NCBI GenBank assembly: GCA_964544395.1
Contig: CAZJAO010000004.1
Location: 1 to 47,204 of the forward strand
Direction: 5' to 3'
Length of the DNA stretch: 47,204 nt
DNA from: Candidatus Woesearchaeota archaeon
GTDB lineage: Archaea > Nanobdellota > Nanobdellia > Pacearchaeales > GW2011-AR1
Shown: piece after piece, positions 1 through 47,204 of the stretch
How the letters are laid out: every line of letters starts with the position of its first letter
Numbering within the stretch: the first letter of the stretch is position 1
Program-made: the position numbers and the translations under genes
The notes under the pieces: model-generated
Told to the model about the DNA's origin: nothing
Database searches by the model: none
What the model saw: the letters and a program-made list of their open reading frames with translations, nothing else

Positions 1-278
1 ATCTGTTGGTTTGCCTGTTGGTTTGCCTGTTGGTCTGTTGGAACCCCTTCATTTCCAGTGGAAAAAGGTATATTTTGGGGTTTTAAGGACTTAAGGGGAG
101 ATGTATCTGTTGGACTTGCATTAATTTCTGCGGGTATTTGAGGGTTATGTGTTGGAATCTCTTTAAGATTTAATTTATCATTTACCCTCTTAATCTCTTG
201 ATTTAAAGAAAAAATCTCACTTCTCAATAGGTCTATATCTTCTTTTATTTTTCTAAAAGCTTCCTTAAGAGGATCCAT
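1..278 (-). CDS. Hypothetical origin-proximal protein, N-terminal part; runs off the left edge and is not in the ORF track
   Basis: ATG at 278 opens a stop-free frame to base 1: MDPLKEAFRKIKEDIDLLRSEIFSLNQEIKRVNDKLNLKE...FSTGNEGVPTDQQANQQANQQ; coiled-coil-like N-terminus followed by a low-complexity linker. Confidence 0.75.
   Translation of the reverse strand, partial: MDPLKEAFRKIKEDIDLLRSEIFSLNQEIKRVNDKLNLKEIPTHNPQIPAEINASPTDTSPLKSLKPQNIPFSTGNEGVPTDQQANQQANQQ
3..34 (+). repeat. 12-bp coding tandem repeat (CTGTTGGTTTGC x2 plus partial)
   Basis: Read directly; encodes QQAN repeats on the minus strand. Confidence 0.85.
44..63 (-). promoter_or_regulatory. ORB-like Orc1/Cdc6 binding box inside a coding sequence
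   Basis: Minus strand TTCCACTGGAAATGAAGGGG: archaeal ORB core plus G-string; 16/20 identical to the origin box at 1490-1509. Confidence 0.6.
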
Positions 279-312
279 CTAAGAAGAATCGATTAATAGT
301 ATAAAAATTTAA

Positions 313-585
313 TTAAGATGAAGTATGTTTTTTGTAAGCAGCATAGGCCTTATCACTTAATTTCCACCTAGCTCTTTTTTTATATGAAATTCCTTGGGGA
401 TTTTTATTCACTTCAGATATTAGTCCCTTATTTTTCAAATCTAATAAAAGTTCCTTGACAAATTCTTCATCTCGAGCAATTTCTTTAGCAATGTGGTAGG
501 TAAATAGCAACCTTGGAGAATTTTGGAATAATAAAGCTAAAATTTGTTCAGAAATCTTATCCCTCTTTTCTTTAGATATCTTCAT
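313..585 (-). CDS. Small winged-helix-like DNA-binding protein
   Basis: 90 aa, basic; helix-turn-helix-like IAKEIARDEEFVKELLLDLKNKGLI followed by a beta-wing ending RARWKLS. Confidence 0.55.
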   Translation of the reverse strand: MKISKEKRDKISEQILALLFQNSPRLLFTYHIAKEIARDEEFVKELLLDLKNKGLISEVNKNPQGISYKKRARWKLSDKAYAAYKKHTSS

Positions 586-623
586 AATAAAAAAGAGGTT
601 TATTGATTTTAAAAGTCTATTCG

Positions 624-1055
624 TTAATTTGTACTCTTCATGTCTTCTTTTTGGATTGAAGGCATCGGAATATGAAGGGGTAAATTCATTTCATCCTCTA
701 ATTCAAGAGCCTTTAAATTGGACTTTCTTAAGATAATATTAAAGACAAATACCCTAAAATCTTCTGGCATTTCCTTCTTATCTTTCCAGGATTTAAGAAT
801 TTCTTTGGCTAATTTAGGTTCAATTTCGAGAATTATGTTCCCTGAAAACACCAATTTAGCAAAATCAGGATCATAACTTACAACATAAGTAAATTGAACT
901 GCCACAAGCTCCTCTTTAGATTTTAGGATGTCTACAGGCTTAACCGAGCTTATTTCAGATATATCTATATTAGCATTAACTTTTACACCTTCAAGATCAT
1001 TAGAAGGCAATTTTTCTATGCTTATTTTTTTATAATTAAAACCGATTGCTCTCAT
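624..1055 (-). CDS. Conserved archaeal hypothetical protein, possible SecB-like beta-sheet/helix fold
   Basis: 143 aa; alternating beta-strand pattern (GFNYKKISIEK, VAVQFTYVVSY, LVFSGNIILE) then helices and a C-terminal LPLHIPMP. Confidence 0.4.
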   Translation of the reverse strand: MRAIGFNYKKISIEKLPSNDLEGVKVNANIDISEISSVKPVDILKSKEELVAVQFTYVVSYDPDFAKLVFSGNIILEIEPKLAKEILKSWKDKKEMPEDFRVFVFNIILRKSNLKALELEDEMNLPLHIPMPSIQKEDMKSTN

Positions 1056-1118
1056 GATAAATAGTAATAATGATGTTTTTTAAAGTTTTGGATAGTCGTT
1101 TAGATGAAAAAAAGGACT

Positions 1119-1376
1119 TTAAACGAGATCTTCTTCAGAAACAATTACAAAATCGCCTATTGCAATTATAGAGTTATAAGGAATGAGTAAATCACTATTA
1201 TTTGCTCTTTCTAAGTTTAAATTCCTTACATAAGGTGTAGAATCCTTAACAACGACGTTAATAAGCTCACCAGATCTTGTTTCGAAGGTTATATCCTTAA
1301 CAAATCCTAATCTTTTACCTTCCTTTGTAACAATCATCTTGCCGACAATAGTTCCAAAAGGATTTTTTTCTTGCAT
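1119..1376 (-). CDS. PRC-barrel domain protein
   Basis: GKMIVTKEGKRLGFVKDITFE...G and LLIPYNSIIAIGDFVIV are PRC-barrel signatures. Confidence 0.85.
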   Translation of the reverse strand: MQEKNPFGTIVGKMIVTKEGKRLGFVKDITFETRSGELINVVVKDSTPYVRNLNLERANNSDLLIPYNSIIAIGDFVIVSEEDLV

Positions 1377-1489
1377 GAGGAAATTAAAAGTAAATAATAT
1401 ATAAACTTTTCTATGAAATAATGTATATTTCTTTAGAATGAAAGAACTCTTTTCTTATTCTTATAAAGTTCTATCCATTGGGACTCCCA

Positions 1490-1509
1490 CCCCCTCATTT
1501 CTAATAGAA
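1490..1509 (-). promoter_or_regulatory. ORB-like box with G-string (left of DUE)
   Basis: Minus strand TTCTATTAGAAATGAGGGGG. Confidence 0.7.
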
Positions 1510-1510
1510 G

Positions 1511-1658
1511 TATTTAAAAAAGAAAAATTGATTTTATTATTATATTATTTATTTAAAAAAATATATATTATATAGTATATATATTATTGATTAAATTATA
1601 AAATTATTATAATTAATTATTAACTTTAGAATTTTAAATTATTTTATTAAAATTATTT
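1511..1658. other. AT-rich duplex-unwinding element (DUE)
   Basis: About 150 bp almost entirely A/T, including TA dinucleotide runs at 1561-1583, lying between inverted ORBs. Confidence 0.75.
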
Positions 1659-1671
1659 TTCCATTAGAAAC
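1659..1671 (+). promoter_or_regulatory. ORB core (right of DUE)
   Basis: TTCCATTAGAAAC. Confidence 0.65.
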
Positions 1672-1756
1672 ACTGGTGTTTTTCTTTTATAGTAGTTATA
1701 ATCCTTTATATAATTGATTTAATCTTTCACGTATATAAAATGAAATTAAATAATGT

Positions 1757-1776
1757 TTCCATTGGAAATAAGAGTG
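1757..1776 (+). promoter_or_regulatory. ORB-like box immediately upstream of the cdc6 start
   Basis: TTCCATTGGAAATAAGAGTG, ending 6 bp before the ATG at 1783 and downstream of a TATATAAA box at 1732-1739. Confidence 0.7.
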
Positions 1777-1782
1777 TGACAG

Positions 1783-3012
1783 ATGTCCTTAGAATTAGAT
1801 AAAATTTTTGAATCTTTCGATAAGAACACTATCTTCAAAGATAAAACTTATTTGCAAAATAATTATCAACCTGAAGAAATACCTCATAGGGAAGAACAAA
1901 TAAAACAAATAGCATCTATTCTTGCTCCAGTATTAAGAGGCGAAAAGAGCAGCAACCTATTTCTTTATGGTAAAACGGGTACAGGAAAAACTCTTTCTAT
2001 TCAATTTGTTAGTGATGAATTACTAAAGAGGTTTACAAGAAATGGAGATTTTAAGTTAAGAATTGAATATCTAAATTGCAAATTAAGGAAGGTGTCTGAT
2101 ACAGAATATCGAATTTTAGCAGAATTAATAAAAAAATTAGGTGGAGAAGTTCCCGATACGGGTTTACCTACAGAAGCAGTTTATAATCGATTCATAAAGA
2201 TTATAGACTCTGAGAAACAACTTCTGGTTTTAGTATTAGATGAGATTGATCAAGCTGTCAAGAAAATTTCAAGCGATTTTCTATATAATCTGACAAGGTT
2301 AAACTCGGAACTTTCAAAGACACAAATTTGTGTTGTAGGAATCAGCAATAATCTAACTTTTTTAGATGAATTAGATCCAAGAGTAAGAAGTTCACTTTCT
2401 GAGGAAGAAATAATCTTTCCACCCTATAATGCCCTACAATTACAGGATATTTTGAAGAAGAGAGCCGAATTTGCATTTAAGGATGAAGTTTTACAGGATG
2501 GCGTTATCGCTAAATGTGCAGCTTATGCTGCTAGAGAGCATGGAGATGCCAGAAGAGCGTTAGATTTGCTGAGAGTGGCTGGAGAATTGGCTGAAAGAGA
2601 AAATTCCAACAAAATTTTGTTAAAACATATAGATGAAGCAAATAATAAGATTGAAAAAGATAAAATTTTAGATGTTATAACTTCTGAACCAAAACAATTC
2701 CAGTATGTTTTACATTCTATTATCCAATTGACAGAGCAGAGAAAAAATTCAGGAAATAAGTCTTCTGAACCTCTCTTTACGGGAGATGTTTATAATTATT
2801 ACAAAGATTGTGTAAAAAATAAGTTAGAAGTTTTGACTCAGAGAAGAGTTAGCGACATAATTCAAGAATTTGACATGCTCGGAATCATAAATGTAAGGGT
2901 TATTTCAAAAGGAAGGGGGGGGAGGATGAGAGAAATCAAACTTGCAATAACTAACGAAATTATAGCCAAGGCAAAAGAGATTATTCGAGAATCGCTTCAA
3001 TTTTTATATTAA
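1783..3012 (+). CDS. cdc6: Orc1/Cdc6 replication initiator
   Basis: Walker A GKTGTGKT, Walker B VLDEID, GDARRALDLLR sensor-2, C-terminal winged helix (SKGRGGRMR). Confidence 0.97.
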   Translation: MSLELDKIFESFDKNTIFKDKTYLQNNYQPEEIPHREEQIKQIASILAPVLRGEKSSNLFLYGKTGTGKTLSIQFVSDELLKRFTRNGDFKLRIEYLNCKLRKVSDTEYRILAELIKKLGGEVPDTGLPTEAVYNRFIKIIDSEKQLLVLVLDEIDQAVKKISSDFLYNLTRLNSELSKTQICVVGISNNLTFLDELDPRVRSSLSEEEIIFPPYNALQLQDILKKRAEFAFKDEVLQDGVIAKCAAYAAREHGDARRALDLLRVAGELAERENSNKILLKHIDEANNKIEKDKILDVITSEPKQFQYVLHSIIQLTEQRKNSGNKSSEPLFTGDVYNYYKDCVKNKLEVLTQRRVSDIIQEFDMLGIINVRVISKGRGGRMREIKLAITNEIIAKAKEIIRESLQFLY

Positions 3013-3014
3013 AA

Positions 3015-4577
3015 ATGGACCAAAAAGAAATTTTGAACTTTTGTTTAGATCGTGGAATTTTATTAGATAAGGAGGTTCTTAATTTGATTAGCGAAGCAAC
3101 CGATTTTGATGCAGCTAGATTAATGATAGAACAAATTAAAGAAAATACCCATCAAAAAGTTATAACTAAGAAAGTTTTTACTGAAAGCATAAAACAGTTT
3201 GGTTCTCCAAGTACTCTAGATGATAAACAAAAGAGCTTTGAAAAACTAAGAATTCGGCTTGGATTGGAATTGGAAATATCCAAAGAGATTTCTACACCTG
3301 AAACTAAGACTGAAATAAAAGAAGAGAAGAAACTTTTAGGAGTTAAAGTTACCTCCTTCCCTACAAATTCAAATAAAAAGGTGGATGTTGACAGTTTTAC
3401 AAATTACTTTCGTAACAGACTTTCTAAAATGAAAACTATTTTACAAACCCATTCTAATTTGAAAAATCTTGTATCAATAAATAAGATTTCCGGAGACCGG
3501 CAGGGGATTTCAATAATTGGAATGGTTTCCGATAAGAGAGAAACAAAAAATGGAAATCTTCTACTATCTATTGAAGACTTAACTGGAACTGTGAGAGTTT
3601 TAATCAATCAAAATAAACCAGAACTATTCAAAAGAGCGGAAGAAATAACCCTTGATTCTGTTATTGGAGTTTCTGGTTCTGGAAATAAAGAAATAATATT
3701 TGCAAATGATTTTATTTTTCCGGATTCAACTTTGCCCGAAAGAAAAAAATCCCCTTTTGAAGAATATGCCTTATTCATTGGAGACATTCATTATGGAAGC
3801 AAATTATTTTTGAAAACCAGTTTCAATAAATTTATAGATTACCTTAATGGCAAAATCCCTAATACCCCTGAAGTTAGCAAAATAAAGTATTTATTTGTCA
3901 TAGGCGATATTGTTGCAGGAGTTGGAGTTTATCCGGAACAAGAAAGTTATCTTGATGTTGTAAATTTAGAAGATCAATATAAGGGAATTTCTGAATTGTT
4001 TGGCAAAATAAGGAAAGATATTACTATAATAATTAATCCTGGAAATCATGATGGTGTAAGACTTATGGAACCGCAACCTCTTTTTGACAAAAAATATGCA
4101 TGGCCGCTTTATGATTTAGATAATGTAATGCTTGCAACAAATCCCTGCACGGTCAACATTGGGGGAAAAAATGGATTTTCTGGAATTGATGTCCTGATGT
4201 ATCATGGTTTTTCATATTTTTATTATGCAGATAATATTCCTTCACTTATCCAAGCCCGTGCAGCAAATGCTCCGGAGAAAATTATGACTTATCTTTTAAT
4301 GAACAGACACCTTGCTCCAACTCATTCTTCAAACCAATATTTTCCCCTTGATGAAGATCCTCTTGTAATAGACAAGGTCCCCGATATTTTCTTTTCGGGG
4401 CATACACACAAATGTGGAATAACTTTTTACAATAATACTTTAATTATCTCTGGAGCAACATGGGAAGACTTAACCCCTTTCCAAGAGAAAATGGGAAATC
4501 AACCAGACTTCTGTAAGGTTCCAATTGTAAATTTAAAGACGGGGGCAGTCAAGATTCTTGATTTTGAGGAAAGATAA
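3015..4577 (+). CDS. polD1: DNA polymerase D small subunit DP1 (proofreading exonuclease)
   Basis: OB-fold (IIGMVSDKRETKNG...IEDLTG) and calcineurin-like motifs GDIH, GD, PGNHD, HG, GHTH. Confidence 0.95.
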   Translation: MDQKEILNFCLDRGILLDKEVLNLISEATDFDAARLMIEQIKENTHQKVITKKVFTESIKQFGSPSTLDDKQKSFEKLRIRLGLELEISKEISTPETKTEIKEEKKLLGVKVTSFPTNSNKKVDVDSFTNYFRNRLSKMKTILQTHSNLKNLVSINKISGDRQGISIIGMVSDKRETKNGNLLLSIEDLTGTVRVLINQNKPELFKRAEEITLDSVIGVSGSGNKEIIFANDFIFPDSTLPERKKSPFEEYALFIGDIHYGSKLFLKTSFNKFIDYLNGKIPNTPEVSKIKYLFVIGDIVAGVGVYPEQESYLDVVNLEDQYKGISELFGKIRKDITIIINPGNHDGVRLMEPQPLFDKKYAWPLYDLDNVMLATNPCTVNIGGKNGFSGIDVLMYHGFSYFYYADNIPSLIQARAANAPEKIMTYLLMNRHLAPTHSSNQYFPLDEDPLVIDKVPDIFFSGHTHKCGITFYNNTLIISGATWEDLTPFQEKMGNQPDFCKVPIVNLKTGAVKILDFEER

Positions 4578-4578
4578 A

Positions 4579-5235
4579 ATGGGTATAAATCTATTAGTTA
4601 CGGATATGGATGGGACGGCTGTCCAGTATAACCATGGAGACTTTTCTTCAAGTTGGGATGCCTTAACAGAATTTCTTTCTGACGAAGAAAGAACGAAGTG
4701 GTTTTCTTTTGTAAAAGAATATTATGGAAAGAAAGATTATCATTCTTGGTTTCAAGCTCAAGTTAACATCCTAAAAGGGAAAAAATTGTCTGATGCTGAA
4801 GAAGTCTTATTTCCAATACCTTACTCTCCCGGATTTCAAGAATTTTTTGCAAATTCAAATGGATTGAAAAAAGCCATAATTTCCGCAGGAATTGATTTAG
4901 TTGCAAGAAGAATTGCAGATGATTTCCATTTTGATTACTGGATTGCACAAACCCTGGAAATTAAATCAGGATTATTTACCGGAAAAGGAGAAAGTAACGT
5001 TGATTATCAAAATAAATCTGATTTGTTAATCAATGCAGCTGCTCTATTTGGAATCCCCCTATCTAAAACTTGTTACATTGGTGATACTTCTGGGGACATC
5101 GGATGTCTTGAATTGGTTGGAGCTCCTATTGCATTTAACCCTCACCATGGACTTGAGGAATATGCCAAACAGAAAAAAATTCCCATGATTTCTGATTTTA
5201 GAGAATTAAATAAACTTTTGGAAAAGGTTGCATGA
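4579..5235 (+). CDS. HAD-superfamily phosphatase (SerB/HAD-IB-like)
   Basis: Motif I DMDGT, motif II ISAG, Lys in NKS, motif IV GDTSGD; ATG at 4579 preferred over the track's TTG start at 4558. Confidence 0.85.
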   Translation: MGINLLVTDMDGTAVQYNHGDFSSSWDALTEFLSDEERTKWFSFVKEYYGKKDYHSWFQAQVNILKGKKLSDAEEVLFPIPYSPGFQEFFANSNGLKKAIISAGIDLVARRIADDFHFDYWIAQTLEIKSGLFTGKGESNVDYQNKSDLLINAAALFGIPLSKTCYIGDTSGDIGCLELVGAPIAFNPHHGLEEYAKQKKIPMISDFRELNKLLEKVA

Positions 5236-8200
5236 GCACATTACAATATTTCAAGGATTTTGAAAAAGAGATAAAGGAGGCTTATTCTGTTGCAGAAATT
5301 GCGAGAGAGAAGGGGTTAGACCCAATTAACAAAATTGAAAGTCCTCTTGCAAAAAACATGGCTGAAAAAGTTGTAGGATTGATATCTACAATTTATCCGC
5401 AGATGGAAGGTTCGGGGATTGCAAAAAGAATTCTGGAATTAGAAAAAGATTATGGAAAGCTGGATGTTGCTGTTGCATTCAAAATTGCCGAAGAAGTTTC
5501 TAAGCAGAAATTTTGCCAATTTTCTACTTTGCTTGAAGCCATTGAGGCTGGAATAAGAATAGGTTTTGCATATGCAACTCTTGGCGTAGTTTCTTCTCCT
5601 ATCGAAGGTTTCACAGGATTAAAACTTCTTAAAACGAAAGATGAAAAAGAATATTTTGCAGCTTATTTTTCCGGACCAATAAGGAGTGCCGGAACGACTG
5701 CTTCCTGTGTTGTGCTAATGTTAATTGATTATTTAAGGGAGTTATTTGGCTATGCTAAATATGATCCCACTGAAGGAGAAGTAAAAAGATATGTAACCGA
5801 AAATCATGATTATCATGAACGTATTTCAAATCTTCAATATATGCCTACTGACGAGGAGATAGAATTTCTCGCTAAAAATTTGCCAATACAAATTGCAGGA
5901 GAACCTACTGAAAGCAAGGAAGTTTCAAATTACAAGAATCTTCCAAGGGTTGATACAAATTTCATTCGTGGAGGAATGTGCCTGATTTTTTCAGAAGGAC
6001 TTGCACAAAAAGCTGCGAAGGGTTTCCGGCTTTTGAAAGGAGTCAAGAGTAAGGGTTTTGTTTCTACCGGATTTGATTTTTTGAAAGAGTATATTGAACT
6101 TCATGAAAAAAGAAATGCAATAGTAGAAGTAAAATCTGAAGATGACAAGAGGCCGACTTATATCAAAGATTTGGTTGCAGGAAGGCCTGTCTTTGGACAT
6201 CCTTCCAAAAGCGGCGGGTTTAGATTTAGATATGGGCGTGGAAGGGTAAGCGGTTTTTCAGCAGCATCAGTACACCCCGCTACAATGGCAATAACAGATA
6301 ATTTTATAGCAACGGGGACACAATTGAAAATAGAAAAGCCCACTAAAGGAATGGTTGCTACAGTTTGCGACAATATTGATGGCCCAATTGTTAAATTATT
6401 TGATGGCAGTGTGAAGAAATTAAATTCAACACAAGAAGCTAAGAAGATTTACAATAATGTTGAAGAAATAATTTATCTTGGAGATTTATTATTTCCTTTT
6501 AGTGATTTGGCAAATAGAAATGCTAATTTAATCAAACCCGGATATGTAGAAGAATGGTGGAAACTGGACCTAAGAGAGAAGAATCCTGAAATTGAAAAAA
6601 AGACAAACCCATTTACCTTAACTTTAGATGATGCTATTAAGATAAGCAAAGAAAATGATATTCCCCTTAATCCTAAATTTATCTTTTTTTGGAATCAGAT
6701 AACCAAAGATGAATTAATTGCATTAGCTGAATGGATAAAACGTTCAAGGGTAAGCAAGAAAATTATTTTTCCTTATGCAAAATCAGAGAGAGAAAGATTC
6801 CAAGCTGCAAAAAGAGCTCTTGAATTATTGGGTGCGGAACATGAGGTTACCCTTGAAAATGTGGTTTTAGATAAAGAGACGAGCAGAATCTTATTTTTGA
6901 ATCTTGGATTGAACTTAGAAATATTGAATAATGATGAGCTTTTACTAAAAGATGTACCCGAAGTTTTAGAATTAGAGTCTAGAATCCATTCATTCAGTTC
7001 TATGCCTCCTCTTCAAATTATTAATGAACTTTCCAAGCCTCTTATTATTAAAGACAAGGCAGGGGACTTTATTGGTTCAAGAATGGGCAGACCCGAAAAA
7101 GCTAAACTTAGAAAGTTGACTGGTAGTCCCAATATTTTATTTCCTGTGGGGAAAGAAGGCGGCAGATTAAGGAGTGTTTATGAAACGATGAATGTTGGAA
7201 GTATCAAAGCGGATTTTCCTTCTTGTTTTTGCGAAACCTGCAAGAATGAAACAATTTATCCTGTTTGTGAGAACTGCGGGAGCCGAACAAGGAAAATGTA
7301 TTATTGTCGTGAATGCGATGAAAAAAGATTTGTTCCCTGTGATATACATAAAAATTCGGTAACTTATTCTAACAAAATTCTGGATATTAAGAAGTATTTT
7401 CAAAAAGCCAAAGAGAGATTGAACTTAAAAGAAAATGAAAAACCGACTTTGATTAAAGGTGTGCGAGGATTATCTTCTTCGGGAAAACAAATTGAGAATC
7501 TTGCCAAGGGAATTCTCAGAGCAAAATCCAATTTGCAGGTAAATAAAGACGGGACAATCAGATTTGATGCAACTGAATTGCCGGTTGTTGCATTCAAGCC
7601 AAAAGAAATTTTTGTCAGTGTTAAAAAATTACGCGAACTGGGATATGATAAAGATGTTTACGGAAATGAACTTTTTAATGATGACCAAATTTTGGAGTTA
7701 ATGCCTCATGATATCCTTCTTCCATGTTCTCCGGATAGCACTGATGAAAAAGCGGACGATGTTTTCATAAGAATAACACAATTTATAGACGAATTACTTG
7801 TTAGATTTTACAAGCAGGATACTTTCTATAATGTGAAGACCAGAGAAGACTTAGTAGGTAAGCTGGGTGTTTGTATGGCCCCCCATAATTGTGCAGGCGT
7901 TATTTGTCGAATAATTGGATTTTCTCATGCACAGGGCTTATACGCTAGTCCTTATATGCATGCAGCCATTAGAAGAGACTGTGATGGTGATGAAGTTGCA
8001 GTTATGCTACTTCTTGATGTTTTGTTGAATTTTTCGAGAGAATTCCTTCCAAGCCATAGAGGCGGAACACAAGATGCCCCCTTGGTTTTAAACGGAAAAA
8101 TAAATGCCGGAGAAGTTGACGACCAAATTCTCGACTTTGAAATGGTCGAAAATTTTGAATACCCTCTTGCTTTATATCGTGCAGCTGAAGAAAGAAAACA

Positions 8201-8735
8201 TTCATCTGAAATTAAAATTCCTAATGTTAAGCTTGCATTAAAAGAGGATCGGGATCCTTTTGTCGGATTGAACTTTACACATGATACTACAAATTTCAAT
8301 GACGGAGTTTTATGTTCCTCTTATAAGCTCTTAGGAACTATGCAAGAAAAAGTCCAGCATCAAATGGGCTTGGTTGAGAAAATTAGGGCTGCAGATACTT
8401 CTGATACTGTAAGGTTGGTTATCGAAAGACATTTCATCAAAGATTTAAGAGGTAATCTTAGAAAATTTTCCACACAAACCTTTAGATGCGTTGCTTGCAA
8501 TGAAATAGTAAGGCGTCCGCCATTGACTGGTAGATGTCCAAAATGTCGTGGAAAATTAATCTTCACAGTTAATGAAGGGGGAATAAAGAAATATCTTGAT
8601 CCTGCATTAGACCTGGCTGAAAAATATCACCTCTCCCCTTATCTAAAGCAGAATCTTGAATTAGTTAAGAGATATGTTGATGCTGTTTTTGGAAGAGAAC
8701 CAGAGAAGCAGGAAAGTTTGAAGCAGTGGTTCTAA
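5232..8735 (+). CDS. polD2: DNA polymerase D large subunit DP2
   Basis: GPIRSAGTTA, catalytic RRDCDGDE, HRGGTQDAPL, C-terminal Zn finger CVAC...CPKC, PIP-box QESLKQWF; no intein. Confidence 0.97.
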   Translation: MSTLQYFKDFEKEIKEAYSVAEIAREKGLDPINKIESPLAKNMAEKVVGLISTIYPQMEGSGIAKRILELEKDYGKLDVAVAFKIAEEVSKQKFCQFSTLLEAIEAGIRIGFAYATLGVVSSPIEGFTGLKLLKTKDEKEYFAAYFSGPIRSAGTTASCVVLMLIDYLRELFGYAKYDPTEGEVKRYVTENHDYHERISNLQYMPTDEEIEFLAKNLPIQIAGEPTESKEVSNYKNLPRVDTNFIRGGMCLIFSEGLAQKAAKGFRLLKGVKSKGFVSTGFDFLKEYIELHEKRNAIVEVKSEDDKRPTYIKDLVAGRPVFGHPSKSGGFRFRYGRGRVSGFSAASVHPATMAITDNFIATGTQLKIEKPTKGMVATVCDNIDGPIVKLFDGSVKKLNSTQEAKKIYNNVEEIIYLGDLLFPFSDLANRNANLIKPGYVEEWWKLDLREKNPEIEKKTNPFTLTLDDAIKISKENDIPLNPKFIFFWNQITKDELIALAEWIKRSRVSKKIIFPYAKSERERFQAAKRALELLGAEHEVTLENVVLDKETSRILFLNLGLNLEILNNDELLLKDVPEVLELESRIHSFSSMPPLQIINELSKPLIIKDKAGDFIGSRMGRPEKAKLRKLTGSPNILFPVGKEGGRLRSVYETMNVGSIKADFPSCFCETCKNETIYPVCENCGSRTRKMYYCRECDEKRFVPCDIHKNSVTYSNKILDIKKYFQKAKERLNLKENEKPTLIKGVRGLSSSGKQIENLAKGILRAKSNLQVNKDGTIRFDATELPVVAFKPKEIFVSVKKLRELGYDKDVYGNELFNDDQILELMPHDILLPCSPDSTDEKADDVFIRITQFIDELLVRFYKQDTFYNVKTREDLVGKLGVCMAPHNCAGVICRIIGFSHAQGLYASPYMHAAIRRDCDGDEVAVMLLLDVLLNFSREFLPSHRGGTQDAPLVLNGKINAGEVDDQILDFEMVENFEYPLALYRAAEERKHSSEIKIPNVKLALKEDRDPFVGLNFTHDTTNFNDGVLCSSYKLLGTMQEKVQHQMGLVEKIRAADTSDTVRLVIERHFIKDLRGNLRKFSTQTFRCVACNEIVRRPPLTGRCPKCRGKLIFTVNEGGIKKYLDPALDLAEKYHLSPYLKQNLELVKRYVDAVFGREPEKQESLKQWF

Positions 8736-8744
8736 TCTTCTTGG

Positions 8745-8777
8745 AAAAATTTAAATTAAAAAAATAAAAAAAATAAA
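8745..8777 (-). terminator. Oligo(T) tract downstream of the 8787-9185 gene, putative archaeal terminator
   Basis: Minus strand TTTTATTTTTTTTATTTTTTTAATTT in the gap between convergent genes. Confidence 0.35.
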
Positions 8778-8786
8778 ATGGTTTCT

Positions 8787-9185
8787 TTATTTCTTCTTTC
8801 TGTGATGGTGCACGTGATGTGTTGCTTTTTTATGATGTACCTTCTTCTTTGCCGTACCGGAGATTCCAGATAAAGACACTCTGAAATTTTTTGGAGCCTG
8901 ACGCGAAGCAAATGATCTCGTCCTTGCAGCTATTCTGTTAAGGTTCTGGATATTTTTTCGGATATCCTTATTGAGTCTTTGAAGCTCCTTTCGAACTCGT
9001 GGCACTGATGCAGCAAGAGCCTTCTTCGATATCTTTCCCCCTTGATACCTCTTACGCTCCTTGCCAAAATCATTGATTGCAGTTTGTTTCTGGTCTTGTC
9101 TCGCTCTTATATTTTCAGCATAAGCAGTAAGATCTTTTGCAATCTTTTCAAATTCTGACTGGTTCATCTCTTTTTCAGTTGCCAT
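8787..9185 (-). CDS. Basic coiled-coil hypothetical protein with His/Lys-rich tail
   Basis: 132 aa; ends KKKVHHKKATHHVHHHRKKK; strong Shine-Dalgarno upstream. Confidence 0.75.
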   Translation of the reverse strand: MATEKEMNQSEFEKIAKDLTAYAENIRARQDQKQTAINDFGKERKRYQGGKISKKALAASVPRVRKELQRLNKDIRKNIQNLNRIAARTRSFASRQAPKNFRVSLSGISGTAKKKVHHKKATHHVHHHRKKK

Positions 9186-9188
9186 GTT

Positions 9189-9197
9189 TCACCTCCT
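9189..9197 (-). promoter_or_regulatory. Strong Shine-Dalgarno sequence
   Basis: AGGAGGTGA 3 nt upstream of the ATG at 9185. Confidence 0.7.
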
Positions 9198-9239
9198 TTG
9201 CAAATAAATAATGAAGAAGAGATAAATAAATCTTTTGTT

Positions 9240-9481
9240 TTATAGAAGATACAATAAAATTGTTGGAATTAACAAACAACCCATCTGTTTGTTTTTCTAA
9301 TGTTGAAAGAGTTACAATAAATTCCAGTGAAGGTCGACGTGATTAGGATTAATAATCCAATAAATCCCGAGAAACCAATTAAAATTGCCCCAACAAGATT
9401 TATGTGAACTCCTGGCGCAAGTCCAGTAAATGTACCTGCAAATATGCCGAGCAGCATGAACCGTATCAGATCTATGAGTAT
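9240..9481 (-). pseudogene. Internally deleted, frameshifted remnant of a TctA/DUF112-family permease
   Basis: N-terminal GTFTGLAPGVHINLVGAIL joined directly to a C-terminal-type GLLILITSTFTGIYC...IRK; a shifted frame restores MGCLLIPTILLYLL*; probable original start codon reads ATA at 9481. Confidence 0.7.
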
Positions 9482-9524
9482 CCCTTAGAAAAACATTTAA
9501 TAATTATATTTGTTTGCCTATAAT

Positions 9525-10484
9525 ATGAATACGGAAGATAAGATAGAATTAATTCGAAGGAATACAGAAGAAATTGTTTCTATGGATGCATTAAAAGAGT
9601 TAATTCATAAGAAGAAGAAACCAAGAGTTTATTGTGGTTATGAACCAAATGGGCCTATGCACCTTGGACATTTTGTTACAATTATGAAATTACTTGATTT
9701 GCAAAGAGCAGGGTTTGATCTTGTAATTCTCCTTGCAGATATTCATGCGCTCTTAAACCGAAAAGGAAGTGAAGAAGAAATAAAGAAGGAAGTTGAAAAT
9801 TGGAAGAAGACAATAAAAGCGATTGGGATTAAAGCTGAAGTTGTTCTTGGAAGTGATTTTGAATTTACAAAAGATTACCAAGTTGATGTAATGAAACTTG
9901 CCCAGAACTTGACAATTAATAGAGGATTAAGAAGCATGCAGGAAATTGCAAGAGATTTTGATAATGCAACAATTTCACAATTGTGGTACCCTTTAATGCA
10001 AGTTGTTGATATTAAGCATCTTAAAATTGATGTTGCACTCGGCGGAATGGAACAAAGAAAAGTTCACATGCTTGGAAAAGATATGGCCTCAACCATAGAG
10101 CATAATTTTATTGCCTTACACACACCTTTGATAACTTCTTTAAAAGGACCCGGACAAAAAATGTCCAAATCTATTTCGGGAAGTGGTATTTCTGTAACAG
10201 ATTCCTATAATGAAATAAAAAAGACCATCGGAGAAGCATACTGCCCTCCAAAAGACATAAAAGAAAATCCTGTTCTACAAATTGCAAAATTGATTGTTTT
10301 TCCCACTATCGATGAGCTGAATATTAAACGCCCCGAAAAATTCGGCGGGAATCTTAAAATAAAAGATTATCCCGAACTAGAAAAATTATACTCTAAAGGC
10401 GGAATTCATCCGCTTGATTTGAAGAATTGCATAACTGAAGAATTGGAAAAAATTATTGCACCAATAAGAAAAAATTTCAAATAA
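9525..10484 (+). CDS. tyrS: Tyrosyl-tRNA synthetase (archaeal type)
   Basis: YCGYEPNG..HLGH (HIGH motif), YPLMQVVD, GGMEQRKVH, KMSKS; ATG at 9525. Confidence 0.95.
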   Translation: MNTEDKIELIRRNTEEIVSMDALKELIHKKKKPRVYCGYEPNGPMHLGHFVTIMKLLDLQRAGFDLVILLADIHALLNRKGSEEEIKKEVENWKKTIKAIGIKAEVVLGSDFEFTKDYQVDVMKLAQNLTINRGLRSMQEIARDFDNATISQLWYPLMQVVDIKHLKIDVALGGMEQRKVHMLGKDMASTIEHNFIALHTPLITSLKGPGQKMSKSISGSGISVTDSYNEIKKTIGEAYCPPKDIKENPVLQIAKLIVFPTIDELNIKRPEKFGGNLKIKDYPELEKLYSKGGIHPLDLKNCITEELEKIIAPIRKNFK

Positions 10485-10489
10485 TTATC

Positions 10490-11032
10490 TTAAGTTCGTC
10501 CCGCATATAAGTCTTCTTTTCTTTTAGATAAATGTGTCTGAATATTCTTTAATATAGAATAAACATTAGAAATATTAAACATCACATCATATTTAGAACG
10601 AGTAGAATATGTTTGATTATTTGCAGTTCCTCCTGAAACCGTTTCTATCTCTCCAGTAAATATTCTTATATTCCCTGTTTTAAAAACTACCCCTAATATT
10701 CCTACACTTGCAGACACATTTTGTATTTGATCGTAATCCAAAGACTTAAAGTCCCTTCCTATAATCCCCTTCTGAAATACGATTCTTTTATTTGTGATTA
10801 CATAATAAATAACATTATACCTTAAAATAGTAATAATAATCAGAATAATCCATAATCCTCCGACCGCGATTAACCACAATCTTCCATATTGACTAAACCA
10901 AATAGCTAAAATAATCGCTCCTGCTATTAATGTTAGTGTAATAAAATTAGAAGCAAAATAAGCACTTGCTTTTGGTCTACCTTCCCATTCAACTTTCTCT
11001 TTCTGTTCTAAGATATTTGAAATTTCATTCAT
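10490..11032 (-). CDS. Membrane protein with bacterial PH (bPH_2-like) domain
   Basis: Two TM helices then YVITNKRIVFQKGIIGRDFKSLDYDQIQNVSASVGILG..FKTGNIRI. Confidence 0.75.
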   Translation of the reverse strand: MNEISNILEQKEKVEWEGRPKASAYFASNFITLTLIAGAIILAIWFSQYGRLWLIAVGGLWIILIIITILRYNVIYYVITNKRIVFQKGIIGRDFKSLDYDQIQNVSASVGILGVVFKTGNIRIFTGEIETVSGGTANNQTYSTRSKYDVMFNISNVYSILKNIQTHLSKRKEDLYAGRT

Positions 11033-11062
11033 TTTTATTAGAATAGATTATCCTTTAAAAGA

Positions 11063-11974
11063 TTATCCAGTCTTGAATTCCACAACATCCAAATCCTTCA
11101 GCTTATGCTTTAGTCCCACTTTTTGTCCCGGGAATTTGCTCGAAGGTCCCCAGATTTTTATCTCTTTTATCTTATTTGAAAATCCCCTCAAAACTTTTTT
11201 TGCAACCTCATTTACCGAGGCATCTGGAAAGAGGATCACAGGCTTATCTCTGTCCGTTTCTTTTCCGGGCTCTTTAGTATAAACTCTAATCTTGCCAAAG
11301 CTCTGAAAGATTTTGTTTTTTAATTCGTCAAGATTTTCTTTATTTTTAGAAGAAATTAAAACAAAATTATACCTCTTGCTTTGAAGAGTGGCTTTAGCCC
11401 TTCTTATTTCATTTTCGTTAAATGAATCAATTTTATTAAAAATAATAATTTGTTTTCCCCTCGCTTTATCAAGAATCTTTTTTATTTTATTTATCTCTTC
11501 TAAATTTGTAATCATAATCAGTATTAAATCCGCATTGTTCACTAGGCCTCGGTCATAATATTCCGATTCTATTGCAGGGATTTCTATTACCTGAATTTTC
11601 GTTCCATAATAATCCATAATCCCTACCATTGGTTTCTTAGTTGTGAAAGCGTAATCTCCAACTGCCGATTTAACATTTGTTAAGGTATTAAGAAGAGAAG
11701 ATTTACCTGAATTTGCAAATCCAATAATTACTAATTGCATGTCCTCTTTTTTTATTCCAACTCTACTCCCTCCTTTTTTTACTTTATCTTTTTCCTGCTT
11801 TTCCTTAAGTTTTATGAGCCTTTTTTTTAATTCTGCAACAAAGTTCTCACTTGATTTGTGCTTTGGGGCAGTTCTTATCATTTCTTCCAAACCGACTATT
11901 CTTTCTTCCAATGTCTGTGCTGCAAAATATTTCTTTTCGGCAGCAGCGTACTCTGGACCTGCATTGATTGGCAT
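11063..11974 (-). CDS. DRG/OBG-family GTPase with TGS domain (shortened)
   Basis: MPINA...PKHK N-terminus, G1 GFANSGKS, G2 YAFTT, G4 NKID, C-terminal TGS (IWGPSSKFPGQKVG...DLDVVEF). Confidence 0.85.
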   Translation of the reverse strand: MPINAGPEYAAAEKKYFAAQTLEERIVGLEEMIRTAPKHKSSENFVAELKKRLIKLKEKQEKDKVKKGGSRVGIKKEDMQLVIIGFANSGKSSLLNTLTNVKSAVGDYAFTTKKPMVGIMDYYGTKIQVIEIPAIESEYYDRGLVNNADLILIMITNLEEINKIKKILDKARGKQIIIFNKIDSFNENEIRRAKATLQSKRYNFVLISSKNKENLDELKNKIFQSFGKIRVYTKEPGKETDRDKPVILFPDASVNEVAKKVLRGFSNKIKEIKIWGPSSKFPGQKVGLKHKLKDLDVVEFKTG

Positions 11975-12024
11975 GGTATCTAGATACTCTTATAATTTTT
12001 AAACTTCATGAATCTTAAATTTTA

Positions 12025-12798
12025 ATGGAAAAAGTTGAAATAATTGAGAAAATTAAATGGAAAAAAGAATTTTCCCAGCTCCCTGAAAAAGATGTCCAGA
12101 GGGCATTTGAAAAATTTGATAATGACAACTATTCTGACGAAGAAAAAGTAAAATTTACAAGAGATTTGCTAAGAAAAGTCTTCTCTGGATTTTCAGGAAA
12201 AAAACTGCTGGGGTTAAAAAATAAATCTGCAGATGAAATATTGATGAAACATCTCTCTACCCGAGAAAGATATAATCATTATGGGAAAATTTATGAAAGA
12301 ATTCTTTCGGACATGCCCAAAAAATTAAGCATAATTGATTTGGGTGCGGGTGTTAATGGCTTAAGTTATGATTATCTTAATCAACTTGAGAAAAAAGTAG
12401 ATTATGTTGGAGTTGAAGCTATTGGACAAATTGTTCAGATTGTAAATGATTATTTTAGCCGAGAAAAAATTCCCGGAAAAATGTTTCATGCCAGCTTATT
12501 TGAAATGGATAAGATTAAAGAAATCATAAAAGAGGCAACCAAACCGAGGGTAATTTTCCTGTTTAAGGTTATTGACTCTTTGGAAAAATTTGAGAGAGAT
12601 TATACAAAAAAGTTATTGCCTGAAATTGCACCCCTTGCCGATAAAATTGTGATAAGTTTTGCTACGGAATCATGGATGAAAAGGACAAAATTTTATGCAA
12701 ATAGAAAATGGATCCTTGATTTTATCAAAGAAAATTGGCAAATTACAGATGATTTCGAATTTGGCGGAGAAAGATATATTGTTTTCAAGGGCAAATAA
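12025..12798 (+). CDS. SAM-dependent methyltransferase of the ArmA/Rmt/Sgm (FmrO) 16S rRNA m7G1405 family
   Basis: HLSTRER, IIDLGAGVNGLS, FLFKVIDSLE and IVISFATES follow the family motifs HxSTxERL, DxACGxNP, LLKxxxxLE, VVSFPTxS in order. Confidence 0.7.
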   Translation: MEKVEIIEKIKWKKEFSQLPEKDVQRAFEKFDNDNYSDEEKVKFTRDLLRKVFSGFSGKKLLGLKNKSADEILMKHLSTRERYNHYGKIYERILSDMPKKLSIIDLGAGVNGLSYDYLNQLEKKVDYVGVEAIGQIVQIVNDYFSREKIPGKMFHASLFEMDKIKEIIKEATKPRVIFLFKVIDSLEKFERDYTKKLLPEIAPLADKIVISFATESWMKRTKFYANRKWILDFIKENWQITDDFEFGGERYIVFKGK

Positions 12799-12830
12799 AA
12801 TTTTAAAAAGACTGATTATTATCTCAAGAA

Positions 12831-14030
12831 ATGAAATTTCAAAGAAAGATTTTGAAAAATGGAATGACTGTCTTATTTGAAAGAAGAGAAATTCCGGTTG
12901 TTAGTGTGGCTTTCGCTGTTAAAGCAGGCGGAGTAAATGAAGATCCTAAGGAGAAGGGAATATCTCATTTTATTGAGCATATGCTTTACAAAGGGACGCC
13001 AACAAGAAATTCCAAAAGAATTGCGGAAGAAATAGAAAATAATGGTGGTGAATTAAATGGTTTTACTTCAGAAGAAATTGTTGCTTATTGGTGCAAAATG
13101 CCCAGTCAGCATATTAAAATTGCCCTTGATGTCTTGAGCGACATGGTAAAGAATCCCCTCTTTGACCAAGAAGAATTTGACAAAGAAAGAAAAGTTATAT
13201 TTGAAGAAATTAAAATGTATCATGATAGTCCAAGAATGTACGTCATGGATGAAATTCAAAAAGCTCTTTATGATGGGACCATGAAAATAAACCTGGCGGG
13301 AACTTTTGATAGCATGAATTCAATAACAAGAGAAAAAATGACTGCAAAATTCAAGGAACTTTACAAATCCAATAATCTGATTTTATGTGTTGTCGGAGAT
13401 GCTAATTTTGATGAGATTGTCCAATTTGCTGAAAAGAATTTTGGTTCGGACAAGGGAAATATACCCCAAATGAAATTTAATTCTTTGAATGAAGTTAAAA
13501 TTGATGAAAGAGAGGGAGTAGACCAGGCAAATTTAGTTTTTGCATACCACGTCCCCGCAGCGGAGGATAAAAGAAGTTATGCTGCAATTGTCCTGAATTC
13601 CTTAATGGCTGATGGAATGTCTTCAAGACTTTTCAGCGAAATAAGGGAGAAAAGAAATCTGGCTTATGCTGTAAGGGGCGAGGCTAACATAAACAAAACT
13701 TTTGCATATAATTACATCTATGTCGGAACAATGAAGGATAATGTCGAAAAAATCAAGAAATTAATCCTGGATGAATTTGAAAAAGTATCGAAAAGTCTTG
13801 AAGATAAAGAGCTAAAAATAATCAAAAAGAAATTAATCGGAAACTATCAAATTTCTATGGAGGATTCTCAAGAACAAATGGTTAATCTTCTAAGCAGCGA
13901 AATTCACGGAAATGCGGAGGACTTTTACAAATTCGAAGAAAATATTTCCCAAGTTAAATTAGATGATGTAAAAGAACTTGCAAAAAAGGCTATGAAGAAT
14001 TTCAGTTTTTTTGCATTGGTTCCCAAATAA
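12831..14030 (+). CDS. M16-family zinc peptidase
   Basis: Inverted zinc motif HFIEH, NGFTS, EERKVIFEE, SSRLFSEIREKRNLAY. Confidence 0.92.
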   Translation: MKFQRKILKNGMTVLFERREIPVVSVAFAVKAGGVNEDPKEKGISHFIEHMLYKGTPTRNSKRIAEEIENNGGELNGFTSEEIVAYWCKMPSQHIKIALDVLSDMVKNPLFDQEEFDKERKVIFEEIKMYHDSPRMYVMDEIQKALYDGTMKINLAGTFDSMNSITREKMTAKFKELYKSNNLILCVVGDANFDEIVQFAEKNFGSDKGNIPQMKFNSLNEVKIDEREGVDQANLVFAYHVPAAEDKRSYAAIVLNSLMADGMSSRLFSEIREKRNLAYAVRGEANINKTFAYNYIYVGTMKDNVEKIKKLILDEFEKVSKSLEDKELKIIKKKLIGNYQISMEDSQEQMVNLLSSEIHGNAEDFYKFEENISQVKLDDVKELAKKAMKNFSFFALVPK

Positions 14031-14031
14031 A

Positions 14032-14838
14032 ATGTTTGTTGTTAAAGTTCCGGGAATCAATGGACTTGGAAAAACGAAAGGGTGTGAGAAAGCGGGAAAC
14101 GCAATACTGAAATCCCTCAATGAAATCTATTCCAATGAGGAAAATAAACCTATTAACACAAAACTATTGGACTTGGAAGAAATACATCTTGACAATTCAA
14201 ATCTTGAGATTACAAATAAATTAGTTTACAAAAATTCCTCTGAAATTTTTCAGGAAAAACCAAGAACGATTTTTATTGGTGGAGACCATTCTATAAGTTA
14301 TTCTCTTACAAAATCTTTTTTTGATTATTGCAAGAAAGAAAAGAAGAAGCCATTTCTACTTGTTTTTGATGCGCATCCAGATTGTATGGAACCTGCTCAT
14401 AAGGATTATCCTACTCATGAAGATTGGCTGAGAAGTTTAATTGAATCGGGGTTTCCGACAGAAAACATACTTCTCATTGGAGTCAGAAATTCTGACCAAA
14501 ATGAGATAACTTTTCTTAAAGAAAATAAGATTAAGATAATTTCAATGAATCAAATTCTTGATGATTTGCAGGGGGCAGGAGATTCTATCACGGAGTTCTC
14601 CCAGGGAAATGAATTATATGTTTCCTTAGACATTGATGTTATTGACCCTGCATTCGCACCCGGCACAGGATATACAGAACCCGCAGGTTTGACCTCCCGT
14701 GAATTTATTTATCTTGTTCAGAGGATAAACAGAATAAAAAATCTCAAGGCAGTTGATTTGGTGGAAATTAATCCGGATAAAGATATAGGAAATCTTACCG
14801 TAAAACTTGGAGCTAAAATATTAAGCGAATTAATCTAA
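14032..14838 (+). CDS. Arginase/agmatinase (ureohydrolase) family protein
   Basis: GGDHS, DAHPD, SLDIDVIDP, PGTG..EPAGL, DLVEINP; ATG at 14032. Confidence 0.9.
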   Translation: MFVVKVPGINGLGKTKGCEKAGNAILKSLNEIYSNEENKPINTKLLDLEEIHLDNSNLEITNKLVYKNSSEIFQEKPRTIFIGGDHSISYSLTKSFFDYCKKEKKKPFLLVFDAHPDCMEPAHKDYPTHEDWLRSLIESGFPTENILLIGVRNSDQNEITFLKENKIKIISMNQILDDLQGAGDSITEFSQGNELYVSLDIDVIDPAFAPGTGYTEPAGLTSREFIYLVQRINRIKNLKAVDLVEINPDKDIGNLTVKLGAKILSELI

Positions 14839-14994
14839 AGAATATAATCAAAAAAGAATCTCTAGTTTTATATGTCTTTTGCACTCCAAAAATCATTTCC
14901 AACTTCACTTTTGTTTAAAATGACTTTTTTCTAATTATACTTTAATGAACAAACAGGAAATTTGCCCAAAATACAAAACGGAAGGTTTTGTATA

Positions 14995-15294
14995 ATGGAC
15001 TTCACAGAGTTTTTACAAGAACAATATCTGAGACAATGTTCGTGGCGATGTAATCACGGGGGCTATACCCGACTTGAATCTGAGAAAGAGCAAATAAGAT
15101 CAAATTTAGTAAATAAATATGGGATTAACGGAAATAAGGAAGGAGTATTAAGGCAGGTTATGATTTGTGAGAAAACAGTCTTTAGTTTCTTAGAGGAATT
15201 ATCCGAAGACAAATTTAGGCATTATATGTGGATAGCAGATTTTCACAAAGAAGAATTAACTAGTAGGCTTAGTAATGCTCTTCGAGAAGTCTAA
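14995..15294 (+). CDS. Hypothetical helical protein
   Basis: ATG at 14995 (MDFTEFLQEQY...); no recognisable motif; 3' end overlaps the convergent xpf gene by 26 bp. Confidence 0.45.
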   Translation: MDFTEFLQEQYLRQCSWRCNHGGYTRLESEKEQIRSNLVNKYGINGNKEGVLRQVMICEKTVFSFLEELSEDKFRHYMWIADFHKEELTSRLSNALREV

Positions 15295-15946
15295 AGACCT
15301 CGGCCCTTTTACCGATTATTTCTGTTAGTTCTTCTATTGAAGCACTGAATAATTCCCTCAATGTTTTGAAATGTGAAAGCAATTTTTTTGCTGTTTTGGG
15401 ACCAATGCCCGGAAACCCCTCGAGAATAAACTGCATTCTTTCTTTTTTATTCAAATTCTTTTTAGATACGTTCAACGATAATTCTTTTTTTTGCCTTTTA
15501 GACAAAACGGAAATAAATCTCGCAGTATCCTCTGAATCTTTTGTGAAAATTATCGGAGTTTTGTAACTGAGAATTATGGACAACAAAAAACCCCTTATTG
15601 CATTTGGGTGAATTCCGGTATCTGGAACCCCCTTAGCGTATAGTTCATGTTCGTCTATTCCCTCTATTATTAAAATGCGATTTTTATACTGCTGCAACCC
15701 CTGCAACTGATTTGTGAGCCTTTTGTTTAACATGGAAGAAATGAAATCTTGAACAGTTTTTCTTTCAATCGCTACATCATTAACAATATAGTCTGCTACT
15801 TTCAATTCTTTTATTTCGACTTCAATACCCAATTCAATAAGCTGTGAGTAAACTAATGAATTTTTCTCCCTATAATCCATAATCACTTTTGGTTTCTTTT
15901 CTTTTTTCTCACGGACTTTTGAAAATATACCCAATATTGGCTTCAT
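15269..15946 (-). CDS. xpf: ERCC4/XPF structure-specific nuclease with HhH2 (Hef nuclease half)
   Basis: MDYRE, ADY, IERKTVQDF, IIEG nuclease motifs; EGFPGIGPKTAKKLL HhH. Confidence 0.9.
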   Translation of the reverse strand: MKPILGIFSKVREKKEKKPKVIMDYREKNSLVYSQLIELGIEVEIKELKVADYIVNDVAIERKTVQDFISSMLNKRLTNQLQGLQQYKNRILIIEGIDEHELYAKGVPDTGIHPNAIRGFLLSIILSYKTPIIFTKDSEDTARFISVLSKRQKKELSLNVSKKNLNKKERMQFILEGFPGIGPKTAKKLLSHFKTLRELFSASIEELTEIIGKRAEVFRLLEEHY

Positions 15947-15981
15947 TCTTTATTTAGAATTAATTAATTTAAAAGTTTTTT

Positions 15982-17025
15982 TTATTCATGCAAAACACCA
16001 TTGGCTTTACTCTCTTCTATTCCAGAGTTTGTTATTTCGATAAAATCTGCTTTTCCTATGATATTCTTCATGCTTTTTGCTCCGAGATAAGTCATTCCAG
16101 AGGACAAGGCACCCACATATTTTTTTATAATCGGAGAAATCGAACCCTTGTAAGGGGAGAGGGTCTGTTCGCCCTCCACGCTTATAATTTCCTTATCTTC
16201 TTCGCCATCCAATTCGGCCTTTTTTACAGAAACATCATAACTTGCAGAACCACGATACATTTTGAACATTTTTCCGTTCTTTACAATTATTTCCCCCGGA
16301 CTCTCATCTGTTCCCGAAAAAAGATAGCCAGACATTATAGTATCTGCACCTGCGCCAAGAGCCTTAACAACATCTGCCGGTTTTTTTATTCCCCCATCAG
16401 CACAAATTGGAATTTCGCCTTTAGTGGCTTCATAGACGTCCATTATTGCAGTCAATTGGGGAATTCCTGCCCCCGCCATTAATCTTGTCGTGCACAAAGA
16501 GCCCGGTCCAATTCCGACTTTAACAGCATCAGCACCTTTGCTCAAGAAATATTCAGCAGCATCTTTTGTTGCTATATTCCCTGCCATTACATCAATATTA
16601 GGATAATTTTCTTTTAGATAATCAAGTGTTTTTCCAGCATATTTTGAATGTCCGTGTGCGATATCAATAACGAGAATATTTACTCCTGCATTAACAAGCG
16701 CGTCTACCCTTTCCTTTACGTCCTTTACTCCGATAGATGCTGCAGCAATTAACCCCTGCTCTCTGATTTCCTTGACTTGTTTTGCTTGTTCTTCAATTGT
16801 CATAAATCGATGAAGGACTCCAAGGCCACCAAGTTTTCCGAGGGCAATGGCCATTTTTGATTCACAAATTGTGTCCATATTTGCTGCAATAATCGGAATG
16901 TCAATGGAATAATTTCTTGTAACTCTGGTTTTCAGCTCTACATCTCTTCTTGATGCTATCTTGTTATATTTTGGAATAATGAGAACATCATCAAAAGACA
17001 AACCTCTTTCAATAATTCTAGCCAT
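15982..17025 (-). CDS. IMPDH/GMP reductase family enzyme lacking CBS domains, probably a GMP reductase
   Basis: LSFDDVLIIP, ANMD, DIAHGHS, GIGPGSLCTTR (catalytic Cys), ADGGIK, YRGSAS, VEG. Confidence 0.85.
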   Translation of the reverse strand: MARIIERGLSFDDVLIIPKYNKIASRRDVELKTRVTRNYSIDIPIIAANMDTICESKMAIALGKLGGLGVLHRFMTIEEQAKQVKEIREQGLIAAASIGVKDVKERVDALVNAGVNILVIDIAHGHSKYAGKTLDYLKENYPNIDVMAGNIATKDAAEYFLSKGADAVKVGIGPGSLCTTRLMAGAGIPQLTAIMDVYEATKGEIPICADGGIKKPADVVKALGAGADTIMSGYLFSGTDESPGEIIVKNGKMFKMYRGSASYDVSVKKAELDGEEDKEIISVEGEQTLSPYKGSISPIIKKYVGALSSGMTYLGAKSMKNIIGKADFIEITNSGIEESKANGVLHE

Positions 17026-17049
17026 GTCTCACTTCATAGAAATTATTTT

Positions 17050-18618
17050 TTATAAAGATTCTTGTGATATTCTATCATCAAGAGTCTTTTGGAAATCTAA
17101 AGTTCCATTTGACAAATCTCTTTTAATATCGCTTATTGCAGAACGCATTTTCCTCTCCTTGCTTCTTGATACATAATAAAATGATTCATCACGGGTCTTT
17201 TTTGTAATAAGAACTATTAATTTTCCTTTTTTCAGACGAGCAGTTCTTCCCGCTCTCTGGATTGCTCTTATTGCAGATGCAACTGGTTCGTAGAATACCA
17301 CCAAGTTAACTTCTGGGATATCAAGTCCTTCCTCTCCGATGGATGTAGCACATAAAACATTTGAATCTCCCGCTGCGAAATCATCAATTGTTTGTTTCTG
17401 TTCTTTTTGGCTTAACCCCGTATCTTTCTTTTTTAATTGTCCAACAAAAATCTTTGCTTTTATTCCGGGGAGTTTATTCAAACTCTTTGAGATTATAACT
17501 GCGGTATCCCTATATTGTGAAAAAACAATTGCTTTCAGGGGAACATCGCTCTGAAGTTCGTTTTCAATAATATCTGTAAGCACTGCAATTTTTGGATGTT
17601 CCATGTTTCTTGCAATAAGGTAATTTGATTTTACAAATGCTAAATTGAAATCGGGTCTCTTGACCAGCTGCTGGACAGCCTTGCTTTTTAGCTTTGCAGA
17701 TTGATCCAGCAAATCTTTAAGATAATTATTGAATCCCACTAATGTTTGTGTTTCAAGCAATTCTAATGCGTGCTGGAGTTTGATTGCATTCGCACATGCA
17801 GACATCCCTTTGAATAAATTGAAATTCTGATTTCCCCTAGAAAGCATATGACCGAGTTTGGCCTGAAGCTTTATCAGATTTACTTTAGTCGGAACTTCGT
17901 ACAATAAACTTCGAGCTTTCAATTCATCGATGTATAAATCATGGATGCTTTTCATAATTCCTCTTATTTCCTGAAATTCTGGAGGGAGCTCCAGTTCAAC
18001 TTTTTCAAATTCCAATTCTTGAACGTTGGGTATTATATCTGGAGAATCCCTTGTTCGTAATTCGACTTCTTCTATAGAAAGATTCCTACAAATCTCTTTT
18101 ATTTTCTGATTATCACTTCCTGGAGAAGCGGTCAATCCCAGGATTCTCGGATGAATGGAGTTTTTTATATAAGTACTTGCAATATAGTTATAATCATAAT
18201 TCTTAAGGCATCGGTGAGCTTCATCTTCAACGAGCAAGCAGACATTCTTTAAATCATATAGGTGATTTTTCAAATCGTTTGCAATGCATTGAGGTGTTGA
18301 GAAGATTATATCTGCGGTTTTCCATATTTCTCTTCTTTTTTCTGCTGTAACATTTCCCGTAAATAATTGCAAATCACCAAATAATTCTGGAAGATGCTTG
18401 TTGAAAAAAACAAGGTGTTGTTCCGCCAATGGTTTTGTAGGAGCAAGAAAAAGAATTTTTTCTCCGGGAAATTTCTGACTTCGGTCAATAGCCAGCATTA
18501 ATGCAATCAAAGTCTTTCCAAGCCCCGTTGGAAGCACAACTAGACAATTCTTTTCTTTACATGTTTCAAAAATTTTTTGCTGATAATCTCGTGGCGAGAT
18601 TTCTTTTAGAAAATCCAT
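17050..18618 (-). CDS. hef: Hef/FANCM-type SF2 helicase (no fused nuclease)
   Basis: PRDYQ, LPTGLGKT, DEAHR, LTASPG, VFSQYRDT, TSIGEEGLDIP, QRAGRTAR; ATG at 18618. Confidence 0.92.
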   Translation of the reverse strand: MDFLKEISPRDYQQKIFETCKEKNCLVVLPTGLGKTLIALMLAIDRSQKFPGEKILFLAPTKPLAEQHLVFFNKHLPELFGDLQLFTGNVTAEKRREIWKTADIIFSTPQCIANDLKNHLYDLKNVCLLVEDEAHRCLKNYDYNYIASTYIKNSIHPRILGLTASPGSDNQKIKEICRNLSIEEVELRTRDSPDIIPNVQELEFEKVELELPPEFQEIRGIMKSIHDLYIDELKARSLLYEVPTKVNLIKLQAKLGHMLSRGNQNFNLFKGMSACANAIKLQHALELLETQTLVGFNNYLKDLLDQSAKLKSKAVQQLVKRPDFNLAFVKSNYLIARNMEHPKIAVLTDIIENELQSDVPLKAIVFSQYRDTAVIISKSLNKLPGIKAKIFVGQLKKKDTGLSQKEQKQTIDDFAAGDSNVLCATSIGEEGLDIPEVNLVVFYEPVASAIRAIQRAGRTARLKKGKLIVLITKKTRDESFYYVSRSKERKMRSAISDIKRDLSNGTLDFQKTLDDRISQESL

Positions 18619-18620
18619 GA

Positions 18621-19256
18621 TTAGACTATGAATATAATCGAGAATAGTCCGGCTACAACAAGACAAGCCAAGAAACTCCAAAGGATAATATTACCAAAGA
18701 ATATTTTGTTTCCGTCAAGATGTGATATTGGGATCATGTTGAAGAATGCGTAATAAATACCTAATCTTGCAAATTCGTTAAATCCAATAAGATATCCGAT
18801 AACAGCGAATACCAGATTCATGAAAATTCCTGCAGCGGCTATGTAACCAATATGCTCTTCAGTCATTTCAGAGAATGTATACAATCCGTGTCTTCTAGCT
18901 GCACGATATGATCGAGGCTTGACTTCAAACATAAGCGAAGCCATCCAAGCCAAACCGTTAATTGGGAAGAGAATTATTTTTGAAATTAAAGGAAGAACTG
19001 CTCCGATTGCAAAAGGTTTCTTGAAATGTTTTCTTTTTCTTATTCCGTATCCTTCAATTTCCCAGAATTTTATTTCTGTTTCTGTTTCAAGGAAAAATCC
19101 GGTCAGCTTTTTTGCCAGAACATTTATTACAATAACACAAAAGACTGCGAGAAGCGTCCAAAGAAATGCAACATATCCGTTTAAAAATAAACTTGTTGAA
19201 AATGCAATTACAACCGACGTTATTAGAATAATAAGAATCTCTTTTTTGTTGAACAT
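18621..19256 (-). CDS. Multi-TM protein with M50/S2P-like C-terminal motif but no HExxH
   Basis: AAAGIFMNL and FFNMIPISHLDGNKIF match the AGPxxN / NLxPxxxLDG motifs; no HExxH anywhere in the protein. Confidence 0.6.
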   Translation of the reverse strand: MFNKKEILIILITSVVIAFSTSLFLNGYVAFLWTLLAVFCVIVINVLAKKLTGFFLETETEIKFWEIEGYGIRKRKHFKKPFAIGAVLPLISKIILFPINGLAWMASLMFEVKPRSYRAARRHGLYTFSEMTEEHIGYIAAAGIFMNLVFAVIGYLIGFNEFARLGIYYAFFNMIPISHLDGNKIFFGNIILWSFLACLVVAGLFSIIFIV

Positions 19257-19374
19257 GCTTTCTGAAATATTCCAATTTTTATAAAGTTATTTGTGGAAAC
19301 TGGAACTTGTTGTTATCTGAAACTAACAAATAGACAACGGAAAAGTATTTAAATAATTTAAACAAAATAATTCC

Positions 19375-19656
19375 ATGAGAGTCAAAAGAATCACCGAAGT
19401 TTTAGGTCTTAGAGTTTACACAGACTCAGGTGAATACTTTGGAGAGGTTGAAGAAGCCAATATTTTTGAAAACAAAGTAGACGGTTGGAGAATCAGAGTT
19501 GGCGGAGGAGTTGCTTCACTGATTGGCGGAGCAAGAGGAGTCATCATTCCAAACCAATTCGTTAAATCCATCGGCGACGTTTTAATAATAAGCTCTTCTG
19601 CATTGCCAAGCGCACCTGAATCAGACTTTGAAGAGGCCTCAGAAGATCTTGCTTAA
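19375..19656 (+). CDS. PRC-barrel domain protein
   Basis: GLRVYTDSGEYFGEVEE and VIIPNQFVKSIGDVLII; acidic disordered tail. Confidence 0.85.
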   Translation: MRVKRITEVLGLRVYTDSGEYFGEVEEANIFENKVDGWRIRVGGGVASLIGGARGVIIPNQFVKSIGDVLIISSSALPSAPESDFEEASEDLA

Positions 19657-19662
19657 ATAAAT

Positions 19663-20187
19663 ATGGCAAGCGCAATCTTTTTACAGAATACCATTTTTAC
19701 TGCATTTATTCTGCCATTTTTTCTCATATGGCTAGTCGCTTTTGCAATTTTACAAAAAACAAAAGTTTTGGGAGAAGGAGCTTCCGGTCTATTGAATGCA
19801 TTAATCTCCCTAATTCTTGGTTTCATTTTTATTGCTGCATTTAATTATTCCTCTGTCGTAAATAATCTTGTTTTATTCCTTGCTATAGGTCTTGTTATTA
19901 TCTTTGTGACTATGCTTTTATGGGGATTTGTAAGCGGCGGTGAAAGTTCACTATTCAGCAAACCCGGAGGAATGAGAACTATTATTATGGTTGCTCTTTT
20001 TATCGCAGTTATAATCGGAGTAATCTGGGCCTTTGGAATTCCTTTCAGTGGCGGAAACGGAAGCATCACAAATCTTTTGTTCAACCAGGTCTGGAGCCAA
20101 CCTTTCTGGACTAATCTCATCTTCGTTGTTTTAATCGGAATTGCTCTGGCTTTGGTAATTGGAATAGGGAACAGAGGAAAAAAGTAA
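19663..20187 (+). CDS. Integral membrane protein (about 5 TM), paralog of the next gene
   Basis: ILPFFLIWLVAFAILQKTKVLGE...LNALISLILG. Confidence 0.7.
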   Translation: MASAIFLQNTIFTAFILPFFLIWLVAFAILQKTKVLGEGASGLLNALISLILGFIFIAAFNYSSVVNNLVLFLAIGLVIIFVTMLLWGFVSGGESSLFSKPGGMRTIIMVALFIAVIIGVIWAFGIPFSGGNGSITNLLFNQVWSQPFWTNLIFVVLIGIALALVIGIGNRGKK

Positions 20188-20232
20188 ATTTATTAGAAAC
20201 ATATTTAAAGAAAAATATTCTAATCTGATAAA

Positions 20233-20796
20233 ATGATTGGTGGTATTTTAGATACGACTTTTTTGAGTGGAGGAATCGGGGATTTACTCAATTCTCTTGC
20301 TGCTGCCCAATTTTTTACCTATGCACTTCCATTTCTTTTAATATTCGCTTTGGTTTTCGGAATTCTTTCAAGAATGGGTTTATTCAAAGAGAATAAAGCC
20401 GTAACTGCAATAATTGCTCTTGCAGTTGGTTTGATGGCATTGAGTGTACCAACCGTTCCTCAATTTTTCTCGCAGATTTTCCCCAGCATGGGAATTGGAC
20501 TATCTATCCTTTTAGTTATCATGATTATTGTTGGCTTATTTTCAGACCCAACTAAACCTTGGATAACGATCTCATTATTTGTAGTTGCAGCAATAGTTGC
20601 GGTTGTAGTAATAGTGCAGAGCTCTGGAATTGATTTCGGCACTTGGATACAGAATAATCTTGGAAATAGTGCGGGCACAATACTCACCGTAGTTGTTGCA
20701 GTTGTTATAGTCGGTATAGTAATTGCCGCATCAAACAAGAAGAAAGAAAGAAGTCCTATCTCCTTTGAACCATATTGGGCAAAACCCCCACAATAA
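20233..20796 (+). CDS. Integral membrane protein (about 5 TM), paralog of the previous gene
   Basis: ALPFLLIFALVFGILSRMGLFKE...VTAIIALAVG. Confidence 0.7.
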   Translation: MIGGILDTTFLSGGIGDLLNSLAAAQFFTYALPFLLIFALVFGILSRMGLFKENKAVTAIIALAVGLMALSVPTVPQFFSQIFPSMGIGLSILLVIMIIVGLFSDPTKPWITISLFVVAAIVAVVVIVQSSGIDFGTWIQNNLGNSAGTILTVVVAVVIVGIVIAASNKKKERSPISFEPYWAKPPQ

Positions 20797-20798
20797 AA

Positions 20799-21554
20799 TT
20801 ATTTTTTCTTTTTAGAAATTTTTTCTACTTGCTGTTCTTCTGGCTCTTCTTGGGTTATTGTTGCATCTTCATCTTCTTCAGGAACGGATAAACGTGAGGA
20901 GCTATTTCTTCCACTTGAATTGTTCATAGAACCCATTGTTTTGCTGAAAGAATCCTGCATCATGGACATTTCTTTTTTTATACTGTCCAAATTGCTTCCG
21001 TAAGAACCAATTTTTTCCAAGATTGATGCTTGTAGTCTGTCAATTATCGTTTCTATTCTTTTCAATCTTTCATTTAAATGTTCCATTCTTGCCTGAGTAA
21101 GAACTTTGAATTCGTCAATTGAATCAACTTTCTTTGATATGCCTGAAATTTTTTCGTCAAAAACTTGTTCTGATACCTCAACAATAGTGTCCGTGTTTGT
21201 AGTCATCTGCTGCTGAGGATAATAGCCTTGCTGCTGCCCATAATCCGGATAACTTTGCTGTTGCTGCTGTTGAGGATAATACGCTTGCTGTTGCGGCTGT
21301 GGAGTATAAACCTGACTTTGATCGTATCCTCCCTGATCTTGAGCTTGCGGATCATAATCCCCATACTGTTGCTCTCCTTGAGGCATAGGAGCTTCATCGC
21401 CTTGAACATCTGAAACTGCATTTTTTATCTGTGCATGATTTAGCGCTTCATTTATCTCTCTTGGAGAAATATTTTGTTTTCTAAGTTCGGAAATAATTTC
21501 TTGATCAGACATATTCTTCTGTCTCATTTGCGTTACTTGGTCTATTGTTCCCAT
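20799..21554 (-). CDS. Protein with N-terminal helical domain, Q/Y-rich low-complexity region and coiled coil
   Basis: QQYGDYDPQAQDQGGYDQ...YYPQQQQQQSYPDYGQQQGYYPQQQ, then LNERLKRIETIIDRLQ heptads. Confidence 0.75.
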   Translation of the reverse strand: MGTIDQVTQMRQKNMSDQEIISELRKQNISPREINEALNHAQIKNAVSDVQGDEAPMPQGEQQYGDYDPQAQDQGGYDQSQVYTPQPQQQAYYPQQQQQQSYPDYGQQQGYYPQQQMTTNTDTIVEVSEQVFDEKISGISKKVDSIDEFKVLTQARMEHLNERLKRIETIIDRLQASILEKIGSYGSNLDSIKKEMSMMQDSFSKTMGSMNNSSGRNSSSRLSVPEEDEDATITQEEPEEQQVEKISKKKK

Positions 21555-21874
21555 TATTTTTTGCTCCCGAATGGCTGAAACATTCTCATCTGTTTAGCAA
21601 GAATTTCAACATCGTCTTTTCTCGCAAATTTTGAAAATTCTTCGCCAGCCGTGTCAATAAATGAAGCCAATCTTTCAATATCTGTTTTGATGATGTCCAA
21701 GTCCTTTTTTATTTCCAAAATATCCCGCGTATTTTTCTCCTTAATATCAATTAAATTTTTCCCAATCAAAAGAATCTGATTTTTCAAAACACGCTGTTTT
21801 TCTTCCAAATCCCTCAATCTTAGATTAGGATCAACATTATAAGAATTTGGATAATTTGCCTGTTCCCCTGCCAT
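21554..21874 (-). CDS. Small coiled-coil protein
   Basis: ATG at 21874 (MAGEQANY); LRDLEEKQRVLKNQILLIGKNL...IKTDIERL heptads; 1-bp overlap with the next start. Confidence 0.7.
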   Translation of the reverse strand: MAGEQANYPNSYNVDPNLRLRDLEEKQRVLKNQILLIGKNLIDIKEKNTRDILEIKKDLDIIKTDIERLASFIDTAGEEFSKFARKDDVEILAKQMRMFQPFGSKK

Positions 21875-21960
21875 TGTATGGACAAGTATGAAGAGTTTAA
21901 AATTGTTTTCCTTCTTTGGAGTACACAAAAAATTTTAAACCAATAACGATTTATTAGAGA

Positions 21961-24249
21961 ATGCAATTTAAAGAGGGAGCTGCACTTTATTCTTACGAGA
22001 CCCAAAGAGAAGGGGGTGAAGATGTTCTATATGTAAATTACATGGGGGCTCCTTTTGTTCCAAGCATCGCTGATTCTCCTGAAGTTATGGAAAGAACTAT
22101 TGACGCTTTGATAGAAAATCCTAATGTTTCGAGAATTGTTTTTGTTCAGCAGAAAAATTACAATTATGATTTTCATGAAACATCGCTTCTTCTTGAAATT
22201 TCTCAATTATATGTTTACTTGATAAGGCAGGAAAGAATTTTATCAAAGGAAAAACTTGTGACTGGCTTTGACCAATTTTTTACTCAGAGATATAACGAGA
22301 TATTTTCTATTCTTTACTCTCTAAAGAGAGACCCCGTGGCTTCCTATCTTAATTTAAGAAATATTTTTGTTGAAGCGAGAATTTTTCTAGAGAAGCTTAG
22401 CCCCCAATATAAGTCAGACCAAAGCAATTACATAAGGTTGATTGAAAAAGTTTTTACCATGCTACAGGGCACGAAACTGATACAAGGACTCTTGAATTTT
22501 CTTCCAGATTATCAAAAAGGTGATAGAGAAATATATCATAGAATTTTTGAACCGGATGTAATTCCTAATTTTACTTTTACGCGACTTGTTTCTGAAATTC
22601 CGCAGGATGTGGAGATAGTTAATCAATATGAAATTTCAGGCGATGATTATGACAAATCGGTAGTTACTATATTGAGAAAAAGAAACGAATCAAAACTCCT
22701 TTATCATTTACTGCCCCCTGAGAATGTTCTTGATGAAGAACAGAATCTGCTTCTTAATCTTGCAAAGAATGTGCTTATCGAACATCAGCCAAAAGCGGAA
22801 GAATTTACAGATACCGAAAGAACAAGGCAAGTTTTCTTTAATATCGCAAAAGATTTACTTCAAGACTTAGCTCAGACAAAAGGCATAAATCTTAATTATT
22901 CTGATTTAAACAAATTATCCAAGATTCTAGTAAGACATACTATTGGGTTTGGGTTGATTGAGGTTTTATTGCAAGATAAAAATATTCAAGATATTGTTCT
23001 TAATGCGCCAATTCCAACAACTAGCATTTTCCTCAGACATGAAGTTTATGATGAATGTTATACAAATATTCTCCCTAGTCAGGAAGATGTAGACTCCTGG
23101 GCGGCAAAATTCAGAATAATTTCAGGGCGACCATTAGATGAAGCAAATCCTGTTCTTGATACTCAATTGGAAATTGACAAGATAAGTGCAAGAATTGCCA
23201 TTGTACAACAACCTCTTTCTCCCAATGGACTTGCTTATGCAATCAGAAGACATAGAGAAGAGCCATGGACCTTTTCATTATTTATTAAAAATAAGATGAT
23301 GAATCCCCTTTCTGCTGGATTAATGAGCTTTCTAGTTGATGGGGGAAGAACTATTTTAATTGCAGGAACTAGAAGTTCTGGAAAAACCTCTTTGCTTGGA
23401 GCTTTGATGCTTGAGATTTTACCTAGAACAAGAATAATTGTTGTTGAAGATACGCTTGAATTGCCTTTTGAATCTCTGAAGAAACTTAATTATGATATTC
23501 TGCAAATGAAAGTTCGTTCAGCATTGTTGAAAACCACCAATGAAATCTCTGCTGAAGATGGAATTAGAACAAGTCTGAGATTAGGGGACAGCAGTTTAAT
23601 TATTGGTGAAGTAAGAAGTGCTGAAGCAAAAGCTCTGTATGAAGCAATGAGAGTTGGTGCTTTGGCAAATACTGTAGCAGGAACAATTCACGGCGCTTCA
23701 CCATATGCTGTTTTCGACAGAGTTGTAAATGACTTAGAAGTTCCTGCAACTAGTTTCAAAGCGACAGATATTATTGCTGTTGCAAACCCCATTAAATCTC
23801 CTGATGGCCTTCATTCATGGAAGAGACTTTTGCAGATTACAGAGGTCAGGAAACACTGGCAGAAAGATCCTCTTGAAGAAAATGGTTTCAGCGATTTGGT
23901 AAAATACAATGTTGAAAAAGATACTCTTGAACCCAGCGAAGATTTGATTAATGGGGATAGCGAGGTTATCAAAGCTGTTGCAGAGAACGTTAGAGGGTGG
24001 GCAGGAAATTGGGATGCTGTTTATGATAATATTTTATTAAGAGCAAAAATAAAAGAAGAAATTGTAAAGACTGCAGAAAAAACCGGAAGACCTGAATTGC
24101 TGGAAGCAGCTTTTAATGTTTCTGCAAACCAAGAATTCCATTCAATTTCTGATACTGTCCGAGAAGAAATCGGTCTACCGCTTTCAAACAGAGTTTTTCC
24201 TGCTTGGCAGAAATGGCTTAATCAGGAAATAAAGAAAAAGAAATTATGA
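21961..24249 (+). CDS. Type IV pilus/secretion ATPase (VirB11/GspE/TadA-like), large form
   Basis: Walker A GTRSSGKT, Asp box VVEDTLEL, Walker B IIGEVRSAEA, His box GTIHG; long N-terminal extension. Confidence 0.92.
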   Translation: MQFKEGAALYSYETQREGGEDVLYVNYMGAPFVPSIADSPEVMERTIDALIENPNVSRIVFVQQKNYNYDFHETSLLLEISQLYVYLIRQERILSKEKLVTGFDQFFTQRYNEIFSILYSLKRDPVASYLNLRNIFVEARIFLEKLSPQYKSDQSNYIRLIEKVFTMLQGTKLIQGLLNFLPDYQKGDREIYHRIFEPDVIPNFTFTRLVSEIPQDVEIVNQYEISGDDYDKSVVTILRKRNESKLLYHLLPPENVLDEEQNLLLNLAKNVLIEHQPKAEEFTDTERTRQVFFNIAKDLLQDLAQTKGINLNYSDLNKLSKILVRHTIGFGLIEVLLQDKNIQDIVLNAPIPTTSIFLRHEVYDECYTNILPSQEDVDSWAAKFRIISGRPLDEANPVLDTQLEIDKISARIAIVQQPLSPNGLAYAIRRHREEPWTFSLFIKNKMMNPLSAGLMSFLVDGGRTILIAGTRSSGKTSLLGALMLEILPRTRIIVVEDTLELPFESLKKLNYDILQMKVRSALLKTTNEISAEDGIRTSLRLGDSSLIIGEVRSAEAKALYEAMRVGALANTVAGTIHGASPYAVFDRVVNDLEVPATSFKATDIIAVANPIKSPDGLHSWKRLLQITEVRKHWQKDPLEENGFSDLVKYNVEKDTLEPSEDLINGDSEVIKAVAENVRGWAGNWDAVYDNILLRAKIKEEIVKTAEKTGRPELLEAAFNVSANQEFHSISDTVREEIGLPLSNRVFPAWQKWLNQEIKKKKL

Positions 24250-24304
24250 TAATTTTTTAAAGTTGAATTATCTGTTAAAATTTAAGATAGAAGCATTCTA
24301 CAAA

Positions 24305-24838
24305 ATGAAAACAAAAAGTTGGGAAGAGCTTAACACTTCATATGCAAGAAAAGCAAAACCTCTTGAAGATGAAGCTTTACTTCTGAAGAGTAAACACTTG
24401 AAAGGATCTTCTTCAATAAACCCAGAGAGAATAGGCAAGATGTATGAAGATGCTGGAGATTTGCGAAGAAAAGCACATGATTTTATTGGAGCACAAGATG
24501 ATTACTTGGAAGCTAACAAATATGGTTATGCTTACAGTTCAGCAGACTCAGAGAGGGTTAGAAACAAGATAAATGGGCTAATCTCCGAGAAGAGACAAGC
24601 TCAAGGTTTACCCTTGAGAAGCTCGCTTGAGAAAAGAAGCTCCTTTGAGACTGTGCCTCAGAGATTATGGGCATATCTTTCAATCATCAGCCTTGCAGCA
24701 GCCTTGCTTTCAATTTCATTAAAATGGACTGGTTCGGTTGTAGGTCCTGCAGCTACAAACAACAAATGGATTGGACTTTGTTTATTTTTAGTGGGATGCA
24801 TGTTTACATTCTTCTACTTTAGAACAAAGAGGAAGTGA
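24305..24838 (+). CDS. Hypothetical protein with helical N-domain and C-terminal two-TM hairpin
   Basis: ATG at 24305; SLEKR...LSIISLAAALLSISLKWTGSVVG...WIGLCLFLVG. Confidence 0.65.
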   Translation: MKTKSWEELNTSYARKAKPLEDEALLLKSKHLKGSSSINPERIGKMYEDAGDLRRKAHDFIGAQDDYLEANKYGYAYSSADSERVRNKINGLISEKRQAQGLPLRSSLEKRSSFETVPQRLWAYLSIISLAAALLSISLKWTGSVVGPAATNNKWIGLCLFLVGCMFTFFYFRTKRK

Positions 24839-24886
24839 AAGTTTTATTAATTAATAAACTCTTTTTATAAAAAAGAGAAAATTAAT

Positions 24887-27073
24887 ATGCCTCCTTATCA
24901 ACAGCCCCCAATTCCGCCAGATGTTAATGAAATTCTAAAGAAATACGGCAACAAAATCGAAAGTCAGATTAATACTACTACGGTTCAGAATAATAGTGGA
25001 TACAGCCAAGCCTATTCCACGTTCAAAGAAGAAATGGCTCCTGCATGGGTACGATATGAAAAGTTGTGTCATAGCATCGGTAATATACTCAAGTTAAAAA
25101 TTTCTCAGAAAGATGAATTAAAAGTTAAGAGAAATATTGAAATTGCTCATCTTGACATTGAACCATGGCAGGCCGTGACTTTAAGCGCAGTAACTTTTTT
25201 CTTTGTTTTTATAATTGGACTTTTTATCACGGTTTCTGTTTATGTTTTCACCGGAAACGTGCCGGTTCTCTTTTTTATCATGCTAGTTGTTTCATCCCTG
25301 TTTTTGTATAATTATATCAGCGGCTTTCCAGAGAGATTTGCTAATCAGTGGAGATTGAAAGCATCTTCGCAAATGGTGCCCGCAATTTTGTATTTAGTAG
25401 TCTACATGAGACATACCTCTAATCTTGAAAGAGCCATTTCCTTTGCATCTGAACATCTGCAATATCCCCTTGCATTAGATTTCAAAAAAATATTTTATGA
25501 TGTTGAAATTGGAAAGTTCTCAACAATTAAGGACAGTCTCGATTATTACCTTGATGGCTGGAGAGATTATTCTCCGGAATTTATAGAATCATTTCACTTA
25601 ATTGAAAGCAGTTTGTTTGAACCAGATGACACGACCAGAGTTACAACTCTTGAAAAAGCATTGCAAGTAATTTTAGATGGTGTTTATGACAAGATGCTGA
25701 AATTTGTTCATGATGTCCGAAGTCCCATTCAAAGCACCTACATGCTCGGAACAACTTTGCCTGTTTTGGGAATGGCATTGCTCCCTCTTGCATCCTTGAT
25801 GGTTGGGAATTTGCTTAATGCGACCGACGTTTTTATTTTATACGATTTGATTATTCCTTTTCTTGCATTTTTCCTGATGAATAAATATTTACTATTAAGA
25901 CCGGGCGGTTATGGAGATACAAGCTTGCTTGAAAGAAATCCCCTTTATGGTGAATACAAAAGCAAGAAACCATATTACAAAGCGTTTCTCATATGCCTTC
26001 CTCTTTTCATCCTTGGATTTTTGCCTTTGATATGGGGTTTCACGCCTTTGCCGCAACTTTTAGGATTGCCATTAGATCCGACTTTTGCGCAATTAGGTTT
26101 GGGCATTTTTGGAAATAATGGTTTCTTTGGCTTTATTCCTTCAACAAGCGGTATAAAAGGACCCTTTGGTGCTGGAGCTTTGATACTTAGTTTATTTGTT
26201 CCGTTGGGACTTGCTTTATTCTTTTCAATGGCATACAAAGAGAAAACAAAAAATCTTATCAAGGAAAGAGACAATACAAAAGAACTTGAAGCAGAATTTA
26301 ATAATTCCTTATTCCAACTTGGAAACCGAATCGGCAACGGAACTCCTCCAGAATTAGTTTTTGGGAGAGTTGCAGAATCTACGACTGGATTGAAGACCTC
26401 TGATTTTTTCAAGAAAGTTAATTATAATATTCAGCAAGGTGGAATGAGTGTTGAGAATGCTATTTTTGATCCAACACGCGGAGCAATAAATTCTTACCCC
26501 TCAGACCTGATAGCTACAAGCATGAGAATACTTGTAGAAGCAGCAAAGAAAGGATTGAAAATTGCTGCAATTAGCATTATGAGCATTTCTGAATACGTGA
26601 AGAATATTCAAAAGATAGGAGATAGGCTGAGAGATTTGCTTGCAGAGATAATTTCAGATATGAAAAGCAACATGACTTTCCTTGCACCCCTTCTTGCAGG
26701 AGTTGTTGTCGGACTTGCAGCTATGATAACTACAATATTAACGAAATTGAATTTGGCTACTGCCGCAGGAGGAAGCGCCGCTGCTACAGGACTTGGAAAT
26801 ATTGGAGACATACTCTCCTTATTTGATTTGACAAATATGATTCCCCCTTATTATTTGCAAATCGCAATTGGAGTTTATCTCGTGGAGATTATATTTATCC
26901 TTACCGGAACTCTGGTAACAATTGAGTCTGGAGTAGATAAACTTGAGAAAGCTAATACTACGGGCAAGAATCTCAAGAGAGGAATCACTCTTTATTTTGT
27001 AGTTGCATTAATTTCTACTCTAGCATTGTTCCTTTTATCGTCACTTGTACTTGGCGGCCTGGGAACAAGCTAA
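24887..27073 (+). CDS. Pilus platform protein (TadB/TadC/ArlJ-like, two T2SSF-type domains)
   Basis: ILYLVVYMRHTSNLERAI and FQLGNRIGNGTPPELVF cytoplasmic domains, each followed by TM clusters; downstream of the ATPase. Confidence 0.85.
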   Translation: MPPYQQPPIPPDVNEILKKYGNKIESQINTTTVQNNSGYSQAYSTFKEEMAPAWVRYEKLCHSIGNILKLKISQKDELKVKRNIEIAHLDIEPWQAVTLSAVTFFFVFIIGLFITVSVYVFTGNVPVLFFIMLVVSSLFLYNYISGFPERFANQWRLKASSQMVPAILYLVVYMRHTSNLERAISFASEHLQYPLALDFKKIFYDVEIGKFSTIKDSLDYYLDGWRDYSPEFIESFHLIESSLFEPDDTTRVTTLEKALQVILDGVYDKMLKFVHDVRSPIQSTYMLGTTLPVLGMALLPLASLMVGNLLNATDVFILYDLIIPFLAFFLMNKYLLLRPGGYGDTSLLERNPLYGEYKSKKPYYKAFLICLPLFILGFLPLIWGFTPLPQLLGLPLDPTFAQLGLGIFGNNGFFGFIPSTSGIKGPFGAGALILSLFVPLGLALFFSMAYKEKTKNLIKERDNTKELEAEFNNSLFQLGNRIGNGTPPELVFGRVAESTTGLKTSDFFKKVNYNIQQGGMSVENAIFDPTRGAINSYPSDLIATSMRILVEAAKKGLKIAAISIMSISEYVKNIQKIGDRLRDLLAEIISDMKSNMTFLAPLLAGVVVGLAAMITTILTKLNLATAAGGSAAATGLGNIGDILSLFDLTNMIPPYYLQIAIGVYLVEIIFILTGTLVTIESGVDKLEKANTTGKNLKRGITLYFVVALISTLALFLLSSLVLGGLGTS

Positions 27074-27131
27074 TAGAACTACTCCCGCATACTCGGAAAA
27101 CATTTATTAATAAAACTCTTTTTATTTTAAA

Positions 27132-27281
27132 ATGAATAATAAGAGAGGAATCATCTCAGAATATCTTCCATGGCTCCTTATTGGAATTGCTATCCTTGTC
27201 ATTCTCATGATAACAATCTTTATTATAAAGGGACAAGGCTTTTCTTTGATAGATAAAATTAAAGGGATTTTCGGAGGATAA
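27132..27281 (+). CDS. 49-aa pilin-like peptide with class III signal (not in ORF track)
   Basis: MNNKRG|IISEYLPWLLIGIAILVILMITIFIIKGQGFSLIDKIKGIFGG*. Confidence 0.75.
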   Translation: MNNKRGIISEYLPWLLIGIAILVILMITIFIIKGQGFSLIDKIKGIFGG

Positions 27282-27449
27282 ATGTCTGAGCTTACAATTT
27301 CGGAACTAATAAAAATTATTCTTGGTGTAATTGTAGTTGTTGCAGTTATTCTTGCCTTGTATTTCTTTTTCAGAAATCAGGTAATAAGTTTCTTTAGCGG
27401 ATTTGGAGGAAATGCGTCTAAAATAATCCTATCTTTAATTGGAAAATGA
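27282..27449 (+). CDS. 55-aa pilin-like peptide without a basic leader (not in ORF track)
   Basis: MSELTISELIKIILGVIVVVAVILALYFFFRNQVISFFSGFGGNASKIILSLIGK*; abuts the upstream stop and overlaps the next start (ATGA). Confidence 0.7.
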   Translation: MSELTISELIKIILGVIVVVAVILALYFFFRNQVISFFSGFGGNASKIILSLIGK

Positions 27450-27976
27450 ACAAACGCAGAACCGGAGGTTCCGCACTTCCATTGATAAAAAATAAACGCG
27501 GATTTTTGTTGGGTGAAGAAACAGTAAAAATTATTATTGCAATAATAGCAATTCTTTTTCTTATTTTATTCATCGTTTATTTATACAATAACTTTACACA
27601 AAATAAAGATTTGACAAATGCAAAAAGTTCTCTTACTGATTTAATCAGCCAAATAAATTCAGGGGCAACTCAAGCTAACATTTACAATCCTAGCGGGTGG
27701 CTTTTATCTTCTTTTACTTCTTCCCCCGTGATGCCAAAAATGTGCACTACGAATAAGTGGATAAATTGTATCTGCTTATGCATAAAACCAGCTGGCTCGG
27801 TTCATCAGCCGCAGACAGCTTGTGACACTTCTGGGATCTGCCAGCAATCTGACTTCTCTCTGGTTGGAGATGCGACATTTATAGTAACCTGGCAAACAAA
27901 TAGCATAGAAATTTCAAATCCTCCTTTGCTTCTTTCAATCAATCAACAAACTAAAACTATTTCGAAAAGCACCTGA
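27446..27976 (+). CDS. Pilin-like protein with class III signal, 6 Cys
   Basis: KNKRG|FLLGEETVKIIIAIIAILFLILFIVYL. Confidence 0.8.
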   Translation: MNKRRTGGSALPLIKNKRGFLLGEETVKIIIAIIAILFLILFIVYLYNNFTQNKDLTNAKSSLTDLISQINSGATQANIYNPSGWLLSSFTSSPVMPKMCTTNKWINCICLCIKPAGSVHQPQTACDTSGICQQSDFSLVGDATFIVTWQTNSIEISNPPLLLSINQQTKTISKST

Positions 27977-28077
27977 TGGATTTTGAAACTTTGATAAAAT
28001 ATTTAATCTGGGTGGTATTTTTTGTTATTGTATTCGCAGGATTATATTTTATGTTTAGAAAATTTGGGTTAATCTAA
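27976..28077 (+). CDS. 33-aa single-TM peptide (not in ORF track)
   Basis: MDFETLIKYLIWVVFFVIVFAGLYFMFRKFGLI*; start and stop both overlap neighbours (TGATG, TAATG). Confidence 0.65.
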   Translation: MDFETLIKYLIWVVFFVIVFAGLYFMFRKFGLI

Positions 28078-28835
28078 TGAACAAAAAAGGAGAGATGACT
28101 ACCGAGCAAATTGTAATGATAATAGTTTTAATTGTAAGTTTTATTGTAATCTTATATTTTCTTCTCAGGTTGAATCTTGGCGGAACGACTAATGATGAAA
28201 TCTGCCACAATTCGGTTGTGCTTAAATCAAAAAGTGCAGGACTTGTTGGGGGATTAACCTGCAAAACTGATTATATTTGCATTTCAGGCGGAGGAACCTG
28301 TGCAAATCTTAATCCCACAACCACTGTAAATGTTGATGCTACAAACAAAGATGAAATAATGAAAGCCATAGCAGACCAAATGTCTAATTGCTGGTTCACA
28401 TTTGGTGAAGGAAATGCAAATTATCTTGGATTGGCAGAAAAATCTGTGCTTACAAAAACTACCTGCGCTTTATGTTCAACGATTGAATTTGATGACAAAA
28501 TCTTAAGCAAAAATTATGGCATAACTTATAGTGATTTTTATAATTATTTAATGAACACACACAAGGATAGCAGTCAAACGTACCTGAATTATCTTTTCGG
28601 TGTTAGTGATGTAAGTTCACTTGAAGCAAAAAATGGGGTCACAAATAAAGTAGTAAGCAGTACTCTTAATAATAATCTTATAACAAATACACAATATGGA
28701 ATTTTAACTGGATTTATTCAAGGATTTGCCGGAGGCTTACTTGGAAATACCTATCAAATTTATCCTACTTATTTACCGATTAATCAGGTGTCTTCACAGT
28801 TGCAATGTGCTGATTTTGTTACGACAGCATCTTAA
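28077..28835 (+). CDS. Pilin-like protein with class III signal, 8 Cys
   Basis: MNKKG|EMTTEQIVMIIVLIVSFIVILYFL. Confidence 0.82.
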   Translation: MNKKGEMTTEQIVMIIVLIVSFIVILYFLLRLNLGGTTNDEICHNSVVLKSKSAGLVGGLTCKTDYICISGGGTCANLNPTTTVNVDATNKDEIMKAIADQMSNCWFTFGEGNANYLGLAEKSVLTKTTCALCSTIEFDDKILSKNYGITYSDFYNYLMNTHKDSSQTYLNYLFGVSDVSSLEAKNGVTNKVVSSTLNNNLITNTQYGILTGFIQGFAGGLLGNTYQIYPTYLPINQVSSQLQCADFVTTAS

Positions 28836-28866
28836 CATTTATTAATCTCTATAATATTCTTTTTTC

Positions 28867-29274
28867 ATGATGAATAAGAGGGGCATCACATTACTTCTAG
28901 AAAATATTATTTTCATAATTCTCAATCTCATTTTTATTGCAATTCTAATCTTTTTTTTAATTTCGAAATCCGGAAGTGCAGGAGTTCTTGAAGAAAAGTA
29001 TGCAAAAGAAATCGCTCTCGTTCTTGATTCTGCCAAACCGGGGATGATGATTAACCTAAATATGGCAGATGCAATATCCACTGCTGAACAAAACCTCGGA
29101 AAAAATAATGTGAATGACAGCATTGTAACTATTTCCCAAAATGTTGTAACTGTAAAGCTAAGCGAACAGGGGGGGTATTCCTATTCTTTCTTTAATGACA
29201 TAAAGATTTCAAATCATTATCTCGATAAAACCGGCAATCAATATCTGTTCTTTATAGGTGATTACAATGGTTAG
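28867..29274 (+). CDS. Pilin-like protein with class III signal
   Basis: MMNKRG|ITLLLENIIFIILNLIFIAILIFFL. Confidence 0.8.
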   Translation: MMNKRGITLLLENIIFIILNLIFIAILIFFLISKSGSAGVLEEKYAKEIALVLDSAKPGMMINLNMADAISTAEQNLGKNNVNDSIVTISQNVVTVKLSEQGGYSYSFFNDIKISNHYLDKTGNQYLFFIGDYNG

Positions 29275-30460
29275 AACCAATCCCTTATCCAAAAAGAAAG
29301 GTGCAGACCAAATACTTACTGTTTATTGGTTTGTAATAATCTTCATCGTGGCTGGTGCGGTGGTTTATATGGCGTATCTATTTTATGGTTCTCCTTTTGA
29401 TGCGCGAAATATTGAAGGCAGTCTTTTGGGCAATCAAATTGCAAATTGCTTGACAAATAAAGGATATATTATTGACCAAGCTTTCTTACCTGACTTTCAA
29501 AATAATTTTCTTCAGGATTGCCATTTGAATTTCAGTACGGAAGATTTTTCGGACTGGAAAACTAATACCCAATATTATGCTCAAGTGGTGGTTTACAAAT
29601 TTAATTCTAATGCACAGCAGCAATCTTATGGTGAGTCGGATAGTTCTATTTCGAGCAATATTGGCAATCAAGTGTTAACTGTGTCTGCGGGAAACATAAA
29701 TTTGAAGACTGCCTGGGAACTTATAACTCCCTCAACTGGATTTTTGGGCCTGAATTTGAATAAAAGAAATGTTAACACTATTGTAATTCATGATACTGAA
29801 GGGCCAACGGCTCTTGGGGCAATCCAAGCAATATCGACTGCAGATTTGAGCATACATTATATTATTGATAGAGATGGAACGATTATTTCTCCAGATAATG
29901 TTAATCAGTTTGCTCCTGCACAATATGCTAATGCACTTGTTCCAGAAAGTACTATTGCACAAGATGCTGGATGTTACGACACACGATCAAAAACTCAATG
30001 GCCTATTTGTTCTGCAACCTGTACTGACTCAAATGGTCTAATTGCGACAAGCTGCCAAAAGTTGAGCAATCCGCCTCCGAATGAATTTTGCTGTTTGGAA
30101 TTTAATGTAAAATCCATCGGAATAGAACTAGTTAATTTAGGGAATGAGCCTTACCCTGATACGCAAATAAAATCTCTTATAAATCTGGTTTCAGACATTT
30201 CCTCAAGGTATAATATTCCTTTAGACCGGGCACACATCGTCGGACATTATCAGACTTCAAGTTACAAGGTTGACCCGGGAACACAATTTCCTTGGGACAC
30301 TTTCATACAAGAATTAACATCAAGGGGGGCGGTAGCTATCGCTTCTTCAACTGCAAATACGGAGCAGCAGCAAAGAAACATTTATGCCCTTGATAAGAGT
30401 GGAAATCAATATGTTATCCAAATTTTAACTCTCGTAGGCAAAACTGAAAAAAATGTTTAA
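29267..30460 (+). CDS. Pilin-like protein (class III signal) with an inserted N-acetylmuramoyl-L-alanine amidase (Amidase_2/AmpD-like) domain
   Basis: SKKKG|ADQILTVYWFVIIFIVAG signal; amidase motifs TIVIHDT, SIHYIIDRDG, NVKSIGIE, YPDTQIKSL..L, IVGH, KVDPG.QFPW; ATG at 29267. Confidence 0.85.
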   Translation: MVRTNPLSKKKGADQILTVYWFVIIFIVAGAVVYMAYLFYGSPFDARNIEGSLLGNQIANCLTNKGYIIDQAFLPDFQNNFLQDCHLNFSTEDFSDWKTNTQYYAQVVVYKFNSNAQQQSYGESDSSISSNIGNQVLTVSAGNINLKTAWELITPSTGFLGLNLNKRNVNTIVIHDTEGPTALGAIQAISTADLSIHYIIDRDGTIISPDNVNQFAPAQYANALVPESTIAQDAGCYDTRSKTQWPICSATCTDSNGLIATSCQKLSNPPPNEFCCLEFNVKSIGIELVNLGNEPYPDTQIKSLINLVSDISSRYNIPLDRAHIVGHYQTSSYKVDPGTQFPWDTFIQELTSRGAVAIASSTANTEQQQRNIYALDKSGNQYVIQILTLVGKTEKNV

Positions 30461-30914
30461 TCAAAACAAAAGAGCACAAATAGCAGAGACAACAACATGG
30501 ATAGTTGCGACTTTGATAATTTTCGTTATACTCATAGTCACGCTCTTTATAGCTTCCCTTATGGGACATACAAAAAATCTTCCTCAACCGTTGGGGGCAG
30601 ATATATTTGCAGATAAATCTCTGACCGCATATTTATTGACAAAAGGCACCAATGGGATCCCGATTTATACCACAATTAGTGCCGAAGGGCAATTGAATAG
30701 TTTCAATGGAAATCTTGCCAAGCAGATATTTCTTAATTTCTATAGCGGATTTTATCGTGATAGACTATATTTGGGGGTTCTTGGACAGGATAACGATTAT
30801 TTTAACTCCGGAGCAATTTCTCATAAAGTATTTGAGCCAGGATTTGTTTTCTATTCGATTAATGTAGGCAATAATAAATTTGTTCAATTTACAGCATTAC
30901 CATGGCCACAATAA
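30453..30914 (+). CDS. Pilin-like protein with class III signal
   Basis: MFNQNKRA|QIAETTTWIVATLIIFVILIV. Confidence 0.8.
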   Translation: MFNQNKRAQIAETTTWIVATLIIFVILIVTLFIASLMGHTKNLPQPLGADIFADKSLTAYLLTKGTNGIPIYTTISAEGQLNSFNGNLAKQIFLNFYSGFYRDRLYLGVLGQDNDYFNSGAISHKVFEPGFVFYSINVGNNKFVQFTALPWPQ

Positions 30915-31255
30915 ACAAAAGAGGAGATGTTTCAATAACAATATTAGTAATTGGAGTTTTTGCTATCTGCACAATTGCAATTGTAACTTTTCTTCTATAT
31001 AATCAAACAATTCAGACAGGTTTTGTTAATGTTGGTGTTTTTGAAAATTTGTCAGCACAAGTAGAAAATTATTATTTCTATATTAATTCGGGATTATCTC
31101 CGCAACAAGCTGCAAATGATATTGGTGCACAATTGCAAGGCAATCAATTAATTTTTAATACCGAACAAAAAGGAGATCCTGGTGTTTTTGGATTTATAAG
31201 CAGCAATTCTAATACGATTGTCTCGGTGAAATACATATACGATCTAAGTAAATAA
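30902..31255 (+). CDS. Pilin-like protein with class III signal
   Basis: MATINKRG|DVSITILVIGVFAICTIAIVTF. Confidence 0.78.
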   Translation: MATINKRGDVSITILVIGVFAICTIAIVTFLLYNQTIQTGFVNVGVFENLSAQVENYYFYINSGLSPQQAANDIGAQLQGNQLIFNTEQKGDPGVFGFISSNSNTIVSVKYIYDLSK

Positions 31256-31289
31256 AAAGTTTTATAAACAAATTAAACTTAATCAAAGA

Positions 31290-31742
31290 ATGAATAAGAG
31301 AGGTCAAGAATTAAGCACCAGCACGATAATTCTCATTATTTTAGGTGTAATAATTCTTGTAGTTCTTGTTATCGGTTTCACAATAGGCTGGAACAAAATT
31401 ATTCCTTATGTTTCTCAAAGCAATATAAATACTGTTTCGACACAATGCCTTTCTGCATGTTCTACAGCAAGTGTTTACGATTTTTGCTCGAGAACATTTG
31501 ACTTAAATTCTGGTACTACTACAATCAGAAACTCAACATGCAATTATCTCGCTCAAAAGCAGACTCAATATGGAATAACTCCATGCACCGCGATTCCATG
31601 TAGCAATATTCTCTTCTTTGATAATACCAACAAGCAGTATAAAACAATTGCTGATTTGAGCAACAGCCAGTGCGCAGCCAATTCTGGAAAGACACTTCAG
31701 GTTTTGATTGGAGATACTGTACAGAGCATTACCTGCCCATAA
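31290..31742 (+). CDS. Pilin-like protein with class III signal, 8 Cys
   Basis: MNKRG|QELSTSTIILIILGVIILVVLVIGF. Confidence 0.82.
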   Translation: MNKRGQELSTSTIILIILGVIILVVLVIGFTIGWNKIIPYVSQSNINTVSTQCLSACSTASVYDFCSRTFDLNSGTTTIRNSTCNYLAQKQTQYGITPCTAIPCSNILFFDNTNKQYKTIADLSNSQCAANSGKTLQVLIGDTVQSITCP

Positions 31743-31755
31743 ACATAATTCTAAA

Positions 31756-31866
31756 ATGTCAGATTATACTTTTCCTGAAAAAAGAAATAAGAGTAAGAAT
31801 AAAAAGAGAGAGAAGAAAAAACATCCCTATAAGGCAGGTGGAAATCGAAGAATCATCAGCAAGTAA
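31756..31866 (+). CDS. 36-aa very basic peptide (not in ORF track)
   Basis: MSDYTFPEKRNKSKNKKREKKKHPYKAGGNRRIISK*; fills the gap between the last pilin and the peptidase. Confidence 0.5.
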   Translation: MSDYTFPEKRNKSKNKKREKKKHPYKAGGNRRIISK

Positions 31867-31893
31867 TTTAAACAAATAACTGCTGATTCTTTT

Positions 31894-32739
31894 ATGATTG
31901 AGGTGATTTTCCTTTTAGCACTTGCATTTATCTGGATTTTATTTGCAGCAATATCTGATGTAAGAACAACTGAAATTCCCAACTGGCTAAATTTTTCTTT
32001 GATAATCTTTGCTTTGGGTTTTAGATTTTTCTATTCTTTATTTTCTGCAGGAAATTTCAGTTTTTTTTATCAAGGGCTGATTGGGACAGCAATTTTCTTT
32101 GCTCTTGGAACTGGATTATACTACGGCCGGGCATTTGCAGGTGGAGATGCAAAACTCATGATTGCTCTTGGTCCAATACTGTCTTTTTCAACCAATTTTT
32201 TAACGAATCTTGAAATTGCAATCTCTTTCTTATTTTTATTTTTAGTTTCAGGTTCTGCTTATAGCATTTTGGCAAGCACTTATTTTGCATTCAAGAATCA
32301 TAAAAATTTCAAGAAGGAGTTTAAAAATGCTTACAGGACGAATTTGAAATTTACTATCATTATAATGGCTCTGGGAATATTGATAATGGTTGGGGGAATT
32401 ATTTTTAATGGATTGCTATTATATTTGGGAATCATAATTTTCATTCTTCCTTTACTATATCTTTATACAAAATCGGTTGATGAAACGATGAGAAAGAGAA
32501 TAAGCCCTAAAGATTTAATGGAAGGGGATTGGCTATATCGCGATGTGAAGGTGGGAAATAAATCTATAAAAGCAAATTGGGGCGGTCTGACTCAAGAAGA
32601 CATCAATCTTCTTAAAAAGAAAAACGAATATGTTTTGATAAAAAAAGGAATAGCTTTCGGACCGGTTTTTCTTATTGGCTTTCTCCTACTGATTTATTTT
32701 TATTTGATTAATACCGGTTTATGGAATTCTCTTTGGTAA
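31894..32739 (+). CDS. Prepilin/class III signal peptidase (A24, PibD/FlaK-like)
   Basis: Two catalytic Asp motifs ISDVRTTEIPN and FAGGDAKL; C-terminal DLMEGDW...IAFGPVF domain. Confidence 0.9.
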   Translation: MIEVIFLLALAFIWILFAAISDVRTTEIPNWLNFSLIIFALGFRFFYSLFSAGNFSFFYQGLIGTAIFFALGTGLYYGRAFAGGDAKLMIALGPILSFSTNFLTNLEIAISFLFLFLVSGSAYSILASTYFAFKNHKNFKKEFKNAYRTNLKFTIIIMALGILIMVGGIIFNGLLLYLGIIIFILPLLYLYTKSVDETMRKRISPKDLMEGDWLYRDVKVGNKSIKANWGGLTQEDINLLKKKNEYVLIKKGIAFGPVFLIGFLLLIYFYLINTGLWNSLW

Positions 32740-33330
32740 CCAAGATACTTTTTCCTTTAAGACTTTTGGTTTTGAAACTCTTTCCTTCCTGATTTTTTCT
32801 TTCTTTATTTCTTTCGGCTCTTTGAGAATTTTTGTTACTTCTTCAAGTTCTTCCTTTGATGCTCTGTATTTTTTTGAGTTAATGCTTTCATCTTTGTAAA
32901 CCGGAATCAGATTTATTATTCCATGCCCTCCAAAGTCAACTGAAGCAATCTCCACATCTTTCGGTTTTAATCTTTCCTTTATTTTTTCCGCAACCGATTT
33001 TGCAAACGAAGGAATATTCTCTGGAAATTCTTCAAATGGAAGATGTTTTTTTGAAAGAATAAGAGCGTGCCCTCTTGATACTGGATTTATCTCCAAAATT
33101 GCCATTGCAGAATCACTTTCATCTATTTTGTAGCTTTGCACTTTATCTGCTGCAATTGAACAAAAAAGGCATTCATTAGGGGGATTGGATTTTTCCAAGA
33201 ATTGTTCCAATTGTTCATCGCCCATAGACATTATTTGCCTTTTCAGAATATCGGCCTTGTCTTTTGGAAAATTTGTTTCTATGTTACTGAGAAGTTGCTT
33301 CTTTATCTTTTCTGCTTCATGTGAATCCAT
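32719..33330 (-). CDS. HIT-fold protein with degenerate histidine triad
   Basis: CLFC, AILEINPVSRGHALIL, but HGIINLIP in place of HxHxHxxP; ATG at 33330. Confidence 0.75.
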   Translation of the reverse strand: MDSHEAEKIKKQLLSNIETNFPKDKADILKRQIMSMGDEQLEQFLEKSNPPNECLFCSIAADKVQSYKIDESDSAMAILEINPVSRGHALILSKKHLPFEEFPENIPSFAKSVAEKIKERLKPKDVEIASVDFGGHGIINLIPVYKDESINSKKYRASKEELEEVTKILKEPKEIKKEKIRKERVSKPKVLKEKVSWLPKRIP

Positions 33331-33376
33331 CTTAATAGAATGAGAACTTATTTTATAATTATTTAGATTTATGTGA

Positions 33377-33649
33377 TTATCCAATTGCTCTTCTTATGTC
33401 TGTTACTTCTGCAGATTTAACCTCTGCAATTTGTCCCATTTTTGCCTCTATTTCATCCAAATCTTTTTCTTCGGGCCACTCAAATGATGCGATTACCGCT
33501 TTCAAGCCAAATGCAATTGGCTCTTCTGCAAAATGAGGGTTTATTCCCTTATCTTTATCAATGAGCATCTTCGCCTTATTTTCTATTTCCTTTAGATTTG
33601 ATGAAGGAGATTCCGGCATTATCTTCATTCTTACTGAAACTGTTCCCAT
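33377..33649 (-). CDS. ef1b: Translation elongation factor EF-1 beta
   Basis: KIMPESP...EEPIAFGLKAV. Confidence 0.93.
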   Translation of the reverse strand: MGTVSVRMKIMPESPSSNLKEIENKAKMLIDKDKGINPHFAEEPIAFGLKAVIASFEWPEEKDLDEIEAKMGQIAEVKSAEVTDIRRAIG

Positions 33650-33670
33650 ACTCTTTTGGAGAACATGGTT

Positions 33671-33678
33671 TTTATAAA
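33671..33678 (-). promoter_or_regulatory. TATA box for ef1b (probable leaderless transcript)
   Basis: TTTATAAA preceded by purine-rich GAAAAGG, about 22 nt upstream of the ATG. Confidence 0.55.
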
Positions 33679-33772
33679 CCTTTTCAAACCGAGGGGCACC
33701 ATGTTTCCCTTTACGCTAACCCCTCCTTTAAGTATCACAATACTTAAAAAATAAAATTTTCTTTTGTATCCT

Positions 33773-34726
33773 ATGATAGGAAATTACGAGAACATAGTTG
33801 AAAGAATATCCCGTTCTTCGGGTGTTGCAAAAGAGGAGATAGAAAGGAGAGTTGAAGCCAAGAGAGCAAAATTATCCGGATTGATTAGCAAGGAAGGAGC
33901 AGCACAAGTTATCGCTGCTGAACTAGGGATTTCTTTTGATAATGAAAAGCTCAAAATTGGAGAACTTCTTCCTGGAATGAGGAAAGTAAATGTTATAGGA
34001 AAAGTCATCAATAGATTTCCCGTCAGGACTTTTGTGAGAAATGGAAAAGAAAGTAAAGTTGCAAATATTGTCATTGCTGATGAGACTTCAAATATCAAAG
34101 TAGTTTTTTGGGATGTGAATCATATTGCATTAATTGAGAGAGATGAAATTGTCGAAGGAAGAGTAATAGAAATCGGGAATGGAAGCATGAGAGATAATGA
34201 AGTTCATCTTGGAAGTTTCTCAGACGTCAAAATCATAAATGACGAAATGAAAGGAGTAATTGTTGAAGGAAAGATTTCCAAAGAAAAGAAAATTATTGAA
34301 GTAAAAAATTCTGACAGCGCAAAACTAAGAGCCTTTATTGTTCAGTCCTTCGGACCTAGAACTTTTGATATTTGTCCCGAATGCCGAAAGAAGGTTATTC
34401 AAGAAGCAGATGGCTTTTTATGCGAACAGCATGGAAGAGTTGTTCCCCAAAGAAGGGCTCTGATTAATCTTGTTTTGGATGATGGAACAGAAACGATAAG
34501 GGCAGTTGTATTCTCAAACAATTTTCCCATGCTTGGAATTTTAGACTGGGAAAAAAGCGATGAAGAAAAAATCTTTTTGCAGAGGCAAGAATTGCTTGGA
34601 AAGGAAATGCTTTTCTTCGGGGATATAAGAACCAATAAATTTTTTAATAATCTTGAATTGAATATTGATAAAATAGAGGAGATAGACTTAGACAATCTTA
34701 TTCAAGATTTAGAAAAGAAGAACTAA
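33773..34726 (+). CDS. rpa: Replication protein A-like ssDNA-binding protein (two OB folds plus Zn finger)
   Basis: VNVIGKV...IADETSNIKVVFW OB; CPEC...CEQHG; LDDGTETIRAVVF; ATG at 33773. Confidence 0.85.
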   Translation: MIGNYENIVERISRSSGVAKEEIERRVEAKRAKLSGLISKEGAAQVIAAELGISFDNEKLKIGELLPGMRKVNVIGKVINRFPVRTFVRNGKESKVANIVIADETSNIKVVFWDVNHIALIERDEIVEGRVIEIGNGSMRDNEVHLGSFSDVKIINDEMKGVIVEGKISKEKKIIEVKNSDSAKLRAFIVQSFGPRTFDICPECRKKVIQEADGFLCEQHGRVVPQRRALINLVLDDGTETIRAVVFSNNFPMLGILDWEKSDEEKIFLQRQELLGKEMLFFGDIRTNKFFNNLELNIDKIEEIDLDNLIQDLEKKN

Positions 34727-34730
34727 TGAA

Positions 34731-35189
34731 ATGCTCATAAGAACACATTTAGTCATAACTGCTCTTTTTGTATTAATCTTCCTCTCTTCTGTGCAAAATA
34801 AAATAGTTTTTGTTATTGTAACTTTGATTGCTGCAGTTTTGCCAGATATAGATTCTGATTCTTCAATTATTGGAAAGAGAAAGATTTTCAGGCCCATTCA
34901 ATTTCTTTTCGGGCATAGGGGATTCTTGCATAGTTTTACTTTCCTTCTCTTATTTACTTTCTTTTTTGTCCTGTTTATTCCGGTGATTGCATTTCCTCTT
35001 TTCTTAGGATACAGCCTGCATTTATTTGCAGACAGCTTTACTATTCAAGGAATCAGGCCCTTCTATCCTCTGAGGAAGACTTATGCGGGGAAATTCAAAA
35101 CAGGCGGAAAAATTGACCTCATGCTTTTCATTTCAGTTTTAATTATTGATTTGTTTGTTCTTTCCACGAAAGTTTTGAATATATTCTAA
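34731..35189 (+). CDS. Membrane-bound metal-dependent hydrolase (YdjM/DUF457-like)
   Basis: RTH, LPDID, HRGFLHS, HLFADSFT..G. Confidence 0.85.
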   Translation: MLIRTHLVITALFVLIFLSSVQNKIVFVIVTLIAAVLPDIDSDSSIIGKRKIFRPIQFLFGHRGFLHSFTFLLLFTFFFVLFIPVIAFPLFLGYSLHLFADSFTIQGIRPFYPLRKTYAGKFKTGGKIDLMLFISVLIIDLFVLSTKVLNIF

Positions 35190-35213
35190 GATATATCTGC
35201 TAACCAAATAATC

Positions 35214-35221
35214 TTTATAAA
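35214..35221 (+). promoter_or_regulatory. TATA box for radA (probable leaderless transcript)
   Basis: TTTATAAA 21 nt upstream of the ATG at 35243. Confidence 0.55.
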
Positions 35222-35242
35222 GCGCTTATAGTTTTAGACTTC

Positions 35243-36274
35243 ATGGATGAAGAAGAAGTGGTGGAGAGACTTGCTGAAGATATTGAAGAAAATGGAGAAA
35301 AGAAAAAAAAGAAGAATGATGATAAGGAACCTCAATTAACTGATTTGCCTGGAATCGGTCCTGCTGTTGCAGCAAAGCTTGAATCTGCCGGGGTTTATGA
35401 TATGATGTCTCTTGCTGTAATGAATCCTACTGAATTGGGAGATCTGTCTGGAATAAGTCCCGCTGTTGCGAGAAAAGCGATTCAAGCTGCAAGAAAAATG
35501 CTCAATCTTGGTTTCATGAGCGGAACTGAATATGCAGAAAAGAGAAGTTCTGTGAATTATATTACAACTGGAAGCAAGAATCTTAATGATCTTCTAGGTG
35601 GAAGAGGGATAGAGAGCAGGTCCATTACAGAAGCATTCGGGGCATTTGGAAGCGGTAAGACTCAACTTGGATTGACTCTTGCAGTAAATGTGCAATTGCC
35701 TCCGGAAAAGGGCGGCGTGAATGGCAAGTGCGTTTTTATTGATACTGAGGGAACTTTTAGGCCTGCAAGAATAAAACAGATTGCAGAAGGCATTGGAGCG
35801 AATCCAGATAGTGTCCTGAAAAATATTTTAGTTGCAAGAGCTTTCAACTCTGATCATCAGATTCTTCTCCTTGATAGAATTACTGAAATGATAAAAGAAG
35901 GCGAGCCGATTAAATTAATGATTATTGATTCTCTGACTGCACATTTTAGAGCTGAATATTCCGGAAGAGGACAGCTTGCGGACAGGCAGCAAAAATTAAA
36001 CAGATATATTCACAATTTGATGAAACTTGCAGAACAACATAATCTTGCAGTTTATGTAACGAATCAGGTTATGTCAAATCCCGCACAGATGTTTGGAGAC
36101 CCAACTGTTGCAATCGGCGGAAATATTGTTGGACATGCTTCAACTTATAGAATGTATCTTAGAAGAGGAAAGCAAGGTTCAAGAGTTGCAAAGTTAATTG
36201 ATTCTCCTAATTTGCCGGATAATGAAACTGTGTACTATGTTACAGAAGCAGGCGTAAGGGACGAGGAAAAATAA
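35243..36274 (+). CDS. radA: DNA repair and recombination protein RadA
   Basis: N-terminal HhH LPGIGPAVA, Walker A GAFGSGKTQ, IDTEGTFRP, Walker B IIDSL, GRGQLADRQQ, GGNIVGH; no intein. Confidence 0.97.
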   Translation: MDEEEVVERLAEDIEENGEKKKKKNDDKEPQLTDLPGIGPAVAAKLESAGVYDMMSLAVMNPTELGDLSGISPAVARKAIQAARKMLNLGFMSGTEYAEKRSSVNYITTGSKNLNDLLGGRGIESRSITEAFGAFGSGKTQLGLTLAVNVQLPPEKGGVNGKCVFIDTEGTFRPARIKQIAEGIGANPDSVLKNILVARAFNSDHQILLLDRITEMIKEGEPIKLMIIDSLTAHFRAEYSGRGQLADRQQKLNRYIHNLMKLAEQHNLAVYVTNQVMSNPAQMFGDPTVAIGGNIVGHASTYRMYLRRGKQGSRVAKLIDSPNLPDNETVYYVTEAGVRDEEK

Positions 36275-36346
36275 TACCCTTACGAGGACTCGAACCCCGA
36301 TTACAACCTCCGCAAGGTCGCGTTCTATCCATTGAACTATAAGGGC
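36275..36346 (-). tRNA. tRNA-Arg(GCG)
   Basis: GCCCTTA/TAAGGGT acceptor, GTTC/GAAC D-stem, CGACC-TTGCGGA-GGTTG anticodon arm, TTCGAGT T-loop; CCA not encoded. Confidence 0.92.
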
Positions 36347-36416
36347 TAATAATCAATTATATAAGACGGGGTTTTTAAGTTATTTTATACAAGAACAGTT
36401 ACGGAATTTCTAAAAA

Positions 36417-36980
36417 TTATTTTCCTTTCCGATAATGCACCGATTCTTCTGGTTTTGTATAAGAGTTTATTTCTTCTGAAGAAAACCAGAATTCAATTTC
36501 TTTTGGCGCATCATCTTTATTGTCCGTTGTATGAATTATTGTTAAGTTTGGCCGATTGGATTTATTTGCTAATTCAAAAGTATCATGTGAGAAATCTCCC
36601 CGGATAGTTCCTGGAGGGGCTTCATCAATATTAGTGGGGCCTGTTAGTTTCTTTACAGTGTGAACCGCATTATGGCCTTCAAGGACTATTGCGATTATTG
36701 GAGAAATCTGCATATCTTCAATCAAACTTTCCACAATTCCTCCCCCAACTTTTATTGGGTCTGTATCACTTGGGAGATTTAGTTTTTTCTTGTAAAGTTC
36801 CCCTTTATCTTTTAACCATTTTTCATCCTTAAAATAATGCTTTTCCAAGATTTCTCTTTGAGCTCTAATCATTTTAATTGCGACAATCTTCATTCCGACT
36901 TTTTCAAATCTCTGTATTATTTCACCGACAATACCCCTTAGTATACCATCTGGTTTTATCAGCACCAATGTTCTTTCCAT
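36417..36980 (-). CDS. ndk: Nucleoside-diphosphate kinase
   Basis: ERTLVLIKPDG, PGTIRGDF, catalytic His in IIHTTD. Confidence 0.92.
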   Translation of the reverse strand: MERTLVLIKPDGILRGIVGEIIQRFEKVGMKIVAIKMIRAQREILEKHYFKDEKWLKDKGELYKKKLNLPSDTDPIKVGGGIVESLIEDMQISPIIAIVLEGHNAVHTVKKLTGPTNIDEAPPGTIRGDFSHDTFELANKSNRPNLTIIHTTDNKDDAPKEIEFWFSSEEINSYTKPEESVHYRKGK

Positions 36981-37117
36981 TTTAGAATTCTGGAAATCTT
37001 ATTTATAAGTTTTTATATAAAATTATTTAAAACAATTTTCTTTTTGCCTGTTATGAAAAATAGGAAATTTTTCTATGTCCTCGTTTCACTGCGGATACCA
37101 AACAGGAGTTTTGCATA

Positions 37118-38332
37118 ATGGAAATCATTGCGGATTTACAGATTCATTCACGATTTGCAAGAGCTACTTCAAAAGACATTACATTTGATAAGCTGGAAGA
37201 GTATGCAAGAATCAAGGGAATAAATCTTCTTGGAACTGGTGATTTTCAGCATCCGAAATGGAATATAGAAATTAAAGAGAAATTGAAAGAAGATGATAAG
37301 GGAATTTTATGGAGTGCAACAGGATTTCCTTTTATCTGGCAAACTGAAGTAAGCCTGATGTTTTCCAAAGGTGGAAAAAGAAGGGCAGTCCACCTGCTGA
37401 TTTTTGCTCCTAATACTGAAATTGCTGATAGAATTGTTTCTTATCTTGGAAGCAAGGGACGTTTGGATTATGATGGAAGACCCATTTTTGGAATAACTGG
37501 AGAATTGCTAGTCAAAGAGTTAAAAGAGATAAGTGAAAAAATTGAAATCATTCCTGCTCATTGCATGACTCCTTGGTTTGGATTATACGGAAGCGATTCG
37601 GGTTTTGATTCTATTGAAGAGTGCTTTGGCGAGCAAGCAAAAAATATTCATGCTATTGAATCTGGAATGAGTGCGGACCCTGCAATGCTCTGGAGATTCA
37701 AAGAGAAGGTGAATGTTGTGAGCTTTTCTGATGCACATTCCTTTTGGCCTTGGCGTATTGGAAGAGAATGCACTATTTTTGAATTTGATGAATTGAGTTA
37801 TGATAATATAATGAAGGCGATTATAACCGGCAATGGTTTAAAGGGGACAATTGAAACCCCTCCTGAATATGGCAAGTATCATTATGATGGGCACAGGAAT
37901 TGCAATTTTTCATGTTCTCCAGCGGAGACAAAAAAGCTTAATGGCATCTGTCCAATTTGCGGAAAGAAATTAACAATTGGCGTTGATTACCGAGTTGAGC
38001 AAATTGCAAAAGAGGAAGCAGGATTTATTCCTCCTAATTCTAGGTCTTATTACAAATTGATCCCTCTTCATGAATTAATTGCTTTTTCATACAAAACAAC
38101 GATGGCATCAAAAAAGGCCTGGACAATTTATAATGAACTTATTTTAAAATTCAAAAATGAATTCAATATATTACTTAATGTCAAAAAAGAGGATTTGCAT
38201 AGAGAAAAGGTGAATGAAGCTCTGATTGAACTGATTATGCTCGGACGGGAAGGAAAATTGAAAGTCAAACCAGGATATGATGGAGTTTATGGCGAAGTTT
38301 TACTTGCTCCTAAACAGGCGACTTTGATTTAG
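37118..38332 (+). CDS. endoQ: PHP-domain endonuclease Q-like protein
   Basis: DLQIHSRFARATS, GTGD, HCMTPW, SDAHS, GKYHYDGHRNC...CPICG, PGYDGVYG; PIP-like tail KQATLI. Confidence 0.85.
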   Translation: MEIIADLQIHSRFARATSKDITFDKLEEYARIKGINLLGTGDFQHPKWNIEIKEKLKEDDKGILWSATGFPFIWQTEVSLMFSKGGKRRAVHLLIFAPNTEIADRIVSYLGSKGRLDYDGRPIFGITGELLVKELKEISEKIEIIPAHCMTPWFGLYGSDSGFDSIEECFGEQAKNIHAIESGMSADPAMLWRFKEKVNVVSFSDAHSFWPWRIGRECTIFEFDELSYDNIMKAIITGNGLKGTIETPPEYGKYHYDGHRNCNFSCSPAETKKLNGICPICGKKLTIGVDYRVEQIAKEEAGFIPPNSRSYYKLIPLHELIAFSYKTTMASKKAWTIYNELILKFKNEFNILLNVKKEDLHREKVNEALIELIMLGREGKLKVKPGYDGVYGEVLLAPKQATLI

Positions 38333-38438
38333 ATCTTTGAATAAATTTATAATGAGCATCAGAAGTTTTAATCTTGCAGGAAGTGCATTCTTCTTTTAGT
38401 GTATAAGATCTGCAGGATTTACATTTTTTCAATTTCAT
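38310..38438 (-). CDS. nop10: Nop10-like zinc-ribbon protein, C-terminally short (not in ORF track)
   Basis: MKLKKCKSCRSYTLKEECTSCKIKTSDAHYKF...; ATGA overlap with the aIF2alpha stop, the usual archaeal aIF2alpha-nop10 order. Confidence 0.8.
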   Translation of the reverse strand: MKLKKCKSCRSYTLKEECTSCKIKTSDAHYKFIQRSKSKSPV

Positions 38439-39139
38439 TTTTCTATAATATCAAATTCCATTCCCTGTTTTTTTGCATATTTTTCTATTTCAGAAATTAT
38501 TGCCTTCAGAATATTATCTGCATTTTTAATGTCTTTTGATTCTGTTTTTATTGAATAATGGCCTGCAGAGATATATTTAACTTCAGCATTTGATATTTTT
38601 CCTAAGACTTCTCTTATCAAATCTGCTCCATTTGGTTTAAGAGACTTAAGCAATACCTCTCTCTTGACATTGTAATTCTTTTCTTTTTGAACTCCTATAA
38701 TATCCAAAATCTTTTTGGCATTTTCTTTTCCGGCAATTTCTTCCAACCTCTTTGAATCTTTTTTTGCTTCTTCCAAGAAATCAGATAATCGTTCTTTAGT
38801 TGTAATAATCTTAATAATCTCTTCGGTTTTATCCCCCAATATGCTTTTCAGAATGCTGATATAACTTCTTTCTGCTTTGTATTGTTCAAGAACTTCTTTC
38901 TGTTCTTTTTGAGTAACTCTTCGCAAAGACAAATCAATTCTATTCCCAGAAACTCTCAAAATTTTGCATACAATTTTCTTTTTTGGAACGACGTAATCCC
39001 TTAGATTTCTTATTCTCCCCGGAGCGATTTCACTTGTCATAATGCTTCCCTCGCCATTTCCTTCTATGCTTACAAATACATTTGTTCCTTCTATTCTTTC
39101 AACAGTGCATAAGACAATGTCCCCTTCTTCAAATTCCAT
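38435..39139 (-). CDS. eif2a: Translation initiation factor 2 alpha subunit
   Basis: S1 domain EEGDIVLCTV...SEIAPGRIRNLRDYV...IDLSLRRV; C-terminal YISAGHY. Confidence 0.9.
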   Translation of the reverse strand: MEFEEGDIVLCTVERIEGTNVFVSIEGNGEGSIMTSEIAPGRIRNLRDYVVPKKKIVCKILRVSGNRIDLSLRRVTQKEQKEVLEQYKAERSYISILKSILGDKTEEIIKIITTKERLSDFLEEAKKDSKRLEEIAGKENAKKILDIIGVQKEKNYNVKREVLLKSLKPNGADLIREVLGKISNAEVKYISAGHYSIKTESKDIKNADNILKAIISEIEKYAKKQGMEFDIIEK

Positions 39140-39176
39140 AATTTAGAAACAGACATGCGAGTTTTAAAGGTTTCTT

Positions 39177-40517
39177 CTATATCTTTACCAATTCAATTTC
39201 TAGGTCTTTCTTTAACTTATCAATAAACTCCTGTTCTTTAGAAATAGGAAAAGTGCATCCTGCAGCATATTTGTGCCCTCCAAATTCTCCCCCCACTTCT
39301 GATGTGGCTCTCTCCAAAATTTCCCTTACACTTCTTCCTCCACCGACTGTTCTTGCAGAAACTTTTATTTGATTGTTATCTGCATAGGATAAGGCGACTA
39401 TAACTGTTCCCGGTTCGTAGAGCGATGATTTTGAGAGGATTGTTGCAATCACACTAATCAAAACATCATTAATCTGTGATTTTGCATTTAAGATTAGATA
39501 TCCGTTTCCTTTTATCTGCTCTATGCTTCCAACAGAATTTAATCCGCTGATTATCATCTGCTTATATTTTGCATACAACTTTTCAACTTGTTTTTTGGCC
39601 TTGGAATTTTCGAGGCAGTATAATATCGAAACGTATGGCTCACCTAATCTACTGCAAGCATTTATTTTTGCGCTCATTTCCCGCGCGTCTTCCAGCTGAT
39701 TAAAATGCTTTACCAAAAAAATATTTCCAATTAAATTTTCATTATTTCTTTCCAAACGCCTAAGAAGGACTGCAGTAACCATCTTAGTCATCTCTTCTTC
39801 ATTTAATTCAATAAGACTTTTGTATTGTCCATTCTGCCTTTCAAATCCAATTTCTTTCAACAATTGGAATACTCCCTCCCTATTTCCGGTTACTGACGGA
39901 ATATAAGGCTCTGAACTAAATTCAAGCACGTTGTTCAGTGGGCGAGTGGAAGGATAAAGAAGCAAACCTTTCTTAATTACAATATCTGCATCTTTAGTTA
40001 TCTCATTATTGGAAATGTCAATATGCGGAACAGAGTCCCCAATCATTCCGATAATAGCTAATGAGCTCAAATCTTTATTTTGAGCGTCTATTCTTTTAGC
40101 AAAGAGGTAGCATAAGCCTGAACTGCTGATTTCCTCTTTTTTTTCATGCAGCTGAGAATTTACAATGGAAATATTTTCGGGAACTTTTTGGGTAATTTCA
40201 TGATGGTCAATTATGAAGATTTCCTGATTAAGATTCTTTAAATATTCTAATGAGTTTGAACTTAAATCAAGAAAGAAAAGAATTCTATTTACTGGAAGCT
40301 TAGATATAATTTCTGGAGAAAGAGATTTAACAATCAATGTATTGAATTTTCTATCCAATCTCTTTAGGCATTTTATTATAATTGATGCAGCAGTTATCCC
40401 ATCCGTGTCAAAATGACTTATTATCTGGACTTCTTTTTCTTTTGGAGTTTTCAAAAATTTTTCTGCAAGTTGCACAATACTGTCGCTCAAACTGTTAGTT
40501 AATAATTCATTTATCAT
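39177..40517 (-). CDS. DHH-family phosphoesterase (RecJ/GAN/HAN-like)
   Basis: SHFDTDG, FLD, IDHH, GMIGD, DHHA1 motif GGHKYAAG. Confidence 0.88.
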   Translation of the reverse strand: MINELLTNSLSDSIVQLAEKFLKTPKEKEVQIISHFDTDGITAASIIIKCLKRLDRKFNTLIVKSLSPEIISKLPVNRILFFLDLSSNSLEYLKNLNQEIFIIDHHEITQKVPENISIVNSQLHEKKEEISSSGLCYLFAKRIDAQNKDLSSLAIIGMIGDSVPHIDISNNEITKDADIVIKKGLLLYPSTRPLNNVLEFSSEPYIPSVTGNREGVFQLLKEIGFERQNGQYKSLIELNEEEMTKMVTAVLLRRLERNNENLIGNIFLVKHFNQLEDAREMSAKINACSRLGEPYVSILYCLENSKAKKQVEKLYAKYKQMIISGLNSVGSIEQIKGNGYLILNAKSQINDVLISVIATILSKSSLYEPGTVIVALSYADNNQIKVSARTVGGGRSVREILERATSEVGGEFGGHKYAAGCTFPISKEQEFIDKLKKDLEIELVKI

Positions 40518-40539
40518 TCTGACCTCTTTATCAATAAGC

Positions 40540-40914
40540 TCACTTATTCAGTCCAAAATATCCCTTGAGCTTTCTGAAATTACCATAAATTTTTTCCCTA
40601 TCTTTCTTTGCTTTTTTATCCTGCTTGTTCGTTTGAAAATGCTTGTCTAAGTTGTCTAATTTTGTCTGAATATTCTTTAAATCAGGACTTGAATATAAGC
40701 CATGTTTTCTTAATATCTTAGAAATTTTTATACTGTGCTCTGAAGGATGAATTCCTTTTTTCCTTAATGCTTCGCCAATTTTCTCCGAGGTCAAGCCTTC
40801 TTTTGCCAATTCTACTACTTTCTTTTCATATTCTTCTGCAGTAAGCTTTTTAACAGATTCTTTTTTCTCTGTTTCTTCTGTTTTATTCTCTGCTTCTTTT
40901 GACTTTTTTGGCAT
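40540..40914 (-). CDS. rps15: 30S ribosomal protein uS15 (divergent)
   Basis: KKVVELAKEGLTSEKIGEALR...ISKIL...HFQTNKQDKKAK; adjacent to the DHH gene as is usual in archaea; ATG at 40914. Confidence 0.82.
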   Translation of the reverse strand: MPKKSKEAENKTEETEKKESVKKLTAEEYEKKVVELAKEGLTSEKIGEALRKKGIHPSEHSIKISKILRKHGLYSSPDLKNIQTKLDNLDKHFQTNKQDKKAKKDREKIYGNFRKLKGYFGLNK

Positions 40915-40994
40915 CTTAGTATGTTGCAAAATCGTTTTTTAAACCTTGCTATGAATTTGTAAAGATATTTAAATTTAATTTTGATAATTCAATA

Positions 40995-41795
40995 ATGGGC
41001 AAGGTTATAGGAATCTTGAGTCTAAAAGGAGGCGTTGGTAAGACTTCAGTAGTGCTTTCTTTAGGTTCGGCTATTGCAGATTTAGGAAGAAGAGTTTTGT
41101 TGATAGACGGAAACTTTTCTGCCCCAAATTTAGGGGTCAGTCTCAATATAATTGAACCGGAAGTAACAATCCATCATGTTTTAAACAGCGACCAGAATAT
41201 TGAAGATGCGATAATGCCGATGGACGAATTTAATTTCGATTTAATTCCCGCATCTATTTTTTTCAGGAGCAAATTAAATCTCTTCAAATTTAAAGACAAA
41301 ATAAAATTGCTGAAAGATAGATATGATGTCGTACTTGTTGACTCATCTCCTGCCTTGAATGATGAGACTCTAGCCGTGATGCTGGCTTCTGATGAACTTA
41401 TTATTGTAACGACTCCTGATTATCCGACTCTTACTATGACTGTTAAAGCAATAAAAGATGCAAAAACAAGAGGAATGAAAATAGATGGTTTGATTTTAAA
41501 CAAGGTTTACAACAAGCCCTTTGAATTATCTCTTGATGATATTGAGAAAACTGCAGAAGTTCCTATTTTAGCAGTCATACCCGATGACATCAATGTCGTG
41601 AAATCTGTTTCCAAATTTACACCCGCTTTTGCTTATGACCCAAAGTCGAAGGGAAGCAAGGAATATAGAAAACTTGCAGGCGTGATAATTGGGGAAAAGT
41701 ACACGCCAACATTCTTTGAACGCTTTCTCAAAATTGTCCCAAAAAGACAGGATGTAAACCGGGAACTATTTTACGAAAGTGTTTTCAAAGATTAG
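40995..41795 (+). CDS. minD: MinD/ParA-family ATPase
   Basis: Deviant Walker A KGGVGKT, VLVDSSP, ILNKV, LAVIPDD. Confidence 0.85.
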   Translation: MGKVIGILSLKGGVGKTSVVLSLGSAIADLGRRVLLIDGNFSAPNLGVSLNIIEPEVTIHHVLNSDQNIEDAIMPMDEFNFDLIPASIFFRSKLNLFKFKDKIKLLKDRYDVVLVDSSPALNDETLAVMLASDELIIVTTPDYPTLTMTVKAIKDAKTRGMKIDGLILNKVYNKPFELSLDDIEKTAEVPILAVIPDDINVVKSVSKFTPAFAYDPKSKGSKEYRKLAGVIIGEKYTPTFFERFLKIVPKRQDVNRELFYESVFKD

Positions 41796-41838
41796 ATAAT
41801 AGGAATTCTTATAAATAAACTCTTTTTTGTTTTATTAC

Positions 41839-41968
41839 AGCCCCATAGTACAGCGGTCAAGTATGCAAGCCTTTGAAGCTGAGGAGAACCAAGTTTCTCC
41901 CTATACTAACCTCTCCTTGTGAGAGTCAAAGAAAGCTTGTGACCCAGGTTCGAATCCTGGTGGGGCTA
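41839..41968 (+). tRNA. tRNA-Gln(UUG) with a 57-nt canonical intron (41877-41933)
   Basis: AGCCCCA/TGGGGCT acceptor, CAAGC-CTTTGA|intron|A-GCTTG anticodon arm, CCAGG-TTCGAAT-CCTGG T-arm; CTTT/AAAG central helix with two 3-nt bulges (BHB-like). Confidence 0.9.
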
Positions 41969-42005
41969 TAGTTAATTTTATAACAAATTATCTCTTGTTT
42001 CTTTT

Positions 42006-42641
42006 ATGAAACTTCTTTTGACTTCTGCAGGAATAACCAATAAAAGTCTTGAGAACGCTTTAAGGAAATTAGTCAAAACGGAAATAAAAATTGCTTTTAT
42101 TCCTACTGCTGCAAATGAAAATGGTGGAGATAAGGATTGGCTTAATGAAAATCTAAATGAATGCAGAAAACTAGGCCATGTTGAAGTAGCCGATATTTCT
42201 TTGGATAAAAAAGAATGGTTGCCGGAGTTGGAGAGAGCAAATGTAATTCTTGTTGGCGGAGGAGATACTGCTTATTTGATGAATTGGATTTTGAAATCTG
42301 GATTAGCTAATGAATTTCCAAGATTACTAAAAAGAAGAGCTTATGTCGGAATTAGTGCCGGAAGTCTTGTACTGAGCAAAGAGATACAGGGGAAGTCTGA
42401 GCGTTTGTATGGAGATGAAACAGAAAATCCGCCGAATGGATTAGGTTATATAAATTTTCAAATCAGGCCTCATTTGAATTCGCCTTATTTCCCAAAAATT
42501 AGAGATAAGAATTTAAGAGAACTTTCAAAAAATTTGGTTGGAGATTTGTATGCCCTAGATGATAACTCCGGAGTATTATATGACGATGGGAAAATAGAAG
42601 TTATCTCTGAAGGTCATTGGATAAAATATTCTAAATTATGA
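42006..42641 (+). CDS. Peptidase S51 (peptidase E-like)
   Basis: IAFIPTA, VGGGDT, nucleophile elbow GISAGS, PH in QIRPHLN. Confidence 0.88.
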   Translation: MKLLLTSAGITNKSLENALRKLVKTEIKIAFIPTAANENGGDKDWLNENLNECRKLGHVEVADISLDKKEWLPELERANVILVGGGDTAYLMNWILKSGLANEFPRLLKRRAYVGISAGSLVLSKEIQGKSERLYGDETENPPNGLGYINFQIRPHLNSPYFPKIRDKNLRELSKNLVGDLYALDDNSGVLYDDGKIEVISEGHWIKYSKL

Positions 42642-43265
42642 GCCCTGCTTGTATCTTCCTCTTTTCTATACTATATTGAATCTTTCCAAAATTCTATTGG
42701 CATCTTTGTAATTCTTCGAATAGCCTTATTTTACAGAATTAAACATTGTTTCTCCTTTGTTTGCGAATCCTGCTTCAAATGCTTCTCGAATAAGATGCAA
42801 ATCAACTGCTTTATCTTCAACTTTTGGACTTATGAAGCCCAAACCGAAGTCTATGAAATAAATATCTTCCAAATTATTTTCATCAACATGCAGAATCATG
42901 TTTGAGGTAGTCAAATCACCATGTATAATATTTGCTTCATGAAGTTTTGCAATGTTCTCCCCGATTTTCTCACATATTTCTTTTTGTTTTTTTGAAGAAA
43001 ATTTATCAAGATTGCCGGAAAGTCTTTTTCCTTCAATTGCCTGCATGATTATTTCTTTCTTGTTTTCGTTAACTTTCAGAACCTGCGGGACAGAAATTAC
43101 TTTTGAAGCCCGCTCAAGAAGCTTGGCTTCATTTCGTGTGCGAAGTTTTCTTATCTTTTCATCAAGCTCTTTTAATCGGTATGACTTCTCGATTCTCTTT
43201 TTTGTTACTTCTTTGCCTTGCTGAGTTATTATTGCCTCTGCGCCCTGACTAAGAATTTCTGACAT
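42636..43265 (-). pseudogene. bud32: KEOPS kinase Bud32 interrupted by two in-frame stops near the C-terminus
   Basis: QGAEA, KRIEKSYR, HGDLTTSN, IDFGLG; the frame continues VK*GYSKNYKDANRILERFNIV*KRGRYKQGS* with TAA at 42726-42728 and TAG at 42666-42668. Confidence 0.8.
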
Positions 43266-43267
43266 TA

Positions 43268-43717
43268 TTACTTCAATACAATTTTATTTTTTTCTATTTC
43301 AATCTCTCTTCTTTTCCATGGAACATTCATGACGATGAAAGATACGACCATTCCGAAATCAACTACAAGACAATATTTGCAGAAAGCATGAAGAACAAAT
43401 TTTTGCAAATAAAGGAAATAGAATGAAATCATCGCTCCAAAAAATACTCCCAGATTGATTATTGATTTTTTATGTTTATGAGGCTTTCTGATATGAGAAT
43501 AAACCATAAGAGACATTAAGCTGAATATTATAATTCCAAAATAACTGTTTTCTATTCCAAAGGTTTTGGCATAAACTGATGTTTGAACTGTATTGCAACC
43601 TTCAAGCTGTGTGCAAATAAGTGGCAGGGGGATAACTGAGAGAAGAATCGAGCATATTAATGCAATTATGAAAATAGTAAGAAGTATTCTATATTTTAGG
43701 TCCCGTATAATCTTCAT
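43268..43717 (-). CDS. Vitamin K epoxide reductase (VKOR) family disulfide-forming protein
   Basis: CTQLEGCNTVQTS loop cysteines, FGIENSYFG, active-site FCKYC. Confidence 0.88.
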   Translation of the reverse strand: MKIIRDLKYRILLTIFIIALICSILLSVIPLPLICTQLEGCNTVQTSVYAKTFGIENSYFGIIIFSLMSLMVYSHIRKPHKHKKSIINLGVFFGAMISFYFLYLQKFVLHAFCKYCLVVDFGMVVSFIVMNVPWKRREIEIEKNKIVLK

Positions 43718-43718
43718 T

Positions 43719-45080
43719 TTAAATTCTCCTTCCTTTCTTTCCGAATTTCTTCATCATCTTCTGCAATTGCTTTTGATTTATTCCTCCTGAAAAATCTGCA
43801 GACTCTTTTATCATGCTGCTTAAAGCATCATATTGTTTTAACAATGAACGTACATCACTTGTATTTACACCCGCACCTTTGGCAATTCTTGCTATCCTTG
43901 AAGTTTCTTTTCTTATCAATTCAGGATTCTCTCTTTCTTGAAGCGTCATTGATTTTAAAATATGCTCCCATTTTGCAATCTTCTGCTGCTGATTTTCCAT
44001 CATGCCTTCAGGAATTTTTGCATTTGACAATCCTGGAATCATTGATTTTATTTTATCAAAGCCACCAAGGGAATTCATAGACTTAGTCTGTTCAATAATA
44101 TCGCTTAAAGTTAATTTTCCTTCTTCTAATCTTTTCTGAATCTGATTTTGCTTTCCTTCATCCGTTACGGAACGAACTTTCTCAATGAGCGCTTCCAAAT
44201 CTCCCATTCCAAGAAGTCTCGATAAGAAAGATTCGGGATTGAATTCTTCAATATCATTTATCTTTTCTCCTGTTGCTATAAAATAGACGGGGGCTTTTGT
44301 TTCTGCACATGCAGTCAAAGCTCCGCCTCCTTTTGCTGTAGAATCCATTCTTGTGATTATTACTCCTGAGATATTGATTGCTTCCTTGAATTGCGAAGCC
44401 TGCTGCTTGGCTGCCTGCCCTATATCTGCAGGCATTACAAGAATTGTTTCTGTTGGAGCAATTTCTTTGTTTAAAGCTTTTAATTCCTTAATTAATTCAT
44501 CATCCAGCGTATGCCTTCCTGCTGTATCGACAATTATCAAATCGAATTTCTCGAGTTTTTTTTCTTTCTCCAATTTTTTCCAGATTTTTACGGCATTCTT
44601 TTCATCTTTGTCAATAAAATACGATAGATTGTTCTTTTCAGCGAGCTGCTGCAATTGCTCTGATGCTGCTGGACGGTGAACATCTAGTCCAATCAATGCA
44701 ACTTTCTTTCCTCTTTTTGCAAAATAATTTCCAATCTTTGCAGAAGTAGTAGTTTTACCTGCACCATACAATCCTAAAAGCAGAATTCTATTTTCTTTTC
44801 CGAGCGTTAATTGTTTGTATTCTCCAAGCAAGCCGAGAAGTTCATCATGAAGAGCTTTTATGAGGTGCTCTTTTTTATCTATTCCTTTAATCCTTTCATC
44901 AAAAGCGATTTTCTTTAGTTTATCGCTTAATTCTTTAACCAAATGAATATTCACGTCAGCTTCAATCAATGCTCTTTGCAGGTCTCTTAATATAGAGTCT
45001 ACTACATTCTTATCGAGAAAAATTGCATTTGTTATTCTGTTTGTGGCTTTTTTCAATACTTCTCCAAGACGTTCTAGCAT
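43719..45080 (-). CDS. srp54: Signal recognition particle protein SRP54
   Basis: ALIEADVN, GLYGAGKTT, DVHRPAA, DTAGR, TRMD..AKGGGAL, SRLLGMGD, M-domain SRIARIAKGAG; ATG at 45080. Confidence 0.96.
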   Translation of the reverse strand: MLERLGEVLKKATNRITNAIFLDKNVVDSILRDLQRALIEADVNIHLVKELSDKLKKIAFDERIKGIDKKEHLIKALHDELLGLLGEYKQLTLGKENRILLLGLYGAGKTTTSAKIGNYFAKRGKKVALIGLDVHRPAASEQLQQLAEKNNLSYFIDKDEKNAVKIWKKLEKEKKLEKFDLIIVDTAGRHTLDDELIKELKALNKEIAPTETILVMPADIGQAAKQQASQFKEAINISGVIITRMDSTAKGGGALTACAETKAPVYFIATGEKINDIEEFNPESFLSRLLGMGDLEALIEKVRSVTDEGKQNQIQKRLEEGKLTLSDIIEQTKSMNSLGGFDKIKSMIPGLSNAKIPEGMMENQQQKIAKWEHILKSMTLQERENPELIRKETSRIARIAKGAGVNTSDVRSLLKQYDALSSMIKESADFSGGINQKQLQKMMKKFGKKGRRI

Positions 45081-45118
45081 AAAAATAGAAGCAGAATAAG
45101 GATTATTAAATTTTGGGT

Positions 45119-45712
45119 TTATCTGAGAACAAGGTTTTTCTTGAAATGTTCTTCTGTAATTTTCCAAACTGCAAATGCAATGAAAAGCGCACCAATTAAA
45201 TCAATACTATAATGCCCTCTACTCAAAATCATAGATGCAACTTCTATTATCAAAAGAATCAAGAAATAAATCTTCCAATTTTTGGATTTGTCTTTTAGTG
45301 CAAATAAAAAGAAAAGTAACACTGTTCCGATATGCCCGCTTGGAAACATTCCTCCATTAGGCAGGAAAGCTAAATTCAGACCGGGAATGGGGTGGGGATT
45401 TCCTAGAGGGGTTAAGTAAATGAATGCGGCTCTTAGCAGATTATAAATTCCGATAACGACAGCATAAAAAGGAAAGTTCTTTATTCTCTTTTTAGAGAAC
45501 ATAAAAAACAAAAATGAAACTACTGAAAGGATAAGAATTATATCTGCAAGCCATAGAATATTTATGAAAGGAGTATAGTTAAATAAAAAATCTTGGGCAA
45601 CAGGAAGATTTGGATAAACTTTATACAAATTTATATCAGCAAAAGAGGCCACAGCCATAGAAAAAATAAAGAAAGCAAGTGCAAGGCTAACAATCACCCA
45701 TCTCTTTTTCAT
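45119..45712 (-). CDS. PAP2-superfamily membrane enzyme (sphingomyelin-synthase/IPC-synthase-like phosphotransferase)
   Basis: LRAAFIYLTPL, GGMFPSGH and SRGHYSID catalytic motifs; about 5-6 TM. Confidence 0.75.
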   Translation of the reverse strand: MKKRWVIVSLALAFFIFSMAVASFADINLYKVYPNLPVAQDFLFNYTPFINILWLADIILILSVVSFLFFMFSKKRIKNFPFYAVVIGIYNLLRAAFIYLTPLGNPHPIPGLNLAFLPNGGMFPSGHIGTVLLFFLFALKDKSKNWKIYFLILLIIEVASMILSRGHYSIDLIGALFIAFAVWKITEEHFKKNLVLR

Positions 45713-45948
45713 ATCTTCTCTACAATTTGAAACTTTAAAAATTATAGGCCTGAACTTAGATAAATTATTATTCTTTAATCAATAAAATAAATTTTATTTT
45801 AGTGCCCCTAAAAAATAATACAACCATTCTTTTCAGATTTTTATTTTCAAGATTATTTTTTATTTTTATTAATATCGTCGGAAAAAAGAATAATTGAATC
45901 TTCTCAAATTATCCAAAGATTTATAAATATAAACTTTCTATTTATGAA

Positions 45949-47204
45949 ATGAAAAAGAAAAGAGGGATGCTCGTGCCATTGTTGGTACTTGCTGGACTCT
46001 TAGTATTGGCTGGTGTTTATCTCTTATTCATTGCTCCTTCTGTTGTTATAGTTCCTCCACAGAAAATTGCGGTTCTAGTTCCTATTGTAAAAACTCCAGT
46101 TCCTGCTGTTCTTTTTGTTGGAGTAACTCAAGTTAATCCTTTGGGTGCCGCAACAGGACAGGTACTTAGCAATAACGTTATTGTAACCTTTAGTGAAGCA
46201 ATGGATCCTGCAACAATTAATGCGAGCACATTCCAAGTAAGAGGACCAGGTAACATAACTATACCGGGGAATTATACTTCTGATACGACCGGAAAGATTT
46301 GGACATTTAATCCAACATCTAATTTTCAATATAGTTCATCATATAATATGACGATTACTACTGGCGTTAAGGGGAGTACTGGTGATTCCTTGCCCGAGAA
46401 TTTTGTTTGGGGCTTTGCAACTAGTAATTCGCCAGCTTCACGTACTGGAGGAGTAAGTGGAGGTAGTGGGGGAGGATCTTCTGGAGGAAGCGCTGCACCG
46501 GTAATTCCGCCTGTCGGAACGGGTTCACTTTTATCACCTGTAAATCTTGGAAATGCTACTGGTTTCGCTCTTTTAGGGGGTACTGGAATCTCTGATACTG
46601 TTCCGGCATCTTCTGCTATCGTTGGAAATGTTGGAGTAAGTCCTGCTGCTGGTTCATTTATAACAGGCGTATCATGCACAAAAGTGGCTGGAACAATCTA
46701 TGAAACAAATACAGGATATACTGGTGGTTTTGATTCAAACGCAACTTGTGCTGCAGGTACTGGAGCTAATATCACTTTGGTAAACAATGCAGTGGCTGAT
46801 GAATTGACTGCATATAATACTGCTAGAGGATTATCAAATCCTACTGCTACAGAACTATATACTGGGAATCTTGGTGGACAGACATTAACGCCAGGACTTT
46901 ACAAATGGAGCACTGCTGTAACAATACCCACAAGTGTAACTCTTGATTGCCAAGGTAATACCAGTGCAGTTTTCGTATTCCAAATAGCACAAACTCTTGT
47001 TGTCAGCAATGGTCAAAGTGTAAATTTGATTGGTAGTTGCCAAGCTAAGAACATTTTCTGGGAAGTCGATACGCAAACAACACTTGGAACTACATCTGTT
47101 TTCAATGGAAATATCCTTAGTGGAACAGCAGTAGTGATAAATAGCGGTGCAACATTGAATGGAAGAGCATTTGCACAGAGTGCGGTTACATTAAGCGGTA
47201 ATGC
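45949..47204 (+). CDS. Secreted adhesin: class III-like signal, Ig-like (Big_5-type) domain, Gly/Ser linker and DUF3494 ice-binding-like domain; runs off the right edge and is not in the ORF track
   Basis: Stop-free frame from ATG 45949 to the end: MKKKRG|MLVPLLVLAG..., VTFSEAMDPATIN..TFNP..Y..TITTGVK..G..L..NFVWGFAT, then PVNLGNATGFALLGGTGI, GNVGVSP, LGGQTLTPGLYKW, VFVFQI, AKNIFWEV, FNGNIL, GATLNGRAFAQSAVTL. Confidence 0.9.
   Translation, partial: MKKKRGMLVPLLVLAGLLVLAGVYLLFIAPSVVIVPPQKIAVLVPIVKTPVPAVLFVGVTQVNPLGAATGQVLSNNVIVTFSEAMDPATINASTFQVRGPGNITIPGNYTSDTTGKIWTFNPTSNFQYSSSYNMTITTGVKGSTGDSLPENFVWGFATSNSPASRTGGVSGGSGGGSSGGSAAPVIPPVGTGSLLSPVNLGNATGFALLGGTGISDTVPASSAIVGNVGVSPAAGSFITGVSCTKVAGTIYETNTGYTGGFDSNATCAAGTGANITLVNNAVADELTAYNTARGLSNPTATELYTGNLGGQTLTPGLYKWSTAVTIPTSVTLDCQGNTSAVFVFQIAQTLVVSNGQSVNLIGSCQAKNIFWEVDTQTTLGTTSVFNGNILSGTAVVINSGATLNGRAFAQSAVTLSGN

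What the first reader, a model, noticed from the sequence alone, without database searches (positions are those of the whole stretch)
12025..12798. ArmA/Rmt-like aminoglycoside-resistance methyltransferase homologue in a DPANN archaeon
Seen: the ordered motifs HLSTRER, DLGAGVNGLS, FLFKVIDSLE and IVISFATES. Established: ArmA/RmtB/Sgm/FmrO enzymes methylate 16S G1405 (N7) and confer high-level aminoglycoside resistance; they are known from producers and clinical bacteria. Inference: either a housekeeping rRNA modification in this lineage (a possible ancestral reservoir) or protection against antibiotics from bacterial neighbours, which fits a bacteria-associated lifestyle.
Basis: partly seen in the sequence, partly recalled or inferred. 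Interest (0 to 1): 0.62.

Follow-up and report, generated by a model that had tools for sequence, protein, structure and literature searches.

The report
Core Rmt-like rRNA methyltransferase of Nanoarchaeota
This gene is a distant but genuine relative of the bacterial enzymes that methylate ribosomal RNA and so block aminoglycoside antibiotics, but here it is an ordinary, vertically inherited core gene of a whole lineage of tiny archaea, first noticed in Nanoarchaeum in 2010 and apparently not yet tested.

Summary
Window 12025-12798 (+) is a 257-aa ORF carrying all four motifs in order. It is a full-length homologue of the Arm/Rmt/FmrO 16S rRNA m7G1405 methyltransferases: Pfam FmrO 29.7 bits (cut-off 27); hhalign against RmtC/RmtB/ArmA/RmtF 99.4%, E 3e-21; the 16 best Foldseek PDB hits are all m7G1405 enzymes. 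It is not a typical resistance gene. It scores 77 bits against NCBIfam's 250-bit Rmt cut-off and is about 20% identical to the clinical enzymes. It lies in a chromosomal neighbourhood conserved in about 70 of 80 related genomes, and its dN/dS (~0.04) equals that of its neighbours. Relatives occur in at least 255 species-level genomes; every named source was Nanoarchaeota, Pacearchaeota or Woesearchaeota, apart from a few unclassified archaeal MAGs. A second subfamily is fused operon-like to Pelota. The residues that position G1405 (RmtC Y60, K204) and most SAM-binding residues are conserved. Some 30S-docking residues and the motif III Asp are not. Best reading: a housekeeping rRNA methyltransferase, probably making m7G at the G1405 equivalent. 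The family's presence in Nanoarchaeota was already published (NEQ545, 2010; "signature gene", 2013). Its activity is untested, and this organism's 16S could not be inspected.

The parts
12025..12798 (+). CDS of the FmrO/Arm-family methyltransferase homologue (257 aa plus stop), Pacearchaeota-type subfamily
   Evidence: ORF. Pfam FmrO passes the gathering score. NCBIfam Rmt model E 1e-21, below its cut-off. hhalign 99.4% against the clinical Rmt enzymes. AF2 pLDDT 86.5. Foldseek top 16 hits are all m7G1405 methyltransferases.
12025..12234 (+). N-terminal helical domain (residues ~1-70), the counterpart of the Rmt N1/N2 30S-docking domain. It holds K14, E15, F16, R46, R50 and F56. The N2 part is shorter than in RmtC.
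   Evidence: AF2 helices 3-11, 21-29, 38-56 and 69-75. hhalign covers this region and shows an insertion of about 20 residues in RmtC only. Residue map: RmtC R50->R46 (32/32), Y60->F56 (32/32), H54->R50 (29/32 R, 3/32 H), K20->E15, Y21->F16.
12235..12795 (+). C-terminal class I (Rossmann) SAM-dependent methyltransferase domain (residues ~71-257)
   Evidence: Alternating strand/helix pattern from residue 100 on. HMMER alignments to RmtC 100-279, Sgm 106-247 and ArmA 17-191.
12250..12270 (+). Motif HLSTRER (aa 76-82). H76, S78 and R82 correspond to RmtC H105, S107 and R111 (= Sgm R108), which contact the carboxypropyl part of SAM.
   Evidence: Invariant in 32/32 archaeal sequences, in 62-64 of 64 Woese-type sequences and in all 4 reference enzymes. 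Roles taken from PMC2896518 and PMC10054953.
12337..12366 (+). Motif I, DLGAGVNGLS (aa 105-114), the glycine-rich SAM-binding loop. D105 and G107 correspond to RmtC D134 and G136.
   Evidence: D105, G107, G109, N111 and G112 are invariant. Mapping.
12415..12417 (+). E131, the motif II acidic residue that binds the SAM ribose (RmtC D160, Sgm D156). A conservative D->E change.
   Evidence: E in 30/32 and D in 2/32 archaeal sequences.
12493..12495 (+). S157 at the motif III position, where Sgm (D182), RmtC (D188), RmtB and RmtF have Asp. This is a deviation specific to the subfamily.
   Evidence: S in 31/32 Pace-type sequences but D in 53/64 Woese-type sequences. Sgm D182A abolishes SAM binding (PMC2896518).
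12556..12585 (+). Motif FLFKVIDSLE (aa 178-187). K181 corresponds to RmtC K204, the universally conserved lysine that turns toward N7 of the flipped G1405. D184 replaces RmtC T207, which is P in RmtB, ArmA and RmtF.
   Evidence: K181, D184 and E187 are invariant. K is found in all 100 aligned sequences. Role from PMC10054953.
12646..12693 (+). IVISFATES plus the following loop (aa 208-223), the counterpart of RmtC SFPIK236 and Loop237-246, which distorts h44. R220 corresponds to R241 and F223 to M245. E215 takes the place of K236.
   Evidence: R220 is R in 29/32 and K in 3/32. F223 is F in 32/32. Position 215 is E in 19, R in 8, K in 3 and Q in 2.
11975..12024 (.). 50-bp divergent intergenic region shared with the DRG-like GTPase gene. 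A TATA-like element, TTATAATTTTTAAA, lies at 11990-12003, i.e. -35 to -22 from the ATG.
   Evidence: Sequence. In 76 orthologous loci, TATA-like hexamers peak sharply with starts at -29 to -27 from the ATG. 52 of 76 loci have one starting between -38 and -24, against 9 of 76 in the control interval -68 to -54. The promoter function and the leaderless transcript are inferences.
11063..11974 (-). Conserved divergent neighbour: a DRG/Obg-type ribosome-binding GTPase with a TGS domain
   Evidence: Pfam MMR_HSR1, MMR_HSR1_Xtn and TGS. Found on the opposite strand directly upstream in 70 of 80 loci and in L090 and L091.
12831..14030 (+). Conserved downstream neighbour, an M16 (insulinase-type) peptidase, 32 bp after the methyltransferase stop codon and probably co-transcribed
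   Evidence: Pfam. Same position and strand in 71 of 80 loci. Gap measured.
14011..14838 (+). Arginase/agmatinase-family gene overlapping the end of the M16 gene, part of the same conserved block
   Evidence: Pfam Arginase. Present downstream in 47 of 80 loci and in L090 and L091.

Best explanation
The gene encodes a housekeeping, SAM-dependent small-subunit rRNA methyltransferase of the Arm/Rmt/FmrO family. It is inherited vertically as a core gene of the Nanoarchaeota (Pacearchaeota-type subfamily). By analogy with RmtC, the helical N-terminal domain would dock on the assembled 30S subunit at the surface formed by h24, h27, h44 and h45. The loop after the SFAT(E/R/K)S motif (R220, F223) would distort helix 44 and flip out the G1405-equivalent guanine. 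That base would stack on F56 and be methylated at N7 with help from K181. Shown here: homology, fold, conservation of these residues, phylum-wide distribution, synteny and purifying selection. Inferred: the substrate, the N7-G1405 target and the constitutive role. Resistance to 4,6-disubstituted deoxystreptamine aminoglycosides would then be a by-product rather than the selected function.
For: The protein has full-length homology to m7G1405 enzymes. The AF2 model (pLDDT 86.5, pTM 0.86) has RmtC, Sgm, RmtB, RmtF and ArmA as its 16 best PDB matches (E 1e-14 to 7e-9, TM 0.6-0.8), and all other methyltransferase families reach TM 0.53 at most. The two residues said to position G1405 in the RmtC-30S structure are kept: Y60->F56 (32/32; RmtF also has F, and Y60F is tolerated in RmtC) and K204->K181 (100/100 aligned sequences). 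Also kept are R50->R46, S107->S78, R111->R82, D134->D105, G136->G107, D160->E131, R241->R220 and M245->F223. On distribution, there are 801 clusters at E<=1e-3 whose named members are Nanoarchaeota or Pacearchaeota. There are 255 species-representative genomes with a relative, and all 80 listed are Nanoarchaeota, Pacearchaeota, Woesearchaeota or unclassified 'archaeon' MAGs. The Woesearchaeota-type subfamily adds at least 1383 clusters (hhalign A1 vs A2 E 3e-54). The gene order aaRS, DRG GTPase (divergent), methyltransferase, M16 peptidase, arginase-family gene, ERCC4 nuclease is kept in about 70 of 80 loci and over 20 kb in L090. In the Woese-type subfamily the gene overlaps the 3' end of Pelota in 4 of 4 distinct loci, with PheRS nearby in the two loci that extend that far. 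dN/dS is 0.04-0.05, the same as DRG, M16 and arginase. The gene's G+C is 31% against 34.5% for the window. The clinical rmtB, by contrast, lies between blaTEM-1 and IS26 on a plasmid, and the other reference genes are plasmid-borne too. Literature: NEQ545 of N. equitans was described as a diverged Arm-family orthologue (PMC2896518), and the gene is one of 15 Nanoarchaeota signature genes (PMC3655853).
Against: No activity, substrate or modification has been measured for any archaeal member. The score against NCBIfam's Rmt equivalog model is 77 bits against a cut-off of 250. Several residues that are functionally critical in RmtC differ. K20 becomes E15, a charge reversal, although K14 next to it is nearly invariant. 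Y21 becomes F16, and Y21F strongly lowers MICs in RmtC. H54, which is essential in RmtC, becomes R50. K236 becomes E215 in 19 of 32 sequences. The motif III Asp, whose Ala mutant abolishes SAM binding in Sgm, is Ser in 31 of 32 members of this subfamily. This organism's 16S rRNA could not be inspected, because neither the window nor any fetched locus holds a 16S gene. No RNA-seq run holding the gene was found. To my knowledge (not checked here) m7G has not been reported in archaeal SSU rRNA.
Confidence: 0.6

Rival explanations
1. Same family and fold but a shifted target. The Pacearchaeota-type enzyme would methylate a different nucleotide of the SSU rRNA, or another RNA, because its docking and h44-distorting residues have diverged from the G1405 enzymes.
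For: K20->E15, H54->R50, T/P207->D184 (invariant Asp) and K236->E215 all lie on the RNA-contacting surface. The N2 subdomain is shorter than in RmtC. The NCBIfam equivalog cut-off is missed by a wide margin. Husain et al. said it was unclear whether NEQ545 has the same function as orthodox Arm enzymes.
Against: The residues that contact the flipped G1405 itself (F56, K181) and the loop residues R220 and F223 are invariant or nearly so. The archaeal-specific substitutions E15, R50 and D184 are shared by both archaeal subfamilies, as would be expected from adaptation to an archaeal 30S surface. The closest structures are only m7G1405 enzymes.
Confidence: 0.2
2. A dedicated antibiotic defence. 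The gene would be kept because Nanoarchaeota live among, or attached to, organisms that make 4,6-disubstituted deoxystreptamine aminoglycosides, and methylation protects their ribosomes.
For: Every characterised member of the family confers aminoglycoside resistance. The window comes from rhizosphere metagenomes, and soils typically hold actinomycete aminoglycoside producers (my own knowledge). The window also encodes an N-acetylmuramoyl-L-alanine amidase, which hints at interaction with bacteria.
Against: The gene is conserved with fixed synteny across the lineage, in samples from soil, groundwater and marine sources (sample and isolate names), and it is reported in the hydrothermal N. equitans and the hot-spring Nst1. 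It is not accessory or mobile, and its selection strength equals that of core genes. Its genomic partners are translation genes (DRG GTPase, Pelota, aminoacyl-tRNA synthetases), not resistance or efflux genes.
Confidence: 0.1
3. A catalytically dead relative. Loss of the motif III Asp would have abolished SAM binding, and the protein would persist as a 30S-binding assembly or quality-control factor.
For: S157 replaces the Asp whose Ala mutant abolishes SAM binding in Sgm. The neighbours are ribosome-associated factors.
Against: All other cofactor-binding residues (S78, R82, D105, G107, G109, E131) and the catalytic-site residue K181 are invariant or nearly so across 32 sequences that average 57% column identity. 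That pattern is not expected once catalysis has been lost. Ser can still hydrogen-bond the adenine, and some Woese-type members also have N or S at this position.
Confidence: 0.05
4. A recent horizontal acquisition from bacteria, or bacterial contamination of the assembly.
For: The family was first known only from bacteria.
Against: The gene is embedded between archaeal genes on a contig, and its exact protein is seen on 11 contigs. The locus is held, in whole or in part, by 20 listed metagenome runs. The synteny is kept in about 70 of 80 archaeal loci. Its G+C is close to the window's. It is only about 20% identical to the clinical enzymes.
Confidence: 0.01

Closest known systems
NEQ545 of Nanoarchaeum equitans and its Nst1 orthologue (Husain et al. 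2010, PMC2896518; Podar et al. 2013, PMC3655853)
   Same: It is an Arm/FmrO-family homologue in a Nanoarchaeota genome. Its C-terminal catalytic motifs are conserved, its N-terminal helical domain is diverged and one helix shorter, and its function is untested. It is regarded as a lineage signature gene.
   Different: I could not obtain the NEQ545 sequence, so direct orthology with the window protein was not tested. The window protein belongs to a Pacearchaeota-type subfamily from mesophilic habitats (rhizosphere for this window). The breadth shown here (at least 255 species genomes, two deep subfamilies, fixed synteny) goes beyond the two genomes in those papers.
Acquired 16S rRNA m7G1405 methyltransferases RmtC, RmtB, ArmA and RmtF (PDB 6pqb, 8ghu, 3frh, 3fzg, 6pi9)
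   Same: They share the two-domain fold (TM 0.6-0.8). They also share the SAM-contacting S, R, D and G residues, the aromatic residue and lysine that position G1405, and the Arg and hydrophobic residue of the h44-distorting loop.
   Different: Identity is about 20%. The protein scores 77 bits against NCBIfam's 250-bit cut-off. K20, Y21, H54, K236 and the motif III Asp are not conserved. The gene is chromosomal, syntenic and core, whereas the reference genes are plasmid-borne and rmtB is flanked by IS26.
Intrinsic producer enzymes Sgm, KgmB, GrmA and FmrO (the actinomycete Kgm/Arm subfamily; PDB 3lcu, 3lcv)
   Same: Sgm is the best single-sequence PDB hit (E 1.8e-6). The enzymes are chromosomal and intrinsic rather than acquired. 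Sgm's E212 and R216 align with the conserved E187 and R191 (my reading of the alignment printed).
   Different: In producers the gene belongs to an antibiotic biosynthesis and self-resistance context, and no such cluster is present here. Sgm D182 corresponds to S157.
Woesearchaeota-type subfamily (alignment A2, e.g. P0196, P0275, P0312)
   Same: It is the same family (hhalign E 3e-54, 30% identity). It shares the archaeal-specific E15, R50 and D184, and its named sources are Nanoarchaeota, Woesearchaeota or unclassified archaeal MAGs (one is labelled 'Euryarchaeota archaeon SM23-78').
   Different: Its members are about 280 aa long. They keep the motif III Asp and mostly K at the K236 position, and they score higher against the Rmt model (about 147 bits). 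Their conserved context is different: the gene overlaps Pelota (4 of 4 loci), is followed by a TrmB-type regulator gene (3 of 4) and PheRS (2 of 4).
Other SSU rRNA methyltransferases: NpmA and KamB (m1A1408), RsmG (m7G527), Bud23 (m7G1575)
   Same: All are class I SAM-dependent methyltransferases acting on SSU rRNA. NpmA docks on the same 30S surface (PMC10054953).
   Different: None of them appeared among the leading sequence or structure matches. According to PMC2896518 the m7G methyltransferase families use non-homologous guanine-binding sites.

Membership tests
Arm/Kgm/FmrO family (Pfam PF07091) | Score at or above the Pfam gathering threshold | tested here: met
   29.7 bits against a cut-off of 27, E 5.7e-7. 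PF07091 is also precomputed for nearly all relatives.
Arm/Kgm/FmrO family | Two-domain architecture: a helical N-terminal N1/N2 domain followed by a C-terminal class I methyltransferase domain, with full-length homology | tested here: met
   AF2 model. Foldseek top 16 hits are all family members with 260-288 aligned columns. hhalign covers 246 columns at 99.4%. The N2 part is shorter than in RmtC.
Arm/Kgm/FmrO family | Residues that position the flipped G1405: an aromatic residue at RmtC Tyr60 and a Lys at RmtC Lys204 | tested here: met
   F56 in 32/32 and K181 in 32/32 archaeal sequences, and in all Woese-type and reference sequences. Roles from PMC10054953.
Arm/Kgm/FmrO family | SAM-binding residues: Sgm R108, G135 (motif I), D156 (motif II) and D182 (motif III) | tested here: inconclusive
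   R82 and the motif I glycines (G107, G109) are invariant. D156 becomes E131, a conservative change. D182 becomes S157 in 31 of 32 sequences, so it is not conserved in this subfamily, although Asp is kept in 53 of 64 Woese-type sequences.
Arm/Kgm/FmrO family | N1 residues needed for 30S docking and h45/h44 rearrangement: RmtC Lys20, Tyr21, Arg50 and His54 | tested here: inconclusive
   R50->R46 is invariant. K20->E15, Y21->F16 and H54->R50 (H in 3 of 32) are changed. The changes are shared by both archaeal subfamilies, so they may reflect an archaeal 30S surface.
Arm/Kgm/FmrO family | Residues of the h44-distorting loop: RmtC Lys236, Arg241 and Met245 | tested here: inconclusive
   R241->R220 (29 R, 3 K). 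M245->F223 (32/32, hydrophobic). K236->E215 (E 19, R 8, K 3, Q 2).
Rmt family 16S rRNA (guanine(1405)-N(7))-methyltransferase, NCBIfam NF000466 (equivalog) | Score at or above the curated equivalog cut-off (250 bits) | tested here: not met
   77.2 bits for the window protein and about 147 bits for the Woese-type P0196. The protein should therefore not be named as an Rmt equivalog by sequence alone.
m7G1405 methyltransferases (functional class) | Methylates N7 of G1405 in the assembled 30S subunit | not testable with these tools
   This needs biochemistry or rRNA modification mapping. No report for any archaeal member was found in the searchable literature.
m7G1405 methyltransferases (functional class) | The target G1405 and its helix 44 context are present in the organism's own 16S rRNA | not testable with these tools
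   There is no rRNA gene in the window and no 16S decoding-site motif in the window or the 80 loci fetched by then. That G1405 is universally conserved is my own knowledge only.
Acquired aminoglycoside-resistance 16S-RMTases (ArmA, RmtA-H) | An accessory gene carried on plasmids, transposons or IS elements, with patchy distribution | tested here: not met
   The chromosomal synteny is conserved in about 70 of 80 loci. No transposase or integrase domain was found in the window's ORFs of at least 100 aa that were scanned. By contrast the four reference genes are on plasmids, and rmtB lies next to IS26 and blaTEM-1.
Acquired aminoglycoside-resistance 16S-RMTases (ArmA, RmtA-H) | Confers high-level resistance to 4,6-disubstituted deoxystreptamine aminoglycosides | not tested
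   This requires expression and MIC measurement.

The most novel reading that the evidence does not exclude
Ribosomes of the whole phylum Nanoarchaeota would constitutively carry m7G at the G1405 equivalent of helix 44. It would then be the first lineage in which this clinically notorious resistance mark is a native housekeeping modification, and, to my knowledge, the first m7G in an archaeal SSU rRNA. The archaeal clade is as deeply split as all known bacterial Arm enzymes (Pace-type vs Woese-type about 29% identity). That would make an ancient archaeal origin, or a very old inter-domain transfer, of the Arm family testable.
Probability: 0.5. Interest if true: 0.6.

Novelty: new member of a known kind. 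Interest (0 to 1): 0.4.

Why it matters
The m7G1405 methyltransferases are among the most damaging aminoglycoside-resistance determinants, and their evolutionary origin and any native physiological role remain unclear. If one archaeal phylum keeps a relative as a core, translation-linked gene, then the modification can serve ribosome function rather than drug defence. That phylum would be a natural system for asking what m7G1405 does to decoding. It would also be a deep outgroup for working out where the resistance family came from. A practical consequence follows for resistome surveys. Those that count FmrO/Rmt-like hits in metagenomes will pick up these abundant archaeal housekeeping genes, some of which JGI already auto-names "16S rRNA (guanine(1405)-N(7))-methyltransferase", and they should not be scored as mobile resistance.

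Tried and rejected
- The genome-collection scan with the single protein found no relative.
- I looked for a 16S gene to inspect helix 44 and found none in the window or in the window plus the 80 loci fetched by then.
- No RNA-seq run holding the gene could be listed, so there is no expression evidence.
- The supplement of PMC2896518, which holds the alignment with NEQ545, is not held as text.
- Cluster look-ups returned almost no names for the library representatives. Their identity came instead from gene context (Pelota) and from a second word-indexed search.
- The literature searches 'FmrO + archaea' and 'Woesearchaeota + rRNA methyltransferase' found nothing. A CPR methyltransferase preprint does not deal with this family. 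Papers on the origin of 16S-RMTases were all clinical.
- Three runs of my upstream-region script returned only the window, because tblastn's low-complexity filter cut the N-terminus. This was fixed.
- Recent HGT or contamination was rejected on synteny, G+C and divergence.
- I rejected the idea that this is simply a generic class I methyltransferase, because its N-terminal domain is homologous to the Rmt N-terminal domain and only Rmt-family structures match over the full length.
- I did not build a rooted phylogeny. With only four bacterial reference sequences in hand it would have said nothing about the direction of transfer, and I chose not to spend the last large database search on it.
Full report
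**Observation.** Window 12025-12798 (+) is an ATG-initiated ORF of 257 codons ending in TAA. The gene's G+C (31%) is close to that of the window (34.5%) (profile). The window is archaeal. It encodes Orc1/Cdc6, PolD small and large subunits, RadA, aIF2-alpha, a GAN/RecJ-like DHH protein, SRP54 and a RIO-type kinase. It has no rRNA gene and two tRNA genes.

**Homology.** Pfam FmrO (PF07091) is the only family above its gathering score: 29.7 bits against 27, E 5.7e-7. NCBIfam's generic Rmt model aligns over the whole protein (residues 6-252 against model positions 3-251 of 254, E 1.2e-21), but at 77 bits it is far below the 250-bit equivalog cut-off. The best sequence hits in the PDB are Sgm, RmtC and ArmA. 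A profile of 32 archaeal family members (A1), compared with a profile of RmtC, RmtB, ArmA and RmtF (A3), gives hhalign probability 99.4% and E 3.1e-21 over 246 columns. That span includes the N-terminal domain.

**Structure.** An AlphaFold2 model built on A1 is confident (mean pLDDT 86.5, pTM 0.86). Its 16 best Foldseek matches in the PDB are all m7G1405 methyltransferases: RmtC, Sgm, RmtB, RmtF and ArmA, including the 30S-bound RmtC (E 1e-14 to 7e-9, TM 0.6-0.8). The next families reach TM 0.53 at most.

**Distribution.** The word-indexed search found 801 clusters at E<=1e-3. The best 120 are 54-91% identical and about 256 aa long, and every name attached is a Nanoarchaeota, Nanoarchaeia or Pacearchaeota MAG. 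A pattern scan of one genome per GTDB species found 255 genomes with a relative. All 80 listed are Nanoarchaeota, Pacearchaeota, Woesearchaeota or unclassified archaeon MAGs. An exhaustive profile search of 1.84 billion representatives gave 1134 hits at E<=1e-3.

The lower-scoring proteins of about 280 aa form one cluster, 29% identical to the window protein and 25% to the clinical enzymes. A search with their alignment (A2) found at least 1383 clusters. Their names are Woesearchaeota, Nanoarchaeota or unclassified archaeon MAGs, with one labelled 'Euryarchaeota archaeon SM23-78'. JGI already auto-names several of them '16S rRNA (guanine(1405)-N(7))-methyltransferase'. A1 against A2 gives E 3e-54. 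In the mid-scoring group, the one representative with an organism name is also Nanoarchaeia. The family therefore pervades one archaeal phylum in at least two deep subfamilies, which I call Pace-type (this window) and Woese-type.

**Context.** In the window the gene is transcribed divergently from a DRG/Obg-type ribosome-binding GTPase with a TGS domain. It is followed 32 bp later by an M16 peptidase gene and then an overlapping arginase-family gene. A class I aminoacyl-tRNA synthetase (Trp/Tyr family) lies upstream and an ERCC4 nuclease downstream. tblastn of these neighbours against the 80 loci shows the same order and strands: the GTPase in 70 loci, M16 in 71, the aaRS in 56, the arginase-family gene in 47 and ERCC4 in 45. 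Many loci are cut short by contig ends. In the two closest relatives, collinearity holds over the whole fetched span, 20 kb in L090 and 5.8 kb in L091.

The Woese-type gene has a different, equally conserved setting. In 4 of 4 distinct loci it overlaps the 3' end of Pelota; a TrmB-type regulator gene follows in 3 of them and PheRS alpha and beta in 2. No transposase or integrase domain was found in the window's ORFs of at least 100 aa that were scanned. By contrast the reference rmtC, rmtB, armA and rmtF genes lie on plasmids, and rmtB sits between blaTEM-1 and IS26.

Nei-Gojobori dN/dS between the window and L090 or L091 is 0.04-0.05. That is indistinguishable from the GTPase, M16 and arginase genes, although dS is near saturation, so the ratios are approximate.

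The 50-bp intergenic region carries TTATAATTTTTAAA at -35 to -22 from the ATG. Across 76 orthologous loci, TATA-like hexamers peak sharply with starts at -29 to -27. A TATA-like hexamer starts between -38 and -24 in 52 of 76 loci, against 9 of 76 in a control interval. This fits an archaeal promoter and a leaderless or near-leaderless mRNA, which is an inference.

**Residue-level test.** I used the critical residues defined by the RmtC-30S cryo-EM and mutagenesis study (PMC10054953) and by the Sgm study (PMC2896518). I mapped them on a MAFFT alignment of 32 Pace-type, 64 Woese-type and 4 reference sequences.

| Status in the Pace-type subfamily | RmtC (or Sgm) residue | Archaeal residue |
|---|---|---|
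| Conserved | S107 | S78 |
| Conserved | R111 (Sgm R108) | R82 |
| Conserved | D134 | D105 |
| Conserved | G136 | G107 |
| Conserved (conservative change) | D160 | E131 |
| Conserved | Y60 | F56 (32/32) |
| Conserved | K204 | K181 (all 100 sequences) |
| Conserved | R50 | R46 (32/32) |
| Conserved | R241 | R220 |
| Conserved (hydrophobic) | M245 | F223 (32/32) |
| Not conserved | K20 | E15 |
| Not conserved | Y21 | F16 |
| Not conserved | H54 | R50 (H in 3/32) |
| Not conserved | T207 | D184 (invariant) |
| Not conserved | K236 | E215 (E 19, R 8, K 3, Q 2) |
| Not conserved (variable also among the reference enzymes) | R211 | variable |

E15, R50 and D184 are shared by both archaeal subfamilies. 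They look like lineage-wide adaptations, plausibly to the archaeal 30S surface, rather than decay.

One deviation is specific to the Pace-type. The motif III Asp (Sgm D182, RmtC D188) is Ser157 in 31 of 32 sequences, whereas 53 of 64 Woese-type sequences keep Asp. Sgm D182A abolishes SAM binding, so this is real evidence against fully canonical cofactor binding. However, Ser can still hydrogen-bond the adenine, and the strict conservation of every other cofactor and catalytic residue argues against a dead enzyme.

**Mechanism proposed.** This part is inferred by analogy with RmtC.
- The helical N-terminal domain docks on the mature small subunit.
- The loop after SFAT(E/R/K)S, with R220 and F223, pries open helix 44.
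- The G1405-equivalent base flips out, stacks on F56 and receives a methyl group at N7 next to K181.

Because the gene is core, syntenic with translation genes and under housekeeping-level constraint, the modification is most likely constitutive. Aminoglycoside insensitivity would then be a side effect.

The rivals are as follows:
- A shifted target (0.2).
- Genuine antibiotic defence (0.1), which is unparsimonious for a gene kept from hydrothermal N. equitans to rhizosphere.
- A catalytically dead 30S-binding factor (0.05).
- Recent HGT or contamination (about 0.01).

**Comparison with the literature.** Husain et al. 2010 reported NEQ545 of N. equitans as 'the first archaeal ortholog' of the Arm family. 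They described perfectly conserved C-terminal motifs, a diverged N-terminal domain one helix shorter, and unclear function. Podar et al. 2013 listed the homologue as one of 15 Nanoarchaeota signature genes. I found no paper in the searchable library that tests the activity or covers the Woese or Pace archaeal clades. The finding is thus a new member of a known kind. The new elements here are the breadth of the family, its two subfamilies, the fixed translation-linked contexts and the residue map.

**Not resolved.**
- This organism's 16S helix 44 could not be inspected.
- No transcript evidence was found.
- It is not known whether the Pace and Woese types ever co-occur in one genome.
- The direction of the ancient inter-domain transfer is unresolved.

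**Verdict.** Interest is moderate (0.4). The locus is ordinary for its lineage and already noted in the literature. It does point to a cheap, decisive experiment, mapping m7G in Nanoarchaeota 16S rRNA, that bears on the origin and native role of an important resistance mechanism.

Noticed in passing
window 29258-30460 (+), within 21961-32739: A 400-aa protein with an N-acetylmuramoyl-L-alanine amidase domain (Amidase_2, E 1.5e-21), i.e. a peptidoglycan hydrolase, is encoded in an archaeon. It sits among ORFs with no Pfam match, between a type II/IV secretion ATPase (21961-24249) and an A24 prepilin peptidase (31894-32739). This may relate to interaction with bacterial cell walls.
   Followed up: no
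window 41839-41968 (+): Rfam calls a tRNA spanning 130 nt (53.4 bits, full model) that ARAGORN does not report. This is most simply an archaeal intron-containing tRNA.
   Followed up: no
window 10490-11032 (-): A 180-aa membrane protein with a bacterial PH domain (bPH_2) lies between the aaRS and the DRG-like GTPase genes. It has no tblastn match in any of the 80 related loci, and in the closest relatives L090 and L091 the aaRS and GTPase genes directly abut. It is a lineage-specific insertion into an otherwise fixed gene order.
   Followed up: partly
window 14838-15269; L090 12823-13356: The closest relatives carry a LigT/2'-5' RNA ligase-family gene between the arginase-family gene and ERCC4. 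The window has no detectable LigT there by tblastn, only an unannotated 110-aa TTG ORF (14962-15294).
   Followed up: partly
L085 2088-3970; L087 2964-4870; L088 2967-4822; L089 3009-4846: In the Woesearchaeota-type subfamily the FmrO-like gene overlaps the 3' end of the Pelota (ribosome rescue) gene by 13-25 nt in all four distinct loci examined. This suggests translational coupling of an rRNA methyltransferase with a ribosome-rescue factor.
   Followed up: partly
window 11975-12024 and the equivalent region of 76 loci: The very short divergent intergenic region (about 33-50 bp) holds two conserved AT-rich boxes. One starts at about -28 and the other at about -12 from the methyltransferase ATG. 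The second is at TATA distance from the opposite GTPase start codon in many loci, which suggests interleaved divergent promoters for two leaderless genes.
   Followed up: partly
window 24887-27073 (+) and neighbouring ORFs at 24263-24838 and 27446-29274: A 728-aa ORF and several flanking ORFs have no Pfam match at E<=1e-4. They sit next to pilus or secretion components and may be lineage-specific surface or attachment proteins.
   Followed up: no

What the first reader, a model, noticed from the sequence alone, without database searches (positions are those of the whole stretch)
29267..30460. Archaeal pilin carrying an intact peptidoglycan amidase domain
Seen: inside a pilin cluster, this ORF has a class III prepilin signal (KKKG|ADQ plus hydrophobic helix) and a pilin-like N-part. 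An Amidase_2-type domain follows (about 29762-30325), and a short beta-rich tail (RNIYALDKSGNQYVIQILTLVGKTEKNV) closes the protein. Motifs occur in AmpD order: IVIH (His at 29789), SIHY (29855), SIGIE (Glu at 30125), IVGH (His at 30245), KVDPG..F.W (Asp at 30272). Established: AmpD/T7-lysozyme/PGRP amidases bind Zn with His/His/Asp(or Cys) and AmpD uses a Glu; their substrate, peptidoglycan, is bacterial and absent from DPANN envelopes. Inference: the domain was inserted into a minor pilin so that the pilus displays a murein-cutting or murein-binding head. This would suit a reduced DPANN symbiont or scavenger that attaches to, breaches or feeds on bacteria. I am not aware of a described pilin-amidase fusion in archaea.
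Basis: partly seen in the sequence, partly recalled or inferred. Interest (0 to 1): 0.93.

Follow-up and report, generated by a model that had tools for sequence, protein, structure and literature searches.

The report
Archaeal pilin with inserted murein amidase
A tiny symbiotic-type archaeon (Pacearchaeota-like) has a pilus-subunit-like protein with a complete bacterial-cell-wall-cutting enzyme spliced into one of its loops, which suggests, but does not prove, that its pili are used to grip, open or feed on bacteria.

Summary
ORF 29267-30460 (397 aa) matches Pfam Amidase_2 at E=1.5e-21. Its AlphaFold model (pLDDT 85.6) matches AmpD and endolysin amidases. His175, Glu287, His327, Lys334 and Asp336 are conserved in 49-54 of 54 relatives.

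The window is archaeal (Orc1/Cdc6, PolD, RadA, aIF2-alpha, an intron-bearing tRNA). The gene is the fifth of seven consecutive genes with class-III-like N-termini. These lie between a FlaI/TadA-type ATPase with a TadC-like membrane protein and an A24 prepilin peptidase.

The insertion idea holds. A family of at least 728 sequence clusters of ~165-175 aa Pacearchaeota proteins shares the N-terminal domain and the C-terminal tail and fills the same operon slot. In about 62 clusters the amidase replaces a ~17-residue Cys-Cys loop. In one related locus the amidase sits instead at the C-terminus of the next pilin-like gene.

Not shown: signal-peptide cleavage, incorporation into a filament, enzyme activity, or a bacterial partner. 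The scaffold matches no solved pilin and no pilin HMM.

I found no description of such a fusion in the literature searched; databases call these proteins plain amidases. Verdict: a real, new archaeal variant of the modular pilin idea.

The parts
29267..30460 (+). Whole gene (397 aa plus stop): prepilin-like scaffold with an inserted Amidase_2 domain
29256..29262 (+). AGGTGAT Shine-Dalgarno-like motif 4 nt upstream of ATG 29267. The start overlaps the stop of the upstream gene (29272-29274)
   Evidence: read directly from the sequence
29267..29302 (+). aa 1-12, basic leader ending KKKG. This is the putative class III signal, with cleavage predicted after Gly12 (Gly in 50 of 54 relatives)
   Evidence: cleavage is inferred
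29303..29386 (+). aa 13-40, ADQ followed by the hydrophobic N-terminal helix (model helix 11-40, with a kink at the conserved FYGxP, then helix 47-62)
29267..29707 (+). aa 1-147, N-terminal part of the scaffold up to GNINLK. It is homologous to the ~165-175 aa amidase-less family and holds conserved Cys61 and Cys85 and strands 103-111 and 134-142
29708..30376 (+). aa 148-370, the inserted segment. It replaces the ~17-residue Cys-Cys loop of the short forms. Low-confidence linkers lie at aa 157-162 and 360-366
29762..30280 (+). Amidase_2 (PF01510) match, aa 166-338
   Evidence: E=1.5e-21; fold match to AmpD and endolysin amidases
29789..29791 (+). His175, predicted first Zn ligand (53 of 54 relatives; the other row is a gap)
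29858..29860 (+). Tyr198 of SIHY, invariant in 54 of 54. It corresponds to the conserved Tyr of this fold (role recalled from memory)
29972..30094 (+). aa 236-276, Cys-rich loop inside the amidase (Cys236, 248, 275 and 276 in 51 of 54). Its length varies across the family and a similar loop occurs in Chloroflexi relatives
30125..30127 (+). Glu287 of SIGIE, predicted catalytic Glu (54 of 54)
30245..30247 (+). His327, predicted second Zn ligand (53 of 54)
30266..30274 (+). Lys334-Val-Asp336: conserved Lys (49 of 54, Arg in 3) and predicted third Zn ligand Asp (53 of 54)
30377..30457 (+). aa 371-397, C-terminal part of the scaffold. It forms a beta-hairpin (368-375, 381-390) and ends in the near-invariant GK.EKN
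21961..24249 (+). Secretion/assembly ATPase (Pfam T2SSE; best NCBIfam matches TadA and FlaI, below their cut-offs)
24887..27073 (+). Polytopic membrane protein with a weak T2SSF (PilC/TadC-like) match; conserved in related loci
27446..27976 (+). Prepilin-like gene 1 (…NKRG|FLLGEE…)
28077..28835 (+). Prepilin-like gene 2 (MNKKG|EMTTEQ…)
28867..29274 (+). Prepilin-like gene 3 (MMNKRG|ITLLLE…). A conserved 133-135 aa neighbour immediately upstream in all related loci
30453..30914 (+). Prepilin-like gene 5 (…NKRA|QIAETTTW…). In locus L087 its counterpart carries the amidase at its C-terminus
30902..31255 (+). Prepilin-like gene 6 (…INKRG|DVSIT…)
31290..31742 (+). Prepilin-like gene 7 (MNKRG|QELSTS…)
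31894..32739 (+). Peptidase_A24 prepilin peptidase (E=1.7e-11). Both expected Asp sites are visible (AISD22, AGGD85)

Best explanation
The gene encodes a subunit-like component of an archaeal type IV pilus-like machine in a Pacearchaeota-type DPANN archaeon.

Its scaffold is a ~170-residue prepilin-like protein. It has a basic leader ending in Gly, a long hydrophobic N-terminal helix, and a small alpha/beta domain closed by a C-terminal beta-hairpin. A complete zinc-type N-acetylmuramoyl-L-alanine amidase (Amidase_2) was inserted, on two flexible linkers, into the loop between the second and third strands.

Proposed mechanism:
1. The neighbouring A24 peptidase removes the leader.
2. The hydrophobic helix docks the protein into the filament, most plausibly at low copy or at the tip because the head is bulky.
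3. The disulfide-stabilised amidase is held outside the cell.
4. There it binds peptidoglycan of a bacterium and cleaves the MurNAc-L-Ala bond. This anchors the archaeon, locally opens the wall, and/or releases stem peptides as food.

Shown here: the domain identities, the insertion, conservation of the catalytic residues, and conserved operon membership.

Inferred: cleavage of the leader, incorporation into a filament, extracellular activity on peptidoglycan, and a bacterial target.
For: Amidase domain:
- Pfam Amidase_2 E=1.5e-21.
- A profile of the family hits AmpDh2 at 9.8e-19, AmiD at 1.3e-12, AmpDh3 at 1.4e-11 and AmpD at 3.3e-7. The IVxH, SIGIE, IIGH and KxDPG motifs are aligned.
- The AF2 model has pLDDT 85.6. 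Foldseek hits AmpD (E=1.4e-6, TM 0.64), LysC/LysCS endolysin amidases (TM 0.65-0.71), PlyL and PGRPs.
- His175, Glu287, His327 and Asp336 are conserved in 53-54 of 54 relatives, Tyr198 in 54 of 54 and Lys334 in 49 of 54, across 39-75% identity.

Insertion:
- More than 100 short proteins match both the N-part and the tail. The short family has 728 clusters.
- Short forms occupy the same operon slot in L005 and L006. Amidase forms occupy it in L001-L004.
- The boundaries are seen.
- On a scaffold NJ tree, all 54 amidase forms fall on one side of a split together with only 1 short form.

Pilus context:
- Seven consecutive class-III-like N-termini.
- A24 peptidase, T2SSE ATPase and a T2SSF-like protein in the locus.
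- The model shows an N-terminal helix at 11-40.
- PMC6393860 independently predicts that such DPANN 'dark matter' proteins in pilus loci are pilins.

Selection for an amidase on this apparatus:
- In L087 the amidase is fused instead to the C-terminus of the next pilin-like gene, while the scaffold gene there is short.
- Other proteins with similar N-termini also carry Amidase_2 (P0167, P0070, P0191, P0207).

Extracellular location:
- Conserved Cys pairs and a VKOR homologue in the window.

Ecology:
- Peptidoglycan-degrading genes, and peptidoglycan as a proposed amino-acid source, are reported for Pace- and Woesearchaeota (PMC8204110, PMC9723730, PMC11537232). Archaeal PG hydrolases that kill bacteria have been shown experimentally (PMC12352652).
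Against: - The scaffold matches no Pfam or NCBIfam pilin model.
- The model of the short form has no significant Foldseek match to any solved pilin. The best E-value is 0.029, to ribosomal proteins.
- The residues after the putative cleavage site are charged (A-D-Q/K), which is unusual for well-studied archaeal pilins.
- A 220-residue head may be hard to fit into a filament shaft.
- No cell-wall-binding domain is present.
- The window's copy, with 3 other relatives out of 54, lacks a 20-40-residue Cys/Trp-containing loop just after the catalytic Glu.
- There are no expression, processing, activity or partner data.
Confidence: 0.6

Rival explanations
1. The protein is a membrane-anchored ectoenzyme, not a filament subunit. 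The N-terminal helix acts as a signal-anchor, or the protein stays in the assembly platform as a pseudopilin-like part. The amidase works at the cell surface on soluble muropeptides or wall debris to scavenge peptides and amino sugars.
For: - There is no pilin fold or HMM match.
- The inserted head is bulky.
- There is no wall-binding module, which fits small soluble substrates, as for AmpD and AmiD.
- Pacearchaeota are proposed to use peptidoglycan of dead bacteria as an amino-acid source (PMC11537232).
Against: - The gene is a fixed member of the pilus operon, with overlapping start and stop codons on both sides.
- It shares the [KR]G leader with six neighbours next to a prepilin peptidase.
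- The alternative fusion in L087 is again to a pilin-like gene of the same operon.
Confidence: 0.25
2. The domain is a non-catalytic peptidoglycan-recognition head (PGRP-like adhesin) that only binds bacterial walls.
For: - Foldseek also matches non-catalytic PGRPs.
- Adhesion is the usual role of modular pilins (PMC8179133).
Against: - All three metal ligands plus Glu287, Lys334 and Tyr198 are kept in 49-54 of 54 relatives down to about 39% identity. Non-catalytic PGRPs typically lose a Zn ligand (from memory).
- The best matches are active amidases.
Confidence: 0.07
3. The amidase acts on the archaeon's own envelope or on a substrate other than murein. For example, it could open its own wall for pilus passage, as FlgJ or VirB1 do in bacteria, or cleave another amide-linked glycopeptide such as a host pseudomurein-like polymer.
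For: - Bacterial trans-envelope machines often carry dedicated wall hydrolases (general knowledge).
- Most members of the scaffold family have no amidase, so the domain is an accessory.
Against: - No murein synthesis genes are seen in the window, and archaea normally lack murein (PMC8204110).
- Known pseudomurein-cleaving enzymes belong to a different fold (from memory).
- The amidase domain is closest to murein-specific enzymes.
Confidence: 0.05
4. The fusion is an artefact: a chimeric assembly or a mis-called ORF.
For: None found.
Against: - About 62 independent cluster representatives from four data sources share the architecture.
- Synteny is identical in L001-L004.
- The frame is continuous, with a Shine-Dalgarno-like motif before the start.
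Confidence: 0.01

Closest known systems
AmpDh2 / AmiD / AmpDh3 (periplasmic Amidase_2 N-acetylmuramoyl-L-alanine amidases of Pseudomonas and E. coli; PDB 4bj4, 2bh7, 4bxd) and cytoplasmic AmpD (1j3g, 2y28)
   Same: - Same Pfam family and fold.
- The His, Glu, His and Lys-x-Asp motifs align.
- The extracytoplasmic enzymes are the closest by sequence (AmpDh2 9.8e-19 against AmpD 3.3e-7).
   Different: - Here the domain is embedded in a prepilin-like protein of an archaeon.
- It carries a Cys-rich loop of 30-96 residues between the SIHY and SIGIE motifs.
- It lacks the lipoprotein anchor and PG-binding domain of AmiD and AmpDh2 (from memory).
- It scores below the NCBIfam AmpD cut-off (45.9 against 143 bits).
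Bacterial modular type IV pilins, e.g. Streptococcus sanguinis PilB (vWA module) and PilC (lectin module) (PMC8179133, PMC9934059)
   Same: - A functional module is carried by a small pilin module for display by the filament.
- The gene lies in the pilus operon.
- Predicted enzyme (peptidase) modules have been noted in that catalogue.
   Different: - Those are bacterial, defined by the IPR012902 N-methylation motif, and the module is grafted at the C-terminus.
- Here the leader is archaeal-type and the module is inserted inside the globular domain.
- The module is a peptidoglycan amidase, which that paper and its held supplements do not mention.
Virion-associated peptidoglycan hydrolases, e.g. 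the lysozyme domain inside the phage T4 gp5 tail-spike protein (from memory)
   Same: A wall-cutting enzyme domain is built into a structural subunit of a device that contacts a bacterial envelope. This is a 'works like' analogy only.
   Different: - There is no homology of the carrier.
- The enzyme class differs (amidase against lysozyme).
- The carrier here is cellular, not viral.
Secreted archaeal peptidoglycan hydrolases, and the large lytic-transglycosylase proteins of Pace- and Woesearchaeota (PMC12352652, PMC8204110, PMC9723730)
   Same: - Archaea without murein encode murein-degrading domains, prominently in the Nanoarchaeota/DPANN group.
- These are interpreted as tools against, or for attachment to, bacteria.
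   Different: - Those are Sec/Tat-secreted modular enzymes with wall-binding domains, or giant SLT proteins.
- None is described as a pilin. The survey in PMC12352652 required a wall-binding domain, so it would not have counted this family.
Predicted divergent pilins of DPANN type IV pilus loci (Makarova et al., PMC6393860, PMC4858521)
   Same: Uncharacterised small proteins with signal peptides next to a FlaI-like ATPase and TadC in DPANN genomes are predicted to be pilins. The scaffold family fits that description.
   Different: Those surveys mention no amidase-bearing or peptidoglycan-related pilin.

Membership tests
Amidase_2 (PF01510; AmpD / T7 lysozyme / PGRP fold) | Match to the family HMM above the curated cut-off | tested here: met
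   77.6 bits against a gathering score of 26, E=1.5e-21, profile positions 2-130 of 131
Amidase_2 (PF01510; AmpD / T7 lysozyme / PGRP fold) | The alpha/beta amidase fold | tested here: met
   AF2 pLDDT is 92-97 over most of aa 171-350. Foldseek hits AmpD at E=1.4e-6 and LysC at TM 0.71, plus PlyL and PGRPs
Amidase_2 (PF01510; AmpD / T7 lysozyme / PGRP fold) | Zn ligands His / His / Asp (or Cys) | tested here: met
   His175, His327 and Asp336 align with the IVLH, IIGH and VDPG motifs of AmpDh2 and AmiD and are each kept in 53 of 54 relatives. The geometry of the site could not be inspected because no coordinates are available
Amidase_2 (PF01510; AmpD / T7 lysozyme / PGRP fold) | Catalytic Glu, with the conserved Lys and Tyr | tested here: met
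   Glu287 54 of 54, Lys334 49 of 54 (Arg in 3), Tyr198 54 of 54
Amidase_2 (PF01510; AmpD / T7 lysozyme / PGRP fold) | Hydrolysis of the MurNAc-L-Ala amide bond | not testable with these tools
   Needs an enzyme assay
AmpD proper (NCBIfam NF008758, cytoplasmic 1,6-anhydro-MurNAc-L-Ala amidase) | Equivalog HMM score above the cut-off | tested here: not met
   45.9 bits against a cut-off of 143, and only aa 280-352 match. The JGI name 'AmpD' for relatives is therefore over-specific
Type IV pilin / archaeal class III signal-peptide protein | N-terminus with a basic leader, Gly/Ala at -1, then a ~20-residue hydrophobic stretch | tested here: met
   KKKG|ADQILTVYWFVIIFIVAGAVVYMAYLF. Gly12 is kept in 50 of 54. 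My own regex test, not FlaFind, singles out the seven clustered genes
Type IV pilin / archaeal class III signal-peptide protein | Long N-terminal alpha-helix followed by a small globular beta-containing domain | tested here: met
   Models show helix 11-40 plus 47-62 and four strands in the window protein. The short form P0237 has the same layout
Type IV pilin / archaeal class III signal-peptide protein | Similarity to a known pilin family (HMM) or a solved pilin structure | tested here: not met
   No pilin model in Pfam or NCBIfam matches. Foldseek of the short-form model has a best E of 0.029, to ribosomal proteins, and no pilin is among the 50 best matches listed. Archaeal pilins are very divergent, so this weakens the claim but does not exclude it
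Type IV pilin / archaeal class III signal-peptide protein | Encoded with the assembly ATPase, platform protein and prepilin peptidase | tested here: met
   T2SSE ATPase 21961-24249, T2SSF-like protein 24887-27073 and Peptidase_A24 31894-32739. The gene order is the same in L001-L006
Type IV pilin / archaeal class III signal-peptide protein | Cleavage by the prepilin peptidase and polymerisation into a filament | not testable with these tools
   Needs a processing assay and filament proteomics or imaging
Modular pilins (sensu PMC8179133) | [quoted passage not shown] | tested here: met
   Scaffold plus Amidase_2. Amidase-less orthologs show that the scaffold stands alone
Modular pilins (sensu PMC8179133) | N-terminal IPR012902 (bacterial prepilin N-methylation) motif, with the module grafted C-terminally | tested here: not met
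   No such match in Pfam or NCBIfam. The leader is archaeal-type and the module is internal. The protein works like a modular pilin but falls outside that operational definition

The most novel reading that the evidence does not exclude
A subclade of Pacearchaeota has turned a core subunit of its type IV pilus into a lytic 'grappling hook' for bacteria.

The pilus would present a working murein amidase, most likely at its tip, to breach or anchor into bacterial walls. The head would be an exchangeable cassette. Supporting hints are that the amidase can sit in the loop of one pilin or at the end of the neighbouring pilin, and that other family members carry unrelated inserts in the same or another loop.

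If so, this would be the first molecular device for archaeon-on-bacterium episymbiosis or predation, and the first enzymatic pilin in archaea.
Probability: 0.35. Interest if true: 0.88.

Novelty: new variant of a known kind. Interest (0 to 1): 0.74.

Why it matters
Hosts and lifestyles of Pacearchaeota and Woesearchaeota are unknown, and whether any DPANN archaea live on bacteria is an open question.

This gene offers a concrete, conserved and easily expressed candidate for that interaction. It sits in the core pilus operon, so function can be tested piece by piece:
- enzyme assay of the amidase domain;
- cleavage of the leader by the neighbouring peptidase;
- localisation on filaments in enrichment cultures.

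The substrate preference of the amidase (for example the peptide stem type) could point to the partner bacteria.

It would also extend the 'modular pilin' principle from bacteria to archaea, and from adhesion modules to an enzyme inserted inside the pilin fold. Finally, it shows that automatic annotation ('AmpD', 'N-acetylmuramoyl-L-alanine amidase') hides the pilin context.

Tried and rejected
1. Pilin identity by HMM. Pfam and NCBIfam scans of this protein and its six neighbours gave no pilin family.

2. Pilin identity by fold. The AF2 model of the amidase-less ortholog P0237 (pLDDT 79) was searched against the PDB. There was no significant hit and no pilin among the 50 best matches listed.

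3. Homology between the tail of this protein and the similar-looking end of the upstream neighbour (…YLDKTGNQYLFFI). hhalign finds only the N-terminal signal (probability 24%), so I rejected this as evidence of paralogy.

4. Identity of other inserts in the scaffold family.
   - The P0198 insert has ES…GVLQ…GYNGWG motifs that look like a lytic transglycosylase. P0097 has a Cys-containing insert.
   - Pfam, PDB sequence search and a homolog search of the P0198 insert (5 close hits, no domains) all gave nothing. The resemblance stays an unverified lead.

5. GTDB genome scan with the family alignment. Only one archaeal locus (L007) was returned, so this gives no information on distribution.

6. 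Chimeric assembly: rejected.

7. A unique inactivating deletion in the window's copy: rejected as unique, because 4 of 54 relatives share the short loop.

8. The first NJ/bootstrap script timed out and was rerun in a faster form. In that run an exact amidase-only split was recovered in 0 of 40 bootstraps, with a mean best overlap of 0.91. A single origin of the insertion is therefore likely but not proven.
Full report
**1. The observation**

The window has an ORF at 29258/29267-30460 on the + strand. ATG 29267 is preceded by AGGTGAT at 29256-29262 and overlaps the stop of the upstream gene. The next gene starts 8 nt before this one ends. This is typical of a tightly coupled operon.

Pfam Amidase_2 (PF01510) matches aa 166-338 at E=1.5e-21, 77.6 bits against a gathering score of 26.

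**2. Whose genome**

The window encodes Orc1/Cdc6, both PolD subunits, RadA, an RPA-like protein, aIF2-alpha and SRP54. It also has a 130-nt tRNA that Rfam detects and ARAGORN misses, which points to an intron. GC content is 28-38%.

Named relatives of the protein come from 'Candidatus Pacearchaeota archaeon' and 'Candidatus Nanoarchaeia archaeon' MAGs, for example MCL5730012.1, MDE1848426.1, MFZ1970767.1 and MDD5700260.1. NCBI places Pacearchaeota in the kingdom Nanobdellati, i.e. DPANN. The 'DPANN archaeon' premise is sound.

**3. The locus**

The gene order is:
- a 762-aa T2SSE ATPase, whose best NCBIfam matches are TadA and FlaI, below their cut-offs;
- a 191-aa ORF;
- a 728-aa polytopic protein with a weak T2SSF match;
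- a tiny hydrophobic ORF;
- seven consecutive genes whose products start with a basic leader ending [KR][GA], a few polar residues, and then an uncharged hydrophobic stretch of 20 or more residues;
- a Peptidase_A24 prepilin peptidase (E=1.7e-11) showing AISD and AGGD aspartate sites.

My simple N-terminus test is met by 8 of 127 ORFs in the window, and 7 of them are these clustered genes. The same gene order recurs in four loci with the amidase form (L001-L004) and in two loci with the short form (L005, L006). It runs from the ATPase through proteins of about 248 and 133 aa, this gene, and three more small genes. In five of the six loci an A24 peptidase follows; none was called in L006. In all six, HIT, EF-1-beta and an RPA-like gene follow, and RadA follows wherever the contig extends that far. 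In L005 a MazE/PemK pair lies before the peptidase.

Makarova and colleagues have already argued that such unrecognisable signal-peptide proteins in DPANN pilus loci are divergent pilins (PMC6393860).

**4. The amidase domain**

- A profile of 54 family members hits AmpDh2 (9.8e-19), AmiD (1.3e-12), AmpDh3 (1.4e-11) and AmpD (3.3e-7). The motifs IVxH-T, SIGIE, IIGH and K-x-DPG-x-FPW are aligned.
- The AlphaFold2 model built on that alignment has mean pLDDT 85.6 and pTM 0.74. Blocks in the amidase core score 92-97.
- Foldseek against the PDB returns AmpD (E=1.4e-6, TM 0.64), the clostridial endolysin amidases LysCS and LysC (TM 0.65-0.71), PlyL, PlyG and PGRPs.
- Across the 54 sequences (39-75% identical to the window protein), conservation is: His175 53, Tyr198 54, Glu287 54, His327 53, Lys334 49 (Arg in 3) and Asp336 53.

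That these positions are the Zn ligands and catalytic residues follows from established work on AmpD and T7 lysozyme, which I cite from memory. The alignment itself is a tool result. I could not inspect the metal-site geometry because model coordinates are not exposed.

Two variable loops decorate the fold:
- A Cys-rich loop lies between SIHY and SIGIE, 30-96 residues long, with Cys236, 248, 275 and 276 kept in 51 of 54.
- A second loop follows the catalytic Glu, 12-53 residues long. The window copy and three relatives (P0003, P0007, P0057) have the 12-residue version of it.

A related Cys pattern is present in Chloroflexi proteins that combine a polysaccharide deacetylase with Amidase_2 (P0065 and similar). 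These, together with a few amidase-only proteins of unassigned origin (such as P0064), are the nearest relatives outside the architecture at E of about 1e-10.

The protein does not reach the NCBIfam AmpD equivalog cut-off (45.9 against 143 bits). 'AmpD' is therefore not the right name.

**5. The insertion**

An exhaustive search of 1.84 billion representatives found more than 100 proteins of about 160-180 aa that match the query in two stretches: the first ~110-130 residues and the tail. Their sequences show the same KKG-x-DK-xx-SVYWF…FYGxP…C…C…GNxNLK start and the same …RSFYxLD..NQY.V.I…RKTEKN end.

A profile of them retrieves 728 clusters. The 120 best listed are 159-186 aa, carry no Pfam domain, and are named 'hypothetical protein [Candidatus Pacearchaeota archaeon]' where they are named at all. 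Two of them (P0237, P0320) sit in exactly the slot that the amidase gene occupies here.

Aligning both forms puts the insertion between Lys147 (GNINLK) and about residue 371. It replaces a ~17-residue Cys…Cys loop.

In the models, the scaffold has these elements:
- an N-terminal helix (11-40), kinked at the conserved FYGxP;
- a second helix (47-62);
- two strands (103-111 and 134-142);
- after the insert, a beta-hairpin (368-375 and 381-390).

The short form has the same order of elements. The two junctions are the only low-confidence stretches flanking the domain (157-162 and 360-366). This fits flexible linkers.

On a neighbour-joining tree of scaffold residues only, the best split holds all 54 amidase forms plus one of the 50 short forms. 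Bootstrap never recovers an exact split (0 of 40; mean overlap 0.91). I read this as one main insertion event followed by vertical descent, not proven.

**6. A second solution in the same operon**

Proteins P0063, P0116 and P0154 have an N-terminus (…KKAQIAATLTWIVAFVIIFF…) like that of the window's downstream gene (30453-30914, …NKRAQIAETTTWIVATLIIF…). BLASTP gives E=2e-6 over the leader and helix. They carry a homologous Amidase_2, 32% identical to ours and with the same kinds of loops, at their C-terminus.

In contig L087 the order is: ortholog of the 133-aa gene, then a short 175-aa member of our scaffold family, then this 413-aa amidase protein. The amidase can therefore ride on either of two adjacent pilin-like genes.

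Further proteins with comparable N-termini and C-terminal Amidase_2 exist (P0167, P0070, P0191, P0207). This argues that selection acts on having the amidase on this apparatus rather than on one particular fusion.

**7. What is not established**

- The scaffold matches no pilin HMM.
- The short-form model has no significant structural neighbour among solved structures. The best E is 0.029, to ribosomal proteins.
- The residues just after the putative cleavage site are charged.
- Cleavage, polymerisation, position in the filament, activity and target are all inferences.

The 'minor pilin' label is reasonable because of the bulky head, the single copy per locus and the high conservation, but I did not test it.

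**8. Mechanism and rivals**

My best reading (confidence 0.6) is a processed prepilin-like subunit that holds a catalytically competent, disulfide-stabilised murein amidase outside the cell. It would sit on or at the end of the type IV-like filament and act on bacterial peptidoglycan for anchoring, local wall opening and/or release of stem peptides.

Support for an extracellular, oxidising location comes from the conserved Cys pairs and a VKOR homologue in the window (43268-43717).

The ecological frame is published:
- large lytic-transglycosylase proteins in the smallest Pace- and Woesearchaeota genomes (PMC8204110);
- 'vampiristic' Woesearchaeota (PMC9723730);
- peptidoglycan as a proposed amino-acid source for Pacearchaeota (PMC11537232);
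- archaeal peptidoglycan hydrolases shown to kill bacteria (PMC12352652).

The rivals are:
- a membrane-anchored scavenging ectoenzyme that never enters a filament (0.25);
- a binding-only PGRP-like head (0.07), disfavoured by full conservation of the catalytic residues;
- action on the archaeon's own envelope or a non-murein substrate (0.05);
- an artefact (0.01), refuted.

**9. Comparison and novelty**

The catalytic domain is an ordinary member of Amidase_2. The carrier works like a bacterial 'modular pilin' (PMC8179133). It falls outside that paper's operational definition, which requires the bacterial IPR012902 motif and a C-terminal graft. That paper and its held supplements mention no amidase or peptidoglycan module.

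The survey of archaeal type IV pili (PMC4858521) mentions neither amidase nor peptidoglycan. The archaeal PG-hydrolase survey required a wall-binding domain and reports only Sec or Tat signals among those recognised, so it would have missed this family. Full-text searches combining Pacearchaeota, pili and amidase, or class III signal peptide and amidase, returned nothing.

The proteins are in public databases, but only as 'N-acetylmuramoyl-L-alanine amidase' or 'AmpD'.

I classify this as a new variant of a known kind: an archaeal, enzyme-bearing, insertion-type modular pilin. It is not a new category of system. Archaeal and DPANN murein hydrolases and modular pilins are each known, and the pilus display is unproven. 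It stays high because the combination is conserved, undescribed in the literature I could search, and makes the DPANN-bacterium question directly testable.

Noticed in passing
related proteins P0198 (384 aa), P0185 (254 aa), P0097 (367 aa): Other members of the scaffold family carry different inserts. P0198 and P0185 have theirs in an earlier loop (after about aa 70-95). P0097 has its insert at the amidase site. The P0198 insert has ES…GVLQ…GYNGWG motifs in the order seen in lytic transglycosylases. No tool confirmed any identity.
   Followed up: partly
L087:1982-3223, with L087:1453-1980 and L087:1033-1434: In this contig the Amidase_2 domain is at the C-terminus of the pilin-like gene that corresponds to window 30453-30914, while the scaffold gene upstream is in the short form. 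This is a second, different fusion within the same operon.
   Followed up: yes
window 30128-30163 (aa 288-299): The window's copy and 3 of 53 relatives (P0003, P0007, P0057) have only 12 residues between the catalytic Glu and the conserved Gln300. The others have 31-53 residues there, with two conserved Cys and a Trp. The effect on activity is unknown.
   Followed up: partly
window 41839-41968 (+): A 130-nt tRNA is found by Rfam (53.4 bits) but missed by ARAGORN. Its length implies an intron of about 55-60 nt, an archaeal trait. The anticodon and intron type were not determined.
   Followed up: no
window 43268-43717 (-): A VKOR (vitamin K epoxide reductase) homologue, E=2.8e-18. It is a possible disulfide-forming system for the many Cys-rich extracellular proteins of the pilus locus.
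   Followed up: no
window 27282-27449 (+); L001 7731-8096; L005 6836-7195: One or two tiny (50-66 aa), very hydrophobic ORFs are conserved between the TadC-like gene and the first prepilin-like gene. They may be Flp-like small subunits and candidates for the major filament protein. This is speculation.
   Followed up: no
window 30440-30457 (aa 392-397) and all short forms: The extreme C-terminus (V/I)(G/R)K-x-EKN is nearly invariant in both amidase and short forms (Lys392, Lys395, Asn396). This hints at a conserved docking contact with another component.
   Followed up: no
L005 10987-11545 and 15331-17817: In this related locus a MazE/PemK toxin-antitoxin pair is inserted inside the pilus operon, before the A24 peptidase. 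In addition, the RadA gene carries an intein with a LAGLIDADG domain (828 aa).
   Followed up: no
window 36417-36980 (-): The nucleoside diphosphate kinase ORF is 187 aa, with the NDK match split into two stretches. Orthologs in L001 and L003 are 149-151 aa. This suggests an N-terminal extension, an insertion or a mis-set start.
   Followed up: no
window 42006-42641 (+): A Peptidase_S51 (dipeptidase E / cyanophycinase family) gene, E=2.5e-23. It could take part in use of scavenged peptides. No link to the amidase was tested.
   Followed up: no
P0062: A partial family member (79% coverage, 39% identity) is labelled 'Patescibacteria group bacterium' in NCBI. All other named members are archaeal, so this is probably a binning error rather than a bacterial copy.
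   Followed up: no

What the first reader, a model, noticed from the sequence alone, without database searches (positions are those of the whole stretch)
45949..47204. Ice-binding (DUF3494)-like adhesin with a prepilin-type signal
Seen: the ORF, missed by the track, has MKKKRG followed directly by a hydrophobic helix, the same signal type as the pilins, then an Ig-like domain, a GGVSGGSGGGSSGG linker and a DUF3494-type beta-solenoid. Established: DUF3494 proteins bind ice, are widely transferred horizontally, and often sit on Ig stalks as adhesins. Inference: a second specialised cargo for the A24 peptidase/pilus, giving adhesion to ice, minerals or glycans. It may point to a cold habitat or to a non-ice binding role.
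Basis: partly seen in the sequence, partly recalled or inferred. Interest (0 to 1): 0.7.

Follow-up and report, generated by a model that had tools for sequence, protein, structure and literature searches.

The report
Tethered ice-binding-like adhesin, DPANN archaeon
The gene is real: it encodes a cell-surface protein of a tiny DPANN archaeon that carries an ice-binding-type (DUF3494) head on an Ig-like stalk, but its N-terminus looks like an ordinary membrane anchor rather than a conserved pilin-type signal, so it is an ordinary new member of a known adhesin design.

Summary
The ORF at 45949..47204 is open for 418 codons and has Big_5 (E=7e-16) and DUF3494/Ice_binding (E=4e-56) domains. An identical metagenome contig gives the full gene: 424 aa, with only 6 codons missing from the window and no further domain. 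The AlphaFold model shows a short N-terminal helix, a disordered Pro-rich spacer, an Ig sandwich, a disordered Gly/Ser linker and a beta-solenoid that superposes on FfIBP (TM 0.91).

The host is a Nanoarchaeota (Woese-/Pacearchaeota-type) DPANN archaeon. It does encode a type IV pilus locus and an A24 peptidase, 13 kb away.

The pilin-signal reading is weak:
- K-R-G before the helix fits the class III rule, but only 3 of 6 orthologues keep a charged residue followed by G or A there (one with an atypical Arg at +1).
- The motif arises by chance in 8-20% of comparable N-termini.
- The N-terminus is unlike the seven pilin-type N-termini in the window.
- The gene and its orthologues sit beside SRP54, never beside pilus genes.

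I read it as a membrane-tethered adhesin. Its head is a mobile module: 89% identical to a relative whose stalk is 41-48% identical, with a sharp breakpoint in the linker. Whether the ligand is ice is untested.

The parts
45920..45929 (+). TATA-box-like element (TTTATAAATA) about 25 nt upstream of the ATG; implies a leaderless or short-leader archaeal transcript and supports 45949 as the true start
   Evidence: Read directly from the sequence. The inference rests on general knowledge of archaeal promoters.
45949..47204 (+). CDS of the Big_5-DUF3494 surface protein, 418 of 424 codons; the last 6 codons (AVTKPI) and the stop lie beyond the window
   Evidence: Full length from identical contig L171 3001..4275.
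45949..45966 (+). n-region MKKKRG (aa 1-6); candidate class III site K-R-G|M
   Evidence: Not conserved in orthologues. Chance level 8-20%.
45967..46047 (+). Hydrophobic H-domain (aa 7-33, MLVPLLVLAGLLVLAGVYLLFIAPSVV); predicted helix at aa 8-26; most likely an N-in/C-out membrane anchor
   Evidence: and AF2 model. No AxA-type SPase I site, unlike the related heads, which have plain Sec signals.
46048..46122 (+). Pro-rich spacer (aa 34-58, IVPPQKIAVLVPIVKTPVPAVLFVG); the VIVPPxKxAVxVP core is conserved in 3 of the 4 aligned sequences (degenerate in P0019); modelled as disordered up to aa 48
   Evidence: Alignment A1; pLDDT below 50 for aa 28-48.
46123..46422 (+). Big_5 Ig-like beta-sandwich (aa 59-158), the stalk
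   Evidence: PF13205, E=7.3e-16. AF2 strands 54-157 at pLDDT about 90. Foldseek matches to Ig-like domains of S-layer SbsC and alpha-2-macroglobulin.
46423..46536 (+). Flexible linker (aa 159-196) including GGVSGGSGGGSSGG (aa 167-180, nt 46447-46488) and AAPVIPPVG; holds the recombination breakpoint between stalk and head (about aa 190-200)
   Evidence: pLDDT below 50 for aa 161-191. Nucleotide identity to the L001 orthologue steps from about 0.6 to about 0.9 here.
46537..47204 (+). DUF3494 / ice-binding-like beta-solenoid head (aa 197-418 of 424) with its long alpha-helix (aa 275-294). Cys243/Cys267 align with the two capping-head Cys of FfIBP; there is an extra pair at Cys334/Cys364
   Evidence: PF11999, E=3.7e-56. 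PDB sequence hits 9li0/9lhn 7e-51 and 4nu3/4nu2. AF2 pLDDT above 90. Foldseek TMt 0.91, rmsd 1.8 A to 4nu2. Cys positions.
31894..32739 (+). Context only: A24 prepilin peptidase, 13 kb upstream; needed for the rival (class III) reading
   Evidence: PF01478, E=1.7e-11.
21961..31742 (+). Context only: type IV pilus locus. It holds a T2SSE ATPase (21961-24249), a T2SSF-like platform protein (24887-27073), six small pilin-like ORFs and an Amidase_2 protein with a pilin-type N-terminus

Best explanation
The gene encodes a 424-aa cell-surface protein of a DPANN (Nanoarchaeota, Woese-/Pacearchaeota-type) archaeon.

1. The short positive n-region and the roughly 25-residue hydrophobic segment send it to the Sec translocon (SRP54 is the neighbouring gene) and insert it N-in/C-out.
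2. The hydrophobic segment then stays in the membrane as the anchor. It most likely stays uncleaved. Even if the 6-residue leader were clipped by the A24 peptidase, the H-domain would still tether the protein.
3. Outside the cell, a Pro-rich spacer, one Big_5 Ig-like domain and a roughly 35-residue Gly/Ser/Pro linker form a flexible stalk.
4. The stalk presents a disulfide-stabilised DUF3494 beta-solenoid. The flat face of that solenoid binds an ordered surface.

I commit to ice as the ligand the head can bind, because it keeps the fold and the cap disulfide of proven ice-binding proteins. The protein would then hold the very small cell against ice or shape ice next to its membrane in seasonally frozen wet soil.

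The head is a mobile cassette. It has recently been exchanged by recombination in the linker between related archaea. The same head sequence is also found behind a plain cleavable Sec signal.

Shown: the domains, the fold, the full length, the taxon, the synteny and the mosaicism. Inferred: the topology, the lack of cleavage, the ligand and the physiological role.
For: Domains and fold:
- Pfam Big_5 and Ice_binding are far above their cut-offs.
- AF2 gives helix 8-26, disordered 28-48, an Ig sandwich at 54-157, disordered 161-191, and a solenoid at 197-418 with helix 275-294, pLDDT above 90.
- Foldseek gives TMt 0.91, rmsd 1.8 A and 42% identity to FfIBP 4nu2, and 47-48% identity to the Ca. 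Cryosericum odellii ice-binding proteins 9lhn/9li0 (sequence hits).
- Cys243 and Cys267 align with the FfIBP cap cysteines.
- A VKOR gene for extracytoplasmic disulfide formation lies two genes away.

Full length: 424 aa with no C-terminal anchor.

Anchor rather than cleaved signal:
- The uncharged segment is about 27 residues long and has no AxA-type site.
- About 30 related DPANN, CPR and other heads carry short h-regions ending VHA|AQ or ALA|AGP.
- Five of the six orthologues keep n-region + TM + [L/A/K]P[S/A]; in P0104 a His replaces the Pro.

Design: it matches the published ice-adhesin model of anchor, Big tether and DUF3494 head (PMC9957290, PMC11645318).

Taxon: PolD, eIF2-alpha and SRP54 are present, and SRP54 is 89% identical to a Nanoarchaeota MAG.

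Mobile head, compared with orthologue P0001:
- TM+linker 41%, Big_5 48%, head 89% amino-acid identity.
- Identity at four-fold synonymous sites is 78% in the head, 33% in the N-part and 44% in SRP54 (Fisher p about 1e-8).
- Nucleotide identity steps up at aa 190-200.
- L010 carries the same head behind a Sec signal.
Against: - No experimental or predictor-based test of cleavage was possible. K-R-G|M does fit the minimal class III rule, and the peptidase is encoded in the same genome.
- The conserved P[S/A] at the end of the H-domain could instead be a poor SPase I c-region.
- Ice binding is untested. The NCBIfam ice-binding equivalog scores 186 bits against a cut-off of 400.
- The three FfIBP T-A/G-x-T/N positions (motif named in PMC5334608) read TGIS, TAVV and SAVT here.
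- Heads 50-58% identical occur in groundwater and deep-mine DPANN and CPR genomes, where ice never forms.
- The literature allows non-ice substrates for DUF3494 (PMC11645318, PMC12337378).
- The closest species-level relative lacks the gene at this locus, so it is accessory.
- The habitat of the source samples was not established.
Confidence: 0.5

Rival explanations
1. Class III (prepilin-type) substrate. The A24 peptidase at 31894-32739 cuts after Gly6. The H-domain is then extracted by the pilus machinery at 21961-27073, so the Ig-DUF3494 module is displayed on or at the tip of a type IV pilus. This would be a 'functionalised' filament, like the Sulfolobus bindosome or a modular pilin.
For: - Arg at -2 and Gly at -1 come directly before a hydrophobic domain of at least 20 residues, within the first 10 residues. 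This fits the rule given in PMC4371748 and PMC3387779.
- The peptidase, ATPase, platform protein and pilins are all in the window.
- The same locus carries an Amidase_2 enzyme on a pilin-type N-terminus, so this lineage does graft cargo onto such leaders.
- A 2026 preprint reports thousands of archaeal binding proteins with SPIII sites, many encoded away from pilus loci (10.64898/2026.04.22.720090).
- One Woesearchaeota DUF3494 protein (L267) starts MNKEG|IATIIIALIVV.
Against: - The cleavage motif is not conserved. P0001 (MKKRVVASIV) and L011 (MKKVAVIAV) have no candidate site. P0104 has Gln at -2. P0023 would leave Arg at +1.
- The chance rate for K/R-G is 8%, and 20% for K/R-G/A/S. The non-pilin DUF1328 neighbour also starts MNKRGQ.
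- All seven in-locus pilin-type N-termini have a polar stretch with Asp or Glu at +1 to +6 and an Ile-rich H-domain (23% Ile). The target has neither (7% Ile, and Pro at +4).
- The conserved DPANN family KRGQVTIFIII is not matched.
- The helix ends at residue 26 and is followed by a disordered Pro-rich spacer, so it does not pack on the globular domain.
- There are no pilus genes next to the gene or next to any orthologue.
- Foldseek returns no pilin hit.
Confidence: 0.15
2. Ordinary Sec signal removed by signal peptidase I near ...FIAPS|VV (aa 32/33). This would release a soluble Ig-DUF3494 protein that acts extracellularly, for example as an ice-recrystallisation inhibitor, or that re-attaches through the conserved VIVPPQK segment.
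For: - Five of the six orthologues keep a helix-breaking Pro followed by a small residue (PS or PA) at the end of the H-domain; P0104 has HS.
- Secreted DUF3494 heads with Sec signals are the norm in related DPANN and CPR genomes.
- The L010 variant carries such a signal.
Against: - The h-region is about 23-27 residues, against roughly 12-16 in the related cleaved signals.
- The -3/-1 residues are A/S, K/A or L/S rather than the A/V-x-A seen in the related proteins.
- A stalk of spacer, Ig domain and linker makes little sense on a free protein. The published tether model needs an anchor (PMC9957290).
Confidence: 0.12
3. Same tethered architecture, but the physiological ligand is not ice. The solenoid face would bind a host-cell surface or S-layer glycan (DPANN archaea are episymbionts), extracellular polysaccharide or a mineral surface.
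For: - The closest heads in species-representative genomes are concentrated in ultra-small episymbiont lineages: Micrarchaeia, Woesearchaeota, Aenigmatarchaeota and many CPR/Patescibacteria. They also occur in anaerobes.
- Those genomes include groundwater and deep-mine MAGs that never freeze.
- The literature states that DUF3494 proteins from non-freezing habitats may bind other substrates (PMC11645318; 'substrate-binding' in PMC12337378).
- The NCBIfam ice-binding equivalog cut-off is not reached.
Against: - The head is 42-48% identical to proteins crystallised as ice-binding proteins and superposes at 1.8 A.
- The cap disulfide is conserved.
- No non-ice ligand has been demonstrated for a PF11999 domain in the papers read here.
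- Many relatives come from fen, palsa and bog MAGs, which are habitats that freeze.
Confidence: 0.35

Closest known systems
Bacterial DUF3494 'ice adhesin' design, e.g. Shewanella frigidimarina SfIBP_1 (PDB 6bg8) and Big-domain-containing IBPs of sea-ice bacteria (PMC9957290, PMC11645318)
   Same: A DUF3494 solenoid is held away from the cell by bacterial Ig-like (Big) domains. The proposed role is to tether the cell to ice. Foldseek hits 6bg8 at E=3e-12.
   Different: - The host here is an archaeon (DPANN).
- It has a single Big_5 rather than tandem Big domains.
- The anchor is an N-terminal hydrophobic helix rather than a lipoprotein, outer-membrane or C-terminal sorting signal.
- Sequence identity to the SfIBP_1 head is only about 31%.
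FfIBP (Flavobacterium frigoris, 4nu2) and the Ca. Cryosericum odellii SMC5 ice-binding proteins (9lhn, 9li0, 9lhs)
   Same: - Same fold (TMt 0.91 to 4nu2; 0.83-0.84 to 9lhn/9li0), at 42-48% identity.
- The long alpha-helix lies beside a triangular solenoid.
- The capping-head Cys pair aligns with that of FfIBP.
   Different: - Those are single-domain secreted proteins; this one is grafted onto a TM-Ig stalk.
- There is an extra Cys334/Cys364 pair.
- The FfIBP T-A/G-x-T/N positions are only partly kept (TGIS, TAVV, SAVT).
- Activity is untested.
Archaeal class III signal-peptide cargo: Sulfolobus bindosome sugar-binding proteins and 'SPIII binding proteins' (PMC4371748; bioRxiv 10.64898/2026.04.22.720090)
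   Same: A non-pilin extracellular binding domain sits behind a short positive leader and one hydrophobic helix. The gene lies away from the pilus locus. An A24 peptidase is present in the genome.
   Different: The defining cleavage motif is not conserved among orthologues, and the N-terminus does not resemble the genome's own pilins. Membership is therefore not established.
Modular type IV pilins, e.g. Streptococcus sanguinis PilB (PMC8179133)
   Same: Same concept: an adhesive module grafted C-terminally onto a pilin-type N-terminus.
   Different: In modular pilins a complete pilin fold precedes the module. Here the helix is 19 residues long and is followed by a disordered spacer, with no pilin globular domain.

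Membership tests
DUF3494 / Ice_binding (PF11999) | Profile match above Pfam's gathering score | tested here: met
   190.5 bits (window) and 192.8 bits (full length, profile 2-208 of 208), against a cut-off of 28.7.
DUF3494 / Ice_binding (PF11999) | Discontinuous triangular beta-solenoid braced by one long alpha-helix | tested here: met
   AF2 pLDDT above 90, helix at 275-294. Foldseek TMt 0.91 and rmsd 1.8 A to 4nu2; all of the top 31 hits are DUF3494 ice-binding proteins.
DUF3494 / Ice_binding (PF11999) | FfIBP-type capping-head cysteine pair | tested here: met
   Cys243 and Cys267 align with the two FfIBP cap cysteines in the phmmer alignment. Disulfide formation itself is inferred.
DUF3494 / Ice_binding (PF11999) | Ice-binding activity (thermal hysteresis, recrystallisation inhibition, ice shaping) | not testable with these tools
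   Needs recombinant protein. Only indirect evidence is available: 42-48% identity to crystallised ice-binding proteins.
NCBIfam NF045625 IBP_CFB (ice-binding protein, equivalog) | Score at or above the curated equivalog cut-off | tested here: not met
   186 bits against a cut-off of 400. The protein is related to that Bacteroidota equivalog group but is not a member of it.
Big_5 bacterial Ig-like domain (PF13205) | Profile match above the gathering score, and a beta-sandwich fold | tested here: met
   59.2 bits against 23.6. AF2 strands at 54-157, pLDDT about 90.
Archaeal class III (prepilin-type) signal peptide / type IV pilin-like protein | Charged residue at -2 and G/A/S at -1 directly before an H-domain of about 20 residues near the N-terminus (PMC4371748, PMC3387779) | tested here: met
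   K-R-G|MLVPLLVLAGLLVLAGVYLLFIA. The chance rate is 8-20%.
Archaeal class III (prepilin-type) signal peptide / type IV pilin-like protein | The cleavage motif is conserved among orthologues, as expected for an essential processing site | tested here: not met
   P0001 and L011 have no site. P0104 has Gln at -2. P0023 has KG|R and P0019 has KA|M.
Archaeal class III (prepilin-type) signal peptide / type IV pilin-like protein | N-terminus resembles the pilins it would co-assemble with | tested here: not met
   The seven in-locus N-termini have Asp or Glu at +1 to +6 and Ile-rich H-domains. The target has none of this and has Pro at +4. It also does not match the DPANN KRGQVTIFIII family.
Archaeal class III (prepilin-type) signal peptide / type IV pilin-like protein | Prepilin peptidase and assembly ATPase/platform protein encoded in the genome | tested here: met
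   Peptidase_A24 (31894-32739), T2SSE (21961-24249) and a weak T2SSF match (24887-27073).
Archaeal class III (prepilin-type) signal peptide / type IV pilin-like protein | N-terminal helix continuous with, and packed on, the globular domain | tested here: inconclusive
   AF2 gives helix 8-26 and then a low-confidence Pro-rich segment at 28-48. The prediction is for a monomer out of its membrane or filament context.
Archaeal class III (prepilin-type) signal peptide / type IV pilin-like protein | Actual cleavage by the A24 peptidase and incorporation into a filament | not testable with these tools
   Needs biochemistry. FlaFind, SignalP and DeepTMHMM were not available, and the FlaFind paper was not held.
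Sec signal peptide cleaved by signal peptidase I | Short h-region followed by a c-region with small residues at -3 and -1 (A/V-x-A type) | tested here: not met
   By inspection only. The uncharged stretch is 27 residues long and ends IAPS. Related heads with real Sec signals end VHA|AQ or ALA|AGP.
Tethered ice-adhesin architecture (anchor + Ig tether + DUF3494) | A membrane or cell anchor, one or more Ig-like spacer domains and a terminal DUF3494 head in a single polypeptide | tested here: met
   The design is described in PMC9957290 and PMC11645318.

The most novel reading that the evidence does not exclude
The K-R-G leader is functional, and this DPANN archaeon displays an ice-binding-type solenoid on its type IV pilus. 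The protein would then be a modular class III 'cargo pilin' alongside the pilin-leader Amidase_2 in the pilus locus, and the filament would act as a long-reach grappling hook for ice, mineral or host-cell surfaces. The swappable head cassette would let related lineages re-tool the same stalk.
Probability: 0.12. Interest if true: 0.7.

Novelty: new member of a known kind. Interest (0 to 1): 0.3.

Why it matters
DUF3494 proteins are the commonest microbial ice-binding proteins, and the design of anchor, Ig tether and head has been proposed as an ice adhesin mainly for polar bacteria. This gene shows the same design in an ultra-small DPANN archaeon, where no paper in the searched library links DPANN with ice binding.

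It also gives a clean natural example of the head behaving as a recombination cassette. The stalk is inherited with the locus, while the head has been recently exchanged with a breakpoint in the Gly/Ser linker.

The related heads are concentrated in DPANN and CPR episymbionts, including some from habitats that never freeze. That pattern raises a testable question: is this clade of 'ice-binding' domains really used for cell-to-surface or cell-to-host attachment?

For the scan, the practical lesson is that a single K/R-G in front of a TM helix is not evidence for a prepilin signal. Orthologue conservation and similarity to the local pilins are needed as well.

Tried and rejected
1. A profile search with the N-terminal 161 aa of four orthologues (A1) against the 5.8-billion-protein set returned only generic Big_5 fragments and no new orthologues.
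2. A search with the first 81 aa alone returned nothing.
3. Scans with A1 gave little. Genome contigs yielded one further orthologue (L011). Metagenome contigs yielded the full-length self contig (L171) and the already known P0023 locus; every other hit was a bacterial lipoprotein.
4. Eighty SRP54-anchored loci from related DPANN genomes were screened by tblastn for a syntenic IBP gene. None had one, and the nearest relative (L091) has FtsY-PAP2-SRP54 with no insert.
5. Sample identifiers (SRR8693975, SRR8464963, 3300028653, 3300028666, Ga0265323, Ga0265336) occur in no paper in the library. A guess at the project (a sedge rhizosphere/peat study, from my unverified memory) could not be confirmed. 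Habitat temperature therefore stays unknown.
6. The original FlaFind paper is not held. The rule was taken from reviews instead. By my recollection of the FlaFind regular expression, Pro at +4 would fail it, but that is unverified.
7. N-glycosylation sequons: 8 found against 6.5 +/- 2.2 expected from composition, so there is no enrichment.
8. Base composition as a sign of foreign origin: the gene's GC is 41.6% against 35% for its neighbours, but its GC3 is 22% (neighbours 28%). The excess GC comes from amino-acid composition, not from a GC-rich donor. I rejected this as evidence of recent import from outside AT-rich lineages.
9. L010/P0004 as a true paralogue: the contig is unrelated for 277 nt and then 100% identical to L171 into the downstream gene, with all 4 mismatches at the junction. 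It could be a recombinant allele or an assembly chimera. I therefore use it only as supporting evidence and rest the mosaicism claim on L001.
Full report
**Observation.** The + strand is open from the ATG at 45949 for 418 codons, to the end of the window. The ORF listing omits the ORF because it runs off the end. A TATA-like TTTATAAATA at 45920-45929 lies about 25 nt upstream of the ATG, the usual archaeal spacing for a leaderless or short-leader mRNA (sequence; spacing from general knowledge). MKKKRG is therefore very probably the real N-terminus.
- Pfam finds Big_5 at aa 59-158 (E=7.3e-16) and Ice_binding/DUF3494 at aa 209-418 (E=3.7e-56, profile positions 2-205 of 208).
- The linker GGVSGGSGGGSSGG is at aa 167-180.
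- NCBIfam's Bacteroidota ice-binding equivalog is hit at 186 bits, well below its cut-off of 400.

**Full gene.** Three other assemblies that carry the neighbouring PAP2 gene all break inside this gene (L007, L008, L009). L007 breaks at exactly the window's end. A metagenome scan found JGI contig Ga0265322_10000448 (L171), identical over the first 161 aa, which reads through. The protein is 424 aa and ends ...AVTLSGNAVTKPI*, with no further domain and no C-terminal anchor. A 65-aa DUF1328 membrane protein follows, and then FtsY on the other strand.

**Host and context.** The window encodes PolD DP2, eIF2-alpha, a Cdc45/GAN-type DHH protein, Bud32 and SRP54, and has about 35% GC. Its SRP54 is 89% identical to that of a Nanoarchaeota MAG, and 70-84% identical to many Woese-/Pacearchaeota MAGs. 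The host is therefore a DPANN archaeon.

The window does contain a type IV pilus locus at 21961-32739:
- a T2SSE ATPase;
- a T2SSF-like platform protein;
- six small pilin-like ORFs;
- an Amidase_2 protein with a pilin-type N-terminus;
- an A24 peptidase.

The target gene lies 13 kb from that locus. Its upstream neighbours, on the opposite strand, are PAP2, SRP54, VKOR and Bud32. In the P0023 lineage the orthologue lies divergently next to SRP54 and is again followed by DUF1328 (L003-L006). In the P0001 lineage it lies next to Bud32, PMM, VKOR and SRP54. No pilus gene is nearby in any of these. The closest species-representative genome has FtsY-PAP2-SRP54 with nothing in between (L091). None of 80 SRP54-anchored DPANN loci holds a relative. 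The IBP-DUF1328 pair is therefore an accessory insert at a recurrent site.

**Structure.** AlphaFold2 with a 43-sequence alignment gave mean pLDDT 79.8:

| Segment (aa) | Prediction |
|---|---|
| 8-26 | helix |
| 28-48 | low confidence |
| 54-157 | confident beta-sandwich |
| 161-191 | low confidence |
| 197-418 | solenoid at pLDDT above 90, with a long helix at 275-294 |

Foldseek against the PDB returned 31 DUF3494 ice-binding proteins first. FfIBP 4nu2 scored TMt 0.91, rmsd 1.8 A and 42% identity. The Ca. Cryosericum odellii ice-binding proteins 9lhn and 9li0 scored 47-48% identity. The hits also included ColAFP, LeIBP, TisAFP, EfcIBP and SfIBP_1. The Ig domain matched S-layer, macroglobulin and L,D-transpeptidase Ig-like domains. 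No pilin appeared. The sequence search agrees. Cys243 and Cys267 align with the two capping-head cysteines of FfIBP. Cys334 and Cys364 form an extra pair, also seen in a Woesearchaeota relative. At the three FfIBP positions that carry the T-A/G-x-T/N motif (motif named in PMC5334608) the window has TGIS, TAVV and SAVT, close to the Cryosericum proteins. This is compatible with ice binding but is not a test of it.

**The signal.** Reviews give the rule for archaeal class III signals: G/A/S at -1, a charged residue at -2, and then the H-domain (PMC4371748, PMC3387779). K-R-G|MLVPLLVLAG... satisfies that rule. Four lines of evidence argue against it being an evolved prepilin signal.
1. *Orthologues.* P0001 starts MKKRVVASIVIGG and L011 starts MKKVAVIAVIGGG; neither has a candidate site. 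P0104 has NKQG|M, with an uncharged -2. P0023 has MKKG|RIVW, with Arg at +1. P0019 has KKKA|MSRN. Five of the six keep a short MKK-type n-region, a hydrophobic helix of about 22 residues with a central GG or AG, and [L/A/K]P[S/A]; in P0104 a His replaces the Pro. The window, P0001 and P0023 also share a VIVPPxKxAVxVP spacer.
2. *Chance.* Among 98 DPANN ORFs with K/R followed by at least 20 uncharged hydrophobic residues, 20 have G next. Thirteen of those are one family, KRGQVTIFIII, which is what a conserved class III N-terminus looks like in this lineage. Among the other 85 ORFs, G follows in 8% and G/A/S in 20%. The DUF1328 neighbour, a non-pilin two-helix membrane protein, also begins MNKRGQSGWLVW.
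3. *Local pilins.* The seven pilin-type N-termini in the locus (KRG|QELSTST.., KRG|ITLLLEN.., KRG|DVSIT.., KKG|EMTTEQ.., KRG|FLLGEET.., KRA|QIAETT.., KKG|ADQIL..) all have Asp or Glu within +1 to +6 and Ile-rich H-domains (23% Ile, 0% Pro). The target has no acidic residue, 7% Ile, 31% Leu, and Pro at +4.
4. *Shape.* The helix is short and is followed by a Pro-rich segment that is mostly modelled as disordered, so it does not run into a globular pilin domain.

A survey of 44 related heads in DPANN, CPR, methanogen and Chloroflexi genomes shows that most are exported by plain Sec/SPase I signals (..VHA|AQ..ALA|AGP). A few have N-terminal TM anchors. Only L267 (MNKEG|IATIII) looks class III-like, and it too has housekeeping neighbours.

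Compared with those real Sec signals, the target's 27-residue uncharged stretch ending IAPS is a poor SPase I substrate. An uncleaved signal-anchor is therefore the best reading. I put cleavage of this particular protein by the A24 peptidase at roughly one in three, because the minimal motif is present. Functional incorporation into pili is nearer one in eight. In either case the H-domain would keep the protein in the membrane unless it is actively assembled.

**Mobile head.** Identity to orthologue P0001, which comes from a different sample:

| Region | Amino-acid identity |
|---|---|
| TM + spacer | 41% |
| Big_5 | 48% |
| Head | 89% |
| SRP54 | 82% |
| VKOR | 58% |
| Bud32 | 66% |

 At four-fold degenerate sites of conserved residues, the head is 78% identical (93/119). 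The N-part is 33% identical (18/55), SRP54 44% (54/123), VKOR 50% and Bud32 39%. Fisher's exact test gives p about 1e-8. Sliding nucleotide identity steps from about 0.6 to about 0.9 at aa 190-200, just after the Gly/Ser run. The head has therefore been exchanged recently between lineages whose stalks and genomes diverged long before.

The other orthologues (P0023, P0104, P0019, L011) carry an extra Big_2 domain, and their heads are only 42-59% identical.

A 942-bp contig (L010/P0004) has a Sec signal and the start of a different head for 277 nt (GC3 0.39). It then matches L171 at 100% for 665 nt, into the DUF1328 gene, and its only 4 mismatches lie at the junction. This is either a recombinant allele or an assembly chimera across a shared repeat. 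Either way it explains the repeated contig breaks.

The gene's GC (41.6%) exceeds that of its neighbours, but its GC3 (22%) does not. The codon usage is native to AT-rich genomes.

**Function.** The architecture is the published ice-adhesin design of membrane anchor, Big tether and DUF3494 head (PMC9957290, PMC11645318). I therefore read the protein as a tethered surface adhesin whose solenoid face binds an ordered surface.

Whether that surface is ice is open.
- *For ice:* every characterised PF11999 protein found here is an ice binder. Identity to those is 42-48%, the cap disulfide is conserved, and many relatives come from fen, palsa and bog MAGs.
- *Against ice:* heads 50-58% identical sit in groundwater and deep-mine DPANN and CPR genomes. 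The literature accepts non-ice substrates for DUF3494 in non-freezing habitats (PMC11645318, PMC12337378).
The concentration of this head clade in episymbiotic ultra-small lineages makes host-surface attachment a serious alternative. The habitat of the source samples could not be retrieved.

**Comparison and novelty.** This is a new member of a known kind: a DUF3494 adhesin-type protein, here in a DPANN archaeon with an N-terminal helix anchor. No paper in the library links DPANN with ice binding. The idea of class III cargo proteins that functionalise archaeal filaments is already in the literature (PMC4371748; 10.64898/2026.04.22.720090). Membership of that class is not established here, because a defining feature, a conserved processing site, was tested and not met.

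**Verdict.** Interest is modest (0.3). The head-cassette mosaicism and the DPANN/CPR distribution are the most useful by-products.

Noticed in passing
window 29258-30460 (+): Inside the pilus locus there is a 400-aa ORF with a pilin-type N-terminus (..SKKKG|ADQILTVYWFVIIFIVAGAVV) fused to an N-acetylmuramoyl-L-alanine amidase domain (Amidase_2, E=1.5e-21). This is a peptidoglycan-cutting enzyme on a class III-type leader in an archaeon that has no murein, which suggests action on bacterial neighbours or hosts.
   Followed up: partly
window 21961-32739 (+): Complete-looking type IV pilus locus: a 762-aa T2SSE ATPase, a 728-aa weak T2SSF-like platform protein, six small pilin-like ORFs (starts at 27446, 28077, 28867, 30453, 30902 and 31290) with K/R-G/A sites followed by Asp or Glu within +1 to +6, and a 281-aa A24 peptidase.
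   Followed up: partly
L171 4284-4481; L010 896-942; L004 11494-11682: A 62-65-aa DUF1328 membrane protein (PF07043, E=6e-12) directly follows the IBP gene in two lineages whose IBP proteins are only about 55% identical. It is a conserved gene pair of unknown meaning. Its N-terminus, MNKRGQSGWLVW, mimics a class III site.
   Followed up: partly
L010 1-942 (ENA ERZ27245405 k141_2028456): Hybrid contig. The first 277 nt encode a Sec signal and the start of a different DUF3494 head (GC3 0.39). The next 665 nt are 100% identical to the window locus, running into the downstream gene, and all 4 mismatches lie at positions 269-277. It is either a recombinant allele or an assembly chimera, and it probably explains why four assemblies break inside this gene.
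   Followed up: partly
L251-L321: The head's nearest relatives among species-representative genomes (up to 58% identity over most of the head) are concentrated in DPANN (Micrarchaeia, Woesearchaeota, Aenigmatarchaeota) and CPR/Patescibacteria. They also occur in Methanoperedens/Methanosarcinales, Dehalococcoidia and Cryosericum. Several come from groundwater or a deep mine. Almost all carry plain Sec signals.
   Followed up: partly
L091 1-1800 (MAG MFD01689.bin.2.81): The closest species representative (SRP54 89% identical) has FtsY, PAP2 and SRP54 adjacent, with a 30-nt gap where the window genome carries IBP + DUF1328. The pair is therefore an insertion or deletion polymorphism between close relatives.
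   Followed up: yes
window 43268-43717 (-): A VKOR homologue (E=2.8e-18) lies two genes from the IBP gene. It would provide extracytoplasmic disulfide formation for the four-Cys head. The head's second Cys pair (334/364) recurs in a Woesearchaeota relative (L267).
   Followed up: no
L094 and L116: Contigs filed under an Omnitrophota MAG and a Bacillota MAG carry SRP54 genes 80% and 70% identical to this DPANN archaeon's. They are probably mis-binned DPANN contigs.
   Followed up: no
window 43719-45167 (-) and 45119-45712 (-): The longest SRP54 ORF (TTG start, 482 aa) overlaps the end of the PAP2 gene by 49 nt. Gene calls on identical contigs use a later start (453 aa), which is probably the true one.
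   Followed up: no
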